Positions 1 to 64,000 of a DNA stretch of 64,000 bases are shown piece after piece (within the stretch, counting starts at the first letter, position 1; each line of letters starts with the position of its first letter). Under the pieces are notes generated by a model, which saw only the letters and a list, made by a program, of their open reading frames with translations, searched no databases and was not told the origin of the DNA. The translations under genes were made by a program, and so were the position numbers. Source of the stretch: an uncultured virus (IMG/VR IMGVR_UViG_3300023033_000001) (lineage: Duplodnaviria > Heunggongvirae > Uroviricota > Caudoviricetes); the IMG/VR virus record IMGVR_UViG_3300023033_000001; one strand, 5' to 3'.

Positions 1-83
1 AGGGTCTGACAGATCAGCAAGTTGATCAGCGTTCGCTTTAGTAGCAAGAGTAGCAGGGTCTGACAGATCAGCAAGTTGATCAG
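1..83. repeat. 54-bp-period coding tandem repeat
   Basis: agggtctgacagatcagcaagttgatcag at 1-29 and 55-83. Confidence 0.85.
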
Positions 84-183
84 ATGTGTTAATAATAATG
101 CGGCCAACATGGATGTTCTCCATACCTTTGAGTTCAGCCAGTTGACGACCTTTAGGTGTAAGATTAAGTCCGTTAAAAAGCAT
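1..183 (-). CDS. Tail-fibre-like protein, N-terminal part (runs off the window), with an 18-aa repeat
   Basis: Not in the ORF track. ATG at 183 with an AGGAG SD; reads MLFNGLNLTPKGRQLA...DQLADLSDPATLATKANADQLADLSDP. The LT..G..LA start resembles phage tail-fibre/collar N-termini. Confidence 0.5.
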   Translation of the reverse strand, partial: MLFNGLNLTPKGRQLAELKGMENIHVGRIIINTSDQLADLSDPATLATKANADQLADLSDP

Positions 184-316
184 AATTTTTCTCCTTCTAC
201 ATTTCGCGAAACGAACGAAGATTTGCGGCAACGTCTTTTGCAGTTTTCACGTGCCGCACATACGTTGTGTTTGTTTAGATATAAATAACGTTAAGAAAAC
301 GAACCTGTTTCAGAAA

Positions 317-1873
317 TCATTCGATGCACAAGGCAAGGAACGGTCTTCCCGCAACAGCTCCGGACATTGCAATAAATTTGTTTTTAGTTTGAACCAATGT
401 CCCTGATGAAGATCCACCTGCATCATGCCAGATTCGTAACGGATCGGTTTCACCGTTGATCATATCGCACACACCAACTTCCCTCGTCGGTGTGCAAAGC
501 ATTGTAATGCACCCTTTCGGAAAGGAAACCTTCTGTGTGTTACCCACACCTGTTTTTTCAGGTAACTTCTCAAACGAAAGTCCTGAAACACTAGCTTGTT
601 CCGCATAAAGTTTCCATCGTTTTTCAGATGAACCAATACACGCTTTGTTACCGGATGGAAGCACTCGTGCCTGTACATTTAGAGGATTGACCCCTGTAGT
701 GTCTGAGACTGCAGATACTGACGATCCATTAAAGTAAGGTACAGATATGTAATTACCGGCGATATGCAAATGTCCGGCATCCAAAGTAGTGATGGAGGTA
801 TCTTTAAGTTCTGTCGAACCATTAACACAGAAATCACCGTTCGCAGATATGCGTGCATGTGTAACGGACAGTTCTGACGTTACACTGTCCTGGGTTGCAC
901 GTAATACGACTTTCGGAGACACCGTGTCTTTTGTGTTTGAATGCCCGGTAAGGACAAGTTCAGCGTGAGAGGCCTCTTCCATGTTCAGAGTGCTCGAAAC
1001 AGAACAAAAAACTGCATCAGGTGTGCTTTCCGATTTAATGCTCTTGTATGAGTCTCCTATCGGGTAGTTTACATAAGGATCATACAAGATCCCATAATTT
1101 TCATTTAGTGCTGTACGACCCACATAGGAAGCCGATGTAATTGAGTTCACAGGCAGATCGAGTTTTCCGATGTTACCGTCTGTGTCGGATTCCTTTACAG
1201 GCATCAGTTCCGTGAACTTCACCATATTACATGAGGCTGTTCCCGTAACTGTAACTTCCTTCAATGATGCATTGTCTGCATTTACCGACGATGTAGTTAG
1301 TGAAGTTCCAATATTTGAATACCCTGTTTTGAGGCTTTCAACTTTTTCTCTGAGTTCTGTAAACTGTTCCTCGACATAAGAACTTACTGCACTTACGTCT
1401 TCCACAGTTGCATTGACACCGTTGACGAAGGATACTTCTGAAACTGTGTCATCCTCTGCTTTTTGAGCAATCATCATAGAGAAGCAGATGGTCGTTTGCT
1501 TATTCAATGTTATCCCAGCATCCCCAGTGTCACATACTGCGAACACTACATTCTTACTCTTGTACATGCAATGTAGAGAAAAAATGCGGGCTACGGTTCC
1601 ATTTCCATTGAACGATACGTAAACTCGAAGTGTGTTTCCTACAGATACGATGTTGCGAATCTTCCCTGTGCTTGCAGAAAAAGATTCAACACCTGCATTA
1701 TCAATGTCGTCTATCTGAAGTTCAGACACGCCACCACCTGTAAAAGTAATTCCTCGGTAAACGGCTTTTTTATTTACCATGTCGTATCCGAAAGAGGCTG
1801 CCATAGCCATGCGTCCTGTTTTCGTGATTTGTGCTGCCGTAATGATTCCTTGTGCTGTCATTGTCCACTCCAA
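317..1873 (-). CDS. Putative tail fibre / baseplate-attached fibre protein
   Basis: 518-aa S/T/V-rich ORF with a short coiled coil and fibre-like motifs (IGSSEKRWKLYA); next to another fibre-like gene. Confidence 0.45.
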   Translation of the reverse strand: MEWTMTAQGIITAAQITKTGRMAMAASFGYDMVNKKAVYRGITFTGGGVSELQIDDIDNAGVESFSASTGKIRNIVSVGNTLRVYVSFNGNGTVARIFSLHCMYKSKNVVFAVCDTGDAGITLNKQTTICFSMMIAQKAEDDTVSEVSFVNGVNATVEDVSAVSSYVEEQFTELREKVESLKTGYSNIGTSLTTSSVNADNASLKEVTVTGTASCNMVKFTELMPVKESDTDGNIGKLDLPVNSITSASYVGRTALNENYGILYDPYVNYPIGDSYKSIKSESTPDAVFCSVSSTLNMEEASHAELVLTGHSNTKDTVSPKVVLRATQDSVTSELSVTHARISANGDFCVNGSTELKDTSITTLDAGHLHIAGNYISVPYFNGSSVSAVSDTTGVNPLNVQARVLPSGNKACIGSSEKRWKLYAEQASVSGLSFEKLPEKTGVGNTQKVSFPKGCITMLCTPTREVGVCDMINGETDPLRIWHDAGGSSSGTLVQTKNKFIAMSGAVAGRPFLALCIE

Positions 1874-1922
1874 AACTAAAAGAAAACATCAAGACTTCTC
1901 GCATAGTATTGATATAACGATT

Positions 1923-1963
1923 GTGGTGCTGTTTCTACATGTTTAATGTCCGTATGTTATAGA
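1923..1963 (+). promoter_or_regulatory. GTGGTGCTG-box promoter (representative of 12 copies)
   Basis: GTGGTGCTG-N21-TATGTTATAGA upstream of the 2030 ORF; the same architecture recurs across the window. Confidence 0.7.
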
Positions 1964-2029
1964 TTGATTTTCAAATTGTGTGTCTCTTTTGAGACACACA
2001 ATAAGTTTCTTAAATGAAAGGACAAAATC

Positions 2030-2875
2030 ATGTTTGCTAAATCTTTAGACCTCACACCTGAAAGTCTCACTTATGGATTCGAATTCGAGTTCATTGGTAA
2101 TGCAAAACTGTCTGCACGCAAACGGTTCAAAGCCTACATGGAAGACCAAGGTATTCCATATGTTTTCACTGGGAAATACGGTGACAATGAAACAAATGCT
2201 TGGACGCTAGGAGCTGACAGTTCCGTCGGCGGCGATAAAACAGGCAAGCTATCAGATAATGGACTTTTCGGATATGAAATGGTCAGCCCTGTCTTACGAA
2301 CAAATGATTTTAACCAAATCGAAATCGTACTGTCAGGCATCCGTAGCATACTTGCCGGTCAAGTGGACAGCACGTGCGGCACACATGTTCATTTTGGAAA
2401 TCTAGGTGGACTTACTCACAAAGACCCTATCCGTAATGGTAACACGGTATCGTCGTTCATGGATTCCATCGTGTGGTTGTATTCCAAACTCCAACCGTTC
2501 CTGTTCAACAACCTTGTTAAGAAAGACCGTGGGTGGAACCCGTTCTGTGGGCGTTATGTGGACGGTATGTACGAAAAGAACAAGTACCTCGCTTTGACTT
2601 CACGCGGTATCCATCGAACCTTGGAAGTACGTCTGCACCATGGAACATTGGATGCACATGAGATTATTCAGTGGTCTGAGGTCAATGCAAAGTTTCTTAT
2701 TTACTGTGCCAAGAACGGTCCTAACGCCATGTTACCTACAATCCCTTCGTATCTTGAGAATGGCGAAATGAACAAGGAAACGTTCATACCATTAATGACT
2801 AATCTCCTTGTCCAGTTTGGTTACGAAGAAAACGAGGCACAAAATCTTATTTCAGAACGCTTATACGAGCGATGA
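2030..2875 (+). CDS. Putative amidoligase (Amidoligase_2 / COOH-NH2 ligase family)
   Basis: YGFEFEF, YEMVSPVL, STCGTHVH and LEVRLHHGTLD motifs. Confidence 0.85.
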   Translation: MFAKSLDLTPESLTYGFEFEFIGNAKLSARKRFKAYMEDQGIPYVFTGKYGDNETNAWTLGADSSVGGDKTGKLSDNGLFGYEMVSPVLRTNDFNQIEIVLSGIRSILAGQVDSTCGTHVHFGNLGGLTHKDPIRNGNTVSSFMDSIVWLYSKLQPFLFNNLVKKDRGWNPFCGRYVDGMYEKNKYLALTSRGIHRTLEVRLHHGTLDAHEIIQWSEVNAKFLIYCAKNGPNAMLPTIPSYLENGEMNKETFIPLMTNLLVQFGYEENEAQNLISERLYER

Positions 2876-4123
2876 GAACGAAGCGTTTGCCCGTGACAGT
2901 TTGGAGACTTGCTGCGTGATTTCATACGGCATATCTCCAAACTCCATTTTAGGAGTCTGTTTTATTTCCTCCCACGTGTAAGCTCTCAGTTTCATCAATG
3001 AAAAGTTTTCCTGCCACTTTTCAAAAGACGATTTTGGTTCTACATCTTCGTCATCCTGAACAGTGTCGTCAGACACAACAGACTTAGTTTCACAACCTCC
3101 GATTTCAGATAACTTTAAGGGTCGTAGCTCTTTTGGTAGTAACTCCAACTCATCTTCTGTTAAAACATCTTGTACTTCTTTGCTTTGTTTTGGTGTTTTG
3201 TCAGATGCAATTACGTCGGTTGACAGTAAACGGTCTATCCATCTGCATTCGGTCATTTTCAGTTTATTTCTTTTCTTGAAAGCATCACTGGCAACAACCA
3301 AGGATTCATGTGATGGGAAAACAGAAGTGTCCATATCAAGTGAGGTTACGAACTGTGCAGCAAGTTTGTGAGGGAATCGTGCAATCGCCGCCTTAATATT
3401 ATCGCTGCTATCACCAACGATTGCACGATACATCGGGAGTCTGTCAATGGGAACTTTGTGGAACTTTTCTTCAAACTGCTCCATATACGACAGGCAATCG
3501 ACTATTTGTTTTCCTGTATCAATAATCGTGTCGCTACCAAGGCACTGGAACATGTCATTGTCAGACGTTACAATAACTTTCTTTCCTGGAAGTAATCGAT
3601 TCAGAGTAAAGATAATGTCGTCTGCTTCAAGTTCTGGGTTGTAGTGGATATGCACACGGTTATACATCGAAAGCTCAGCCAGAAGTGGTGGCATGTTCTC
3701 ACGTATATTGTAAGTGTGCTTTCTGTTCTCCTTGTAATGCTTGTTAATCTGCTTACGTACAGGCTTGCCGTCAACTGCAACATATACTTCGTGTCCATGC
3801 GACAAGATTCCCGTAATCAGTTCTACAACGAACTGCGTATCTTTCCATACCTGTGAACCACTTCGGAAATATCCGTAGTACAGCAGATAAGACAAATCAA
3901 GGATGAACGAACGTCTGTCTTTTATGTAATCCGTAAAGCATGTTATGAATTTACCTTCTCTTGCATTGATGTCTTGTGCTTTACACTGTTCATCACATTC
4001 ACTTGAAACTTTTGCATCTCGTGTGTTTTCACGAAAGCTGAACAAGGGCTTGTTTGGTGACGGCATTGAGCCGTCCTTTAACGAGTTGTTGAAGTTTTGA
4101 AGTAACGTTGTAAGGTCTTTCAT
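2861..4123 (-). CDS. 5'-3' exonuclease / flap endonuclease (PolA N-terminal / T4 RNase H-like)
   Basis: AVDG..RK..YKENR, LEADDII, TSDNDMFQ and AIVGDSSDNI motifs. Confidence 0.9.
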   Translation of the reverse strand: MKDLTTLLQNFNNSLKDGSMPSPNKPLFSFRENTRDAKVSSECDEQCKAQDINAREGKFITCFTDYIKDRRSFILDLSYLLYYGYFRSGSQVWKDTQFVVELITGILSHGHEVYVAVDGKPVRKQINKHYKENRKHTYNIRENMPPLLAELSMYNRVHIHYNPELEADDIIFTLNRLLPGKKVIVTSDNDMFQCLGSDTIIDTGKQIVDCLSYMEQFEEKFHKVPIDRLPMYRAIVGDSSDNIKAAIARFPHKLAAQFVTSLDMDTSVFPSHESLVVASDAFKKRNKLKMTECRWIDRLLSTDVIASDKTPKQSKEVQDVLTEDELELLPKELRPLKLSEIGGCETKSVVSDDTVQDDEDVEPKSSFEKWQENFSLMKLRAYTWEEIKQTPKMEFGDMPYEITQQVSKLSRANASFSSLV

Positions 4124-4215
4124 GGTGTGTTTCTCCGAGATTTGTCATTATAGAAGCACGTTGCGAAGTTTTCAGTTTATCACGTATTTCGACATTGACT
4201 ACATTCAGCACCACG

Positions 4216-6906
4216 CTACCTAATCACGCCTTTAAGTGGACATCCGATGTTCTGGTATAATGGATGAGCACCGTATTTCAAATGAATATGTACTTGGTTT
4301 GAAGGATTTCCGGAAGACACAAATTCAGGTGTGTTGAATTTCGCAATAATTGTTGGAATCTGTTCGATGTCAAGCACGCTGGACGTAACGGGATTTATGA
4401 AGTTCATCATCAGCTGCGTAAAGTACCCTGCTGAGGAATCGTTTAAATCTTTGTACTTGATATCCTTTCCAGACGAGATGTCATACAACTCCACATCTTT
4501 TATTTCTGGTTCCATTGAACACACTTTTATTTTTCTACCATTGTCCAAAGTGTACTCGGTAAGTTTGTTGTTAAAGCGCATCACGTTCATGTCATACACA
4601 CCTTTTTGGAATCCAGAACCAACATCCCAGTTTATGAGTCCAAACATGAAGTTGTCTATCGGAAGATACCCATTCTCAAGATAGTGTACATACTTGTCCC
4701 TTTGTGCGTCTGACAAAACCCATGACTCGCTCTTGTGTTCTTTAACGTACAGGTCTCTGTACTTGATGAGAGATGACAGCGTGTATGTCGTTACGGGAAT
4801 CGCAACATTGTAAATACCTAACAGGGCATACAATTGTTGTACAATCACGTTCGTAAGAAGTCCTGGTGCAAGAGAAAATGTTATGTTTCCATTCGTATCG
4901 ACATCCTCTGCATCGTAACCGGTTAATGTGCTCGCAGGAACTTTGACATCGCTTTCCAAGAACGATGTCAAAATCTCATTTGTCATTAATCTAGACGCAC
5001 CGATAAAGGATTTAACGCTGTCAATAAACACACATTTACCTGAGCTGTTTATAAGCGCAAAGTAATACCCGTCACCCTCTGATTCATTATCTTGAAGAGA
5101 CTTTGGAAGTGAAAATCCAATAACCATTGAATCCATTGTGACAGGTATCGTATCTCCTTTTGGATCTTTCGTGTCAATACGGAGTTTTCTTTTGCGTTTG
5201 TTCTCGGCATCGTACAGAATAGAGCTTATAACATCTTTCGGGTTGAAAACGTATTGTGATAGTTGAGATAAGCCGTTCCTTGATGCATGTGTATTGTATG
5301 TATTGATTAATGACTTTACCAGACTTGAGGATAAGGTCATCGTAAATCCTGCACGTATTATCGGGTCCCTTGCCATTTCCTTGAACACTTCTTTCCCGCC
5401 AAGAAGTAATGTGGAAACGGGTCTTACTTGGGTCTCATACGTTTCTGTTCTGCTTATAAACGATCCAGAAGAAAAGTCATACTTGTTTACAGCAGTCGTG
5501 TATGTTGTTGTCGAAGTTACGATACGTATTGGTTTCTTTATTGTCTCTGTGTCGGATTTGATTATTGACTTCACCTGTTTACCATTCAGATAAAGAGGCG
5601 TCTCTGTATACTTCTGCTCAGAAAAGAACTCCTTTTTGTCGCGTGGTGTCAGCTGAGTTGCTTCATAACTTGCCATGTCATTGGTGTACTTAGTCATACC
5701 TTGTACCAATGCATCTTTGAGCTGCGTTATAACCAGACGGTTAGCCATTTCCTGGAGTGTTACTTTATTGTCTGCAAGCCACTTTTTCAGGTCAATGTAT
5801 TTGAATTTTAGAGTGCCTCCACTTCCTGTGTGTGAAACGTTCTGAGACAGGAAATTTGAAAAGGCTATCAACACAAGATTCTTTTTGGCATCTTCTGGAT
5901 TTTTTGGATTGAAGAAATTTACCCATTCTTTCTCTGTCGGTACACGAGCCATCGTGTACTCAAACATACGTTCAGTTGGGTCTTCCATAAAGACATTTCC
6001 TGATGATGAAGTCGAACCGGGTGCCGTAGAAATCCACTTGACATTTTTAACATAAGACAGTCCAAGAGCAGGTGGAAGTTTCATTCCTGAACAGACAGGA
6101 TTTCTAAAATTGACAGGTATAAATGCGTCAATGAATGGAAGTGCATCATAGGCTTCAAATGGAATATAAAACAATGGGTTTGAAGGTACAAAGTTCTTGC
6201 ACGCACATCGTCGGAACAATCCCTGTGTTAATTTCCCATCAACAAAAGAAGCGGTTTCCGCAGGATATTCAACCTCTCGTGAATACGTGTTGTTTGTTCG
6301 TTTTCTGCTTGTTACATCGTCAATCCACACGATACGACCACAAAGGAACTTTGCTGTTCGTTTCTGTAATAGAAATCCCTTGACGAACTTTTCATACATG
6401 TATCCGCTTTGGATGCTCGCGTTCTTATAATCCTTTGAAGTTGTCCATATACGTACTTTGAACCATCCATAGTAAATCCCAAACGGATATTGCTTTCGAG
6501 TGAATGAGTCATCACGTAACAGGTTTCCGTCCTTTGAATTTACATAGTAGAACTGCCCGCCTTTGACGAATCTGACTCCGTCGGTGCACGCAAGGGCACT
6601 CATATTTAAATACATCTCAGGCGTAAGCCCTTCATCCAGCTCACGAACTATTCCTGAGTGACAGGACATATCAGACTGTATGCAGTCTTTCCCAACGTGC
6701 TTTCCTGATACAGGACGGAAAGACGGTAATGCGTAAGAGGCCATCTTTACGTTCAGAAAATGCTTGAAGGAATGTCTGACATACATGTTCCCAGAGCGAG
6801 CCACATATTTCTGCAGTAGTGTGTTTGACATTATGTCGTGATAGTGGACGCTTCTGTGTGAAACAAGGAATTTACCGCCATGAGATTTTCGTATTCTTAT
6901 CGCCAT
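4216..6906 (-). CDS. Large hypothetical protein, possibly virion-associated
   Basis: About 896-aa open frame; likely start MAIRIRK with an AGGTG SD. Confidence 0.7.
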   Translation of the reverse strand: MAIRIRKSHGGKFLVSHRSVHYHDIMSNTLLQKYVARSGNMYVRHSFKHFLNVKMASYALPSFRPVSGKHVGKDCIQSDMSCHSGIVRELDEGLTPEMYLNMSALACTDGVRFVKGGQFYYVNSKDGNLLRDDSFTRKQYPFGIYYGWFKVRIWTTSKDYKNASIQSGYMYEKFVKGFLLQKRTAKFLCGRIVWIDDVTSRKRTNNTYSREVEYPAETASFVDGKLTQGLFRRCACKNFVPSNPLFYIPFEAYDALPFIDAFIPVNFRNPVCSGMKLPPALGLSYVKNVKWISTAPGSTSSSGNVFMEDPTERMFEYTMARVPTEKEWVNFFNPKNPEDAKKNLVLIAFSNFLSQNVSHTGSGGTLKFKYIDLKKWLADNKVTLQEMANRLVITQLKDALVQGMTKYTNDMASYEATQLTPRDKKEFFSEQKYTETPLYLNGKQVKSIIKSDTETIKKPIRIVTSTTTYTTAVNKYDFSSGSFISRTETYETQVRPVSTLLLGGKEVFKEMARDPIIRAGFTMTLSSSLVKSLINTYNTHASRNGLSQLSQYVFNPKDVISSILYDAENKRKRKLRIDTKDPKGDTIPVTMDSMVIGFSLPKSLQDNESEGDGYYFALINSSGKCVFIDSVKSFIGASRLMTNEILTSFLESDVKVPASTLTGYDAEDVDTNGNITFSLAPGLLTNVIVQQLYALLGIYNVAIPVTTYTLSSLIKYRDLYVKEHKSESWVLSDAQRDKYVHYLENGYLPIDNFMFGLINWDVGSGFQKGVYDMNVMRFNNKLTEYTLDNGRKIKVCSMEPEIKDVELYDISSGKDIKYKDLNDSSAGYFTQLMMNFINPVTSSVLDIEQIPTIIAKFNTPEFVSSGNPSNQVHIHLKYGAHPLYQNIGCPLKGVIR

Positions 6907-6986
6907 AGATTCACCTAATCTTTGCATCAATAACCAAAAAGACGACCCACTGATTTGATTGCGTGGTGCTGTGAGCTTTGATTCAC

Positions 6987-7034
6987 AGTTACACGATCAT
7001 AAATCCAACGGGATAAAGCCAGTTGGTAGTTCAC
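6987..7034 (+). mobile_element. Degenerate 48-bp IS200/IS605-end mini-element
   Basis: Follows TTCAC; contains a CCAACGGGA-TAAA-GCCAGTTGG hairpin and the TAGTTCAC terminus. Confidence 0.6.
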
Positions 7035-7124
7035 AACAAATAATCAAGAGTTTCATGAGGTACATTCTCCGTGAAGCGGATTATTGTGATGACTTTTAAT
7101 CAAAACCAAAGGTAAAAAGTTTTT

Positions 7125-7415
7125 ATGACTACAATTTTGCGTTCGCACAAATCATTAACAGGAGAAGACGTTATGCTTATCAAGAAAGAAACCAACAAGA
7201 AAAAACACACACCCGTACAGGTTGAAATGGTTGACCATGGTTCTCTCGCACATTATTTAGCGTTGGAGGGTTACTCTGCAGCTGAACTGAAAGTTCCTTT
7301 TGGCAACACATCTAATCATGAACTTTCAAACGAATCCTTTGAAGACGCACGTTCGGGTATTGCGTCTGTTGTTCGTAAAGCCTTGTCAAACTATAAGAAA
7401 CAGAGTGTGAAGTAA
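7125..7415 (+). CDS. Hypothetical protein
   Basis: 96-aa ORF downstream of a GTGGTGCTG box. Confidence 0.6.
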   Translation: MTTILRSHKSLTGEDVMLIKKETNKKKHTPVQVEMVDHGSLAHYLALEGYSAAELKVPFGNTSNHELSNESFEDARSGIASVVRKALSNYKKQSVK

Positions 7416-7418
7416 TCC

Positions 7419-8162
7419 ATGCAGTACGTTTACCGAGACAGCACAGGTGCTTTGGAAGCACATAGACGTAATCTTAAAGGGTTCGAGTTGTGTCTATGGG
7501 AATTACGCATCGCCGATACTGTAATGTATCCGCTGTCTAACCTTGCCCGCATCTTAGGGTACAGAAGAGTACAGGGGTTAAAGATGCTTCTGTCGCAAGC
7601 CCCTGAATTTCTTCTCACGATGGACGATGCGTTTCGTCCATACCTTCTTGATCGTATTGACTTCGACGCCTTTGAACCGACGTTTGAGGAGTTTGTTTCC
7701 GAACTTAATTACTTGGTTCCAGACGATATGTGTGAGTTCAAAAAGCGTTCCTGCTTCACGACAGTAGACGGAATCATGTTCATCTTGTCGCATAACACAA
7801 TGACATCAGATCGCGTGAAAAAAGCTCTGTGTAATGTACTGGGCATAGAACGTAAAATCATTTGTCCTTCGCGTCCGGAGACGCATTTCTATGATCGGAT
7901 ATGCTCAATGCTGTCACAGTGGGGATATAGGGTCGAACGACAGTATGCAGTAGGTACCTATCGCCTTGATTTCGCTGTATTTAACGAAGACGGAAAGTTC
8001 AAGTGTGCCGTCGAGTATGACGAACCAGGACACCGATGGTACGATGAAGAAAAGGAACATGAACGTCAGGCATACCTAGGTAGGCATCACATTCGCGTTA
8101 TTCGCGCAGACCTTAAAACAAAGCCAGAAGCCTTGTGTAAAGCAATCATAGACATAAGATAG
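7419..8162 (+). CDS. DUF559/Vsr-like PD-(D/E)xK nuclease domain with a BRO-like N-terminus
   Basis: RQYAVGTYRLDFA...VEYDEPGH...DEEKEHERQAYL..IRVIR. Confidence 0.75.
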   Translation: MQYVYRDSTGALEAHRRNLKGFELCLWELRIADTVMYPLSNLARILGYRRVQGLKMLLSQAPEFLLTMDDAFRPYLLDRIDFDAFEPTFEEFVSELNYLVPDDMCEFKKRSCFTTVDGIMFILSHNTMTSDRVKKALCNVLGIERKIICPSRPETHFYDRICSMLSQWGYRVERQYAVGTYRLDFAVFNEDGKFKCAVEYDEPGHRWYDEEKEHERQAYLGRHHIRVIRADLKTKPEALCKAIIDIR

Positions 8163-8183
8163 ACAGATCGTGGGTAAACATAA

Positions 8184-10985
8184 ATGAGTCTTGAGAACTA
8201 CAAAAACAGCACGTTTGTTAAAGCAGTACTTGCTATTGGAACGTACCAATTTGACTTTACGCGCATGAAAGCCGTACAGAGTGTGAACCTCATGCAGAAC
8301 GTCTCCACAAGTTCTAAGTCCGGTATGGCTTCCGTAGATGGTACTATTACTGTAGTCGATTACTACGAAGACTTGTTTACTCTGTTGTCCGTTGTTGCAT
8401 CCTCTAAGAAAGACGCAAATCTTGAAAATCTCGTAAATAACGTTAATCGTCCTGCCGTATCCTCAGGCAACACACCATATGGTATAGCCGCCGAAGGAAA
8501 CTTCGGTACTATGGCAATCGGTATAAAATGTTACAGTGGAACACGTGTGTGGTTTCTGAATGTTACAGGATGGTCATATAGCATGGGTACACCGTCCACT
8601 GTCACATTTCAACTGAACATGAACTCGTCAGGAAATATGGGCAACACGTATCAGTCGTTGAAGGACTTTCACATGCTTGACTTCGGAAGCTCCCTCGAAG
8701 GTTCAAACATGTCTTACGACAAACACAAGCAAGCCATCCAGGATGCCATAAATTCACTGCAACCAACAGAAAGAAGTACTGACGGGACTCTTAACGAACC
8801 TTCTTTAGCGTCCATGCCTGACCAGTCATCTCCAAATATGTGCCGTGGTGTAGTTGGTGAGCGTTATTCAGAGCCTGAGGAAGTTTTCAAGGCGTTTAAA
8901 GACCTGTATAACGTTGATGTTCGCTTTGCTTCCTGTCTGAAAGGTACGGACAAATTATTCACGTTAGAAGAATGGATTTCTGAATTAAAAAAAGAAAAGA
9001 AGAAATTTTATTTCAGAAACGGTATGTACGAGTTTGTCGTACTGAACAGTTCGGCAAATGCTTCTTCTGCATCATCCATGTATGAGAGAGAATTTAGCAA
9101 CATCATTGACAATTTATTCGCTGCAAAAGAAGGGTTAGAGTCTGTTTCAGACATGTCAAAGATCCCAGAATCTGATCGAGAGATTTACACACCACGTAAG
9201 GATGTGAACAATTCAGGATCGTACCTGGTTGCTGTAAGAAATGACGACGAGTCATTAACTCCGGCTGATATGGAAGGAACCGATTTATCGTTAGACCGTG
9301 TCGTGTTCCTTTACAACGCTCCAAAACCATACGGATTATGGAATAACAAAGTAGCCATACCGTTGGATTCAGTGTCTTCTACTGTTGACAGCAGTTTTTT
9401 AATGAACGTAAATTTCGATGTTCAAGATACGCCTAATGGAACAATGGTGTTTACGCCTAGCGGTCGTTTTATGGCAAACGACAATGCAACAAGCACCTAT
9501 ATGAGACTCGCAATGATTGCACTCAGGAACAATACCGCTGGTGCAAAAGTTCAAATAACTTGCAGAAATTTCATCCATTGGGGTGACGGACTATCACAGT
9601 ATGCTGAGATTTACAGTTACACAAGTAATGGTCTTGCAGGTGTAGTGCAAGGGTTTTATCGTGTTGAAAGCGTTGCATTTCAATGGTCAGGAGGGGTTGT
9701 TTCAACCTCAGTACAGTTGGTCAATATGCCAACAGCATTGGAACAAAACGCTACGAATGCAGTCAGAGGCGGAGGTTCCAAAATTGCTGGAGCCCATGAC
9801 GCAAGTGCATTACAAACACAAACCGGTATCATCAAGTCGTTGCTCAACTCTTCTGTAGAGGGAAGCAGTGACGGAACGCCTTCTGAAGATTATGTTTCGT
9901 CTGAAGATAGAGGCGAACCCGATAACGATGGAGGAAGTATGGCTTCAAGTGCAAATTTCTGTTCGTATCTGTGCTCTAGTTACGCGAATCCAGTTCCCGT
10001 CTCCGTAGACAGAACTCCTGAAAACATTAAAAATGGTAAATTCGACAAAGCCATTGATGAACTTCTTTCTTCTGTCGGTACAAAAAGAGTTTTGGATGTG
10101 TCATCAGACTGGTTCAAGAAATACATTCTCGAAGAATGCAACATGGCACTTCTCGGTTTGCTTGGAGGTGCAGGTAACTGGGGATTCTCAAACGTCCCAA
10201 GTGGAGTACTTGACTGTATGACTTTGTGCAAAGACGGCCAAGTACGTAAAGGATGGGATGAACCTGATGAAAAGCATGGAAAGGGACTGTTCGATTACAA
10301 AGTTGGAGGACTCGGAATTGCCCATTTCGATTCTGGTGCATTGTACAACATTTATCGTTTAATAGGATTCCCTGCGAAGTACGCCACAAGAGAAATGCTT
10401 AACCTTATATTCTACGCAAATGCAAATAGTGCAGTATGGCAGGATATGAGTGACGGAAGCGGACGAAAAATTCCATACCTGGATAACGGCGGAAAGTGCA
10501 TATGCGACTTCAACGGTATGGGAAAAAATGCTTCAAAACGTTCTGGTCTCTCCGCAAGATTTTCTGCGTCCAGTCCTTTTCCTTCAAAACCGTGGCAGGA
10601 TTGGGCACATGAAATTCTGTACGCACAAAACAGTGATGGCTCTTATCCGTATCAGAGGATTCTTTTCAGATATTGGGTTGACAATTTCTGGATGGAACAG
10701 CGTAACAGACTCAAGAATGCAACACTAAACGACATCTTCTGCATTGCACGTATCTCAAATTCTGTACCTGCCGTAGCATATACATGCTGTAAGCGTGACG
10801 GAACAGCGGTAGCTCCAAAAGCACAGTATAACGCATACTGCGTTGAGTATGCTAACACACGTGGAAAAACAGAAGAAGAAAAAGAAGAAAAAAGAGCTAG
10901 ATATGCACGCCAGCTCGGAAATGGTCGCCGTGTCGGGGATTTGATTGGTTACTTCTATTCACAGAAAATGATCAAGACACTCTAA
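8184..10985 (+). CDS. Probable baseplate hub with a C-terminal extension, possibly a lysozyme-like domain
   Basis: GFYRVESVAFQWSGGVVSTSVQL resembles the gp27/VgrG hub beta-barrel end; S/G-rich linker; GGLGIAHFDSG in the C-terminal domain. Confidence 0.5.
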   Translation: MSLENYKNSTFVKAVLAIGTYQFDFTRMKAVQSVNLMQNVSTSSKSGMASVDGTITVVDYYEDLFTLLSVVASSKKDANLENLVNNVNRPAVSSGNTPYGIAAEGNFGTMAIGIKCYSGTRVWFLNVTGWSYSMGTPSTVTFQLNMNSSGNMGNTYQSLKDFHMLDFGSSLEGSNMSYDKHKQAIQDAINSLQPTERSTDGTLNEPSLASMPDQSSPNMCRGVVGERYSEPEEVFKAFKDLYNVDVRFASCLKGTDKLFTLEEWISELKKEKKKFYFRNGMYEFVVLNSSANASSASSMYEREFSNIIDNLFAAKEGLESVSDMSKIPESDREIYTPRKDVNNSGSYLVAVRNDDESLTPADMEGTDLSLDRVVFLYNAPKPYGLWNNKVAIPLDSVSSTVDSSFLMNVNFDVQDTPNGTMVFTPSGRFMANDNATSTYMRLAMIALRNNTAGAKVQITCRNFIHWGDGLSQYAEIYSYTSNGLAGVVQGFYRVESVAFQWSGGVVSTSVQLVNMPTALEQNATNAVRGGGSKIAGAHDASALQTQTGIIKSLLNSSVEGSSDGTPSEDYVSSEDRGEPDNDGGSMASSANFCSYLCSSYANPVPVSVDRTPENIKNGKFDKAIDELLSSVGTKRVLDVSSDWFKKYILEECNMALLGLLGGAGNWGFSNVPSGVLDCMTLCKDGQVRKGWDEPDEKHGKGLFDYKVGGLGIAHFDSGALYNIYRLIGFPAKYATREMLNLIFYANANSAVWQDMSDGSGRKIPYLDNGGKCICDFNGMGKNASKRSGLSARFSASSPFPSKPWQDWAHEILYAQNSDGSYPYQRILFRYWVDNFWMEQRNRLKNATLNDIFCIARISNSVPAVAYTCCKRDGTAVAPKAQYNAYCVEYANTRGKTEEEKEEKRARYARQLGNGRRVGDLIGYFYSQKMIKTL

Positions 10986-11132
10986 CAAGGTCATCAAGCA
11001 ATCACGCGTTTCTCATACCTGACGATTGTTCTTATACCACAACAAAACATTATGGCAAAAACCCGCACCATGAACGAAACTGATCAACCATCTGAACACC
11101 AAGCGATGATGCACCCGTCTGACGTAAGATTT

Positions 11133-11207
11133 AACGACAGCCAATCTTTGAGTGGTAAAAACGTAGTAGAGTTTCAAAAACTCGATCAAGAGCTACGGGT
11201 CAGTTTA
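11133..11207 (+). repeat. Remnant of the reRNA-like scaffold found in the 47019-47359 element
   Basis: aacgacagccaatctt...gtaaaaacgtagtagagtttcaaaaactcgatcaagagctacgggtcagtt aligns with the reverse complement of about 47054-47136. Confidence 0.8.
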
Positions 11208-11486
11208 CTCCCAAACCCATCTTGTTTTCGTGTGTGCAGTCACCTCTTCACGCTTTTTGTGCTCAAGCTGTCTCACTGACGCGATGTTATACTCATAAAT
11301 TTTACGAGACACAACCATCGCAAAAAAGTTGCTTGATCCGATGTCTCCACAATCCGCGAAGTGTTCAGCCTCGCTAAAATTATCGAAATAGCGAGTCTTA
11401 GTCTCTCTGCGAGATTCACCGTTTCCGTCGCTGTAAGAATGAGAAATCTCGACGATCACCTTCCATAATTTTGTTGCATTTTCCAT
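11205..11486 (-). CDS. Hypothetical protein
   Basis: ORF with an AGGAG SD; last gene of a minus-strand small-gene cluster. Confidence 0.65.
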   Translation of the reverse strand: MENATKLWKVIVEISHSYSDGNGESRRETKTRYFDNFSEAEHFADCGDIGSSNFFAMVVSRKIYEYNIASVRQLEHKKREEVTAHTKTRWVWE

Positions 11487-11500
11487 TGTGCTTTCTCCTG

Positions 11501-11917
11501 TTAAGTTTTGTTTGCAAGGGATGTGATTTCATCCAATGCCGTTTCTATTGCCGACAATCCTTCCTTATCGTTACCATCGTATGTCTTTAGTCTGAGACGA
11601 ATATCATCCACGAGTGTTTGTATCTTATTGTCTTTTGCTTGAGCGTTCTTCCTCCCACGTGCCTTATCAATTTCATCTTCAGAAAACTTAGCACGCATAC
11701 ACCATTCGCAATAATCGTATCGCATCATATAGCCACCCTCGAACTTACAGATTGCCATAAGATACTCTTCTCCATCTTTAATCGTGTTGTGGCAATAAGG
11801 ATGTTCTTGGTTATAAGCATTATCGCATTGCAGATACGTAGCATTTTTCTTGGATCTAAAAGTCTTCACGCTTAGCGTTTCTTTCTTCACGCTTAGCGTT
11901 TCTTTCTTTTCCATCAC
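11501..11917 (-). CDS. Hypothetical protein with Cys motifs and a 7-aa duplication
   Basis: KKETLSV twice (21-bp tandem duplication at 11864-11905); C...C...CEWC. Confidence 0.65.
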   Translation of the reverse strand: MMEKKETLSVKKETLSVKTFRSKKNATYLQCDNAYNQEHPYCHNTIKDGEEYLMAICKFEGGYMMRYDYCEWCMRAKFSEDEIDKARGRKNAQAKDNKIQTLVDDIRLRLKTYDGNDKEGLSAIETALDEITSLANKT

Positions 11918-12073
11918 CGTTTTCCCATCCGGCAGTCATGTTTCGGTTTCCACAAAAGCTCTGCCGTTTTCAGTTTCCCAAGAATCGTGTGATAAACACC
12001 ATCCTCTGAAACAGCACTTTGTGGAATAAACAGGTTGTAGTCGCCTCGCTTTTTCGAGCGAAACTTTACCTCG

Positions 12074-12367
12074 TTAAACTTGCCCTCCATCAGCAATAAA
12101 CTGCATCACGGCTTTTCGAGCAAGACCTTTACGCCTATGCTCAGGCATAACATAGATGCCATTGACATACTTGTCGATGATCATGAGAAATCCAACAGGC
12201 TTACCCTCACACATGATAAGTCTATACCCGTCCGAGTCCACAGACCATTTACGCAGGTCAGGAAAACATAGCTTATCAATGGTTTCTCTGAATGCAAGAT
12301 ACATCTCTTGTTCAAGGTTATCATCCAAAATGCTTTTTAGCAGTTCAAAATTTTGTTCTGGAATCAT
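12074..12367 (-). CDS. GNAT-family acetyltransferase
   Basis: IYVMPEHRRKGLA acetyl-CoA-binding motif A. Confidence 0.8.
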   Translation of the reverse strand: MIPEQNFELLKSILDDNLEQEMYLAFRETIDKLCFPDLRKWSVDSDGYRLIMCEGKPVGFLMIIDKYVNGIYVMPEHRRKGLARKAVMQFIADGGQV

Positions 12368-12690
12368 ACGGTGAACTCCTCCTCATAAGAAGACCATCCT
12401 GTCCATCCCATCGTCGAAGGTGTGAATAAATTTGACAGCTCTTCAGATGACATAAGAATTGGTATTCCTTGTTTAGTATGACGTAACACCCTTAACTGTA
12501 CTGTCAGTGCCTGTCCACGGAACATCTCGTCAGAAAGGTCGTTTAGGTAGGTTTTCTTTAAGGTGTTGACCACTGTTCTTACCTCTACTTCTGTTTCAAA
12601 CGTGAGTCTTCCAGTCTCATACACGAAACCATCCTCATAAGCCACGGTTTGGATTAACTCGTAACCTTTACTTTTATCAGACATATTCAC
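12364..12690 (-). CDS. Hypothetical protein
   Basis: Overlapping start/stop coupling with its neighbours. Confidence 0.6.
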   Translation of the reverse strand: MNMSDKSKGYELIQTVAYEDGFVYETGRLTFETEVEVRTVVNTLKKTYLNDLSDEMFRGQALTVQLRVLRHTKQGIPILMSSEELSNLFTPSTMGWTGWSSYEEEFTV

Positions 12691-13343
12691 TCCAATTCTA
12701 CGGCATTGATAAGCAGCTCAGAAATTGAGGCTCCGGTGTCAGACACTTCGTCCCGTCGAAACTCGGCATCCTCAAGAGATACAAACACCTCGTGAACCAT
12801 TTTATTGGTGAAATGGTCTTTGTAGTTAAGGCGGTAAAGAACAGAATGTGCATAATCAGAAACAAACAAAGGCGTAGGTGACTCATGACGTTCTTCAAGA
12901 TAGAATGAACCACATGAAAGATTCATGTGGACATGAACCATACCTTTATCGTCACTACAGTCCTCAAAAGAAGCACACAGAGGAAAGATATGGCTAATAC
13001 GTATACGGTATCTCAGGGTTCCTGATGGGTGACAAACACACAAGGTTCCAGATGCTCTTGAAGACACTCCTGAATAGTTAATATCCATCCATTTCTGCAA
13101 TATTTTTGCAGTCTCAGTCGATACCGTGGTTATTACTTTCATCTCGTTCGCATCACATCCTGAAGTCTGACTAGATTTTAAAGTACATAAAGACTCAGAA
13201 TTATCCGTACTGAAATGCCAGTCAACACAGTTCAGTTTTGCACATAACTTTCCTTCTACGATTCCTGGGATTTCCTCAAGCGTCAGAACGCCATGATCTT
13301 CAACCGATGTACTTTTAGAAAATATTCTTCCACAACCACTCAT
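12687..13343 (-). CDS. Hypothetical protein
   Basis: 218-aa ORF with a GGAGG SD. Confidence 0.65.
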   Translation of the reverse strand: MSGCGRIFSKSTSVEDHGVLTLEEIPGIVEGKLCAKLNCVDWHFSTDNSESLCTLKSSQTSGCDANEMKVITTVSTETAKILQKWMDINYSGVSSRASGTLCVCHPSGTLRYRIRISHIFPLCASFEDCSDDKGMVHVHMNLSCGSFYLEERHESPTPLFVSDYAHSVLYRLNYKDHFTNKMVHEVFVSLEDAEFRRDEVSDTGASISELLINAVELE

Positions 13344-13419
13344 TTCTCAACCTCCCTCAAACAGTAACATCCACACACATACGTGGTAAATATGGTTTTT
13401 CTTGATAAGCAGCGTTACG

Positions 13420-14385
13420 CTAAACCGTGTCTTTCCACGTTTTGTATGACACAAGCCAGTCCTTCGGTTCAACATTACCGCGTTTCGCGAGCCATCTCTC
13501 AGCCTCCGTAGGTTCAAGACGTTCTCCTATCAGTTTGTCTAATGCCGCATAGTCTTTCAGAATGAGGCTGTACAGAATGAACTTCGGCCTGGTTTCATCC
13601 TTTTTCGGTTGCCAGTCGTCGATGATTTTCTTTGCTCTTTCCCTCGTATACGTGATGTCTGGAATAGCATACTGCTTTATATTGTCCTCTCCATACACGA
13701 TGAAATCATACGGTTTTACGTTTGCAGATAATCTTGCGATAAGCGAAACACAGGGTTTCGGTTCATATCCAGCCTTTTTCTTTTCGAGATAGCTGTACAG
13801 CGTTTCATAGTCAACGTAAAACCCTTCTGGAATGTCTATGGACTGTTTCAAAACACTGGGCGACCATGAGAAACATCCCCATCTGAACATACGATTCGGA
13901 TGGTGGTAAACACGCTTTAACCCATAACGCTTTACGAACTCATCGCGTTCAATCTCGTTAGGGATATGCGTTGATGTGGAGCACGTCATTCCTAAACGTC
14001 CGTCATGCCAAAGGTCAAATGCTTTGTCGATGCTTTCTGGCGTATACCGGTCATACGTAATCTTGTAAACCCGTTGTGCCAGCTCTTCGCTCGTCAGAAT
14101 AACGTCGCGTTTCTCTTTCAAAGCATCAGCATACTCAAGTCGAAACGACCAGCACACCTGCTCGTACAGACGGTTCAGTTTTTCCTCTTCGCTAAGACGT
14201 TTGTTCGTCTCATACGTTTCATCCTCTTTTGTCACATCGTCGTCGCTATTGATGTCATCATTCCATTCGTCGTTATTCACATCATAACCACGTTCTTTGA
14301 AGAAACGTTCAAGACGCTTGATTCGCTTCTCCATTTCGTCGATACGCATACCAAGTAAAAGTAACGCTGTTGTCTTTTCGCTCAT
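13420..14385 (-). CDS. Hypothetical protein
   Basis: 321-aa ORF with an AAGGAG SD. Confidence 0.75.
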   Translation of the reverse strand: MSEKTTALLLLGMRIDEMEKRIKRLERFFKERGYDVNNDEWNDDINSDDDVTKEDETYETNKRLSEEEKLNRLYEQVCWSFRLEYADALKEKRDVILTSEELAQRVYKITYDRYTPESIDKAFDLWHDGRLGMTCSTSTHIPNEIERDEFVKRYGLKRVYHHPNRMFRWGCFSWSPSVLKQSIDIPEGFYVDYETLYSYLEKKKAGYEPKPCVSLIARLSANVKPYDFIVYGEDNIKQYAIPDITYTRERAKKIIDDWQPKKDETRPKFILYSLILKDYAALDKLIGERLEPTEAERWLAKRGNVEPKDWLVSYKTWKDTV

Positions 14386-14458
14386 CGTATTTGCTCCTTA
14401 CAAGTTTAAGGTAAGTTTAATGAAACTGCCCACATATGTTGAACACTGCAGTGCACAA

Positions 14459-14698
14459 TCATTCTGGACATCTCCACCAGCAAGAACGTTCCCAATCACG
14501 ACGATCAGGCATACACCCTGACTTAATCACTAATGCATTATACTTAGCGTCAACTTCAAAAGAGTCTTCATTTACATCATAAATGTCTATATCTTCACCA
14601 TAAGCATCACAATCAAAGGCTGTAGCAGGAATCGCATTGACAACTTCTAAATTGCCATCGAACTTCCTAAGAACTTCAATCAGTTCATTCACTGTCAT
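14459..14698 (-). CDS. Small acidic protein (MTVxELI type)
   Basis: MTVNELIEVLRKFD; GAGGAG SD. Confidence 0.65.
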   Translation of the reverse strand: MTVNELIEVLRKFDGNLEVVNAIPATAFDCDAYGEDIDIYDVNEDSFEVDAKYNALVIKSGCMPDRRDWERSCWWRCPE

Positions 14699-14712
14699 GG
14701 TGATTTTCTCCT

Positions 14713-14892
14713 CTAATATTTGTCAGAAATGTCAATAATGACTGTATGACCGTTTACTTTGACATCGCATTCATCGAAGTCCTCAAGGTCTTTCCAACAT
14801 GAGCCATAAGGATCTCCATTCATAAGTTGAATGCGAACCTGTGCACTCAGATCAAGCGAGGATAACTTCTCAATCAATTCTTTTACGGTCAT
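14713..14892 (-). CDS. Small acidic protein, tandem paralogue of 14459-14698
   Basis: Not in the ORF track (59 aa); MTVKELIEKLSSLD...; AGGAG SD. Confidence 0.65.
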   Translation of the reverse strand: MTVKELIEKLSSLDLSAQVRIQLMNGDPYGSCWKDLEDFDECDVKVNGHTVIIDISDKY

Positions 14893-15148
14893 TACATTTT
14901 CTCCTATAACACTGTGTTGTTTATGTATTCTTTAATGCAGTTTTCAACAAATTCTGCTAATTCGTAAGCATACTGCTCAACTTCGTACTCACTGTAACTG
15001 TGCTTTTCAATATCAGCTTTGCTGACCACTGATTGAGCATTAGCTTTTCCAATAATGGGACATCTATTAAACACATCATGCTCTAAGTCTTTAAGAAATT
15101 CTCTGTATTCTTCACGGGTCATTGCTCTTTCTCCCTTGTATACCGTTC

Positions 15149-15550
15149 CTAAAGAAGTTCCCATCCGACCAAATCCTCAGGCAGATGTATTACCATGTGA
15201 GCGTAAAAATCTAACGGCAAACTGCTTACACTGTTTCGAGCATGTTCGACAACACTTTCACCTTCGCAAATGCAGATAAAGTCCATGCCGTCTCCGTCCA
15301 ACGGTCTGTTCATGTTGACGTAACCGTAGATCCATTCTCGAAGAACGTTTGCTTCATGTGACGCATAAGATGGAGATACGTCCCACCCTTTGAAATTACG
15401 CCATTCGATCACATACACGTCACATCCTTCACATACAGAATGACGTATCATGTCCGGTTCACAAGGCTGCATTCTGTCCTGAACGAACATCTTGAAGTCC
15501 TGATAAGCATGTTCCTGACACATCACATAAATGTCATAAAGCACTGCCAT
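15149..15550 (-). CDS. Hypothetical protein
   Basis: 133-aa ORF with a GGAGG SD. Confidence 0.65.
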   Translation of the reverse strand: MAVLYDIYVMCQEHAYQDFKMFVQDRMQPCEPDMIRHSVCEGCDVYVIEWRNFKGWDVSPSYASHEANVLREWIYGYVNMNRPLDGDGMDFICICEGESVVEHARNSVSSLPLDFYAHMVIHLPEDLVGWELL

Positions 15551-15569
15551 ACGCTTCCTCCATTAAAGT

Positions 15570-16004
15570 TCACTGTCCATTAGGAACAACAACAATTTCA
15601 AAGTAACACAACTCGTACTTGTCTGCTGACAGGATGTGGATACCGTCCACTTCAATACTATCTGCAATACCGAACGGGACGACTATAATTGTGCAACATT
15701 CACGAAATGATTCTTCCACAATTCTGCCACATGGCGTGTCCAGAATAAGAAGCTCAGCCATCAGTTGATGTTTGGATTCATCGATCCACAAGTTGACTAT
15801 TTTCCCTGCTACATCTGGGTAATACAAATCAATATTATTTTTATTGTGTTCAGATTGAAGTACGCAGAGCATTCCTTCACGAAATTTATCGTCTTCATTG
15901 AACTGTTTTACGATACGTTCCATAAGACGTTTTGTGTACAGATTCCCTGATTGGAGCACTTTGTCATACCACACACTTTCTGACAAAATACGGTGTTCGT
16001 TCAT
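15570..16004 (-). CDS. T4 gp21-like prohead protease homologue, apparently inactive
   Basis: NLYT..LMER...IDL...I.NLWID...AELLILDTPCGRIV follows the S77 pattern; the usual SH and SSRG positions read AG and VPFG. Confidence 0.55.
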   Translation of the reverse strand: MNEHRILSESVWYDKVLQSGNLYTKRLMERIVKQFNEDDKFREGMLCVLQSEHNKNNIDLYYPDVAGKIVNLWIDESKHQLMAELLILDTPCGRIVEESFRECCTIIVVPFGIADSIEVDGIHILSADKYELCYFEIVVVPNGQ

Positions 16005-16304
16005 TACGCAACTCCTTGTAAGTATAAATGATGTTTAAGATTCTCAGATTGATGCTCCATATGCATGGTTAAAAGTCACGACCTGTTGGGAAGTATATAA
16101 CTTCTTAGTCGTAGAAAAATCCGCAGCACCACGACAAGGAGTGAGTAGTTCGCCTAGTTGACAGAATCTTTGTGTTGCCTTGTGGTGAAGTATAAGACCA
16201 CAAAGGTTTGGGTATCCTCAAAAAGAAAGAGCAAGAAAGCGAAACGCTTTCTTGCTCTTTCGTCAGCTACATATGGATGCATTTACTTGTTAGATAATGT
16301 ACGA

Positions 16305-17272
16305 TTACCGTCTTCCTCTGATTCTGTTTACGTTTCTGCTGTAACGTGTTTCCATGCGAGTACGTTTCTCTTCATATTCGTCATACTCATTATCTTTGAG
16401 AAGATCCTCGACCGCAGAACAGTTGTCTTCCGCCAAATCAATAATGTAATCATGGACGGCTTCACTCATTTCATCGAACATCTTAAACAATTTCTGTTTA
16501 GAGCATGGGATAGTCACCTGCGTATAGAAGTCAAAATCCTCAGTCCACGCTTCTTCAAGATTTACTGACAAGGATTCGAGAATTGCTGAAGTGACATCGC
16601 GTCCACGGTAATCAGACAAATCTTCTGCGGCTTTTTCTACACAATCGTCTACCACGGAATCAAGGTTGTAATAATAACAGCTTAACACATCTCCCTTAGC
16701 ACCGTCTTCAAGACGAACATAGAACGGATTACCTCCGTGATGCTGATTGAAGATATAGCACATCTCATCACTTCTGAGGTCACTAGAAGTATACCTGCCA
16801 CCACTGTACTCTTCAATGGCAACAAGCAAATCCACTACATCATCAATACTATCAGAGACGTATTCTAATTTACGACCTCGCTTGAGATTATATCTATGAC
16901 TTATGGATTCCCCTATCTTTATTTGAGCCTTGCCGTCTTTGAGCATATTGTTCGTTGCATAAGCAACGATGTCGAGTGCCTTAAGAAGAGATGCTTTGCT
17001 GATAGGTTTTCCAGCTTCAACGGCTTTCTTAGCCTTATCGTCTCTTTGTAACGCTTTGCATAAAAATTTGTAACATGCTTTGTCAGCACAATAGAATCCA
17101 TAACCGTAAGCACGTGTAAAACTAAGTCCCATATCCTGAAGCATAGTCACGATATCTTGAGAGTCCCAGGAATCCTCAGTGAGCTCAACCACATTTCCTT
17201 TGACCTTTACGAACACACTGGATGGTAAGTTATTATCAGTTTCTTTTTTAAGGTATTTTTATTGACTAACAT
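16305..17272 (-). CDS. Acidic protein with an Arg-rich C-terminus; the 5' end needs a -1 frameshift or a 1-nt insertion
   Basis: ATG at 17272 with a GGAGGTG SD is one base out of frame with the 303-aa ORF; in-frame A_AAA_AAG at 17249-17243. Confidence 0.6.
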
Positions 17273-17302
17273 TTTTACACCTCCCTTCTACTTGAAATAA
17301 TA

Positions 17303-17590
17303 CTAATTGTCATAGTCATAAGCGTAACACGGGCAGAACCCAGAGGAGTTGATAACTTCTGAACGTGGATTTGAAACGAAAGCTATACGGGTGACAAACT
17401 CTTTTAAAGTCCCATCATTACGTTCCAGGGTGGCAAATACTCCATTACGCTTCTTTACTCTGTACTGAACAGACAACCCAAGTTCATCTGTAATAAGGTC
17501 GTATGGCGTAAGACTGATTATTTGACCCTCAACAAAAACCGATGTACGGCTTTCATCTGTTTTATTCGTTTGTTTGTACGACATGAGCAC
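17303..17590 (-). CDS. Hypothetical protein
   Basis: 95-aa ORF directly downstream of the orphan RE. Confidence 0.5.
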   Translation of the reverse strand: MLMSYKQTNKTDESRTSVFVEGQIISLTPYDLITDELGLSVQYRVKKRNGVFATLERNDGTLKEFVTRIAFVSNPRSEVINSSGFCPCYAYDYDN

Positions 17591-17610
17591 ACCGTAAAAT
17601 AAAGAGAGAT

Positions 17611-17708
17611 GGAACTACCCACCGCCTTTAGGCGGTGGTATTCAAATCCATTAGAATTTGATTTGTACATTCTCACGAATTGGGCTTCATGTTTCATTGA
17701 ACCGTTGA
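17611..17708 (-). ncRNA. Orphan TnpB reRNA (omega-RNA)-like scaffold plus right end
   Basis: Aligns over about 95 nt with 29636-29732 (tnpB 3' end and RE hairpin); no tnpB upstream. Confidence 0.7.
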
Positions 17709-17712
17709 CTGA

Positions 17713-18213
17713 CTATTTAAGTGTTTCCATAGGTGGGAATCTACTGTCAGTGTAAACCGTAATATCCTGTGATGCCATGCACTCTATGATATCGTAGATT
17801 TCATCAGCACAATGACTGCAAACCGTATGTTGTTCCTTGTATGTGATTCCTAAGCCCCCTCTGTTTTCATGTCTGAATTTGACGCGACAGGCATTAAACA
17901 CATTCTCTTCATGATTAAACTCTTCCTCGTTAATCATCACTTGTTTCGTCCACTTGAGCTTGTTTCCCTTTACGAGTTTTCGTGCTATTGTGTTGAGCTG
18001 TGTCTCAAGCTCTGTACGCCAATGCTCATATGTCTCTGCTAAATCGTGACGATAACAAAGGCAATATTCCATCAGACACCAATTCTGCAACACTTGTTCG
18101 GCATGGTCTGCCACAACCGCCTGAAACTTTGCCTTGTCCAATGCCATCTCAAAAGCACGTCGCCTGTTTATGTCTTCTTTTTGTTTTTTAATTCTTATCA
18201 TCTTTATTGCCAT
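17713..18213 (-). CDS. DUF29-like paralogue 1 of 3
   Basis: EMA..K..FQ...NWCL..YC...Y.HW..EL shared with 33868 and 34384. Confidence 0.7.
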   Translation of the reverse strand: MAIKMIRIKKQKEDINRRRAFEMALDKAKFQAVVADHAEQVLQNWCLMEYCLCYRHDLAETYEHWRTELETQLNTIARKLVKGNKLKWTKQVMINEEEFNHEENVFNACRVKFRHENRGGLGITYKEQHTVCSHCADEIYDIIECMASQDITVYTDSRFPPMETLK

Positions 18214-18225
18214 ATGAGACACTTC

Positions 18226-18597
18226 CTAAAGCATGTGAAGTTCACGAAGAATGCGTTTTGCTTCTGTCACATCAAATACGTCTGCATATTCTCCAGTATT
18301 CTCATCTGTTGCACACATGAGGATGTTGCCGAACAAAGGCTGCTGAAAGATGTGCATACGATAAGGAAGAATCGAAAATGCGTTGATGTTTCCGTCTTCC
18401 ATATTCTCGCCGACAAACATACCCTCATCATCACAAATGAAATCATAACTGATGTTTGGGTTCTTTTTTGATTCTCCAACAGAGAACATCGTAATCAGGC
18501 GACAGTCAATTTTACTGCGGATGCTCTCCAAGGAATCGTCGATGGTGATAGTTTCGATTTTGCCGTTTTTCGGAATCCAAATCATTTTACGTTTCAT
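18226..18597 (-). CDS. DUF3846-like protein
   Basis: ITIDDSLE...ICDDEG...N...LFGNILMC pattern. Confidence 0.6.
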   Translation of the reverse strand: MKRKMIWIPKNGKIETITIDDSLESIRSKIDCRLITMFSVGESKKNPNISYDFICDDEGMFVGENMEDGNINAFSILPYRMHIFQQPLFGNILMCATDENTGEYADVFDVTEAKRILRELHML

Positions 18598-18828
18598 GCG
18601 TTTCTCTTGTCAAAGGCTCTTTCAAGAACTTTTTGGAACATGTCCAGAGTACGAAACTCATTCACTCCGTACTCATGGCATCCTTAATGATGACACTAAT
18701 AAGATTTCGTTGCTTTTACAGCACCACGAAAGCAACGAAACCTTATTAACTTGCACGGCGGAGTGTCGAGACGTGTCGATATGCAGAAAAGCCGTATAAA
18801 ATCTATGGATGCTAACTTGCCGGTAACT

Positions 18829-18890
18829 TTCACCAAAGGGCGAGCGGAAGCCCACGGGCTAAAGACCGTTGGCTTTCGGCTCACTTATGG
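18829..18890. mobile_element. Head-to-head LE-LE fusion of IS605-type left ends
   Basis: TTCAC|CAAAGGGCGAGCGGAAGCCCACGGGC-TAAA on +; CATAAGTGAGCCGAAAGCCAACGG on -; both share one hairpin. Confidence 0.7.
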
Positions 18891-19536
18891 CAAACATACG
18901 TAAAATTCCTTGTGCGATACCACGTGCAAGAGCTTTCTTGTACTCATCTGTCGAAAGCAGCTCTACTTCATTCGCATGAGACATAAAACCGCATTCAACC
19001 ACCAAAGACGGCATAGTAGTATGTTTGAGTGTGTAGTATGTGCTGTTCGCCTTAGCACCACGGTTAATTATTGGATGCTCCGTACCGTCTTTTTCTGTTA
19101 CAGTAAAATCCTTTACCTGTTCCATGATACTTCTCTGTACAACAGAAGCGAACGTCTTTGACTTAGAGCTCGTAGAGAAATAAAATGTTTCAATACCGCT
19201 CGCTGTTTCACCTTTATACGAGTTGCAGTGAATTGAAACGAAGCACGTAGCTTTATCCAAATTGGCTATGTTACAGCGTGACGGCAATGTAACAGTGTCA
19301 TCTGAAGCTCTGGTCATAATGACGTCAACAGGAGGTTTGGGGTCATCAGGACAAAAGTCGTTCATCATGAAATCACCAGTAAGCGTGTCCCGTGTCGCAT
19401 ACAGTAAATATGACGCTACGTATAAAGAGATATCGAGGACGATGTCTTTTTCTTTGTGCTTTTTATTATGTGACACAGCCCCCGGTGCAGACCCACCATG
19501 TCCTGGATCTATGCAAATATTTGGTAATTTAGCCAT
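18859..19536 (-). CDS. N-acetylmuramoyl-L-alanine amidase (Amidase_3), endolysin candidate
   Basis: IDPGHGG, EKDI, MTR..D, SIHCNS and VECGFMSH zinc-amidase motifs. Confidence 0.93.
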   Translation of the reverse strand: MAKLPNICIDPGHGGSAPGAVSHNKKHKEKDIVLDISLYVASYLLYATRDTLTGDFMMNDFCPDDPKPPVDVIMTRASDDTVTLPSRCNIANLDKATCFVSIHCNSYKGETASGIETFYFSTSSKSKTFASVVQRSIMEQVKDFTVTEKDGTEHPIINRGAKANSTYYTLKHTTMPSLVVECGFMSHANEVELLSTDEYKKALARGIAQGILRMFAISEPKANGL

Positions 19537-19693
19537 AAACAACACCTCCGTGCCCCAACAAACATATACTGTTTCGATAGATTCAGGGTCTGTGGTGCTG
19601 TTAAATCTGTGTAAGTCATCGTATGCTAAAATGACGATTTAAAGCAACGGTATTTCGTCGTTGCTCTTTTCTCAAATACTAGGAGAACAAACA

Positions 19694-22069
19694 ATGGCAT
19701 TAGAATCCACACGTACAATTAAAGAACTATCCGAAGAATGCGAAGCACGGAGACTTCACGTGAAACCAACAGGTAAGAATGGCAAATATTTAAAAGAGGA
19801 TTATATACGTGCGTTACGTGCTGATTATCTTGTTGAGCGTTACGGCGAACCGGACGGAGTTCCGTTTCCTTTACGGTTCATGCTGACGATGGACTGTCCG
19901 ATGCTGTGTAAACGATACGCTGCGATTAAGAAACCATCAGAGCAAATTGCCATATGGAAAAACGACGGAAAATACGCAGTTGAAGAGAAAATCGATGGTT
20001 GTTTTCATTATTCAACACCAGTTCTTCTCGCTGATGGAACCACAATGCCCATAGGAGAAATCGTTGAAAAGAAACTTTCAATAGAAGTGCTTTCGTTTGA
20101 TGAAACAACGCAAACACTGGTGCCTAGAAAAGTAGTCAGTTGGTTTGACAATGGGTATAAAAAGGCTTCCCAGTGGTTGAGGTTGAAAAATATAGGCAAG
20201 ACCAACGCACCATTCAGAAATGTTCGCCATCAAGGTGTTTTAATAACTCGTAATCATTCCATTTGGTCGGAAGGAGGATGGTTACCTGCCGAAGCTGCTA
20301 AAACTGTGAACATGATTACTCTTGGCATGAATAAAACACAAAAGCAAGTCATGTATGGATGTGTGCTTGGTGACGGCACGTGTTCGTATTCACGTAAAGA
20401 AGACAAGAACGCTTATTTTCAGTTTGTTCATTCTGTGAAGCAGAAAGACTACTTTGACAAAAAAGCTCTTTTGTTTTCTAGGTTTCCTCACAAAATTTCT
20501 GTAAACACATCTGGCTATGGTTCTGAGATTCATTCGTTTCGTGTAAATGCTTGTGCTGATGCCACAAGTCTTCGGACAAATGGATATTGTGATGGTCATC
20601 GTAAAGTCACACAAAGCTACTTATCCGAAGTTGGAACCCTTGGACTTGCTATATGGTTTATGGATGATGGTTCACGTATAAAAGAAAGAGATGAACTTGC
20701 ATGTCATTCAACAAATAAATTCTCTCGTGCAACCTTCTCAGCTTATCGGTACACTGAAAGTGACGTTCGAGAGCTTGTGTCGTGGTTAAATTCCTATGGC
20801 TATGAGGCGTCTGCTCACATGACAACACGAAAAAGTAAAAATCTTGGGTATGTAATCCAGTTGTCATCCAGTGGGAGTCAGTTATTTTTCAAAGACATCG
20901 CACCATATGTTCCTGTCTCAATGGAATACAAACTGCCTTTGGAGTTTCGTGGGGGACATAAAGAGTGTTGGTGGGATAACAACTCACCGGACTACAAAAC
21001 TGTCTCGACACCTGTTACATGGAGCTTTAATGACCGCAGTAATTGTGACCGTACAATAACATCAACGAAGGCATACGATATTGAAGTAGAAGGATGTCAC
21101 AGCTATGTGGCTAATGGTATGGTCGTTCACAATTCCAGAAGCATCTTGATTTATGATGCAGAACGTAAAGAGTTCGACTTTTACTCGCGCCACAATAGCG
21201 TTACAGACTTTTTGCCTATCTCGTACAAGAGCACTATCCGTACTTTCGGAACATTCACATCAGATACTAACTTCGTTCTCGACTGTGAAATCATCGCAAC
21301 CAATTCAAACACAAAAGCTCGTAAGACATGCACCACTCAGCTTAATTCAACATCTGCTTTGCTTGCGATGAACCCGGCAGAAAGTTTTGAAATTCAAAAG
21401 GATAGTCCGTTGATGTTCGTCATCTTTGACTGCCTTTACGATGGCGTTGATTTGCGTTCGCTTCCGTGGAAGGAACGTCATCCTCATGCCGAACGTCTTG
21501 CGAAAGAACTTTCCGACGCAGGGTTCCTATGCAAGATCAATCCATACGTGCTTGAAAACAAACGTGACTTCTATGAAAACATCATCCGACAGGGCGGGGA
21601 AGGCATTGTTGCAAAATTGGTTGATGCACCTTACACATCAACAACTTCACGAACTAACGATATGATTAAAGTCAAGAGAACCATTCAATGTGATCTGCTC
21701 CGTGATTTGGACGCGTGGGTGTCTGGTTACACAGAAGCAACAAAAGGAAAAGCCAATGAAAACTATATCGGAGGTCTTTGTTTCTCCGTAAAGATTCGTG
21801 ACAAGGAAGGAAACGTATCCGTTCGTGAAATCGGACGTGTTGCAGGTATTCCACAAGATCTCCGTATTGAGATGACTGATTACGACGATAATGGAAACCC
21901 AAAGCTGAAACATGAATACTATGGTCGTGTTGCAACGCTGTCAGGGCAGGACATTTCCGGCGTCAATATGCGAATCACACATTGCACGTTGAAAGAATGG
22001 CGTCCTGATAAAGGACCATCAGACTGTGAAACACTCGAAATGTCTGAATTGGAAAAACTCATTCTGTGA
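19694..22069 (+). CDS. ATP-dependent DNA ligase with a LAGLIDADG intein
   Basis: EKIDG|intein|SR motif I, LDCEI, FVIFDCL, GEGIVAK, IKVK and an OB-fold ending WRPDK; AGGAG SD before ATG 19694. Confidence 0.92.
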   Translation: MALESTRTIKELSEECEARRLHVKPTGKNGKYLKEDYIRALRADYLVERYGEPDGVPFPLRFMLTMDCPMLCKRYAAIKKPSEQIAIWKNDGKYAVEEKIDGCFHYSTPVLLADGTTMPIGEIVEKKLSIEVLSFDETTQTLVPRKVVSWFDNGYKKASQWLRLKNIGKTNAPFRNVRHQGVLITRNHSIWSEGGWLPAEAAKTVNMITLGMNKTQKQVMYGCVLGDGTCSYSRKEDKNAYFQFVHSVKQKDYFDKKALLFSRFPHKISVNTSGYGSEIHSFRVNACADATSLRTNGYCDGHRKVTQSYLSEVGTLGLAIWFMDDGSRIKERDELACHSTNKFSRATFSAYRYTESDVRELVSWLNSYGYEASAHMTTRKSKNLGYVIQLSSSGSQLFFKDIAPYVPVSMEYKLPLEFRGGHKECWWDNNSPDYKTVSTPVTWSFNDRSNCDRTITSTKAYDIEVEGCHSYVANGMVVHNSRSILIYDAERKEFDFYSRHNSVTDFLPISYKSTIRTFGTFTSDTNFVLDCEIIATNSNTKARKTCTTQLNSTSALLAMNPAESFEIQKDSPLMFVIFDCLYDGVDLRSLPWKERHPHAERLAKELSDAGFLCKINPYVLENKRDFYENIIRQGGEGIVAKLVDAPYTSTTSRTNDMIKVKRTIQCDLLRDLDAWVSGYTEATKGKANENYIGGLCFSVKIRDKEGNVSVREIGRVAGIPQDLRIEMTDYDDNGNPKLKHEYYGRVATLSGQDISGVNMRITHCTLKEWRPDKGPSDCETLEMSELEKLIL
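20000..21133 (+). mobile_element. Intein (378 aa) with a LAGLIDADG homing endonuclease, in ligase motif I
   Basis: CFHYSTPVLLADG...TRNH...GCVLGDG...AIWFMDDG...YDIEV...VVHN|S. Confidence 0.93.
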
Positions 22070-22227
22070 TGATTTCACACGTTTAAAGGAACACACAAAA
22101 TAATCGTGGTGCTGACAAACGTCACGAGGATCTCTTGTGTTACACGTTATCTGTGACAACGAAATAATGTCACAGATAACGCATCAGAATCCAGACAAAC
22201 CTAACAAATCACATCACGGAGAAATCA

Positions 22228-25200
22228 ATGTCTGACGAACTTTATACCAATAATGATGAATGGATGGACAACCCTGAGGACATTAACGATAACGACACCG
22301 AAGATAAAGAGGACGTTTCATATCTGTTCAACACACCTGACTTTCTTAAACCAAACACAGACACAGAATCTCAAAATGTAACCTTGTCAACAATCATAAA
22401 TTCAAGATTACAAGGTTATGGAGTTGTCAAGGATTTTGAAAACGAAGACCGTAAAGAAGTGGAAACGTCTCCTGATGAACAGCTTCGTGCTTCACTGAAA
22501 CAGAAGACTTTCTCCAAGTCTGAAATTCAGAGGTCTATTGATGACTTTCGCCGTGAGGTACAAACAAAGATAACGACGAAAGACCTTGTAGACACAATCG
22601 TTGAAGTTGCGTCTGGATACAAATCCAAAGGAGACAAACTTGACCTGCTAGGATGGGATATCCTTGATACGGAAAAGAGACATTATAAGTATGTGCCTTT
22701 ACAAGCAATTACTGATTTCTCACGCCGCGATACGACCATCCGTAAAGCCGTATTTCGTAACAGTTTTGTGAACTTCATTAAAACAGGCGAGAAAAAGTTC
22801 GTTCCTGTTCTCGGCGATGAACTTGTTTCGTTCATAATTGAAGAAGTGTTTCAGTCACCTGACTTGTTACCTGCTTCACAAGGGTACGACATGTTTAGAC
22901 GCATGGCACGTGGTGTACGTGGCGATGGTACTCCATTCTCAGTAAGTGAACTGGCAGACAGCATTAGATTCTCTTGCACACCGGATGCACTGCGTGTCAA
23001 ATTCAATACGCTTGTGTCTCAGAATAAAAACGGCGGTTCGACATTGGTTTCATACTACGCAAAACACAATATCAGTTTGGATAAAGAACAGCTGTCACGT
23101 GATTTTTCTGCACGGATTTCGACCTCCTGCAAGCGTGTTGTCGAAAGCGGTCAGTTCGGTTTTGTTCAAGAAGAAACCATCGACACTTTAAAAGCGATGG
23201 ACTCTATTATTCAAGAGATGATAAAGCGTAACCTTTTCCATGTACTTATAGGACCCGCAGGGTCTGGCAAGGCGATGCCGAAAGACATGAAAATCCCAAC
23301 CCCTGATGGTGAGAAAACTTTTGGAGAACTCAAAGTAGGAGACTTTGTATTTGACCGTAAGGGACACCCAACTAAAGTTTTAGGTGTGTATGATCGTGGC
23401 GTTCGTCCGTGTTTTGAGCTTACTTTTTCAGACGGTAGAAAAACACGTTGCTGTGACGAACATCTGTGGACTTGTTATACTTCAAAAAACAACTTCAAAA
23501 CTCTTACATTAAGGGAGATGATGGAACTTGGAATCCGTCACGAAGGTCGCAAAGAAGGTGCGAGATTCCGTATACCAACAAACGAATGCGTCGAATATGA
23601 GCAAAAGACTTTACCCGTTCACCCGTACATCGTCGGTGCATTCCTCGGTGACGGGTGCTGTAAAGAACTCAACCTTACCTTGTCTTCAGACGACATTCCA
23701 GTAGTGGAGAGGGTAGCAGCTCTCTTAAATGCTACATATAAAAAGACTAGCACACAGAATTATTCATGGATATTCATAAAGAACGGGCACCCACTTAAAA
23801 CTAAGGATGTGTTTAAAGAGGTTGCTCCATGTCTCATACAGGGTTCTAATGACAAGAGGGTTCCTTCAGATTACTTGTACGGTTCCCGTGAACAAAGAAT
23901 TGCTCTTCTTCAAGGACTGTTCGACACAGACGGGAGTGTGTCATACAGGTCAAACGGGATGGCAAACTTCTCAACAACAAGTAAAACTCTGTATGAAAAT
24001 GTGTCTTACCTGCTGAGAAGTCTTGGTGTGCAGGTTTCAAACAAGTCAAAACCTGTATGCCGTGGACGGGTAAAACATGACGGTACATGTTCAGTCGATT
24101 ATACGCTCATTACTTACTTAAAACCAGAACAGTTTGAAATGTGTTTCTCCTTGCCTAGACAGTTAGACAAGCTAAAAACAGTATATGGCACTTTCAAACA
24201 ACCTGCAAAACGTACCGACCGTGTTGCCTTAGTTGATGTGCGTGAGGTTGAACCTTGTGAACAACAATGCATTTTAGTCGATAATGAAGAACATCTATTT
24301 CTCGCCAACGATTTCATCGTTACACACAACACACATAAAGCAGTCAATGAATACTTCCCGACTCTGGAACAAAAACGAGGTAAAGGGACGTTGCTCGTAT
24401 CTCTATCCACATTGGTTGCAATCAATGGAGCTGATCGTGCAACAAAACGTAATAAACCAACCAATCCTTGTTCCATTACCATGTTCAACTTCTGTAATAA
24501 AAATCCTCTTCGTTGTGCATGGGTTACTGGGTATGACACTTACTGTATTGACGAGTTCTCACAGTGGGGACTTGAGCAGCTTGACACGTTCATGTCGATA
24601 TTAAAAAGAGCTTATCAAGAGCGTTCAAACCTTGTTATTCTTGGTGACCTTGTTCAGATAGGAACATTCCTTGGCAGAGGAAATCTGCTGTACATGCTGA
24701 CTGCTAATTACCCATACACGGAACTAAGCACAAACCACAGAATTAAGGACGCAAGAATCAGCGAGGTCATTGACGATATAAGAATCAGACAGACACGCTC
24801 TTTTGAACCATTTCGGATGGATCTTATTTCATTACAAGCCTTCCTGCACAAGAAACCCTCTAAAAGTGAAATGTGTATCACTGGAAGCAACGCGTATGCC
24901 GGACTTGTGAACGAACTAAAACTGGAAGCAGAACTTAGACAATCCATTAACGACAAACTTCCGAACTTCTATGTGCCATCAGGAACCTCCGACTGGAATG
25001 ATTATGACGTATGGAATCAAAACGAAGAATGGATTCGAACACGAATGAAAAAAACATCATTGAAGGTACGACCGAAAGAGAACTACAGATTTGAACAAGG
25101 AATCGGTAAAAGCCTTCGTGCGTCATACAGCACAAAGTTTTTACGAAATGAAACATGCATTGCAATGATGTCATCAGAGTTTACCGTATGCGTCACTTCA

Positions 25201-25569
25201 TGTGTATTCAAAACAAACGGAGTCTTCAAGACAGCAAACATTTCGTGGGGAGACTTCATTCAAAATTTCGTTCCATATTATGCAATCACTGTGAACAAAG
25301 CACAAGGGCTTGAATGGGATGACGTAGTTGTTCTGTACGGAAATCCTGAAAAATTGGACGAACGTCAAGGTGCATATGTTCCAAAGAAGAACTACAACCT
25401 AAACAGTTCTGATGCAGTACAAGCAACCTACGTTGCCATATCAAGACCACGTGAAACATTACGAATTTATTACGATGGAGTACGGACAACAAAACAAAAC
25501 ACACCCGTGTTCGCAAATCATCTGGACATCCTTAAAGAATTAGAACTTACTGTTACAAAAGGAGCTTAA
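22228..25569 (+). CDS. RecD/Dda-like SF1B helicase with an intein in Walker A
   Basis: GPAGSGK|intein|T, IDEFSQ, LGDLVQI, NHR, YAITVNKAQGLEW and YVAISRPR. Confidence 0.9.
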   Translation: MSDELYTNNDEWMDNPEDINDNDTEDKEDVSYLFNTPDFLKPNTDTESQNVTLSTIINSRLQGYGVVKDFENEDRKEVETSPDEQLRASLKQKTFSKSEIQRSIDDFRREVQTKITTKDLVDTIVEVASGYKSKGDKLDLLGWDILDTEKRHYKYVPLQAITDFSRRDTTIRKAVFRNSFVNFIKTGEKKFVPVLGDELVSFIIEEVFQSPDLLPASQGYDMFRRMARGVRGDGTPFSVSELADSIRFSCTPDALRVKFNTLVSQNKNGGSTLVSYYAKHNISLDKEQLSRDFSARISTSCKRVVESGQFGFVQEETIDTLKAMDSIIQEMIKRNLFHVLIGPAGSGKAMPKDMKIPTPDGEKTFGELKVGDFVFDRKGHPTKVLGVYDRGVRPCFELTFSDGRKTRCCDEHLWTCYTSKNNFKTLTLREMMELGIRHEGRKEGARFRIPTNECVEYEQKTLPVHPYIVGAFLGDGCCKELNLTLSSDDIPVVERVAALLNATYKKTSTQNYSWIFIKNGHPLKTKDVFKEVAPCLIQGSNDKRVPSDYLYGSREQRIALLQGLFDTDGSVSYRSNGMANFSTTSKTLYENVSYLLRSLGVQVSNKSKPVCRGRVKHDGTCSVDYTLITYLKPEQFEMCFSLPRQLDKLKTVYGTFKQPAKRTDRVALVDVREVEPCEQQCILVDNEEHLFLANDFIVTHNTHKAVNEYFPTLEQKRGKGTLLVSLSTLVAINGADRATKRNKPTNPCSITMFNFCNKNPLRCAWVTGYDTYCIDEFSQWGLEQLDTFMSILKRAYQERSNLVILGDLVQIGTFLGRGNLLYMLTANYPYTELSTNHRIKDARISEVIDDIRIRQTRSFEPFRMDLISLQAFLHKKPSKSEMCITGSNAYAGLVNELKLEAELRQSINDKLPNFYVPSGTSDWNDYDVWNQNEEWIRTRMKKTSLKVRPKENYRFEQGIGKSLRASYSTKFLRNETCIAMMSSEFTVCVTSCVFKTNGVFKTANISWGDFIQNFVPYYAITVNKAQGLEWDDVVVLYGNPEKLDERQGAYVPKKNYNLNSSDAVQATYVAISRPRETLRIYYDGVRTTKQNTPVFANHLDILKELELTVTKGA
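23272..24330 (+). mobile_element. Ala-start class-3-type intein (353 aa) with a LAGLIDADG domain
   Basis: AMPKDMKIPTPDG; block B HLW, block F QQCILVD, block G FIVTHN|T (the W-C-T triad); GAFLGDG and QGLFDTDG. Confidence 0.9.
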
Positions 25570-25572
25570 AGC

Positions 25573-26337
25573 ATGAAGTATTTCGCAACTAAAGAACAGG
25601 CAAACATTTACTCAAAAGAAAATGGCGGGTTTGTTTGCAAGATGGAGAACCATGACATCTATGTTGTCCTTCCGACTGACGATAATGACTATGATGAAGT
25701 GTCCATCATCAGAAGAACCTTTGAAGTGAAGAAAAAAGATGAAGAACAGAAGACATCCCGATTGATTCCCGTGTGGTTACTTGGAGAATCACAAACACCT
25801 TCGCTCTTTTCCGTACCTGATTCTATTGATGGTGTTGATGAAAGAAAATGGGCACATTTTTTAGCCGTCCTGTCATTAAGCATTTGGTCACAGGATCATA
25901 AGGAAGACAGACCTTATATTCTTTGCAACGGATTGATGCCGGATGTTTGCATAAATTATTACGTAACATGCACACAGGACGAACTAAAACTGTGTAGATG
26001 TGATGATTCAAAAATCGTAGAGACCGTAAACAAACCACCGTATACTACTGATGGTTACCGTCCAGAATTCGGTCTGACTCCGTGGATTACACTATGCGAT
26101 GCATTGAATAACGAAATAGAAAACCATAAAGCAAACAACGAAAAACACGCAGACCTTATGAATCTTAAAAAAGATATCATCAATGCGTTGGAAGCCTTTT
26201 GGGACAATATCAAGACATATCTTGAGACAGAAGACATTAACAAAACGGAGATGTTTGACTCCATAGATGATTTCGCACATAAAATGAAAACAGGTATCAA
26301 GAACCTTACGCCGAAAGGACAGAAAACACTTTTTTGA
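25573..26337 (+). CDS. Hypothetical protein
   Basis: 254-aa ORF coupled to the helicase. Confidence 0.75.
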   Translation: MKYFATKEQANIYSKENGGFVCKMENHDIYVVLPTDDNDYDEVSIIRRTFEVKKKDEEQKTSRLIPVWLLGESQTPSLFSVPDSIDGVDERKWAHFLAVLSLSIWSQDHKEDRPYILCNGLMPDVCINYYVTCTQDELKLCRCDDSKIVETVNKPPYTTDGYRPEFGLTPWITLCDALNNEIENHKANNEKHADLMNLKKDIINALEAFWDNIKTYLETEDINKTEMFDSIDDFAHKMKTGIKNLTPKGQKTLF

Positions 26338-26357
26338 GTCTCATAGGTATACTTGAC

Positions 26358-26406
26358 CAGAGGGCGAGCCGCAAGCCCACCTGCCTTTAGGCGGTGGGTA
26401 GTTCAC
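26358..26406 (+). mobile_element. 49-bp single-hairpin LE-RE mini-element
   Basis: TTGAC|CAGAGGGCGAGCCGCAAGCCCACCTGCCTTTAGGCGGTGGGTAGTTCAC. Confidence 0.8.
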
Positions 26407-26719
26407 TTTGGATTCAAAAGGTCGAAAATTTGACACGTTACCATTAAGCGGTAAAAAGGGTTCATCAGACGTGAGAAGCGAGTAACGTCTGATGAACCCT
26501 TTAACTTTTTGCAGGAGTACGACCATGAAAGAATTTTTTGAAAAATACATCATCAATACTGAAGCAGCCATGAGTGGTGAATGGACTGATTATGATGCAT
26601 TCTGGTCTGCCGTGTGTCTCATGGTCGGACTGGTTGGTTTCATGGTGGCTGTGATTCTCATGTGAACGATTCCTGAGGGCGAAATAAAATCACATCCATA
26701 GAGTGGTCAGGTTTGCCTT

Positions 26720-26793
26720 GTACTAAAAAGTTACAAGCCTACCCTAGTAAATACATGGGTAAAATAAAAAATAGCGTAGAACGCAAATTAGAG
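26720..26793 (+). repeat. About 74-bp dispersed repeat, copy 1
   Basis: gtactaaaaagttac..taccct.gtaaataca...aaaatagcgta.aacgcaaa.taga matches the reverse complement of 53222-53294. Confidence 0.75.
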
Positions 26794-26823
26794 GCATTCT
26801 ACGCTATTTTTTATTTTACCCAT
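26755..26823. terminator. 27-bp perfect inverted repeat (terminator or cruciform)
   Basis: atgggtaaaataaaaaatagcgtagaa at 26755-26781 and its reverse complement at 26797-26823; lies just past the stop of the minus-strand 26839 gene. Confidence 0.7.
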
Positions 26824-26838
26824 AAAAGGGTGTCGGAA

Positions 26839-27627
26839 TTAACGACGGCCTCTCGGAGCCGGACGACGGGGAGCTTCTTTACGCTCTTCGTTGCGAGCAC
26901 GTTTGAGAGCCTGACGACGTTTGAATGCTTCCATACGCTGTTCCATATCACGACGAATTTTACGCTGACGGAAAGATTCTTTAGCTTCCTTGTCATCATC
27001 TTTGTCTTCATCTTCGCCATCTTCGTCTTCAGGATTGAAATATTCTTCAAGACTTTCAGCGAGTTCAGCATCCACATCTTCTTCTGTCTGTTCAAGAGAA
27101 ACTTCAACGCTGTTTTCATCATCCAGGTCAATGATGATTTTTGCACCGTCTTCATCGACTTTGACAGGAACTTCAGCATCATCCATCATGCAGATAGCTT
27201 CGGATTCAGGAAGGTTTTCTTTTTCTTCATCATCGTATTCTTTTTCAGGGCAGTCATAGCCTTTAAGGGCATCAACAACCTTGTCAACGATGTCTGCAAC
27301 TTCCATTGTGTCGATAAGATTCTCAGCCTTGTCGTCTTCTTTCTCGTCTTCTTCATAACGGCGAGCACGGAGCGATCGACGGGCAATAATTTCATCACGT
27401 TCCAAACGACGTGCAGGGCGTCGAAGGTTACCAACTTTGTGACGCGTCGAGCGTTCTTCACGAGCATCACGTTCCAAACGACGTGCAGGGCGAACAGTAC
27501 GTGCATGGCGTTCTTCACGTTCATCTTTACGGAAATTTACGATTGTACGGCGTGCAGGACGTTCCTCACGTTCTTCACTACGAATACGGCTAACTCTACG
27601 AATGTTGTTTTTGCGAATCATAATCAT
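26839..27627 (-). CDS. Arg-rich / acidic low-complexity protein (head scaffold or internal protein candidate)
   Basis: RPARRLERD repeats, D/E-rich core, Arg-rich tail; GAGGAG SD. Confidence 0.7.
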   Translation of the reverse strand: MIMIRKNNIRRVSRIRSEEREERPARRTIVNFRKDEREERHARTVRPARRLERDAREERSTRHKVGNLRRPARRLERDEIIARRSLRARRYEEDEKEDDKAENLIDTMEVADIVDKVVDALKGYDCPEKEYDDEEKENLPESEAICMMDDAEVPVKVDEDGAKIIIDLDDENSVEVSLEQTEEDVDAELAESLEEYFNPEDEDGEDEDKDDDKEAKESFRQRKIRRDMEQRMEAFKRRQALKRARNEERKEAPRRPAPRGRR

Positions 27628-27710
27628 TCTCCTCACAGAAATTTCGCGAATCTTCTGTCGTGTTTAAGGCGAAACACGAAACCAACGAACTGTTTGATAT
27701 ACCAAGGTCT

Positions 27711-29213
27711 TTAACAAGACAATGATTTTGTGAAACTGTTTTCACCGAAAGTCAATGTTACAGTACCTGTTCCTGAATGGGCAAACATACCCTGCACAGT
27801 CACAACGTCTTCACCTGTTTGAAACACAGCCATCGGAGGGAACATCATCATGGAATCGTCAGACACGTCGATATAAAGAGTTTTACGACGGTCAACAGGA
27901 CGGTCAAGTTTCACGTGAAGTGAAAAAGTTTCTCCGACAACAATATCATCTGTAGCAGTGACATGAGCTATTGTGTATGGGAACTTTTCTTCATCGACAC
28001 GACATGAAATTTCCTTATCGTTAAAATGTGCGGTAATTTCGTTTTCGTCATCCCAGATAACTACCGTAAAACTTTTCTCTTGCTCGTATGCATCAAACAC
28101 AATTCTCTCCGGACAAACCATAAGACGATCAACAGAAAGCCGAACGATTGTCTGTTCAGTAACTTTTCGTGAAAACTTCAATTTCATTTCAAGGGGTTTT
28201 CCGACTGATATGGTTTCCGTCTCGCATGTAAATGACTCAAACTCCAATGGATATTCTGCCACCGTTACCTTTTTCTCTACGGTCTTTCCGTTATAGCTTG
28301 CACGGACAACAGTTTCAAGACCATAGAAGCTGTCAGAGAATGAAGCCTCTGTTTCTCCTTTATTTACGACAACAACGAGACTTGCTATTCCAAGTTCGTC
28401 TTCACATTCAACACGGAACAGCATGTCGAAAGGGGCTGCTTTAGGCAACACAATTTTTCCTTCAATGGATGAGGCATCAGAAAGCACGCTTTCAGGCAGC
28501 TCCAAGTCAAATACCGTTTTAGTGTAAGGACAGTCAGACAGACAAATACGATGGCACACTTTACAGAAGCAAGGAACGTCAGGATAAGTAGGATCAATAG
28601 TCGGATCATCACCAGTCCCAGGAGTGTCACCGGTGTCGGTAGGCGGAAGGTCATCCGTTGGTGTGTCCTCATCGTGACAATGACAGTAAAGATGTTCGTA
28701 TCCCCAATGACCAAGCATGGATTCTCCACAGTCTTTTCCTTTACATCCTTCACATCCATCTTCACAGGTACATGGATTATAAAGATGTGAGTAATCATGC
28801 CAATCGTTAGGATTAGGCAAATCCTTCATATCATCAGCATTTGGAATGAAATCGCTTTCATCAGATGTACTCGAAGAGTCGGTACTTGTATTGTCGGAAC
28901 TTGAATCTGATGAAGACGTACCTGAACCGTCTGCTGTTTCACTTACTGTTCCTTTACGTAAGTACTCTGGAATAAACGTACCTCGGTATATTTTATCCTC
29001 ACTTACGTAATGCTTTTTCTCGTATGGTGCTAAGTTTAGTGGATCGGATGAAACAACAATGCAATGCTCATACATGCCGTTAGTCAGCTCTACCAGAACG
29101 CGGTCGCCTTGTGTAAAGGACTCCGACTCCACGACCTTGTAGAGTTTTCGGTAAACGGCATCATGTGTAATTGTCAAATGCGATTCACGTCTTCGTACAA
29201 AATCAATTCCCAT
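27711..29213 (-). CDS. Protein with a Ser-rich linker, Cys/His clusters and three Ig-like repeats
   Basis: Repeated beta-rich units (V.L..P.......V.......P...VF..GE..) in the C-terminal half. Confidence 0.65.
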   Translation of the reverse strand: MGIDFVRRRESHLTITHDAVYRKLYKVVESESFTQGDRVLVELTNGMYEHCIVVSSDPLNLAPYEKKHYVSEDKIYRGTFIPEYLRKGTVSETADGSGTSSSDSSSDNTSTDSSSTSDESDFIPNADDMKDLPNPNDWHDYSHLYNPCTCEDGCEGCKGKDCGESMLGHWGYEHLYCHCHDEDTPTDDLPPTDTGDTPGTGDDPTIDPTYPDVPCFCKVCHRICLSDCPYTKTVFDLELPESVLSDASSIEGKIVLPKAAPFDMLFRVECEDELGIASLVVVVNKGETEASFSDSFYGLETVVRASYNGKTVEKKVTVAEYPLEFESFTCETETISVGKPLEMKLKFSRKVTEQTIVRLSVDRLMVCPERIVFDAYEQEKSFTVVIWDDENEITAHFNDKEISCRVDEEKFPYTIAHVTATDDIVVGETFSLHVKLDRPVDRRKTLYIDVSDDSMMMFPPMAVFQTGEDVVTVQGMFAHSGTGTVTLTFGENSFTKSLSC

Positions 29214-29480
29214 AGTCACTCCGATCCATCTTTATTCACCATTAATAACTAATGGCTACTATTAAATCACACCAAAACTGGTGTGGAGGGATCTCTCATC
29301 GCAAGAAATATCTGCTTAAACAGGATGTTTCTTGCTCCGTTTATATCTCTGTCATGCACACGCTAGAAAGTTGGTGGCAGGAAACTATATCCAGTACAGA
29401 AGATACCACGTATTACCATCGCCACCAACGTCAGAATGGTAAAGAATACAACGGCACAGAAGACGCCTAGAAGAATGTTT

Positions 29481-29633
29481 AAAAACGCATCCATGTCGTT
29501 CACATTCCTGTACCTCTTCACAGGTATCACAAGGTTTCGTACAATCATTCCCGTCATCCTTGACCAGACAAATCATATCACAAACATTTCCAATGAACCC
29601 TTCCATCTTCAAATCCATTCTCACGTTTGTTTG
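29481..29633. repeat. About 150-bp imperfect direct repeat, copy B (RE flank and guide source)
   Basis: Aligns with 31166-31315; 47/48 identical over 29586-29633. Confidence 0.9.
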
Positions 29634-31165
29634 GTGAACTACCCACCGCCTAAAGTCGGTGGGCTTCAAATTCATTAGAATTTGATTTATCCATTCTCAC
29701 GAATTGGATTTCCTGTTTCAACGAACAGTCCACTCTACTAGAATTAAACCTAGTTTTGCTTCCCTGCCCTCCACAGGCATAAGTTCCGATAGTTCCTACC
29801 GTACTTTTAATCTTGCTTATCGCGTCATTTCGCAAATTGATTGCCGCGTTGTGGTCACGATTATGTTCTACACCACATTCTGGGCAAATCCATTTACGAA
29901 CGCTCAAATTCTTCACAGCTTCGTTCTTAAAACCACAATGACTGCACAACTGTGATGATGCGAACCACTTATCCGATTTAACCACGAAACAGTTATGAAA
30001 TTTGCTTTTCCATTCAAGCATATTCACAAACTTATTCCATGACACATCATTATAGTTTTTGGAATTGTGGCTGAAACGCATCATGCCTTTGATGTTCAAC
30101 GTCTCAACACCAATCACTTCATAACTACGGACAAGACGTAAAGTTTCTTTCTCCATCCAATCACGTCTTTTGTTAGCTATGTGTTCCTCAAATTTTGCCA
30201 ATCGTCGTCTAGCCTTTTCACGGTTTTTGGAGTCTTTCTTGGTTCTCGAAAAGTTCCTTTGCAAATGAGCCAGATGACGTTTTGCTTCTTGCTTGAATGG
30301 AACATAATTGTGTGCTGAGTGATTGTTTGAGTCAATGTAAGCCTTTGATGGTGAAAAATCCAGTCCGATAGCTTGGTTATCGTTACCAGAAAAAGACTTC
30401 TCTCTATCGTTCAAACTTTCATAGACGCAACAAATCGAAGCATAACAGCGTCCAGATTTTGTCACTTCGACGGTCAAATTCTTTCTCTTGATGCCTTTAG
30501 TATGGAACCATGCAGGAATGTGGTTATGACGAAACGTTACTTTGCCAATCTTTGGAATTTTAAGCCACATCTCATGTTCTGAAATAAGATCCTCCGACAG
30601 CATTACCTCGCTGAAAGAACAACCATCCTTTTTCTTCTTGAAACGTGGTTTTCCTTTCTTGCCCTTAAAGAACTCAGAGTATGATTTTTGAGCATCACGC
30701 CTAGCCTGTTGCAGAGCAACGGATGAAACTTCCTTCAGAAAAGGAAACAACTCACAAAGATCTTTCTCTAATGTGTATTTGAACCCTTTATAAATCTTGT
30801 TCTTTTCGTCTTTGTTCAGGTTACGACCTTTGATGTTATCAGCGTAAAATTGTTCCCTTGCTTCGACGTATTTGTTGTAGACAAAACGACGGCATCCACC
30901 AGTTTTGATGAACATTTGAAGTTGTTCTGGTGTTGGGTACAATCTGATTTTAAGACTACGCTTAATTTCCATTGGTAACTGACCTGTGTTACTGACCGAT
31001 ATGTGTGGTGGCAAACACTCGGTCAAAGTGTCTTTCGGGGATCAGCCTAGCCACCAAACATATAAATAGCATAACATGATGCTTCTTTCAAGTGCTTGTT
31101 TCAATTAAATTGGCTAGCTTTCATCCCACGGTCTAAAGCCCTTTGGTTTTCAAGCTCACAGTATG
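29634..31165 (-). mobile_element. IS200/IS605-family (IS1341-like, tnpB-only) element
   Basis: LE after TTTAT (31170-31166) with a subterminal hairpin; RE hairpin ending GGGTAGTTCAC at 29634; no tnpA. Confidence 0.9.
29650..30972 (-). CDS. tnpB: RNA-guided endonuclease TnpB
   Basis: KIRLYPT HTH start; RuvC IGLD, VETL and RDHNAAINL (D-E-D intact); CSHCG/CPECG zinc finger. Confidence 0.95.
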   Translation of the reverse strand: MEIKRSLKIRLYPTPEQLQMFIKTGGCRRFVYNKYVEAREQFYADNIKGRNLNKDEKNKIYKGFKYTLEKDLCELFPFLKEVSSVALQQARRDAQKSYSEFFKGKKGKPRFKKKKDGCSFSEVMLSEDLISEHEMWLKIPKIGKVTFRHNHIPAWFHTKGIKRKNLTVEVTKSGRCYASICCVYESLNDREKSFSGNDNQAIGLDFSPSKAYIDSNNHSAHNYVPFKQEAKRHLAHLQRNFSRTKKDSKNREKARRRLAKFEEHIANKRRDWMEKETLRLVRSYEVIGVETLNIKGMMRFSHNSKNYNDVSWNKFVNMLEWKSKFHNCFVVKSDKWFASSQLCSHCGFKNEAVKNLSVRKWICPECGVEHNRDHNAAINLRNDAISKIKSTVGTIGTYACGGQGSKTRFNSSRVDCSLKQEIQFVRMDKSNSNEFEAHRL

Positions 31166-31315
31166 ATAAATGCCTCGCGATCATTCACATTCCTGTAACT
31201 TTCAATCTGTATCCCAATATTCCGTATCATCACAGTCATCCTTGATCAGATAAGTTATTTTAGACTGATTTCCAATGAACCCTTCCATCCTCAAATCCAT
31301 TCTCACGTTTGTTTG
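31166..31315. repeat. About 150-bp imperfect direct repeat, copy A (contains the guide-matching site)
   Basis: Matches copy B; overlaps the 3' end of ORF 31260-31685. Confidence 0.9.
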
Positions 31316-31685
31316 ACAAGCCAGGCATCCTTTTTCCGTTTAATAATATCACAGCTTCGCAGTATAACTCATCATCACAGGACATGCCACGAAGACACCC
31401 GATCATAATATGACAGGCATCATATACGGTTGTAAACACATTCAGATTACGCCACGGTAAAGGTTTTTTTGGGTAATGGTAATACTTGACACATAAAGTG
31501 CATTTCTTACTGTTTCTACCTGTTTGAACGCCAAGAAGTTCGCCTCTTGCAGTCACTGCATCGAGATGTTTGTCTCCATGTTGATTGATTTTAATGGTTT
31601 CTTCAAGCTGCTCTAAACTTACTTTGTCATTCCGTGCCATCGTGTTCTTTATCCTGAGTATTTTCCTTGTGGTTTTTCTGTTCAC
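31260..31685 (-). CDS. Hypothetical protein whose 3' end matches the TnpB guide
   Basis: ORF of up to 141 aa; true start uncertain. Confidence 0.6.
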   Translation of the reverse strand: MNRKTTRKILRIKNTMARNDKVSLEQLEETIKINQHGDKHLDAVTARGELLGVQTGRNSKKCTLCVKYYHYPKKPLPWRNLNVFTTVYDACHIMIGCLRGMSCDDELYCEAVILLNGKRMPGLSNKRENGFEDGRVHWKSV

Positions 31686-32463
31686 GCTCTGCCTCTGTTA
31701 CCATCTCTAACATACGTGCAACCGTGTCAGGAGACATTGCAATAAGCATGTTATACAGCGAATCGACCTTCTTGTCATTCTCTGTCTGCACGGTCTGTAT
31801 CACTTTTCTAGCTTGTTCAAGAGTTTCCGTAGCTGTATCTTTCGCATTTCGGTAAACAGACTTTATCTGGTCAAAGTCCAGATGAAGAAGATCATCCGGA
31901 TTAAAGATTATCTGTTCTGCAGCATCAATGAAACGAAACAGACGTGGAAGACTGCCCAAGCGCATCGCAGAAAAGTAAGTCAAATACGCATTGATTCGGC
32001 TTTGAATCGTAGGCATGTTGTCCACAACATCCTGTGGTAAGTCAGACAATACCTGCGTAAGTCCTGCAAACTGTATTTCAGGCTCTTCGACGAATGGAAC
32101 ATTACGAATCGGTGCGTACTGAGTGATTGGAAATTCGTTCGACTGTACCTGTGAAGTAGTTTCAACAATGACATCCGGCTCTTTCTTTGTATGTCGTTTT
32201 GTGCTTTTTTGAACGTATTGCGTCGTAGGTTTATTTTGAGACAACTTCTTTTCAGCAGCCGGTTTCTCTTTGGAAGACTTACGTACAGTTGTCTTAGAAG
32301 ACTTCTTCACAGGAGGTTTTCGGGGTTTCACTGTCGATTTCTTTTTATTGGACACGTCAGTCTCAGTCGAATGTTTGTCCATATTTCCAAGAGACCATAC
32401 GTCATCAACAGATTTGTCTTCCTTAATACGGGTCTTCTTTTCTGTGTCTTTTTTCTTAGCCAT
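31627..32463 (-). CDS. Hypothetical protein with a Lys-rich N-terminus and helical C-terminus
   Basis: 278-aa ORF with an AGGAG SD. Confidence 0.75.
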   Translation of the reverse strand: MAKKKDTEKKTRIKEDKSVDDVWSLGNMDKHSTETDVSNKKKSTVKPRKPPVKKSSKTTVRKSSKEKPAAEKKLSQNKPTTQYVQKSTKRHTKKEPDVIVETTSQVQSNEFPITQYAPIRNVPFVEEPEIQFAGLTQVLSDLPQDVVDNMPTIQSRINAYLTYFSAMRLGSLPRLFRFIDAAEQIIFNPDDLLHLDFDQIKSVYRNAKDTATETLEQARKVIQTVQTENDKKVDSLYNMLIAMSPDTVARMLEMVTEAEREQKNHKENTQDKEHDGTE

Positions 32464-32531
32464 TATGCGTATCTCCTAGTCAACAGCATTACTATACGAA
32501 GTTATGATAGTTTGCTTTCTGCTCGATTTTA

Positions 32532-32579
32532 GTGACCTACCAAATGGCTAAAATACGTTTGCTTTCGGATTGAATCCTT
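32532..32579 (-). mobile_element. Degenerate 48-bp LE-RE mini-element
   Basis: Minus strand TTGAT|AAGGATTCAATCCGAAAGCAAACGTATTTTAGCCATTTGGTAGGTCAC. Confidence 0.6.
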
Positions 32580-32714
32580 ATCAAATCCTCTAGTGAGCTG
32601 CAAGAAACTCTTGTATTCAAAGATGGATGCACTCTATAACATGGACAACATTATTGCCCATGTATGGGTCATCTCCATAAATATCCGTAACCGAATTGAA
32701 GACACCTAAATACC

Positions 32715-33590
32715 ATGTACAGTTCAATACTGATTAACGTAAAAGACGAACACAGGTATCTCCCAGAATGGATTGAACACCATCTGAATCTTGGCTTCGA
32801 CCACATCTACGTTGTTGAAGACTTCAACTCTTCAAGCCATAGGGAACTTATCGACAAGTACATACAGACGAAGACGTTATCGCTTCATCGCATGGAAGAC
32901 TTTGGAATCCTCGACGAGCAGAAAAATTATACACCGTGGCGTCAGGTATGGATGTATAACAGATTTTTCACCTCAGGATTGGTACAGCCACATAAAGACG
33001 AATGGTGCGTGTTCCTCGACACGGATGAGTTCCTGATGTTTAAAGACGGGTATACACTCAACAACTGGATATCCGACCTGGAAACGAAAGCACGTGAAAC
33101 CGGCGATTGGTTTTCATACATCGTGTTGCGAAACTTCAATGCAAGTGGTCACATCTATGCTCCAAACGTACCTACAGTACAAGCATATAAACAATGGGAA
33201 TACAGAGACAACGACATGCTGTGCAAGTCAGTGGTCAATGTCTCAAGACCTTATAAATTCTTCTGTATCCAACGTGCGATGAGATACGAACAAACACAGC
33301 CTAGCAAACCACATGCACAGGAATTAGATACAGGTAATGTGTGGATAAATCATTATTTCACAAAGTCATGGGAAGACTGGCTGATTCGTATGAGACGTGG
33401 GTCACAAGACCCGAACCTTCGCAAACTTGAACAGTTCTTTGACATCTACAATAAAGATATGATGCGTTACAAATCACTTCTCATAGACTCATTCTATATG
33501 TGTCAGGATGAGTGGATGCAGGGTGGAACTGAGTTCATACCACAAGAGATTGCTCCTTGTATTGATGTTCTGAAAAGCTCTCTTCCGTGA
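32715..33590 (+). CDS. Glycosyltransferase (GT92 / GT2-like, GT-A fold)
   Basis: KDEHRYLPEWIEHHLNLGFDHIYV, FLDTDEFL (DxD), CKS and INHYFTKSWEDW. Confidence 0.88.
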   Translation: MYSSILINVKDEHRYLPEWIEHHLNLGFDHIYVVEDFNSSSHRELIDKYIQTKTLSLHRMEDFGILDEQKNYTPWRQVWMYNRFFTSGLVQPHKDEWCVFLDTDEFLMFKDGYTLNNWISDLETKARETGDWFSYIVLRNFNASGHIYAPNVPTVQAYKQWEYRDNDMLCKSVVNVSRPYKFFCIQRAMRYEQTQPSKPHAQELDTGNVWINHYFTKSWEDWLIRMRRGSQDPNLRKLEQFFDIYNKDMMRYKSLLIDSFYMCQDEWMQGGTEFIPQEIAPCIDVLKSSLP

Positions 33591-33634
33591 GCTACCCACA
33601 GCTCGAATCTGTTAAATGTCAGTTGGTAGTTCAC
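33587..33634. mobile_element. RE-RE inverted remnant
   Basis: GTGAGCTACCC...TTGGTAGTTCAC; its TGA is the stop codon of the glycosyltransferase gene. Confidence 0.65.
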
Positions 33635-33726
33635 CTCTCCTGAAAAATCTCCGATGAAGTCTGTGCAGTCATGTTAGGCGAAATTGACTCCCTTGAGTGT
33701 TATGCACGATGACATAGATCAGAAAT

Positions 33727-33775
33727 AAAAGACAAAAACCACAAGCCAAATAAAGGCTTGTGGTTTTTGTCTTTT
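33727..33775. terminator. Intrinsic terminator-like hairpin
   Basis: aaaagacaaaaaccacaagcc-N7-ggcttgtggtttttgtctttt. Confidence 0.75.
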
Positions 33776-33867
33776 TCATGGTGCTGTTTTAATCCCTTGG
33801 TTTTCTTTTGTGGTAGTGTCGCTATAAGACAAAATGGGTTTGTCTTATATTATAGCAGAGGATTGAA

Positions 33868-34359
33868 ATGGCACTAATATGGAAAAAGAAACGAATGATA
33901 CGGTCTGAAAGGATTCATCGAATCATCGAGATGGCTCTTAAAAAAGCTAAATACCAAGATCGTGTCGCTGATTTGCTGCCACAGATTGCACAGAATTGGT
34001 GTCTTTGTACATATTGCCGAATGTACGACCCAGACAACATAAATTACCGTGGGTGGCGTAAAGAACTCATCGCTCATATAGGAATGCTTAAATCGATTCC
34101 TGTAAAAGGCGATAAGGAAAAATGGACACGAGATGAAGTCATAAATACAAGCGAGTATAACAATGTGGATGTAATTCGCTGTGTATGTGACTTCAAACTT
34201 GACGATGAGGATGAAATTGACTTCACGCAATCAATAAGAAAAGATCTGTATCGTGATTGTGCAGAGAATGCAGAAACAATCGTGTCGCTTATCTCAAGTG
34301 ATTCGTTGCCCTCAGAAAAGCTCTATAAGATATTCCCACTTAAAACAGATCGATTCTGA
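33868..34359 (+). CDS. DUF29-like paralogue 2 of 3
   Basis: EMALKKAKYQ...QNWCLCTYC...YRGWRKEL. Confidence 0.75.
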   Translation: MALIWKKKRMIRSERIHRIIEMALKKAKYQDRVADLLPQIAQNWCLCTYCRMYDPDNINYRGWRKELIAHIGMLKSIPVKGDKEKWTRDEVINTSEYNNVDVIRCVCDFKLDDEDEIDFTQSIRKDLYRDCAENAETIVSLISSDSLPSEKLYKIFPLKTDRF

Positions 34360-34383
34360 CAGAAAATGAGGTGAACATTAATT

Positions 34384-34893
34384 ATGATACGCATAAGTCA
34401 TGCAGTTAAAAAACAACGCTTTATTCTTGAGATGGCTTTTAACAAAAGTCAATTTCAGACACGTGTGTTAAACCTTGCAAAGCAGATTGCTGAAAACTGG
34501 TGTCTCTGTCAATATTGCCATAAATATGAAAAGACTTTTCCTACGTATGTCCACTGGAAAAGCGAGCTTGAAGGATATCTTGACGAGTTAAACACAATGT
34601 CCATTGACAATGATAGATCACGTGAGAAGTGGAGCCTTGAAATTCTCAGAAAGGGAGACTTTGATGACGCTCAAAAAGTTTTCCGACAATGCAAAAGGAA
34701 ATTCATGATAGAGCATGTGCTGAACATGCCAAAAAATTCGCAGATAGAAGTGTGTGATGACTTTGCCAACATGATTGAGGATATCTCAAAATGTATCGGA
34801 AGCGTTGACGGCATTGTCCCGTTCACATGCAAATGGTTTCCTGAAGTGTTGACAACCTTCGACATCCGATGGAGATCCGAACACAAATATTAA
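34384..34893 (+). CDS. DUF29-like paralogue 3 of 3
   Basis: EMAFNKSQFQ...ENWCLCQYC...YVHWKSEL. Confidence 0.75.
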   Translation: MIRISHAVKKQRFILEMAFNKSQFQTRVLNLAKQIAENWCLCQYCHKYEKTFPTYVHWKSELEGYLDELNTMSIDNDRSREKWSLEILRKGDFDDAQKVFRQCKRKFMIEHVLNMPKNSQIEVCDDFANMIEDISKCIGSVDGIVPFTCKWFPEVLTTFDIRWRSEHKY

Positions 34894-34906
34894 AGGATGT
34901 GAATCA

Positions 34907-35515
34907 ATGGCACGACAAAATAAAACAATCAAACCTAATACAGAAGAGAAAAAGCAACAAGAGCAACAGGAACTTGAAGAGCTCAAGCTCAGAATGGATA
35001 AGATGAAAGCCGAAGAAGAGCGACTAAAAGCAAACACGGTTCCAACGGCTGAGTATCTTGAAAACATTCGCAAAACGCATAAAGACCCGTATTGGATGTC
35101 GTATGAAGTGGTACAGATAAAGCTCGGATCACCCATACAGACGATTTTCACTAGCGAACATTACTACGAGGCATTCGACGTTTTCAAGGAATACTTCGAG
35201 AAAGATAAACACGCCAGAATGGATTTGGTCGTTCGTGAGGTACGTGATGGCACACCTATTTTCAGAACAATCGTAGCTGAATTTGAGGTAGCGGGAGCAC
35301 ATGGGGATGTGACATCTGATGGAAGACAAACACTTTCATCGTTTGCTAGTCCGACCGATTATGGACGTTTTGGCCCTAGTGTGTACAATCAAACGTACAA
35401 AGATGCTAAATGGGCAGGATATGAGGCATACTCTCGCCCCCTAAAGACTTTCAGTTATGGAGATTGTAGCAGTGGTTTTGACCAGAAAAGCGAGCCGAAA
35501 GCCCACCCGCTTTAG
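34907..35515 (+). CDS. Hypothetical protein; C-terminus encoded by a mini-element
   Basis: Ends DQKSEPKAHPL* with the TAG in the hairpin loop. Confidence 0.7.
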   Translation: MARQNKTIKPNTEEKKQQEQQELEELKLRMDKMKAEEERLKANTVPTAEYLENIRKTHKDPYWMSYEVVQIKLGSPIQTIFTSEHYYEAFDVFKEYFEKDKHARMDLVVREVRDGTPIFRTIVAEFEVAGAHGDVTSDGRQTLSSFASPTDYGRFGPSVYNQTYKDAKWAGYEAYSRPLKTFSYGDCSSGFDQKSEPKAHPL

Positions 35516-35531
35516 CGGGTGGGTAGTTGAC
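35483..35531 (+). mobile_element. 49-bp single-hairpin LE-RE mini-element
   Basis: TTGAC|CAGAAAAGCGAGCCGAAAGCCCACCCGCTTTAGCGGGTGGGTAGTTGAC. Confidence 0.8.
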
Positions 35532-35752
35532 TAAAGGTGGTGTGAACTTTCTTTATATGCAACAGTTTGAGAACCCATCCCTGAAGTATGAGACCCTAAC
35601 GTATCTAAAACAGGTGATGTTTCTTTAGGCAAAGGTTGTGCTTGCGTCGTATCGTTTTCGTATAACAAAGCAAAAAGTACAGCGCAAACAATGATAGTGA
35701 ACACCATATAGATGCTTTTTATTATGTTCATTTCGGTTACCTGTATGTTCAA
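35531..35752 (-). CDS. Small single-TM protein
   Basis: Hydrophobic VFTIIVCAVLFALLY; the stop overlaps the last base of the mini-element. Confidence 0.5.
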   Translation of the reverse strand: MNIQVTEMNIIKSIYMVFTIIVCAVLFALLYENDTTQAQPLPKETSPVLDTLGSHTSGMGSQTVAYKESSHHL

Positions 35753-35763
35753 AAGTTGTATTC

Positions 35764-37323
35764 TTAATACAGAACGAATGCAGAAGCATTCGTGGACGTT
35801 CTGAAACTCGTGTATTTTGCAACAATGTCACTCTGAGACTTCATTTGCTGAAGACCATTCTCTTTACATACGTCGGCATCCGTACTAAAGATAACATCAC
35901 GCCATTTCTCAAAAACACGATAAGAAGTCATGTTGTCCGTACCCGCAGAGTTTCCAAAAATGCTTTTAATCTGGTTCACAAGAACTTTAGCATAAGACGC
36001 TTTGTCAGAAGTCTGCATTTGCTGTAATTGTGTACGAACCTGTGATGGGTCTTCCGTTTCAGGGCTATGTCCCATCTGTTGTTGTGCTTGTATCTGATTA
36101 GCAGGCTGCTGTGCATTAGCCACGACATCCTGACCATTTGCTGTTGCGGCATCAAGCAAAGCATTTCCTGTTGTGCCCTGTGTCGTCTGTGTGCCAGTTC
36201 CACCAGAAGTGCCCTTCATTGATTTACCAAGGGACTTGGCAAGATCGTCATCTAATTCTGCTGCACTGGCTAACGGTCTTAATGCACTCCATGCATCATC
36301 TTTACTTGACTGTGATTCATGATTCCACGGAATAATAACCATGTTAATGCATGGAATACCATCAGTAGTCTGGTTGGTTCCAACAGAGAATGTGCACCTT
36401 CCAAGCCATGGTAATTTATCTGTACGGACAGCAGACATGGATGCAATCAATTTTGCCTGGTAGTTAGAGCCGGACAACGCAGTCATTCCCTGCGTAAACT
36501 GTCCTTTTAGGAACAGAGGAGCGGCTTCTTCAAACATCTCAAGTAATGACTTCGAGTCTCTTTCAGTTTCTGACGTATTTGAGGTCGCATTCTGATTATC
36601 GCCATCCGCTTCATACGCACGCAAAATCTTAAAAGGAATCATGTTTCCGTTCTTATCCCTGCGAACAAACGATTCCTTTTTACCGGCTTCGCCTGTATTA
36701 CCTGTGTTTGAGGTTGTGTTGTCCGAACCTTTACTTGCTTGTGCCTGAGCTGCAAGAGCATCATCCTGCGTGCTCTGTGCCTGTTGAGTTTGTTTCGGTT
36801 CTTCATTAGGTTTGTTATCATCCACCTGATTAACAGATGCGACTTCCAATATCTGTAACAGGTAAATTGTCGCACCCTCAGCGTAACCTTTCGAGTCATA
36901 ACATGCAGTACCAACCACAATTACGCTGTCATCAAAAGCGTCTCTGTTAATCATGTCGTAGAACGTATTGCTGTCTCCGCCAACGAACTTCACAGGGTTC
37001 GTCTGCGTAGAAATAAGACGTGTTTTTCCATTGACTGTTTTTGCCTCAAACCCTCTTATTTCTTCACCGGCAGTGGAAGGGAACTCGACGTACACCTGAC
37101 CTTTTTGCTTTGCTACATCGCACAGACCTTCTCGGAACAACTTCTCTACTGTCTTGAGACGGCTTTCTTCGATACATGGTTTTGTTCTGCGATAGAATGA
37201 CTTGCTTTTCAGCGACAGTTTGTTGAGTTCTAATGTACTTTCTGAATCATTGTCTCCACGTGCTTCTGTGAAAGTTATGTTTGTGGTTGTCATATTGGAT
37301 TTATTTTTATTGAACAAAATCAT
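35764..37323 (-). CDS. Q/T/N-rich hypothetical protein, possibly virion-internal
   Basis: About 519 aa from MILFNKNK (GAGGA SD). Confidence 0.7.
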   Translation of the reverse strand: MILFNKNKSNMTTTNITFTEARGDNDSESTLELNKLSLKSKSFYRRTKPCIEESRLKTVEKLFREGLCDVAKQKGQVYVEFPSTAGEEIRGFEAKTVNGKTRLISTQTNPVKFVGGDSNTFYDMINRDAFDDSVIVVGTACYDSKGYAEGATIYLLQILEVASVNQVDDNKPNEEPKQTQQAQSTQDDALAAQAQASKGSDNTTSNTGNTGEAGKKESFVRRDKNGNMIPFKILRAYEADGDNQNATSNTSETERDSKSLLEMFEEAAPLFLKGQFTQGMTALSGSNYQAKLIASMSAVRTDKLPWLGRCTFSVGTNQTTDGIPCINMVIIPWNHESQSSKDDAWSALRPLASAAELDDDLAKSLGKSMKGTSGGTGTQTTQGTTGNALLDAATANGQDVVANAQQPANQIQAQQQMGHSPETEDPSQVRTQLQQMQTSDKASYAKVLVNQIKSIFGNSAGTDNMTSYRVFEKWRDVIFSTDADVCKENGLQQMKSQSDIVAKYTSFRTSTNASAFVLY

Positions 37324-37647
37324 CGCAGTCCTCAATAAGTACGTCAGATGAAGACATAAGACAAAAAGATTTCCTTTGAGATATGCAGTCTGCCCTTCCC
37401 AAAGGAAACAAATGGTTGCGTTAATTTGGCAACGCAACACCTACACATCTTTGATAACATCTATGGTTATCATGTCGCTATTTATTGCTGTAAGCCACCA
37501 ACATGAAAGTCAGTGTAATGCGTATTGTCATTTACGACAACGACAATACGGCTTCCCCTCGACAAAGCATCAACTGAGTTGAACGAACTGGGGAGGCATC
37601 ATAACGTTTCATTAAAGTTGATGCATAGTTCCTAAGAGATGAGTCTG

Positions 37648-37823
37648 TTCTCTTCAGTATGACATTTACTACGGGCGTTTTAGAGGTAGTACACCCATAT
37701 TAAATGCCATACCTCTGAGACGGACGAGACTGTGTGAATCAACGGATACGTGCGTTACACCTGTAATAAATGTCATACCTCTGAGACATCTAATGGAGGT
37801 TTAAAATGCCACACCTACGAGAT
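37648..37823 (-). repeat. 36-bp repeats with a 30-bp spacer plus an inverted copy (CRISPR-like or structured RNA)
   Basis: Repeats at 37686-37721 and 37752-37787, a partial third at 37803-37823, and an inverted copy at 37648-37683. Confidence 0.6.
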
Positions 37824-37865
37824 ACGTATCTAATGACCGGGAGGCATACAAGAGAAAACCAATAA

Positions 37866-39545
37866 TCAAGACAACGACCAGTTTCCGTTAAGAAAATCGT
37901 TATACGAACCTATAAGACCCTTTCCTCCTTTTTCTGTGTTTTCTGCTGCTTCTTTCGTTGCTTTAGTTGAGGATTTATTACCGTTTTTGCTACGACTTTT
38001 TATTGTCTTTCCAAGACCTTTCTGCCAGAGTAATGATTTCTTAATATAGTCCATTCGGCTTCGGTCAATCTCTACGTAATCGCATGTGATGGATGATCTG
38101 CACTCCGCCCCCATCAGACGGTCAATCAGTGCAAGGTGGTCTTTGAAGAGCATAATTTTGTACGAATCGATTGTACCTTCTACTTCAAGCAGATACACAT
38201 GTTGTTTCTTGTATGCTGAATCGACGCGACAAATTCTACCGACTGTCTGAATAACATTCTGAACACTGAACGAGGTGTTAAACATGATAATGTTATTCGC
38301 TTTCTGCAGGTTTCGTGAAGCAGTACCTGATGAAGTCATAATTACAACGTCACGCGGTTGCATGATTACTTCAATCTCAGAACGTTTGTTTTCAGGGATT
38401 TCTCCTGACAGGATATGGACTGTATGGACGCCAAACTCTGTTCGGTGTTTCTCAACAAATTCACGGACAAGTTCTACGGTCTCAAGGTACTCGACATAAA
38501 TCAAACATGCCTCATTTCGGTTCATCACAAGTTTTAACGTTTCTGACAAGAGCTTGAATTTGTTTGAGACAAAACCCTCAGGCAACGACAAGGTATTACC
38601 ACCATCGTCTGTAATCGGATTGCCATCAACAACACGCTGCAAATCGTGAAGTCTTGCTCCCCAGTCCTTTTCATCCTTGGTCACCAGGAGACCCTGTGCA
38701 GCACTAACATAAGCATCTGAAAGTTCATCATCTAATATGGTCTTCAGAAACGAGTACTCTACATCATAAGTTTTTGCACCCTTGATAGTTAGCATGTCGA
38801 TGTACTTGTTCAGCTCTTCCATATTTTGGTAGCCAATGATTTCCTTGATTATACGCTTGTGCTGATACGGATTAAATGCCTGACCCTTTTTACGCATGTA
38901 AATCTCACGGTCTTTTGTCACACAATATCTGTCACGAAATGCGAACCATGAAGTAAACACACGAGGGAACGTGAAGTGGTACAGGTTATAAAGTCCCTCA
39001 ATGCTGTTTACGAGTGGTGTACCGGTTAAGCAGTACACGCCAATACATTTCTGACGTACTGACCATAACGACTTTGACAACTCACTCTTTTCGTTCTGCA
39101 AGCAATGTGCTTCATCTATGAACAGGTATGTCGGGAATGTTTCTGTTATTCGTAACAAAGCTGGAACAATCTGTTTCAGATAGGTATGTTCCACAATGAT
39201 GATTTCGTGGTTCATCACCTGTTCCCATGTTGCATCTTTGTTCTTTACCGTAAGCAAAAGGTATGGCTTTCCTATCTTCGTAACACACTCACGTTCATAC
39301 GCAATGGACGCAGCTTTCGGAACTGCAAAAATACATCTAACGGGTGCTTTAAACCCTTCAACGCCTTTAGCACAAAGCTCCATCGCATAATGCAGCGACA
39401 GAAGCGTTTTGCCGCAGCCACACTGTAACGCAATGACTGAAGACTTCATCTTTCTCAGCTTATCAAGAGCCGTTTCTTGTTCTTGATTCAACGAATATCC
39501 CGTGTATACCCACGTATCTCTAAAGTCAGTTTTTTTCTTTGCCAT
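37866..39545 (-). CDS. SNF2-family (SF2) helicase
   Basis: CGCGKT, FIDEAH, LTGTP.N, NLQKAN and QTVGRICR. Confidence 0.9.
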   Translation of the reverse strand: MAKKKTDFRDTWVYTGYSLNQEQETALDKLRKMKSSVIALQCGCGKTLLSLHYAMELCAKGVEGFKAPVRCIFAVPKAASIAYERECVTKIGKPYLLLTVKNKDATWEQVMNHEIIIVEHTYLKQIVPALLRITETFPTYLFIDEAHCLQNEKSELSKSLWSVRQKCIGVYCLTGTPLVNSIEGLYNLYHFTFPRVFTSWFAFRDRYCVTKDREIYMRKKGQAFNPYQHKRIIKEIIGYQNMEELNKYIDMLTIKGAKTYDVEYSFLKTILDDELSDAYVSAAQGLLVTKDEKDWGARLHDLQRVVDGNPITDDGGNTLSLPEGFVSNKFKLLSETLKLVMNRNEACLIYVEYLETVELVREFVEKHRTEFGVHTVHILSGEIPENKRSEIEVIMQPRDVVIMTSSGTASRNLQKANNIIMFNTSFSVQNVIQTVGRICRVDSAYKKQHVYLLEVEGTIDSYKIMLFKDHLALIDRLMGAECRSSITCDYVEIDRSRMDYIKKSLLWQKGLGKTIKSRSKNGNKSSTKATKEAAENTEKGGKGLIGSYNDFLNGNWSLS

Positions 39546-39565
39546 GTTGTTTCCTACCTATATGA

Positions 39566-40189
39566 TCACCAGTCCGCATTAAACACAACGCATTCAGTAT
39601 CCCAATCAATATCTCTAAGTATGGAACGAATACCTGTGAGCAGTTTCGACACATGGTCGAAGTGTGAATCAGAACACCTACAAGGAAATGCTTTGTTTGT
39701 TATTCGGTTGACATTACCATGAATACGATTTTTTGTTTTTTCGTCTGCGGTCACCGTGTACGAAATCAAAACACCAAAATCATCATATCCTAACACACAA
39801 CCTTTCTGATTCTTTAAGTATTTCTCTATATCAATCAGGCATTTTTTAGCACTGTCAAGAAGTTCCTCACATTGTGCTCGTGTGATGACCATATCTTTTG
39901 CATAATAATCGTCATCATACCCAAAGAACTCCAAAAGAAAATGGAACTTACGAAAGTAAAGAGCTTCAGAATCAAACGTCTCTGTAGAGTCACATGAAGC
40001 ATTAAACTGAGAGAGAGCTTTGAACAAAGCTAGCTCTAGAGTACAGTCATTATTCTCTGCCCATACTTTAAGACGACCAAGTTCGTACAGAACACCTGCG
40101 TCATTCAATGAACAGGTCAATAAATCAGGATTGAACGGTTCAGAAGAAACGACTCTAGGCTTAACATAAAAATAAGCATCAAGACCCAT
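39566..40189 (-). CDS. Hypothetical protein (MGLD...YFRK...W type)
   Basis: 207-aa ORF. Confidence 0.7.
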   Translation of the reverse strand: MGLDAYFYVKPRVVSSEPFNPDLLTCSLNDAGVLYELGRLKVWAENNDCTLELALFKALSQFNASCDSTETFDSEALYFRKFHFLLEFFGYDDDYYAKDMVITRAQCEELLDSAKKCLIDIEKYLKNQKGCVLGYDDFGVLISYTVTADEKTKNRIHGNVNRITNKAFPCRCSDSHFDHVSKLLTGIRSILRDIDWDTECVVFNADW

Positions 40190-40199
40190 AGTTCACATC

Positions 40200-40664
40200 T
40201 CACATGTCTCTGTAATTGTCTTCACCACGAACACTTCGGCAGACCTCCTCATAATTTTCAATGCCAAAACCACATTCGTACACTTCAAACACTTGCACAT
40301 GTGTGTCTTTAAGACGACGTTGAAGTGACCGAGGAAGCTCCGAAAACGTGTGCTGCGAGGGTTCCTTGAAAAACCGGCAATCCGTAAGTGCAAAGTCACC
40401 ACGTAAGTATTTACGAAGAATGGCGAATCGTTTCTTGCCGTCCACCACTTCATACGGTCTGTCTTTTCCTTTGAGATTTGGATTCTCACCGATAACGAAT
40501 GGAATTACCGATGTGTCAATCAGAAGACTTTCGATGTAACAGGTAAAGTCCTCAAGATGATAACCTTGCAGAACGTCTTCATCTGGATCAACGATGTAAG
40601 ACGTATTAAGTAACTGATCAACCGTCATTTCCATTCGTTCGACTCTCACATTAGGAACAATCAT
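40200..40664 (-). CDS. DUF262 (ParB/Srx-fold) domain protein
   Basis: IESLL....IP...YEVVDGKKRF and FSELP..LQRR. Confidence 0.75.
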   Translation of the reverse strand: MIVPNVRVERMEMTVDQLLNTSYIVDPDEDVLQGYHLEDFTCYIESLLIDTSVIPFVIGENPNLKGKDRPYEVVDGKKRFAILRKYLRGDFALTDCRFFKEPSQHTFSELPRSLQRRLKDTHVQVFEVYECGFGIENYEEVCRSVRGEDNYRDM

Positions 40665-41264
40665 TTAATCCACTCCATTTTTATTTGGAACAACTTCGCC
40701 ATAAGAAAGCGTATGTGCAGGGTCAAGATACCATACAAGCATATCGAGTGAAACCTTTGCAAGATAAACGCAAACCTTGTTGAACTTTTCAAGATTACCA
40801 AACCCCATTCCGATGACATAACGCATTGCACTGATGCAACGCGTGCTTTCTTCTGGATTGCTAGATTCTGGCAAATCAGGTGCATCTGGAAGAGACGAAA
40901 TCGCTTCATATGCATCACTATACAGTGCCTTTGAACAGATGCCTTCTGGCGTCAGCTCCGATAACGTGTTAATGAGATGATCCATGAAGGGGACAAAACC
41001 GTCCTTATTGATGGCTTCAAGAAACACTTGCTTGTCTAACGGTTTTACGCCATAGCACGTCACGTACTTGCCTCTACGTTTCTCCACTCTCGATGTAATG
41101 CGTTCGGAATAGGTGGCCTGTTCAATGGCAACCCATCTATTATCGAGAACGGAAAGCATGTCGATGATGGTTGGAAACACCCATACGATAAAACGTCTGT
41201 ATTCAAGCTGTGACAGCTGTCTCATAATTAACTCCCTTTGCAGTCCAACTGTAAACACGACCAT
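40665..41264 (-). CDS. Hypothetical protein
   Basis: ORF of up to 199 aa within the minus-strand operon. Confidence 0.55.
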   Translation of the reverse strand: MVVFTVGLQRELIMRQLSQLEYRRFIVWVFPTIIDMLSVLDNRWVAIEQATYSERITSRVEKRRGKYVTCYGVKPLDKQVFLEAINKDGFVPFMDHLINTLSELTPEGICSKALYSDAYEAISSLPDAPDLPESSNPEESTRCISAMRYVIGMGFGNLEKFNKVCVYLAKVSLDMLVWYLDPAHTLSYGEVVPNKNGVD

Positions 41265-41583
41265 TCTTCACGATGTCGCCATTTCCAAGTTTTATTTCGA
41301 CGATTTGACCGGCATACTTTTGCATTACACTCTTGATGCATTCAAGCTGCTTGCGTGAAAACGAACCGCGTTCGTTATACTGGTTCACAAGACTGGTACA
41401 GAACTCTGCATCATGCTTATTGAATCCTACGCCATTATTAAACGACGTAACAGAGTTGTCCTGTTCCGAGGCTTCCTGATACGCATAGACGAATAACAAC
41501 GCATGAATTGCTGTATCGTCCTTCTCGGAAATTTGGGTTTTGAGTTTCGTGACAATTTCTTTTTTGCTTGTGAATGTAGCCAT
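41203..41583 (-). CDS. Conserved-looking small phage protein
   Basis: ALL.VY..Q...EQ....T...NGVGFN..DA...S......S.KQ pattern; AGGAG SD; promoter box upstream. Confidence 0.75.
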   Translation of the reverse strand: MATFTSKKEIVTKLKTQISEKDDTAIHALLFVYAYQEASEQDNSVTSFNNGVGFNKHDAEFCTSLVNQYNERGSFSRKQLECIKSVMQKYAGQIVEIKLGNGDIVKNGRVYSWTAKGVNYETAVTA

Positions 41584-41674
41584 GTGTTTGTCTCCTAATG
41601 GCGAAACGGTTTATCGACAAACACATGTATAACACTCCCAACCTGTCAGAGGATGCACAGCACCATGACAAAGA

Positions 41675-42289
41675 TCATACGGATTCCGTTATCATGTCAT
41701 GCGGAAACCTACAGTTAAATTCGACCCCTAAAAATTCACCTTCGTTACCGTTGTAACGCACATAGCTCTTATAGTTAGCTGGGTACACGTCTTGTAGATT
41801 ATACGTCCGAACAGTTTCACCGGTTTCTCCATTGATTGCAAACAAACGTGCCTTTCCTACGTGATCCATTGGTTTGTCATGGTAGTCATAAAACCACTTC
41901 TTCAATTGAGAATCTTGCTCACAGATAGCTTTGAACTTCATATAACTGAACAAGTGACCGTATAATTTACAAGTTTGACCAGTTCCTTGTACGTCATACA
42001 CATCATAAATAATCGAATTGTCCATCCCGTCTTTTTCAAACTTAACACAAAACACAGTCTGATGACTGTATCTTACATTAGACGGAGTATACGTCTCTTT
42101 CACATCGTCCAGACGACACCATGCTTTAACCTCATGTGGTTCATATTGTGAACTCCACCTATACTGATACCAATGATTGTTTCTCCATTCTGCCTCAGAG
42201 ATGTTGCCCTTATCCGTCAGAATAATGTAGCTGCCGGACTCATCACCGGGTGTCTGTTTACCGTCATACCATGTAATTCCCATTGTCAC
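41675..42289 (-). CDS. Hypothetical protein
   Basis: 204-aa ORF. Confidence 0.65.
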   Translation of the reverse strand: MTMGITWYDGKQTPGDESGSYIILTDKGNISEAEWRNNHWYQYRWSSQYEPHEVKAWCRLDDVKETYTPSNVRYSHQTVFCVKFEKDGMDNSIIYDVYDVQGTGQTCKLYGHLFSYMKFKAICEQDSQLKKWFYDYHDKPMDHVGKARLFAINGETGETVRTYNLQDVYPANYKSYVRYNGNEGEFLGVEFNCRFPHDMITESV

Positions 42290-42321
42290 TCTCCAACTAT
42301 CGTAGTTTGGTTATTATCCTG

Positions 42322-42888
42322 CTAGTCCCACATGTCTAAATAATTTTCAGCGAGAAGCGAGAACCCTTCTTTTCGGATTCGATTATGCTCTTTCCATAAT
42401 GATTCATCTGTGTCCTCTGTCTGGCCAGTCATATCAGAAAGAGATACTTCAAAAGCCATCTTTATCTTATTCAATACCTCATGCCATGTTTCAGGAGTCA
42501 TTCCTGCTTTGTAACTCGCACCTTTTCTAATCCATACGTCCAAAGCAGGAATCGCAAATTCTGCCAAAGCACACCCGAACTCCCAACATGCGTATGGCGT
42601 AGGATATCCTTCCAACATGCAGAAGACAAAATCCATCGGATACCACAAGTCTCCGTCCTGTGCGGTTATTTCATGACACGTATCGTGAAGTGTCCATTTC
42701 GGAAACCAGGCATCCTCTTCAAGGTCGTCATCAGACGGAAACGTGTACGAACAAATGACCGTTTGACCGTCACTTAAACGAACCATGAATTTGCCGAAAT
42801 AAGGATTCCTATCGTCATTGAGTTCTGTTTTTACCTTGTACGGTCTTTCCTCTGAAAACTTTTTCCACTTGAATTGCTCAAGAGACAT
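42322..42888 (-). CDS. Hypothetical protein
   Basis: W.EVL.KI..AFE...EGF.LLAE....MWD C-terminus. Confidence 0.7.
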   Translation of the reverse strand: MSLEQFKWKKFSEERPYKVKTELNDDRNPYFGKFMVRLSDGQTVICSYTFPSDDDLEEDAWFPKWTLHDTCHEITAQDGDLWYPMDFVFCMLEGYPTPYACWEFGCALAEFAIPALDVWIRKGASYKAGMTPETWHEVLNKIKMAFEVSLSDMTGQTEDTDESLWKEHNRIRKEGFSLLAENYLDMWD

Positions 42889-43203
42889 ATTACACTATCC
42901 AATAAGTTATGTTGTCGTACATCATGCAAGGAACTTGGATGTCATATTCTTTCATATCCGCACCAATCCAATCCCATGTTTCTCTCTCCCCTTGTGTATT
43001 GCGTGTGGGCAACAGACGTTGCCCACGAGTCCTTATCGTTTCAGCAGAATGGCATTCCCATATTGGGCTATGTTCTTTTCAGCAAAGTAGTTATCCTTGC
43101 CCCATGCATCTGTCATATGAAGTTTAATCGGTTCGGCTTTATACCCATTCACCATCAAAGCGGCGATAAGGCATGTTTTCGCCTCAACCGTAATAACCAC
43201 TTC

Positions 43204-43241
43204 GTGAACTACCCACCCGCTTTAGCGGGTGGGTAGTTCAC
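43204..43241. mobile_element. Perfect 38-bp RE-RE palindrome
   Basis: GTGAACTACCCACCCGC-TTTA-GCGGGTGGGTAGTTCAC. Confidence 0.85.
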
Positions 43242-43245
43242 ACAC

Positions 43246-44250
43246 TTAAAATGTGTGTATTTCAAGGGGAGTTATCATCTCACGCAATTCTTCACCTTGA
43301 GTGATAGCATTAATGTATTTGTCCCCAAATTGCCTTAGCAGTTTTAAGCACAAATCCAAACATTTTATTACATCATTTGGAAATTCGTTTATGTCATCTT
43401 CATAAAAAGCATTACCAATAGATTCAATGTAATTTTTGGATGTTTTCACAAGGTCAACAGAACTATTTGTAGTCTGCTCCAAGACACGTGTTAAAACTTT
43501 AGTGACACTCTTTTGAGTGTGTGAGTTCAAATCGATTTCATCAGGGAAAACGTTTGCATATTTTTGAAAGTCTGAATAGCTCATGGAGACACCAAGAATG
43601 TCTAAAACTGAGGTGTTCACTCTATCGAACAAGTCTTGATTCTTAAATCCATATATCACCTTTCGGTGCTTCGTTGTGTCTTCAAGACCTATCTGCCTAA
43701 AATAATGAACACCGTCTTCGTCAAGTTCAAGTTGATCATGTTTATTTAAAATTTCTTCTGCATAAATATTTGGGATTGGATATCCGTTATATTTTTTCAT
43801 CAAATATTCAACTTTGCCACTGACTTCTGCCCAATACCATCCTTCATAGTTTTTGATATCGTATCGGATCAGGGCTCTAGCGAACTCACCAGAACCCTTT
43901 ATGTCCATATTTTTAGCGAGTGCAATGTTTTTATAACTACCATCTACAATTCGGAACACTTCTAATGCCATTATATCATTCTGGTGATTAGAAAGCTCAG
44001 ACTCTTCGTAAGTGGTTGATGTGATTACCCTAAGTAATTTAGCACTTTTTAGAAACTTTTTTGGGTTGCTTGTTCCCAAATAACCACCAATTGACGCATA
44101 AGCCTTTTCAATAATATCACGCATTTTAACGAAAAATGTTTCAACATCTGGCGGTGTAATATCATAGATTGCACAAATTTCCCATTGCACATGACTTATG
44201 GATTCCCCATAAGTCGAAGTGTGATGTCTGTTTTTTCTAATCAGTGCCAT
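43246..44250 (-). CDS. Hypothetical protein with a basic leader; AT-rich
   Basis: 334 aa; MALIRKNR...YGES; has its own promoter box at 44364-44372. Confidence 0.75.
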   Translation of the reverse strand: MALIRKNRHHTSTYGESISHVQWEICAIYDITPPDVETFFVKMRDIIEKAYASIGGYLGTSNPKKFLKSAKLLRVITSTTYEESELSNHQNDIMALEVFRIVDGSYKNIALAKNMDIKGSGEFARALIRYDIKNYEGWYWAEVSGKVEYLMKKYNGYPIPNIYAEEILNKHDQLELDEDGVHYFRQIGLEDTTKHRKVIYGFKNQDLFDRVNTSVLDILGVSMSYSDFQKYANVFPDEIDLNSHTQKSVTKVLTRVLEQTTNSSVDLVKTSKNYIESIGNAFYEDDINEFPNDVIKCLDLCLKLLRQFGDKYINAITQGEELREMITPLEIHTF

Positions 44251-44390
44251 ATCGCTACCTCACTTCATTTAAGATAAAAGTCTCGATAGCAACCTTTCCA
44301 ACCATTTCAATGTTGCTATCATCACACGATCTTATAGCACACTATTTCTTACAGTATCTCTAACAGCACCACGAAACAAAAAGTCTCCTA

Positions 44391-44412
44391 CTTTAGGCGG
44401 TGGGTAGTTCAC
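44391..44412 (+). mobile_element. Half-hairpin RE remnant between divergent promoter boxes
   Basis: CTTTAGGCGGTGGGTAGTTCAC. Confidence 0.75.
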
Positions 44413-44550
44413 GTAATAATGATAGCTGCACTTTCTTTTGGTGTGGTGCTGGAAAAAGGACGTTCGACTTCTGTGATATAGTAGTGTGAGTATGTAGCAA
44501 CTGTGGGTGGTACGGTTGCTGTCGAATGGAAGTAATCCTAATATCTGGAT

Positions 44551-44931
44551 GTGTTGATTATGCGAAAACGTGATCGTTCAAACGCTTTTGAAATGACAAC
44601 TTTGAGAAAAGCACGTTCTGGCTTGCCGGTAAACATATACCTGGACGACAGTGGATCTTATCTTAATTGTGATTATGAACCTAGAATCCAATTTCAACCA
44701 AATAAAGGAAACTGTCCGGACATTCGTTCTCTGATACCTATGACAATTTCAGACGAACCTACTATTCCGATAAAGAATTATCAGTCACGGTTAAATGGTG
44801 TTGGAAGTAATGACATCTCTTTGATTATGTCATTCGTCATTGCAAACAAAACAAATCTTCTCAGATTATGTGACCGTAATGATGAATACGATATCTCCAA
44901 TTTTTTGGATGACATGGTTAAAGTCTCGTGA
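44551..44931 (+). CDS. Hypothetical protein (EM..L....GLPVNI type)
   Basis: 126 aa; the TGA stop lies within GTGAATTACCC. Confidence 0.7.
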   Translation: MLIMRKRDRSNAFEMTTLRKARSGLPVNIYLDDSGSYLNCDYEPRIQFQPNKGNCPDIRSLIPMTISDEPTIPIKNYQSRLNGVGSNDISLIMSFVIANKTNLLRLCDRNDEYDISNFLDDMVKVS

Positions 44932-44962
44932 ATTACCCACCGTCTTTAGCGGGTGGGATTCA
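44928..44962 (-). mobile_element. RE hairpin copy
   Basis: GTGAATTACCCACCGTCTTTAGCGGGTGGGATTCA. Confidence 0.75.
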
Positions 44963-44988
44963 AAACAGAGTATCTGGTGAGGTGTTGC

Positions 44989-45972
44989 ATGTTTCGTTCA
45001 TTTGAATCAGTTAAAATTGATGATCCTGTACTTGAACTTGAATGGGAAGACCTGTCATTGATTGGCGGAGCTACTGGTCTTGCCCTAAGTCTTAAAAACA
45101 GTCTTTCGAAGTTCCTAAGAAATTATGGAGAACACGACATTCTTGAAGACTTATATCATGCAGTGGCGCTTGGTCTTAGTAATCTCCAAGAAATCGGTAT
45201 GTTTGACGGTTTTTTGTCAAATCCTAATATTGAGTTTCGTGGAAAGACTAATATTTCCATACAGAATAAACTTGATAGACATCACATACATTCAGCAGGT
45301 CGTCCTCTTGAAAAGGTCTTTAACGACTTGATTGGTATTAGAATTATCGTAGAAGATTATTCAGTATGGGAATCTGTAAAACATAAGTTTGATTCATCGG
45401 TGTGTACTGTCGTTGACATGAGATGCGGAAAGTTCCCTGATGATGGTTACAGAGCTGTTCACGTTTACTTCCAAGCTGATCACTTGCATTATCCTGTTGA
45501 ACTTCAATTCGTGTCTGAGCATGACAGTCAGTTCAACGCATGGCAACACGACCATGCATATAAGTCATCATGGTTTGCTCCTTCTGTAGGAAAGAAATTG
45601 CGTGAGTTATACGATGACTGGAAAATTCAGACAGAGGATGAGTATGTGTCAGAGCTCACTAAACTGTCATCAATGGTTACGTACTCAGAAAAAAGGACGT
45701 GGGAAGGTACGAAACTTGTTGCGTGCAGATTCGGTATAAAGGGGTGTATAGGGTACATGCCTGAAACGATTCACGAGTTAATGTACCTTTATCGTGAACT
45801 TTGTCCCTATTGTAGAAGACAGATTCCAACAGTCGATGTAACTGTCGTTAAGGGAGAGAGTTATGCTGAGTTTAGTCCATGTACGATCTACGCTACCTAT
45901 ACTGATTTTTATGCGGCGATATTCCATGATTTGTTAAGAAAACCTGAACGGCACTCACGGTGTACACCATGA
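44989..45972 (+). CDS. RelA/SpoT nucleotidyltransferase-domain protein (small alarmone synthetase-like)
   Basis: NDLIGIRII, DDGYRAVHVY and PVELQ; GAGGTG SD before ATG 44989. Confidence 0.8.
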   Translation: MFRSFESVKIDDPVLELEWEDLSLIGGATGLALSLKNSLSKFLRNYGEHDILEDLYHAVALGLSNLQEIGMFDGFLSNPNIEFRGKTNISIQNKLDRHHIHSAGRPLEKVFNDLIGIRIIVEDYSVWESVKHKFDSSVCTVVDMRCGKFPDDGYRAVHVYFQADHLHYPVELQFVSEHDSQFNAWQHDHAYKSSWFAPSVGKKLRELYDDWKIQTEDEYVSELTKLSSMVTYSEKRTWEGTKLVACRFGIKGCIGYMPETIHELMYLYRELCPYCRRQIPTVDVTVVKGESYAEFSPCTIYATYTDFYAAIFHDLLRKPERHSRCTP

Positions 45973-46000
45973 ACTACCCACCCGCTAAAGGCGGTTGGTA
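45970..46000 (-). mobile_element. RE hairpin copy
   Basis: TGAACTACCCACCCGCTAAAGGCGGTTGGTA; its TGA is the stop of the RelA/SpoT gene. Confidence 0.75.
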
Positions 46001-46040
46001 TGAATTAGGATATTAAGGTGACATGGAGACATTAAAGACA

Positions 46041-46072
46041 TCGTTACCACCGCCTAAAGGCGGTGGTAACGA
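46041..46072. repeat. Palindrome of the same hairpin family
   Basis: TCGTTACCACCGCC-TAAA-GGCGGTGGTAACGA. Confidence 0.75.
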
Positions 46073-46421
46073 GTGCCTTCGAGACACAATGATTAACATC
46101 ATTCATCCACCAATTTATCGTTATTCACTCTTCTTCAATCTTCTTCAATCTTATTCTACTTGATGATGTGCCACGAGTCTGCAATTCTGTACTCAGTTCT
46201 TTGTACTGTTCCGAAATGAGTATTTACTTTGTGGATTCTCTTCGGTTCGCTAGCTTTAGTAGAGCAAAGAGGATCAAACATACCGTAACGGCTATCATGG
46301 ATTCTATAATAGATTCTATCGTCCACATGTCTCTCCTACATTAGGCAATTAACAAATTTTAAATCTAAACACAATTTGAAACGACCCGTGATAGAATCCA
46401 CTACTCAAGCACGAATAAGAG

Positions 46422-46862
46422 TTACATGTTCTGTTTTTGTTCGGTTGCAATGGAAACTCCACCCAACGTGTTAGCCCAATTCTCAGGGAAATGACAGTAA
46501 TACCAGAGGATACTGTAATTCCCTTTCCGTCTTCTCCAATAGAGAATAACTGATGGAATAGCTACCACAAATAAGTAAAGAGGACCCAAAAACAAAGACT
46601 GAACACTGTGACCTGACTCATGCCTTAATATGTCTTCCTTAGAATCCTTGTGCGTGAAAATAAAAGGTCCCAATGACCAACACGTGTGCCAAGGATGTTT
46701 AACCCTCCACACGGTCATACCTGTATGTTCATTTTTCCAAGGTTCGATATCATGGAGTACTATTAAAACGAGCAAGGCAGCAATCACTTGTGGTAACTGC
46801 CATAAAAACAAAAGCCATACAACAGGGGAACTCAAGTTCGCATAATTGAAATCTGCTTTCAT
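46422..46862 (-). CDS. Membrane protein with an HExxH motif
   Basis: WQLPQ, SLGPFIF and RHESGHSVQS..LGPLYL. Confidence 0.75.
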   Translation of the reverse strand: MKADFNYANLSSPVVWLLFLWQLPQVIAALLVLIVLHDIEPWKNEHTGMTVWRVKHPWHTCWSLGPFIFTHKDSKEDILRHESGHSVQSLFLGPLYLFVVAIPSVILYWRRRKGNYSILWYYCHFPENWANTLGGVSIATEQKQNM

Positions 46863-46905
46863 AATGAAAAATCCTATTATGCCCCTGTAAGTACAACTGT
46901 TTGAT

Positions 46906-46954
46906 AATGATGCGAGCCGCAAACCCACAGGCTAAATCCGCGTTGGTAGTTCAC
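46906..46954 (+). mobile_element. 49-bp LE-RE mini-element (degenerate stem)
   Basis: TTGAT|AATGATGCGAGCCGCAAACCCACAGGCTAAATCCGCGTTGGTAGTTCAC. Confidence 0.7.
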
Positions 46955-47018
46955 CGCATAGAAAAAGAGCTCACAGAATACTTTCCATGAGCTCTATCAG
47001 ATGTATCAACAAACTAAC

Positions 47019-47359
47019 GTCAACTACCCACCGCCTTTAGGCGGTGGGCTTGTAACTGACCCGTAGCTCTTGGTCGAGTGTTTGACACTCTACTACGTTT
47101 TTTACCAACTTTCTTTTCAGAAGATTGGCTGTCGTTACATCGTGGGGTGATTGACTGCACCCCGTAGGCTTGAATCATGTTCAAGACCCACTTAAACTTG
47201 AATCTTGGTGTTTAAGTTCAGAGAGTGCCTTCAGTCCAAGTACCAAACGGTTTTCTCTCAAAACCTTAAATACAAAATATCACTTAACAAAGCAAGCAAG
47301 ATTTTTAGTTGGCTCGCTTACCCACGGGCTTTAGCCCGTGGGCTTCCGCTCGCCTTATG
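47019..47359 (-). mobile_element. 341-bp non-autonomous IS605-type element (LE, promoter, reRNA-like scaffold, RE)
   Basis: TTCAC|CATAAGGCGAGCGGAAGCCCACGGGC... LE; TTGCTT-N17-TATTTA; GGGGTGCAGTCAATCACCCC hairpin; ends ACAAGCCCACCGCCTAAAGGCGGTGGGTAGTTGAC. Confidence 0.8.
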
Positions 47360-47364
47360 GTGAA

Positions 47365-49329
47365 CTAATCTCTGATAAGTTCGACCGTAAGGTTCTCAGG
47401 CACAAAGTTGCTCGGTGTAACGACCGAACCGTCCTTGACATCCAAACGATAATTCATAGCAGAGATAATGCCTTCAAACTCATTCGGGAGCGAAGCACAT
47501 CCAAACCCTTCATGGAACACCTTATCTCCCCAAGGTGACACTGTAACTGACTCGTCATTCTCAGGATTTTTGTACGTGAGTTGTACACGTGCATTGACAT
47601 CCTCATCGAAGTTCAGAACTATCCACGGATGATGGGTGCCACTTGCATAGATAGCACCAAGGATATTGTGTTCTGCATTCACAAGAATTTTCTCATGAAT
47701 CTGGACTTTGACATTTGCAGACTTCGTGAGATCTTTATCTGCAAACAACTCATACATGGTATCTCCTGCAGCTGCATCGCCTTGGACATAGAAGGTACGA
47801 CCAATCCACTCAGCAACACTGTTTTCGATGACACGAACTTTAATGAACGTGTCTGTGCCATTACCGTCTTCCCAAACCTTGGCGGCTTTACCATCGGCAA
47901 GTTTATTTCCATCCATGTCATAAGACGTAAAGGTGCAGCCAATATTGTTCCAGTTACCGGGTGCATTATTGACGGTATCCCATATATCCTCATCAGGATA
48001 TTTCTCATAATATTTCTTCAAGCCACCATGTTCAAGAGATTCGTTGAATGCGGCAGCCTGTTCTTCTGCAGTTCCAAGTCCAATACACTCTGCACGTTTG
48101 TCGCCACCAAGCCAGTCAATAACTTCATGCGAGGAAAGAATGTCGCTTGCCTTTACGAAGTAAGCACCCTCAATGAAGTCCTCATTGTCCGCAGGACGTT
48201 CAGGAACGATGATAATATTTCCGTCTCTATCTTCATTGTACGACAGACACTCATAATAAACATCATCGCCATTACTGAATGCTTTGAGACGAATAGCGAG
48301 GTCACCGATTTCACCATCTTCATTGAGGTCAGAACCACCCATAACAAGACCACGAGGTTTATCCGATTCATCCGCTTCAAAGTCAGCAATAGGCATCGCA
48401 AGGTCGCTTTCAGGAACAACCAGAGTTGCGATTTGAACTTCAGGAGTTCCAATCTTGTTATATCCTGCAAGAGTCGGATCGCCATTGGCATCAACAGGAT
48501 ACTGACAAATGTATTTCTTAATACCACTTTCCGTAAAAGAGCTGCGAAGATTTACAGGCAGAATGCTCTTTTCGCCAGTGTCTTCATCTGTAAGAATTGC
48601 CAGGGCAAGACCGATACGGACGATTTCAGTTGCATCGTCAAAGAGTCTTCCTTCGATATTGTATTCTACACCATCGACCATAACGGTACAGAACAACGGT
48701 GAGTCACCGAGTAACTCATGGTTCTTTTTCTCTTTTGCAACCGCACATCGAGTGCCTTCAATCAATGTATGGGTTTCACCGATTTTGGAATCCAATGTTG
48801 GATGAAGAACCAAAACATGACCACTCTTGACAACGTACTGAGTACGCGGGTCATGCACAATGTCCTGACTCTCGACCACTTCTTCTGACGGAACAGGAAG
48901 CAAACTGCTTGTCCATACCCATTTCGATACAGGAGAGCGTTCCAGGAAATTACGTCCATGTGCATCGCCATCAAGTTTCTTCACCTGTGTGGTATCAAGT
49001 CGAACACGATAATAAACCTTTCCGTTTTTATCCGTGTAGCTGAACTTTGACATCACATCTATTTTGTGACCAAGACTTACGGTATCATCGCCAAAAGTCT
49101 CTTTCAGATACGGCAGAATCATTACCTCTGCATTACCCGGACAAACACGACCAACATGAAGGTACTTTGTTTCCGTACCCTCCCCACTTGCCAGTTCAAA
49201 GTCCTTAACATCCTCAGCAAATGATTCCGATATTGGTGCGACATTAGACGTTCCAAGACGTACTTCATGTTCAAAACTCCGAACAAAAAGAATTTTTTTC
49301 AATGCTTTCATACTTATACCGATGCTCAT
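47365..49329 (-). CDS. Acidic hypothetical protein, probably structural
   Basis: About 654 aa; directly downstream of the tape-measure-like gene. Confidence 0.7.
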   Translation of the reverse strand: MSIGISMKALKKILFVRSFEHEVRLGTSNVAPISESFAEDVKDFELASGEGTETKYLHVGRVCPGNAEVMILPYLKETFGDDTVSLGHKIDVMSKFSYTDKNGKVYYRVRLDTTQVKKLDGDAHGRNFLERSPVSKWVWTSSLLPVPSEEVVESQDIVHDPRTQYVVKSGHVLVLHPTLDSKIGETHTLIEGTRCAVAKEKKNHELLGDSPLFCTVMVDGVEYNIEGRLFDDATEIVRIGLALAILTDEDTGEKSILPVNLRSSFTESGIKKYICQYPVDANGDPTLAGYNKIGTPEVQIATLVVPESDLAMPIADFEADESDKPRGLVMGGSDLNEDGEIGDLAIRLKAFSNGDDVYYECLSYNEDRDGNIIIVPERPADNEDFIEGAYFVKASDILSSHEVIDWLGGDKRAECIGLGTAEEQAAAFNESLEHGGLKKYYEKYPDEDIWDTVNNAPGNWNNIGCTFTSYDMDGNKLADGKAAKVWEDGNGTDTFIKVRVIENSVAEWIGRTFYVQGDAAAGDTMYELFADKDLTKSANVKVQIHEKILVNAEHNILGAIYASGTHHPWIVLNFDEDVNARVQLTYKNPENDESVTVSPWGDKVFHEGFGCASLPNEFEGIISAMNYRLDVKDGSVVTPSNFVPENLTVELIRD

Positions 49330-49400
49330 CGTTCGTCTCCTACAAAGCCCCTTTAACAAACCACAAAAATTTTAACGTTACACGTTAGATGTTGACAACA

Positions 49401-52400
49401 CTAAACTCCAAAACCGACAGCAGGACGGAAAGGCATAGCTGCATTTCGAAGTTCGTTTGTCCGACTGGTTCTATTCTGTTCCTTAACTTCACGAGTCAAT
49501 TCTCTTACCTCACGAGATAGTTCCTGCATGGATTCAGTAACCGCAATAGAATCAGCCTCATTCTTGCTAATAATTGATTGTTCCCTAAGGTAATTCAACT
49601 GCTGCATTGCAGTCAATTCCTTTAACGTTGCGTAATTATGTTCTATGGATTTGATGTAATCCTCGAATCCATCTTCAAGAGAACCGAACGCTGTAGGCAT
49701 TCCGTCTCTTACACGGAATGTTCGTAACGGATTTATAGTTTCAATATCACCATCCTGCGTAACATCTACAAAGTTTTTACCAAGCAATTTTCTCATCACT
49801 GGATTCGTAAACAATGAACCTGCTTTGCTACTTAAAATGCCACGGACAAGAGCATCCTTTAAGATACCATTTCGACTTTGATGCCTGTACTTGTTTTCCA
49901 AGAGGCCGAACGAAGAGATCATATTGAGCAAACTCAACGATTTTAAACTACTTTCGTCACTTCCACCAGAAGACATTACAGAAGACTTAACAAGAGGAAT
50001 CTGTGAAGTTGAAATTTCATCTCCTATGGGGTCTGTTTCACTTGCAACGCCGCTCGGAACAAAGTCCAACGCTTTTGAATAGTTTCCAAAGAGCGATTTA
50101 AAATACCCTGCGTATTTAAAATTCTTTTTCGGAATTTTGTTGTTCACAACGCCTGTGTTCTTAGTTCTCGTTGCTAGAAATACCTCTGGGTTATCATATT
50201 TCCCAGCACTGCCAGAGGCATTCCAGTATTTTCCATCCCCTGATGCAATTCCGACATGACCTGGTTTTTCTTTAACACCTGTGAATACAATCATGCCAGG
50301 TTTAATGTCATCAAATCCTACACTTACCCAATCATCATCTTCAAGCAACCCTTTCACGTGTCTTGCAGCCCGAGTTACGTTTCCTTTTTTGTCACGCTTT
50401 TCTTTCAAATCATACCCGAATACGATTGAAGATACACCGTAAGAGAATCGGTTATACAAATCGTTTCTGCCGATTGATTTAAAAGCATTTGACACGAGCT
50501 GGTTACAAACAAATCCGTCCCATACATGTCCGTCACGAGGGTCTTTTTTTCCATGTAATTCATATTTCTTACCCTCATTCGAGGAAGCGAACCTAAGCAT
50601 ACGTTCAATAACAGACTTTGCACCGTCAGAAAGTTCTTCATTAGTTTCACCTGTCGAAACTTTTCGTTCACTGGAAGCAAGACTATCTGCCATCGCCTTG
50701 AATGACTCACGAACATCTTGGGACACATCTGCACGTTTTGACATCGCACCAGCAAGGTATTTAACACGTTCAGGATTGTTCGCAGGTAAAATGACCTCCA
50801 CATTTCCGCCCTCTCCGACATGTGTTACTGTGTCCTTGTCAATAATGTTTCCGTTTGAATTGTAAAACACCTGACCTGCATTGGCTGCCGAAATAACATC
50901 AGCACGTGTTGAAGCTGTATTCTTATCAGACAACGTTCCTGCAATAGCCTCACCACCGGCTTTACCTGCGAAGGCTCCGCCTGTTATTCCTGCACCTATG
51001 GCCAGAGGGTTTCCGCCAGATGCAAGTCCTGCAGCAACACCACCACTAACTGCTCCTACGGCTGTTCCAACAGTTCCGTACTTAGCTACGTTCTCCTTAT
51101 ATCGTGCTTCAATAAGCTCACCTGCAATCTTCTGCTGTTGATTAGCAAGAGATGTTGCACGATTACCATACACTCTTTGTGACGAATCATCTCCCTCGAC
51201 TTGAGCCATCGAAGATCGTTGACGATTATCTTTAAGTTCCTTTGTAACGCGGTCGAGCTCTTCTTGTTTTTCTCTTCTGTCTTCTTCCTTACAGACCGTC
51301 TTTTTTATTCCTTTAACCAACTCCACAACAGTCGTCACCAAACCAACGATAATAGCTAGAGGGCCTGCTACTTTTAACAGACCGCTACCTAGTTTAGTCA
51401 CGCCGCCCTTTAAAAGATTACCTAACTTTCCTCCGGTTCCTTTCAGAAGATTGCCAATCTTTGTGTTACTTAAAAGGTTACTGACGGACTGTGCGGTCAG
51501 TAGGAAGATTACTGCATTGAAACCTTTGGTAATTATTTCTGCTGTAGAACCCTTACCATTAAATACCCACATAGAGCCGACAGCTCCTGTAAACTTCGAC
51601 CCTATCCATGTCTCAACATTATCTTTCCACTGTTCCAACATAGGAGTTTCAAAACCTTTTTTGGCTTGTTCCGTGTCGGTAACCATGACACCTTCTTTTC
51701 CATTGATGATCCTATCTAGCTTCATCACGTTGTCCATTGCTTTCTGGTCACCCGTGATTCCTGCTTGCTGCATGTCATGCTGAATACGTGCATCAAACGC
51801 ACGTTTAACGTCTGTATTCCCATTTGCTATATCGTTACGTATTGCACGCACCATTTCCGCCATGGACATATTTTCATTGACAGACGCACCTGCATGAGAA
51901 CCTATGTTGTACAGGTCTTTAAACAGCTCATCTTTTCCACGCATGTCGATACCCTGAATGTCTTTTCGGATATCATCCATTGCTGCCTTTTGTGATTCTT
52001 GCTGCGAAATACCCAAAGCCATATTCTGCTGGACTGCTTCTCCATATTCTTTCATTAGCTTTGAGGTTTCTGCATTATTCATCCCCTGCTGGCGTGACAG
52101 GGAAACCAGATACTTGAAGTCCTCATTCATCTTGGAAACATCAACACGATACGTGTTATCGCCTGAGGACATCTTCATAAACTGGTCCATTATCTGCTTC
52201 TGTGACTCACTGTCCATGTCCATGGCATCAAGAGTCATCAAGGTGTTTTGGTCAACTTTCATACCGAACTTGTTCAAACCGACGACCATATCCCGAGTCG
52301 TCGAATTCAAGTGTTCAGCATTGACGCCATTGTTCAACACCTGCTCTTTAATTGCCTTTACAGACTCCTCCATAGAAATGTGAACATCAAGACTGTCACG

Positions 52401-53168
52401 CACGGAATTACGGGCGTCCACAGTATTGTCCATAATGGCAACAGAAGTGTCTCGCGACATGTGATAATTACGACGCATTTCATCATTGAATTGCTCAAAC
52501 TTGGACAAACTGTTGGTTAAAAGACCTTGTATTTTCTTTAAAATCTCGACGATGACTGCATTCCTAGTTGCAACCATCTGTAAAGCAAGAGCCTCCTGTT
52601 CCTGTGATGTCTGACCTGTTTGGTTATCTGCTTTTGCTCCAAGACCAAAAGTATTTTGGTCAGAACTGTCATTACGCTGCATACGTAATGAATTGTCCAA
52701 CGCCTGTTTGAAATTCTCTGCCTGTGTACCAATAGGTGTTCTACTCTGGTCATACTTACTTCCGCTACTTCCATTCCCCTTGCCTGAGTCAGCCATCGCA
52801 GGTAACGCATTGGTACCATTCTGAGAAGGTAATGGCGTACTTGGAGGTTGTGCAGGTTGTGGATTTGGTGTCTGTGTGCCAGGCTGAGATTGCTGTGAGC
52901 TCCTGTTGCTTATCAGCTTGGAAAGCTCTCCCATAGCAGACGCCAGTGCGTCATTCGTTTTTTGTGTCTCTTTAATCGAGCGAAGAACACCATTCAAAGC
53001 CTCTGCGGTCTTGCCCCAGAGTTTGGCCATGTTCTCGTCGGACTTCTTCTGCATCTCATGCAGACGTGTGTTTAGTACATCAATCCCATGACGGACATCG
53101 TTGTCTGTTACCAGCACGGCATTTGTCTGTGTCACTGTATTCACTGTCGAAGAAGTCACTGTCGGCAT
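49401..53168 (-). CDS. Tape-measure-like protein with an NlpC/P60 peptidoglycan hydrolase domain
   Basis: Helical A/G-rich body with hydrophobic segments; VGEGG.EVILP; GFVCNQLV...PGMIVF...GHVGI (Cys-His). Confidence 0.8.
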   Translation of the reverse strand: MPTVTSSTVNTVTQTNAVLVTDNDVRHGIDVLNTRLHEMQKKSDENMAKLWGKTAEALNGVLRSIKETQKTNDALASAMGELSKLISNRSSQQSQPGTQTPNPQPAQPPSTPLPSQNGTNALPAMADSGKGNGSSGSKYDQSRTPIGTQAENFKQALDNSLRMQRNDSSDQNTFGLGAKADNQTGQTSQEQEALALQMVATRNAVIVEILKKIQGLLTNSLSKFEQFNDEMRRNYHMSRDTSVAIMDNTVDARNSVRDSLDVHISMEESVKAIKEQVLNNGVNAEHLNSTTRDMVVGLNKFGMKVDQNTLMTLDAMDMDSESQKQIMDQFMKMSSGDNTYRVDVSKMNEDFKYLVSLSRQQGMNNAETSKLMKEYGEAVQQNMALGISQQESQKAAMDDIRKDIQGIDMRGKDELFKDLYNIGSHAGASVNENMSMAEMVRAIRNDIANGNTDVKRAFDARIQHDMQQAGITGDQKAMDNVMKLDRIINGKEGVMVTDTEQAKKGFETPMLEQWKDNVETWIGSKFTGAVGSMWVFNGKGSTAEIITKGFNAVIFLLTAQSVSNLLSNTKIGNLLKGTGGKLGNLLKGGVTKLGSGLLKVAGPLAIIVGLVTTVVELVKGIKKTVCKEEDRREKQEELDRVTKELKDNRQRSSMAQVEGDDSSQRVYGNRATSLANQQQKIAGELIEARYKENVAKYGTVGTAVGAVSGGVAAGLASGGNPLAIGAGITGGAFAGKAGGEAIAGTLSDKNTASTRADVISAANAGQVFYNSNGNIIDKDTVTHVGEGGNVEVILPANNPERVKYLAGAMSKRADVSQDVRESFKAMADSLASSERKVSTGETNEELSDGAKSVIERMLRFASSNEGKKYELHGKKDPRDGHVWDGFVCNQLVSNAFKSIGRNDLYNRFSYGVSSIVFGYDLKEKRDKKGNVTRAARHVKGLLEDDDWVSVGFDDIKPGMIVFTGVKEKPGHVGIASGDGKYWNASGSAGKYDNPEVFLATRTKNTGVVNNKIPKKNFKYAGYFKSLFGNYSKALDFVPSGVASETDPIGDEISTSQIPLVKSSVMSSGGSDESSLKSLSLLNMISSFGLLENKYRHQSRNGILKDALVRGILSSKAGSLFTNPVMRKLLGKNFVDVTQDGDIETINPLRTFRVRDGMPTAFGSLEDGFEDYIKSIEHNYATLKELTAMQQLNYLREQSIISKNEADSIAVTESMQELSREVRELTREVKEQNRTSRTNELRNAAMPFRPAVGFGV

Positions 53169-53221
53169 GGTATAAAATCTCCAAAGAACTCAAGCAAAAA
53201 TGAAACACGTCCATAAAGGGG

Positions 53222-53294
53222 TCTATTTTGCGTTATACGCTATTTTCTAACACAGACGTGTATTTACCAGGGTAAGGTCGTAACTTTTTAGTAC
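53222..53294 (-). repeat. About 74-bp dispersed repeat, copy 2
   Basis: Reverse complement matches 26720-26793; lies upstream of the tape-measure start. Confidence 0.75.
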
Positions 53295-53396
53295 GGCGTA
53301 AATTTGAGGGGTATATAGACGAAAAATAAAAGGGGATTAACCTAACTGGAAAATCCCCTTGACGAAACCGAACCGTACTCTGAAAAGAATCAATCA

Positions 53397-54194
53397 TTAT
53401 CGAACAGAACGCAACACAAGTTTACGTCCTTCGTTCATTCGATACGAAGCCGAGTCACGAACCCAGTCAACAAATGCAGAAGCGTCCTTAATGTCTTCAG
53501 CTGTTTTGACGGCGGTACCATCAGAGGTAATAACCATCGCCAGAGCATTGTTGTAAGGTACAACGTCTACAGTCAACTTATGAGGCATTCGGTCTTTGTC
53601 CGCATAATTTCCAGAATAAGAAACAAGCGAAGTCTCTGACAGGGATGAGCTATACACCCTTGTCAAATCAATGATGTAATCAGCACATACGCTCTGCACA
53701 GAAGAGTCAATTGCACGTGCGATATTTTGAGATGTTTCGCGAAGATTCGTTGTAAGTGCGGTAACACCAACACCCAAATCGACAGAGTCACCCTGAACAT
53801 CGCTTTCAATGTGACCAACGAGTTCCATATATTCCGAAACCTGTGATCGAACGAAATCCAAGAAACTCTGAGAATCTATACGACTGTTAATGACAGCCGA
53901 AATACCATCTTGACCCTCGATGTGCGTAATGATTCCACCGTTATCCACATCAACAGAAATCACCATTGCAGGTCTGTCATCCTCAGTTCCATCAGACGAA
54001 GACGTAAGAGTGTCTGCATACGCTTTGAGATTCCAGGTTTCAGACCCGTCAGTATGATGAACAATATCCAGCGTAGCATCATTACCACATCCGTTCTGAG
54101 TAAGAATACCATCAATGACCTTCTCCAAGGCCTCACGGGACTCTTCATCCTCAAAGATTTCAGTTGGCTTGTTCACGGTCAGTGATTCCTGCAT
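53397..54194 (-). CDS. Acidic hypothetical protein
   Basis: 265-aa ORF in the tail module. Confidence 0.65.
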   Translation of the reverse strand: MQESLTVNKPTEIFEDEESREALEKVIDGILTQNGCGNDATLDIVHHTDGSETWNLKAYADTLTSSSDGTEDDRPAMVISVDVDNGGIITHIEGQDGISAVINSRIDSQSFLDFVRSQVSEYMELVGHIESDVQGDSVDLGVGVTALTTNLRETSQNIARAIDSSVQSVCADYIIDLTRVYSSSLSETSLVSYSGNYADKDRMPHKLTVDVVPYNNALAMVITSDGTAVKTAEDIKDASAFVDWVRDSASYRMNEGRKLVLRSVR

Positions 54195-54358
54195 AATTTC
54201 TGAATCCGAATCAATGTCACCATGATCAAAACTTTCTTACTTTGGTAATGAAAAGGAACGCTTGATTTCACGACCATAAACATCAGTAAGTGCTTCATTC
54301 TTATGAAGCAGGTTTGTTTCCTTATAGAGAGTAGCCATAAATCTGTCCCTCCATCAGA

Positions 54359-54955
54359 TTACGAGTCAGAAGTGGCAAGGGATACACGTTCAAGACGGTC
54401 ACATGAAAAACTTGCGTTTATTGTCGTGAAACCGCCCTGCGTACCCATCTGTGGAATCTGTAACGATGTTGGAAACAGACCGTAAATTTCCCATGCACGG
54501 ATAACAGAAGCATCAGGTGCAAACACAAACAACGTAGCCGTTGTTTTATAATTCACTGCAAGACCCATCAGTCGGTTTCCGTCAAAATTATAAATCAAAC
54601 GGAACCAGTCAAGAAGAAGATTCTGAACATCATAACCAATGGCATCAATACACGTGATGTTGAAAGCTCCGCCCATCTGCGGGTTCGTAGCAAAGTGCAC
54701 CTGGTCATTACCACGACGTACCGGTGCTGCTGTAACACCAAGCTGAGGAAGACCTACAGACTGAACAGCAAGTCGGATAACTTCCTCATCGACATTCGTG
54801 AAAGAACGACGGGTACTGTTAATTTTATCAGGGAACTGTGTTTTCGGAAGGTCGATTTTAAGTTCCCAATGTGCGTCACGTTGAGGTTCCCAGTTTACAC
54901 TGTTTGAGAAATGAGACGCACCGTAATACTGCGATAATTTTACATTGTCAGGCAT
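54359..54955 (-). CDS. Tail tube protein (T4 gp19-like)
   Basis: AVQSVGLP, LLDWFRLIY, YKTTA.L, WEIYGLFPTS and FS.D; AGGAGG SD. Confidence 0.85.
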   Translation of the reverse strand: MPDNVKLSQYYGASHFSNSVNWEPQRDAHWELKIDLPKTQFPDKINSTRRSFTNVDEEVIRLAVQSVGLPQLGVTAAPVRRGNDQVHFATNPQMGGAFNITCIDAIGYDVQNLLLDWFRLIYNFDGNRLMGLAVNYKTTATLFVFAPDASVIRAWEIYGLFPTSLQIPQMGTQGGFTTINASFSCDRLERVSLATSDS

Positions 54956-54975
54956 GATAAACCTCCTACTGATTA

Positions 54976-56106
54976 CTATTTCAGACGGTTGCGTCCGTTA
55001 TACTTACCAGAAACACCAGGGCACATGCGTGTAAGTTTGACACCGTTTACATGAGCTTCAGTCATGACAGTCATCTGATGATTCTTAGCATAAATGCGAA
55101 TGTCGTTCGGATCTTCATTATTCGATTCCTGCGACAAAATGTCTGGGTTGACGTCCAACACATTTTCTTTCTTGGCATCTTTGTCAGAATCACCTTCGAT
55201 TTTATCCTCAGATTCCGAGAAATGGATATCATCACCGTCAGGAATAACCGAATTATCAGGAATCGCTTCTACAAGAGAGTTCAAATCAGGTACCTGAGTG
55301 TTGATTTCCTCTTCATCTTTCTTTCGTCTTTCAGGTGACTTTGACCACATCATAGCTTCACGAAAAGCACTCGTTGCACTCGAATCATCCGTGAAGTCTT
55401 CGAACTCTTTCGTTTTTGTGTAAATCTTTGCGAAAGGTTGGTCACCGCATTCAACGCAGACATCTACTCCTGCATTGTAAGCCTGCGCACAAACTTTCAT
55501 TGCATCCTGAAGCGAGTCAAATTCACCGCTGTACTTCTTACGTGTAGCTGAATGCTCACGAGTAATACACGACACCTTGTAAATAGGATGGTCATCTTCA
55601 TTTGCCGATGCTTTGCAGATAGAAGAAACCTTGTGCACTTTCTCAGACTTCACTTTCATGCTTATAAGGCGAAGAGATTCAGACTTTCGTTTGCTGAGAA
55701 AGCAAATACGTGACGCTTTCATTGTGTCAGCATTAAGAGTGCCCTCGATACAAATAAGGCAACCTTTCTCAAGCGATTTGAGACAGCTCTCTGCAAGGTC
55801 ACCTTTCGACACTTTAATGTGATAAGTTAAGACTTTTGTTTTATGGTCCTTATCAACAGTCGTGTTCATAACATCAAACATCAACGAACGCTTCATTTCG
55901 AGAGGGCTGCTGATACGACCGATGATGATGTCCTTTGTTCTTGCTTCGACAGCAAGGTCTTCCTCTGTTGCACCCATTGTTTTGCACAGAATGTCGAACT
56001 CTTTTCGGTCTTCTGCTTCAACCAGAGAATCAGAAATCTCTGTTTTTTCATAACGCCGTACCGACATACGCTGCACACTATTTTTATGCTCTCGTTTAAT
56101 AAGCAT
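54976..56106 (-). CDS. Hypothetical protein with a basic leader
   Basis: Start MLIKREHK with an AGGAG SD. Confidence 0.7.
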   Translation of the reverse strand: MLIKREHKNSVQRMSVRRYEKTEISDSLVEAEDRKEFDILCKTMGATEEDLAVEARTKDIIIGRISSPLEMKRSLMFDVMNTTVDKDHKTKVLTYHIKVSKGDLAESCLKSLEKGCLICIEGTLNADTMKASRICFLSKRKSESLRLISMKVKSEKVHKVSSICKASANEDDHPIYKVSCITREHSATRKKYSGEFDSLQDAMKVCAQAYNAGVDVCVECGDQPFAKIYTKTKEFEDFTDDSSATSAFREAMMWSKSPERRKKDEEEINTQVPDLNSLVEAIPDNSVIPDGDDIHFSESEDKIEGDSDKDAKKENVLDVNPDILSQESNNEDPNDIRIYAKNHQMTVMTEAHVNGVKLTRMCPGVSGKYNGRNRLK

Positions 56107-56242
56107 GGTTTTATCTCCTATATCGTATGAATTATTCAGAATTTCAAATTCACAATCCATGTAAACGTCCTGTACGGCGAGTAAACAGATCCCAGAATTT
56201 ACTGTCTGTTTCGATAGCCGTACAGGATATAACAGTGGTGTC

Positions 56243-59215
56243 TTAGATTGCTCCGGATTCAACTGTATTTGCTGACGAATCAACAATGAAATCAACAGTA
56301 AAGATTTCAGCATCAGGAACGAACTGTAAATGAATCACGCCGTTGATTTTACGCTGTGCAATCAATTCTGGTGATGTCGTGTCGAAACCCATTGCAACAG
56401 AATACTGTGCAAGACCTCCAAGTGCGTATATAGGTTCAAGAATGCTTGAAGAAACGTACTGTTTCCATTTCTGCCAAAGAGAACGGTCATTAAGCGAGAA
56501 TGTCAGTGTGTTCGTATACCGATCAACCTGCTGGTGGATATACACGAGAGTTCTTGCGATATGGGCTGCACTCAAATCGGTGTATTTGTAATTCAAGGTT
56601 TCATTTCCGTAAATTTGAACACCAAGTACGCCCAAATCGAAAATAGGATTGATTCGATGATTGATAAGTTTATTTCGTTCTGTCTTTGTGGATGGATTGC
56701 GAATAACAGAAACACCGTCAGGAAGTTTACCACCCTGCTCACCGGCAACAGGATAGAACGTACCACGTGTACGATATGAAGCAAGGCCACGCATGATGAC
56801 GAGATAACATGGCGACATGTCAACACGTACAGTATTCGAAAGGACACCGTTATTCAGTTTCTGACAGGTCACACGAACCCAATCCCAATACATCTCACAG
56901 TAAAAACTCTGATCACCATAAGTAACAGGCTCAGACATGCCGTATTCCCATAGGTCAGAAAATTCACCAAGAGAGTTTACCCAGTTGCACGCATCATCCA
57001 GCGACATACCATATGGAGTTGTAAATATGCATGTCAAATCCTTACGGTCAGCTGCAATCTGTTTTAGGTAGTAATGTAATACACGTCTTGGAGACTCCTC
57101 CTCCTCTATTTTTTCAGGAAGATGGACAAGGTTTCCATCTTCATCTGTAACCATCGCAGAAAGCTCGGAAATAAAACATCCGTTATATGCAGGATTCTTG
57201 AACTCTTCAAAAGCACGCTGATAATCACCAACACCGAACGCCATTTTGCCCTGTGATAGAATAATTGGTTCTCCACAAGTATGTCCGCTTTTAACGACCG
57301 AACGTAAAGTCTCCACAACATCCGTACCATTAGCCTCATAGGGTTCCATGAGCGTAAACGACAGATAACTGCCCAATACAGAGTTCAACGACTCCATGAA
57401 AGCACCGTTTGATAAACCCTCCGCCAGTGAAACACGTGTTGAAACAATCACATTCTGGTCAGGATTCGATTCATCATAATGAGAATACAGACGCACATCC
57501 ATTGCATACAGACCCAAAGATTTCGGTTTTAGCTGTATCAATTTTGTCATCAAGTAGAGTTCATCTGTGATACTCGAAATAACATCAGCATAAGGCTTTG
57601 TCGCAGCCGTGTGTTTAACAGAAACCTCAAGACCATCTGTGAAAGGGATTTCAACACCCTCAGAATTCTTCTGCTTCTGGAATGTGACTTTTGTCTTGAT
57701 TTCGCTGTCAACCATAACGGTCTCGACCTTGTAGTCAATCCCATCAACCATGTATGTGCACGACACAGGGCTGTTAGCCACATAAAGCCGTGTTTCACCA
57801 GAACCAGTAGATGCAAACGTAATCAGATTATTTGTCTTCGCATCTTCGTATTCCGTTGCATCGTAAAGTACTTCACCACCTAAAAGCGTGCAGGGCACGA
57901 CACCCGGTAGAAAACGACCAAGCATGTCATCCGTTTTTACAGAAGCATCAACAGGATTACGTTTTTGATTGATTGCACATGCTAGTGCAACATTCATCCC
58001 GAACTTCGTATTTGTTGAAGCCATCTTAACGCTTGACGGATATGTTGCAAACATACCGACAGGTGCAAGAGCACCCGAAGTGTCCGACCCAGTAGAGACT
58101 CTCGACAGAATCACGACATAATCATTGTCTTCAATGGCACTCTTGACATCTTCCTGCGAATACCAGTCAGTGTCGGTCGTGTCTATGGCAATAATGGATT
58201 TCTGTGAAGCCCCCATAGCTGAAAGTTTCCCGAAAGCGTCTGCAAGATCAAATTCAGGTTCAGACGAAGGGAACGGAACAAAAATAAATTCGCCACACCC
58301 CGCAGAATTGAACCAGTACGTAATAATCTCATACACAGGCGAACTGTCATCAATTCCATAAATATTGCGAAGTTTAGCCAAGTCTCCGATTTTCCAGATA
58401 CCATGATAGTTACCGACGCCACCCTCAAGGGCAGTCCAGTCCGATAGCTCAGTTAAAAGCTCTTCATCGCTCTTGTCAAAAGAACCATACACTACAGTGT
58501 TTGAGTCAAACGAGTTAGCAACTGTATCACCACTGGAAGAAAGATTTTCAATCTCTTTGTATCCATCAGAACCCTTTTCACCTACATGTACTGTATAAAT
58601 GCTTCCTGTTTCGACACCATCCTGCATGGTGGATTCACGTGAAACCTTGACAGCAATGTTGTTACCGAAAGCACCCATTCGACGCATAAAAATTGTATTG
58701 GTTGAATCAAGTTCTTTCTTGGCTACCTTGTCAAGCGTACCGAAAGCAGTCTCGAAACCAAGCACAGGAATCCCATTCCCATTCGTTATATCTGAAAGTT
58801 TCGTGTAACCGTCAATAAGAAGAACACCGTCTTCATCTGTACGCATTATATCTGTGAAAGTGTCTTTCTTTGAATCATCATTCAACAGACAAATAAACTC
58901 AGCAGGATCACCAGAGGGTACTTTGCTGATATAAACAGAAAAACCAGTACGTACAATTTCACGAACTGCATAAAGGTCACGATACTTTTCAGGGTCAATA
59001 CGTGGGTCACCAAACACACGGTCAAGCGTGTCTGTATCTTGAATAAATACAGGTTCATAAACAAGTTCCTCCGAATCTGACTTGGGCTTCGGTCCCCACG
59101 GCGTGACACACGCGAACAGTCCGGCGAAATCGGGTGCGTTCTTGATAAGCGAATTGTCCTTGATATATGTCTGGACATACGCCGCCTCTCTCGTAGTTGT
59201 AGGTTTCATAAGCAT
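56243..59215 (-). CDS. Contractile tail sheath protein
   Basis: TPWGP..EPV..LDRVFGDP N-terminus; RINPI...IYGNETL, HIARTL and FSLND C-terminus. Confidence 0.92.
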   Translation of the reverse strand: MLMKPTTTREAAYVQTYIKDNSLIKNAPDFAGLFACVTPWGPKPKSDSEELVYEPVFIQDTDTLDRVFGDPRIDPEKYRDLYAVREIVRTGFSVYISKVPSGDPAEFICLLNDDSKKDTFTDIMRTDEDGVLLIDGYTKLSDITNGNGIPVLGFETAFGTLDKVAKKELDSTNTIFMRRMGAFGNNIAVKVSRESTMQDGVETGSIYTVHVGEKGSDGYKEIENLSSSGDTVANSFDSNTVVYGSFDKSDEELLTELSDWTALEGGVGNYHGIWKIGDLAKLRNIYGIDDSSPVYEIITYWFNSAGCGEFIFVPFPSSEPEFDLADAFGKLSAMGASQKSIIAIDTTDTDWYSQEDVKSAIEDNDYVVILSRVSTGSDTSGALAPVGMFATYPSSVKMASTNTKFGMNVALACAINQKRNPVDASVKTDDMLGRFLPGVVPCTLLGGEVLYDATEYEDAKTNNLITFASTGSGETRLYVANSPVSCTYMVDGIDYKVETVMVDSEIKTKVTFQKQKNSEGVEIPFTDGLEVSVKHTAATKPYADVISSITDELYLMTKLIQLKPKSLGLYAMDVRLYSHYDESNPDQNVIVSTRVSLAEGLSNGAFMESLNSVLGSYLSFTLMEPYEANGTDVVETLRSVVKSGHTCGEPIILSQGKMAFGVGDYQRAFEEFKNPAYNGCFISELSAMVTDEDGNLVHLPEKIEEEESPRRVLHYYLKQIAADRKDLTCIFTTPYGMSLDDACNWVNSLGEFSDLWEYGMSEPVTYGDQSFYCEMYWDWVRVTCQKLNNGVLSNTVRVDMSPCYLVIMRGLASYRTRGTFYPVAGEQGGKLPDGVSVIRNPSTKTERNKLINHRINPIFDLGVLGVQIYGNETLNYKYTDLSAAHIARTLVYIHQQVDRYTNTLTFSLNDRSLWQKWKQYVSSSILEPIYALGGLAQYSVAMGFDTTSPELIAQRKINGVIHLQFVPDAEIFTVDFIVDSSANTVESGAI

Positions 59216-59609
59216 CTCCTTTTCGTTGTACAACGTAAAATCGTGCCCGTGCGGGTCAGCACCGATGTGCGCACAACAGGTGAAGACCTTAGATGCACAT
59301 ACGGCACGTAAATATATACGTCAAAATTTGATAAATAAACGTCATGATGTGCTTATGGCTAGGAAACAAAGACACATAAGACTTTCAGACATATACTGTC
59401 GGTCACTCGCCAACAGGTACAATGCGTGTCTCTATGCGATGGTCTTCACCACGAAGACATAGCAAAAAGTTTGTCCAGACACGACCCCTAAATGCATTGA
59501 AATGAGCAACAATGTATGAATCAAACGTCTTATACTGACGCCATTCAGAATCATTAACACGTTTCAGTTCAATCTGATACTTCATTGCACTCAATCCTTT
59601 CAAAAAAGA

Positions 59610-59645
59610 AAAAGCCCGTTAGACAATATTGTCTAACGGGCTTTT
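59610..59645. terminator. Perfect 36-bp palindrome, terminator-like
   Basis: aaaagcccgttagacaatattgtctaacgggctttt. Confidence 0.7.
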
Positions 59646-59671
59646 GATTTCACATAGAAGTAAATCTACAT

Positions 59672-60367
59672 TTAACAACGACGATAACGACGTGTTCTCA
59701 TCGTAGTTTTGCGTGATTCCTTGGCATCTTCTAAGGATTCTTCAAGGTTCTCAATAATGTCGTCAAGTTCGCCACAGACTGAGCTATAAACATCATCAGC
59801 TTCGCCGGACACTTTGTCGTTGTAATACTCAACTTCCCACTGCAAATGTTTCACGCCAATAGCAAATACATTTTCAAAGTCTTCATCTGAATTGATCACA
59901 GGAATGCCGTTGTCCAAAAACTGAACATCATCCTCGAATGAGAGGTCATCAAAAAGATCCGCAAAGGGAACTTCAATTTCATCAACACGACCATGATCGT
60001 TCATGGCATAAGCAACGTCTTCGTCGAAATTGATGTCACGATATTCTTTTGCTTCATCCAGAGCTTCCTGAATAGCACTACGTGAGTTATCTGCGGACAT
60101 GAACGTATGACCTGTAACATCGCTAAGACGCAAAGATTCCGGATAAACCGTATGGAAAATCAGTGAGGTTTCCGTCACATCTTCGAGTTTCATGTAACCT
60201 TCATAAGGAAGTTCCTGACCGATACTGTCTCTTGTGGAAACATAGACTGAATCCCCGTCACTTGAACCACACTGGTCAAATGCTTCTGCCACCATATCGT
60301 AAAAGTCGTCGCGGCCAATCTGCTTACGGCTTTCAAATTTACGTCTATTTCGTTGTTTCTTAATCAT
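59672..60367 (-). CDS. Acidic protein with basic N- and C-termini
   Basis: MIKKQRNRRKFES...KESRKTTMRTRRYRRC; GAGGAGG SD. Confidence 0.75.
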   Translation of the reverse strand: MIKKQRNRRKFESRKQIGRDDFYDMVAEAFDQCGSSDGDSVYVSTRDSIGQELPYEGYMKLEDVTETSLIFHTVYPESLRLSDVTGHTFMSADNSRSAIQEALDEAKEYRDINFDEDVAYAMNDHGRVDEIEVPFADLFDDLSFEDDVQFLDNGIPVINSDEDFENVFAIGVKHLQWEVEYYNDKVSGEADDVYSSVCGELDDIIENLEESLEDAKESRKTTMRTRRYRRC

Positions 60368-60368
60368 A

Positions 60369-60998
60369 CTAAACCTCCTCACCATTATCGTAATCATCAG
60401 GATAAATACCGTCGAGAAGGTAATCATTCGGGTTGACTTCTTCGATACGAAGGTTTTCACGTACATAAAGCTGTGGATCAACGTACAGATAACCATAGGC
60501 GTCCAAGGCCTGATCGCAGAGATCATACCAACGGTCATCACCAATACGGTTACAGATTTCATCCATGCTCATGTCTTTTATGCTTTCGACTTCTTCAGGT
60601 GTAAAGCCATATTTCTCAGGGTCATCGAGAATGGCGTCACGTGCATAATCACCCTGAATGTCATAGATTTCATCATCAGGAACGAGCAGGTAGCTCGCGT
60701 TTTCTGCGCACCAACCGACAGCAGTTTCAAGAATCGTTTCAAGAGCACTATCGCTACCCCATACGAGCATCGTGTCAAGGAAGTATCCATGACCGGGCCA
60801 AATACCTACCTGAAAGAGATGATCGCAGTAATTGGCATCCTCTGGATTGATGCATCCGAACGTCGTGCGCATCTCACGTTCTTTACCATCGTAACTGCTC
60901 ACGTAACCCTCGCAACGACGCTTTCCAGAAGTTTTCTGCTGTGCGCTTGAGTAATGTGTTCGTAACGTGTGTTTCTTAACTTCTTTGACCATAACCAA
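60369..60998 (-). CDS. Acidic protein with a basic leader
   Basis: 209-aa ORF. Confidence 0.7.
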   Translation of the reverse strand: MVMVKEVKKHTLRTHYSSAQQKTSGKRRCEGYVSSYDGKEREMRTTFGCINPEDANYCDHLFQVGIWPGHGYFLDTMLVWGSDSALETILETAVGWCAENASYLLVPDDEIYDIQGDYARDAILDDPEKYGFTPEEVESIKDMSMDEICNRIGDDRWYDLCDQALDAYGYLYVDPQLYVRENLRIEEVNPNDYLLDGIYPDDYDNGEEV

Positions 60999-61429
60999 AT
61001 CCTCCCAAGAGATTATTCACTAAAGGCGAAACCATTATATACTTCAAAAATGACGATACCCACGACCGCAGCACCATCAAAGTATCGTTGTAATACATCT
61101 GCCGGAACCTAATGTCATGTTTGAAGTAAAACTCATGCCGTACCTCGTCATACGAAATACTGCGCAAAACTCTGTCACACTCCATTAATTTTGATTTCCG
61201 AAGTTCCATTTTTGGTATCTGCACAAAACACAAAATGCCTTGTGCCTGAACACGTTTAACAAGAACATCGGCATAACCGTTGTCGTATGGGTTCCTAATT
61301 GCAAATCTCATAGTACGACCGACCTGTGGTGCTGTGAAACAAAAGACACACATAAGTATGATAGAACTAATAGACGAGACCAAAAGTCTTGGTCTTTTTG
61401 TTACTCACATGTGACTCAGAGGTAATGAC

Positions 61430-62572
61430 ATGAAAAAGGAAAAGTTTGAGACAAAAGAATTCATCACATTTGACACGGTATATGGCGACAATCAGATAAA
61501 CATCGACATACCACGTGAAAGATTTGACATTGAAAACTGCACGGTATGGCTCACATCGGAGCAGATAAGCGATATGTGCAATGTGACGGTCAACTTCATT
61601 AAGGCCACCCGTATAATGAAAAGCGGAGTGTTTGACGATGACACGTGTGTACGGTACGGAATGCCGGAGACGATGTACAACCTGTCTGTTTCACTCATGC
61701 TCCTACTAGAATACGCACCAACAGTTGCCAACAGATTCATCGCATTCGTTACTAAAAAACTCTGCGAACTCTACCTTGAAAACAGTCTCAAAGAGGAAGT
61801 CACTCTGAAAGAACTGCCGTTAAAAATGAAAGCCATCACGAACGAGTTCGAGAAGTTTAAAAAGAAAAACGAAGATTTGGAAGCACGGCTCAAACAAATG
61901 AGTGACGATATCGACTTGCTGAAACGAACAAGCAAACAATCAACTGACGATGTTATGAAAGTTCTTGAAACCAAAGTGAAGAAAGAAACTAACACAGACG
62001 CCGAGAAACTTCGACGTATCACCGAAAACGAAATGCAAAAGAGACTAAATCAGGAAAAGTTCTGTGATAACGTTGCCAACGACGAGTTTTTTACTGTTCC
62101 GGACTTCATGCACCTGCCATCCATCCAGAAGTTGTTCCTACTTAAAGGAATCAGTGACCAGTCACGATTATTCACCATGATTAAAAGTGTAATCACAACA
62201 CAGGCCAACTACGGTGTTCGTGCAGAAATGTCCAAAACATTATGTATCTCTGCATACGAATCCAGTGAACTGTTCGACAAGATTATGTGCTCGTGGAAAT
62301 CAGACAATCCAAGACCTATCGGTACGTTGGTTTCATTTCATTCAAAGGAAAAGATCGACAAGATTATTCGGCACGTAAAGACGTACACGTTTTATAGAGA
62401 CGGTGAAACAAAGTACAACTGCCTTGCATCATACCCGTACAAACTTCTACGCGATGCCGTAAAAGCCGCAATACAATTCAACAAGTTCGATGAAGTTCTG
62501 GACACGATAAAAAGCGTACTGGCAACGGATGATGAAATCGACAGCTTGGTAAAACAGTATCTCAACACATGA
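61430..62572 (+). CDS. RhuM-like / antirepressor-like DNA-binding protein with a coiled coil
   Basis: TVWLTSEQISDM..V...YNL resembles the RhuM N-terminus; promoter box at 61326. Confidence 0.55.
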   Translation: MKKEKFETKEFITFDTVYGDNQINIDIPRERFDIENCTVWLTSEQISDMCNVTVNFIKATRIMKSGVFDDDTCVRYGMPETMYNLSVSLMLLLEYAPTVANRFIAFVTKKLCELYLENSLKEEVTLKELPLKMKAITNEFEKFKKKNEDLEARLKQMSDDIDLLKRTSKQSTDDVMKVLETKVKKETNTDAEKLRRITENEMQKRLNQEKFCDNVANDEFFTVPDFMHLPSIQKLFLLKGISDQSRLFTMIKSVITTQANYGVRAEMSKTLCISAYESSELFDKIMCSWKSDNPRPIGTLVSFHSKEKIDKIIRHVKTYTFYRDGETKYNCLASYPYKLLRDAVKAAIQFNKFDEVLDTIKSVLATDDEIDSLVKQYLNT

Positions 62573-62576
62573 TACG

Positions 62577-62605
62577 AAAAAAGGCACTCATTTGAGTGCC
62601 TTTTC
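62577..62605. terminator. Bidirectional intrinsic terminator
   Basis: aaaaaaggcactca-tt-tgagtgccttttt between convergent genes. Confidence 0.8.
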
Positions 62606-62612
62606 TTTTACG

Positions 62613-63221
62613 CTATCGTTTACCATAGCGGCTTTCTTGCTTCTGACCAAACATCTCTCCAAACCATTCTTCCATATCAGAAGCATAACTGGAATAGAGA
62701 TTACCATTGCCTTTCACTTTAGTACCTCGACATACTGCAATAACAGGGTATGCCTCATCATAAGTGAGTTGACCTCTGTAAGAGCTTGAGTCTTTGCACA
62801 TTTTCCTTATGGCAACAGCAACAGGCGTGTCATGCCAGTACACGTAAAGACAATGCTGTATTACGTCTTTACGGTTTGAGCATGCCGAAGCATCCGTGTA
62901 ATAAGTTTCAAGTGCAAACCTATGTTCCAGTGAAGACTTTCCGAACAATCGTTCCAAAACTTCGAACAAAGCATCCCACACATCGGTACGTTTTTTGTCG
63001 TTAAGGCACCCGAAAGCGGCCATGGCGTACATATAATCATAAGCATCTAAACCGAGAAGGTTCTCTTCCAACCATTCAGAAAACTCCTGAACTGATTTGT
63101 CACGGAACTTCCATGCGAGCTTCACCAGATACTTAAAATTCTTAAAGTCCGTAGCATTTAAGTAAGAAGCACCTAACGATTCCTTACGAATCAAAGATTT
63201 TCTCTTGTATGTAATAAGCAT
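62613..63221 (-). CDS. Hypothetical protein with a basic leader
   Basis: MLITYKRKSLIRKES...QESRYGKR; AGGAG SD. Confidence 0.7.
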   Translation of the reverse strand: MLITYKRKSLIRKESLGASYLNATDFKNFKYLVKLAWKFRDKSVQEFSEWLEENLLGLDAYDYMYAMAAFGCLNDKKRTDVWDALFEVLERLFGKSSLEHRFALETYYTDASACSNRKDVIQHCLYVYWHDTPVAVAIRKMCKDSSSYRGQLTYDEAYPVIAVCRGTKVKGNGNLYSSYASDMEEWFGEMFGQKQESRYGKR

Positions 63222-63234
63222 ACAGCATCTCCTG

Positions 63235-63618
63235 TTAATCAAAGTTGTTGTTTTCAGGCTCTTCTCCACCTTCCTCTGGTACAGGTTCTTCTCCTTCTGG
63301 TGCAGCTTCTTCACCACCCTCACCACCTGTTTCTTCATCAGAACCGTTACCACTGTCTTCGGCATTCTCAGCTTCAGCTTCTGCAGCATCCAAGTCAATA
63401 CCGATATTAGACAAGGCTTCTTCGATACGGTCAATAACTGCCTCACCTCGTGCAACACGGTCAGACAATGTGGACACAAGTTCCTGCAACTGTGCAAGAA
63501 CCACATCGAAACCCAACGAGACACGGTCAGAAGGCTGACTGTCTTCCATTGCACGTGTCTTCGTCAATGACTTAACGAAATCCTGTGAAGCAATTTCAAG
63601 TTTATCGTTTCTGTACAT
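63235..63618 (-). CDS. Coiled-coil protein with an E/G-rich tail
   Basis: 127-aa ORF with a GGAG SD. Confidence 0.7.
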   Translation of the reverse strand: MYRNDKLEIASQDFVKSLTKTRAMEDSQPSDRVSLGFDVVLAQLQELVSTLSDRVARGEAVIDRIEEALSNIGIDLDAAEAEAENAEDSGNGSDEETGGEGGEEAAPEGEEPVPEEGGEEPENNNFD

Positions 63619-63737
63619 AATGAAATCTCCAAATCATGTGCAAAAGGTGCACATGATTTGACTATTGTGCACCATAGGTTCTTTCTGTTAGATACAAGAC
63701 AGTACTAATCCATATTCTCCCAACCATAATCGCCTTT

Positions 63738-63771
63738 GTGAACTACCAACCGCCTAAAGGCGGTTGGCTTC
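63738..63771 (-). mobile_element. RE hairpin copy
   Basis: GTGAACTACCAACCGCC-TAAA-GGCGGTTGGCTTC. Confidence 0.8.
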
Positions 63772-63779
63772 AGGTTTCA

Positions 63780-63998
63780 TCAAACAAGACTTAGCTTTCT
63801 TCGTAATTGAATACTTACCATGGCACTTGATCGTTCATATTTACGTGTTCTACTGCGAACAAATCTGGATTCCAAAGCACATTCAGAACCGCAACCGACG
63901 AGATCAGTCACTTTATCCAGAAGGTCACGTGACGTCCAACGAACCTTGCCGATAAGAACGTAGTCACCGCCCTCATCCTGTGGAGCAGCAAAGCATTT
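63780..63998 (-). CDS. 3' end of a gene entering from outside the window
   Basis: Open frame ...ECALESRFVRSRTRKYERSSAMVSIQLRRKLSLV*. Confidence 0.55.
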   Translation of the reverse strand, partial: KCFAAPQDEGGDYVLIGKVRWTSRDLLDKVTDLVGCGSECALESRFVRSRTRKYERSSAMVSIQLRRKLSLV

Positions 63999-64000
63999 CG

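Follow-up and report, generated by a model that had tools for sequence, protein, structure and literature searches.

Probable orphan guide-RNA cassette of a CRISPR-associated IscB nuclease in a phage genome

What is encoded by a short repeat-spacer-repeat unit that is fused to an inverted copy of its own repeat and lies in viral DNA? Such a unit is present on the minus strand of a 64,000-nt stretch of DNA from an uncultured virus, hereafter called the window, and an initial annotation based on the nucleotide sequence tentatively regarded it as a type II CRISPR-like mini-array or sgRNA mimic that hijacks or decoys the Cas9 of the host in a Racr-like manner. Type II arrays typically have 36-nt repeats and 30-nt spacers, and these dimensions are also found here. 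The window is phage DNA, as it codes for a tail sheath, a tail-tube-like protein, an amidase, a ligase, and helicases, with most of the open reading frames (ORFs) belonging to no Pfam family. Among the ORFs of at least 90 amino acids, no cas gene, no IscB, and no HNH or Cas9-type domain was detected, in agreement with the reported lack of cas genes in the window. In the following, we present an in silico analysis which leads us to a different reading, namely that the cassette is a self-contained guide-RNA gene of a CRISPR-associated IscB nuclease carried by a phage of about 243 kb, to which we assign a probability of roughly 0.85. IscB is smaller than Cas9, to which it is related and of which it may be the ancestor.

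The features of the locus and the sites matched by its spacers and those of related cassettes are listed in Table 1. Two repeats (R1 and R2) with a period of 66 nt enclose a spacer on the minus strand, exactly as described before, and the repeats are indeed imperfect, with 29 of 36 positions being identical. R1 is preceded by the remnant of a further repeat (R0), and the 16 nt located between the two (37803-37788) abut R1 and are identical in the syntenic cassette of a sibling phage (see below). A 19-nt core of the repeat occurs three times in the 64-kb window when up to 3 mismatches are allowed, always at this locus, compared to a mean of 0.02 occurrences in shuffled sequences, of which 0 of 100 contained three matches. 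The cassette occupies a 425-nt intergenic gap between two minus-strand genes, one for an SNF2/DEAD-type helicase on its 5' side (37866..39545) and one for a low-complexity ORF of 558 amino acids on its 3' side (listed as 35764..37440). The extent of 37648..37823 given initially is correct for the array part but too narrow for the locus, because the unit runs about 165 nt past the anti-repeat to position 37485; including this scaffold and the terminator hairpin, the whole guide unit spans positions 37823 to 37415 of the minus strand. Since the listed GTG start codon (37440) of the 558-aa ORF is located inside the terminator hairpin, this gene more likely begins at an ATG near 37323 or 37293. 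A scan of the locus for sigma-70-type promoters found none, and as no terminator is present between the cassette and the helicase gene, read-through from the latter is possible.

Table 1 Features of the cassette in the window and sites matched by spacers or flank guides of the window and of the sibling phage (contigs G001 and G003)
Feature	Position	Strand	Basis or match	Flank of matched site
R0, decayed 5' repeat part	37804..37823	minus	15/20 positions agree with repeat core; third core copy at 37822-37804	
R1, upstream 36-nt repeat	37752..37787	minus	read from sequence; core match	
Spacer, 30 nt	37722..37751	minus	between R1 and R2	
R2, terminal 36-nt repeat, 5' strand of repeat:anti-repeat hairpin	37686..37721	minus	sequence and fold	
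Hairpin loop, 12 nt	37690-37679	minus	between R2 and anti-repeat	
Fused anti-repeat, 3' strand of 23-bp upper stem, internal loop, and 5-bp lower stem	37647..37678	minus	fold	
Probable IscB-type omega-RNA scaffold, six helices including one long-range	37485..37646	minus	covariance model, compensatory pairs	
3' tail, terminator-like hairpin (37438-37415) and T-rich run	37405..37484	minus	hairpin scan	
Site matched by window spacer	G003 77430-77401		25/30, 3' 16/16	A-run
Site matched by first spacer of IscB-adjacent array E	window 44238..44267	minus	25/30, 3' 16/16	A-run
Site matched by flank guide of cassette B ('empty site')	window 42867..42896	minus	27/30, 3' 15/16	GG, then A-run
Site matched by one cassette D spacer	G003 78131-78160		25/30, 3' end not exact	

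The inverted copy of the repeat had been proposed to pair with the second repeat, with four G-U wobbles and an internal loop at repeat positions 6-8, and the predicted fold bears this out. The repeat:anti-repeat duplex consists of 5 and 23 bp, which are separated by the internal loop at these positions and by a 1-nt bulge, and in the window 22 of the 23 positions of the upper stem are standard pairs, the four G-U pairs included. R1 has about the same potential as R2 for pairing with the anti-repeat (inverted repeat of 22 nt at 86%). A consensus structure was written from the single-sequence fold and the helices predicted by RNAalifold and was scored on eight copies of the element, that of the window and seven of the sibling phage. 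It comprises 71 pairs with 96.2% of the cells paired, and 15 pairs are changed on both sides; in the scaffold, 14 compensatory pairs are distributed over four of the six helices, and in the duplex one pair alternates between A-U and G-C (columns 21/55). None of 500 column shuffles equalled the actual values for pairing, compensatory changes, or covariation, a figure that is no true probability because the eight copies are kin, and a control preserving this kinship, in which the 3' partners were slid by 1-3 columns, reduced the pairing to 30-45%. As the related copies all stem from one sibling genome, the covariation represents divergence of paralogues within a single lineage. Helices 1 and 2, which form the anti-repeat duplex, are paired to 100% and 94.2%, respectively, over seven copies. 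The consensus calculated by RNAalifold itself favours a hairpin within the terminal repeat over the repeat:anti-repeat duplex; the latter was retained because of its presence in the minimum free energy fold of the single sequence, the compensatory pair, and the 94% pairing, and is predicted to be the more likely form.

Over the eight copies, the fold contains 61 G-U cells compared to 9 A-C cells, indicating an RNA encoded on the minus strand of the window, the strand that had been called initially. This asymmetry and the 15 compensatory pairs also bear on the proposal that the repeats are DNA sites, i.e., iterons or operator sites for a DNA-binding protein at a replication origin or in an intergenic regulatory region, for which the three direct and one inverted copy of the 19-nt core within the 425-nt gap could be cited, since they point to an RNA rather than to sites in DNA. 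The cumulative GC skew has no turn at 37.7 kb, and the sibling phage possesses seven dispersed copies with variable 30-nt inserts, so that the locus does not present itself as a strand-symmetric DNA site at a skew turn occurring once per replicon. We consider such a role, including that in replication, which had been listed as an alternative, extremely improbable.

The sibling phage is known from two contigs, G001 and G003. G001, a viral contig of 98,607 bp, shares synteny with the window (77-91% nucleotide identity), and both contigs are pieces of one genome of 237,074 bp, as exact copies of proteins of both are found on one contig of this size (98,607 + 138,361 = 236,968); overall, the sibling is about 85% identical. 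Its genome harbours one IscB gene and seven scaffold copies, six of them in G001 and the seventh, which is truncated and devoid of a repeat, in G003. Five of the seven carry small arrays with differing spacers. The repeat is found at six places in G001, in 1, 2, 4, 4, about 6, and 7-8 copies, with spacers that are mostly 30 nt long and all different from each other, and each of these places has at its end a repeat, a loop, an anti-repeat, and some 165 nt of conserved sequence. The copies in the sibling range from a single repeat with a flank-derived guide (cassette B) to arrays of seven or eight repeats. In the window copy and the seven sibling copies, conservation extends from the repeat to a common GGCTTACAGCAA-type end at 37485, followed by divergence, and past this position several copies including that of the window show a hairpin and then a run of T residues, an ending which also closes the sibling cassettes A and F.

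The order of the elements on one strand, with repeats and spacers followed by the anti-repeat and an omega-type scaffold and with the guide 5' of the scaffold, is that of a guide RNA. The natural sgRNA-like layout recognized initially, a mini-array with an anti-repeat fused to the last repeat and with the guide at the 5' end, corresponds to the order shared by Cas9 and IscB, and the identity of the nuclease is indicated by the sibling. There, the end of cassette E is separated by about 25 nt from the ATG of a downstream ORF of 607 amino acids on the same strand, whose product starts with a PLMP motif, contains the Pfam domains RRXRR (E 4e-36) and HNH (E 1e-15), and aligns with the solved chains of OgeuIscB including the RuvC and HNH motifs (E 2e-42). 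Its nearest relatives in a collection of 5.8 billion proteins are thousands of IscBs of about 420 amino acids, with identities of 41-49% in local BLASTP alignments and, for eight of them aligned with MAFFT, of 51-54%; compared to these relatives, the sibling protein has extra segments at about residues 119-183 and 432-515. The gene and cassette E are part of a 6-kb island (G001 79.5-85.4 kb), which further contains two ORFs of about 280-290 amino acids and one of 399 amino acids.

The relationship of the scaffold to IscB genes is not confined to the sibling. A covariance model of the scaffold only (161 positions, 43 pairs), which within the window has its sole match at 37650-37485 (159 bits), was run over 79 other viral IscB loci with 1.5-kb flanks and gave 20 matches at E ≤1 in 18 of the 79 loci, seven of which reached E ≤0.01. 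All 20 matches are on the strand of the gene, with their ends no more than about 170 nt upstream of the IscB start codon, and the scaffold can thus be regarded as a diverged form of the RNA usually encoded in front of IscB genes. With nhmmer, weak matches were obtained at this upstream place in three IscB loci. A cmscan of positions 36500-39000 against Rfam at E values up to 10 yielded three unrelated chance matches only and no relevant family, and no match to the locus was obtained for HEARO (RF02033), which we take to be the IscB-linked RNA family of Rfam. An array directly upstream of the IscB gene was found only in G001 among 80 viral IscB loci, two others having 36-nt repeats nearby.

These results can be used to judge two other candidate partners of the RNA. 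One is a TnpB protein encoded at 29650..31026, the only family of RNA-guided nucleases found in the window. The RNA of TnpB overlaps the 3' end of tnpB and has the guide at its own 3' end, whereas the cassette is situated 6.6 kb away from the gene, carries its guide at the 5' end of the scaffold, and is tied by its position to IscB in 19 loci; it is hardly conceivable that the RNA serves TnpB. The other is the Cas9 of the host, into which a mini-array or sgRNA mimic might load or for which it might act as a decoy. The 36-nt repeat, the 30-nt spacer, and the bulged repeat:anti-repeat duplex are type II features too, but the scaffold belongs to IscB, the same cassette lies directly upstream of IscB and not of Cas9 in the sibling, where the nuclease is phage-borne, and the scaffold model finds its matches upstream of other IscB genes. 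The components of a type II CRISPR-Cas9 locus, cas9, cas1, and cas2 together with a separate tracrRNA, were not found, the anti-repeat being fused to the array. The comparison with host arrays that had been suggested was also negative: none of 185,579 bacterial and archaeal species representatives possesses an array of the repeat core, with two single chance matches in a search for the exact 20-nt core pattern that misses diverged repeats, and hence the repeat was not recognized as that of a host CRISPR array. A scan of metagenomes revealed no carrier of the cassette beyond the phage contigs considered here, and the GenBank phage collection contained no match either to the locus or to the spacer. 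Taken together, a partnership with a host Cas9 is very improbable. The metagenome runs matching DNA of the locus (X1-X4) are labelled bovine gut metagenome or simply metagenome; most of their contigs break within the cassette, and one spans it.

Possible targets were searched with an ungapped scan in which 23 stretches of 30 nt located 5' of repeats, comprising true spacers and leader flanks, were compared to both strands of the window, G001, G003, and the more distant relative G002 (528,586 bp). In control scans, 0 of 230 shuffled spacers gave a match at 23 or more of 30 positions, and 8 of 460 shuffled 16-mers matched at 15 of 16. The search for spacer matches proposed in the initial annotation was successful, as the window spacer matches a site in the sibling (Table 1) which is located at the stop codon of a gene for a 191-aa protein converging on a gene for a 385-aa protein; this match came from the ungapped scan, and at up to 3 mismatches no site was found in G001, G002, or G003. 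With a plausible real target of the spacer at hand, a Racr-like decoy function lacks support. In the opposite direction, the first spacer of the IscB-adjacent array E matches a protospacer in the window that includes the start codon of ORF 43246..44250 as well as its ribosome-binding site and is located inside a 4-kb block (about 42295-46437) without counterpart in G001, the sibling contig covering this region. The flank-derived guide of cassette B matches the start of ORF 42322..42888 of the window, the ORF that is replaced by cassette B in the sibling. The phages of the window and the sibling have reciprocal spacer matches. For one spacer of cassette D with a site in G003, the mismatches occur mostly at every third base, as expected for a diverged allele of the target gene.

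In both cases with an exact 3' part, the exact match is confined to the last 16 nt of the spacer. For DelIscB, a CRISPR-associated IscB, a 16-nt guide is described as sufficient (PMC12660989), and the observed limit fits this length; the repeat-proximal 16 nt of the window spacer are likely to be the guide. Within 7 nt downstream of three of the protospacers, at least four consecutive A residues are present, for which the background chance within the first 7 flank bases is 0.021 per site. From this common feature, an A-rich motif located 1-2 nt downstream of the target may be postulated, a suggestion which, derived from three sites only, is a guess. The second spacer of cassette E corresponds to the 30-nt site matched by the window spacer at 77.4 kb of G003, but on the other strand (22/30), and as this site has A-runs on both sides, the window spacer and the second spacer of cassette E look like reverse complements of each other. 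A pattern derived from the spacer was found in viral contigs only in the sibling's own array; targeting of array E by the window spacer (reverse-complement likeness of 25-26/30) was considered and rejected, since 4 of the 16 seed positions are mismatched and the flank is repeat instead of an A-run. Likewise, a 15/16 seed match of one sibling spacer at G003 81547-81532, with neither an extension nor an A-run, was attributed to chance. Regarding the variation of spacers among relatives, a point raised at the outset, the spacers of the window and the sibling differ at the syntenic cassette, from which it follows that a spacer was exchanged after the split of the two phages and that spacers turn over, while a relative that is 98.5% identical, represented by a single contig of run X1, has an unchanged spacer.

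The window cassette is not adjacent to an iscB gene, the next gene being that of the low-complexity 558-aa ORF; only cassette E of the sibling shows this adjacency, and the window cassette was consequently filed as an orphan member of the CRISPR-associated IscB guide RNAs. The 6-kb IscB island of the sibling has no counterpart in the window, where the blocks flanking it are present but rearranged. With respect to the remainder of this phage, the window is 100% identical to a metagenome contig of 243,002 bp over the 8,046 bases compared, and its helicase and the neighbouring protein are recorded in the protein collection on a contig of 243,109 bp. The 90% cluster of the sibling IscB has five members, located on contigs of at most 237,074, 16,136, 11,974, 11,080, and 9,995 bp and none on a 243-kb contig, and among the best 120 of 4,388 matches there is no relative between 97% and about 50% identity. 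According to cluster membership and this gap in identity, the phage of the window probably has no ortholog of the sibling IscB. The history of the locus can be judged from G002 (helicase 67% identical), in which the two neighbouring genes are separated by 95 nt and which contains no scaffold anywhere, so that the cassette of the window represents an insertion. Conversely, the sibling cassettes D and F are missing at the matching joints of the window (26350/26408 and 6983/7034, respectively). The cassettes are insertion-polymorphic between related phages.

An orphan cassette may be a pure leftover, i.e., it may have been inherited from an IscB-bearing ancestor, with the nuclease lost, the RNA inactive, and the sequence in neutral decay, a question that concerns its present activity and not its identity. 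Of the 71 pairs, 6 are broken in the window copy, more than in any other, compared to 0, 1, 1, 3, 3, and 5 in the G001 copies, of which the one with five is cassette A with its shortened anti-repeat, and 1 in the truncated G003 copy; three substitutions private to the window break pairs that are intact in all six others. When compared to the 98.5%-identical relative of run X1, all six differences within the cassette concern paired columns; four create or disrupt a pair, with two such changes on each of the lineages, as judged from a single contig with a depth of 5.8. The identity to the syntenic partner is slightly lower for the cassette (82.6%) than for the surrounding 4.7-kb block (85.5%). 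This pattern suggests relaxed constraint and, together with the IscB island missing at the syntenic place and no ortholog being assignable to the 243-kb contig, favours a decaying leftover, judged by small counts and with duplex and guide intact. Against a leftover speak the 22 of 23 paired positions of the upper stem and the 65 of 71 pairs intact overall, the spacer exchange after the phage split, the exact 16-nt match with its A-run retained in the sibling genome, and the small counts and the single low-depth contig just mentioned. We therefore rate an inactive leftover at somewhat less than an even chance. Concerning the source of a nuclease, the corresponding answer that none is needed by a decaying leftover is the foremost single option, although it too falls a little short of even odds; an IscB encoded elsewhere in the genome of this phage and the IscB of a co-infecting sibling phage are both rather unlikely, to the same degree, and an IscB of the host is more unlikely still.

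If the cassette is active as a guide-RNA gene of IscB, the following course of events is conceivable. As we infer it, the minus strand would be transcribed, possibly jointly with the upstream helicase gene, and the transcript processed, after which the terminal repeat would fold in cis onto the fused anti-repeat to give a natural single guide; by this folding, the hairpin-proximal spacer comes to sit at the guide position of a single-guide RNA. IscB would then be loaded with the RNA, and the repeat-proximal part of about 16 nt would direct cutting at matching sites flanked by the putative A-rich sequence. The outcome might be cleavage of the DNA of a rival phage, followed by its exclusion or by homing via recombination. 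The single match found for the window spacer is in the sibling phage, at the 3' end of the gene for the 191-aa protein, and the cassette therefore probably serves to attack related phages, or to home into them, when they co-infect a cell. The idea of homing derives from cassette B in combination with the selfish role known for these nucleases (bioRxiv 10.1101/2023.03.14.532601).

A more speculative variant, which we regard as unlikely, is that the guide-only cassette is a counter-weapon: the RNA would load into the IscB of the co-infecting sibling and turn this nuclease on the sibling's own genome, the window's phage having lost IscB or never had it. If true, one phage would be hijacking the RNA-guided nuclease of a rival phage at the level of RNA, both of them being carriers of further selfish homing elements. 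Irrespective of this variant, the phage pair is of interest as an IscB-to-Cas9 intermediate that is apparently in use, with one nuclease gene, several dispersed cassettes, no Cas1/Cas2, and spacers of each phage matching alleles of the other; IscB is considered as forerunner of Cas9 and array-bearing IscB loci as an evolutionary intermediate (PMC12660989). The system allows tests of how arrays grow without an adaptation module, of how upstream spacers function in the presence of a cis-fused anti-repeat, and of whether phages employ RNA-guided nucleases against each other as weapons for homing or exclusion. The orphan copy of the window offers a natural state of loss or hijack, and the sibling a compact nuclease with a candidate A-rich target motif.

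How does this cassette relate to known systems? The CRISPR-associated IscB systems were reportedly first described by Altae-Tran et al. in 2021. The kind of system is already known, whereas its setting, phage-borne, with multiple cassettes, an orphan copy, and mutual targeting, appears to be new. Within the portions of the literature on IscB in phages, including jumbo and huge phages, that were covered, we found neither a phage-borne multi-cassette IscB nor an orphan cassette in an apparently IscB-less sibling nor reciprocal targeting of sibling phages.

Solitary viral mini-arrays and Racr mimic or use host CRISPR repeats and are not known to carry a scaffold. The present locus is likewise a short array on a mobile element without adjacent cas genes that is possibly aimed at related viruses, but its repeat is without host counterpart, and the cassette brings its own anti-repeat and scaffold. 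With the crRNA:tracrRNA of Cas9 and the engineered sgRNA it shares the order of guide, repeat, loop, anti-repeat, and scaffold as well as the 36-nt repeats, the 30-nt spacers, and the bulged duplex; in contrast to these, the fusion is natural and not engineered, the scaffold is far longer, the partner is most probably IscB, and no cas9, cas1, or cas2 was found. Canonical IscB omega RNAs of the IS200/IS605-type OMEGA elements (OgeuIscB, PDB 7UTN and 7XHT) are linked to the present system by the protein similarity described above, including the PLMP, RuvC, and HNH motifs, and by the scaffold model matching the upstream RNA region at 18 of 79 viral IscB loci, and cassette B of the sibling with its one repeat and flank-derived guide looks like their arrangement. 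The differences are that the 5' stem strand and the guide are duplicated into an array, that no TnpA was found in the sibling records, as was the case for Cas1 and the Y1 transposase in G001, G002, and G003, and that no Rfam family matches.

In its layout, the cassette is most similar to that of DelIscB, whose non-coding RNA is encoded upstream of iscB and combines, on one strand, CRISPR-array-like spacers and repeats with an anti-repeat and a scaffold of the omega type (PMC12660989). Common to both are this layout, the dispensability of Cas1/Cas2, the guide on the 5' side, and a guide length of 16 nt being enough. The present system differs from DelIscB in being phage-borne, in the size of the nuclease (607 aa in the sibling compared to 457 aa), in the seven scaffold copies per one IscB gene in the sibling, six of which are located away from the gene, in the window copy standing alone with no IscB in 64 kb, and in spacers that match sibling phages.

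The window and its sibling, a related phage about 85% identical to it and represented by two contigs (G001, which is syntenic with the window, and G003), differ at several places (see table). The block at about 29361-31163 of the window, which carries an intact-looking TnpB gene, is not matched by any sequence at the corresponding position of G001, and the RNA-guided-nuclease element thus differs between the two phages. Window 12096-19536 is inverted relative to G001 85440-91943, and one edge of this inverted block coincides with the position of the IscB island, the sibling block that contains the IscB gene and its upstream repeat-spacer array (cassette E) and is absent from the matching place in the window. 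A further block of about 4 kb in the window, which includes a RelA/SpoT-domain ORF, has no counterpart in G001; its left part is matched by two sibling guides (42867-42896 and 44238-44267), and the place of the window ORF 42322..42888 is occupied in the sibling by a single-repeat cassette. The sibling lacks both LAGLIDADG-type insertions of the window, which are intein-like or homing-endonuclease-like; its sequence is continuous across both gaps.

Features of the window, the sibling and two other viral IscB loci
Feature	Location	Strand	Remarks
LAGLIDADG-type insertion	window 19998-21155		inside ATP-dependent ligase gene 19661..22069
LAGLIDADG-type insertion	window 23274-24327		inside 1113-aa helicase/terminase-like gene 22228..25569
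TnpB gene	window 29650-31026	(-)	domains HTH_OrfB_IS605, OrfB_IS605, Cas12f1-like TNB; PHROG transposase, E 3e-91
RelA/SpoT-domain ORF	window 44953..45972		within 4-kb block about 42295-46437
IscB gene	G001 81174-82997 (L028 1174-2997)	(-)	607 aa
30-nt intergenic site	G003 77395-77437 (L050 17395-17437)		between convergent genes, A-runs both sides
36-nt direct repeats	L138 257-392 and 3577-3643		near IscB gene
36-nt direct repeats	L143 3883-4026		near IscB gene

Spacers in both orientations have the intergenic site in G003 as their source or target, the window spacer on one strand and the second spacer of cassette E on the opposite strand. The adjoining 385-aa gene is matched by a third spacer, and the region may be a targeting hot spot. 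At G001 83252-83304 (L028 3252-3304), cassette E also contains one short spacer of 17 nt, with a period of 53 instead of 66, and the IscB gene has a repeat-like 20-mer at its extreme 3' end (G001 about 81188). Downstream of the window cassette, the GTG start assigned by the ORF finder to a 558-aa gene (37440) falls within the terminator hairpin of the guide-RNA unit; an ATG near 37323 or 37293 is the more likely start.

The sibling IscB is longer than its nearest relatives (about 420 aa), with two additional stretches, one that follows the arginine-rich helix (approximately residues 119-183) and one at approximately residues 432-515. Two other viral loci, L138 and L143, also have direct repeats near the gene, spaced at a period of 66-68; these loci encode IscBs about 28% identical to that of the sibling and are possibly additional array-bearing IscB systems.
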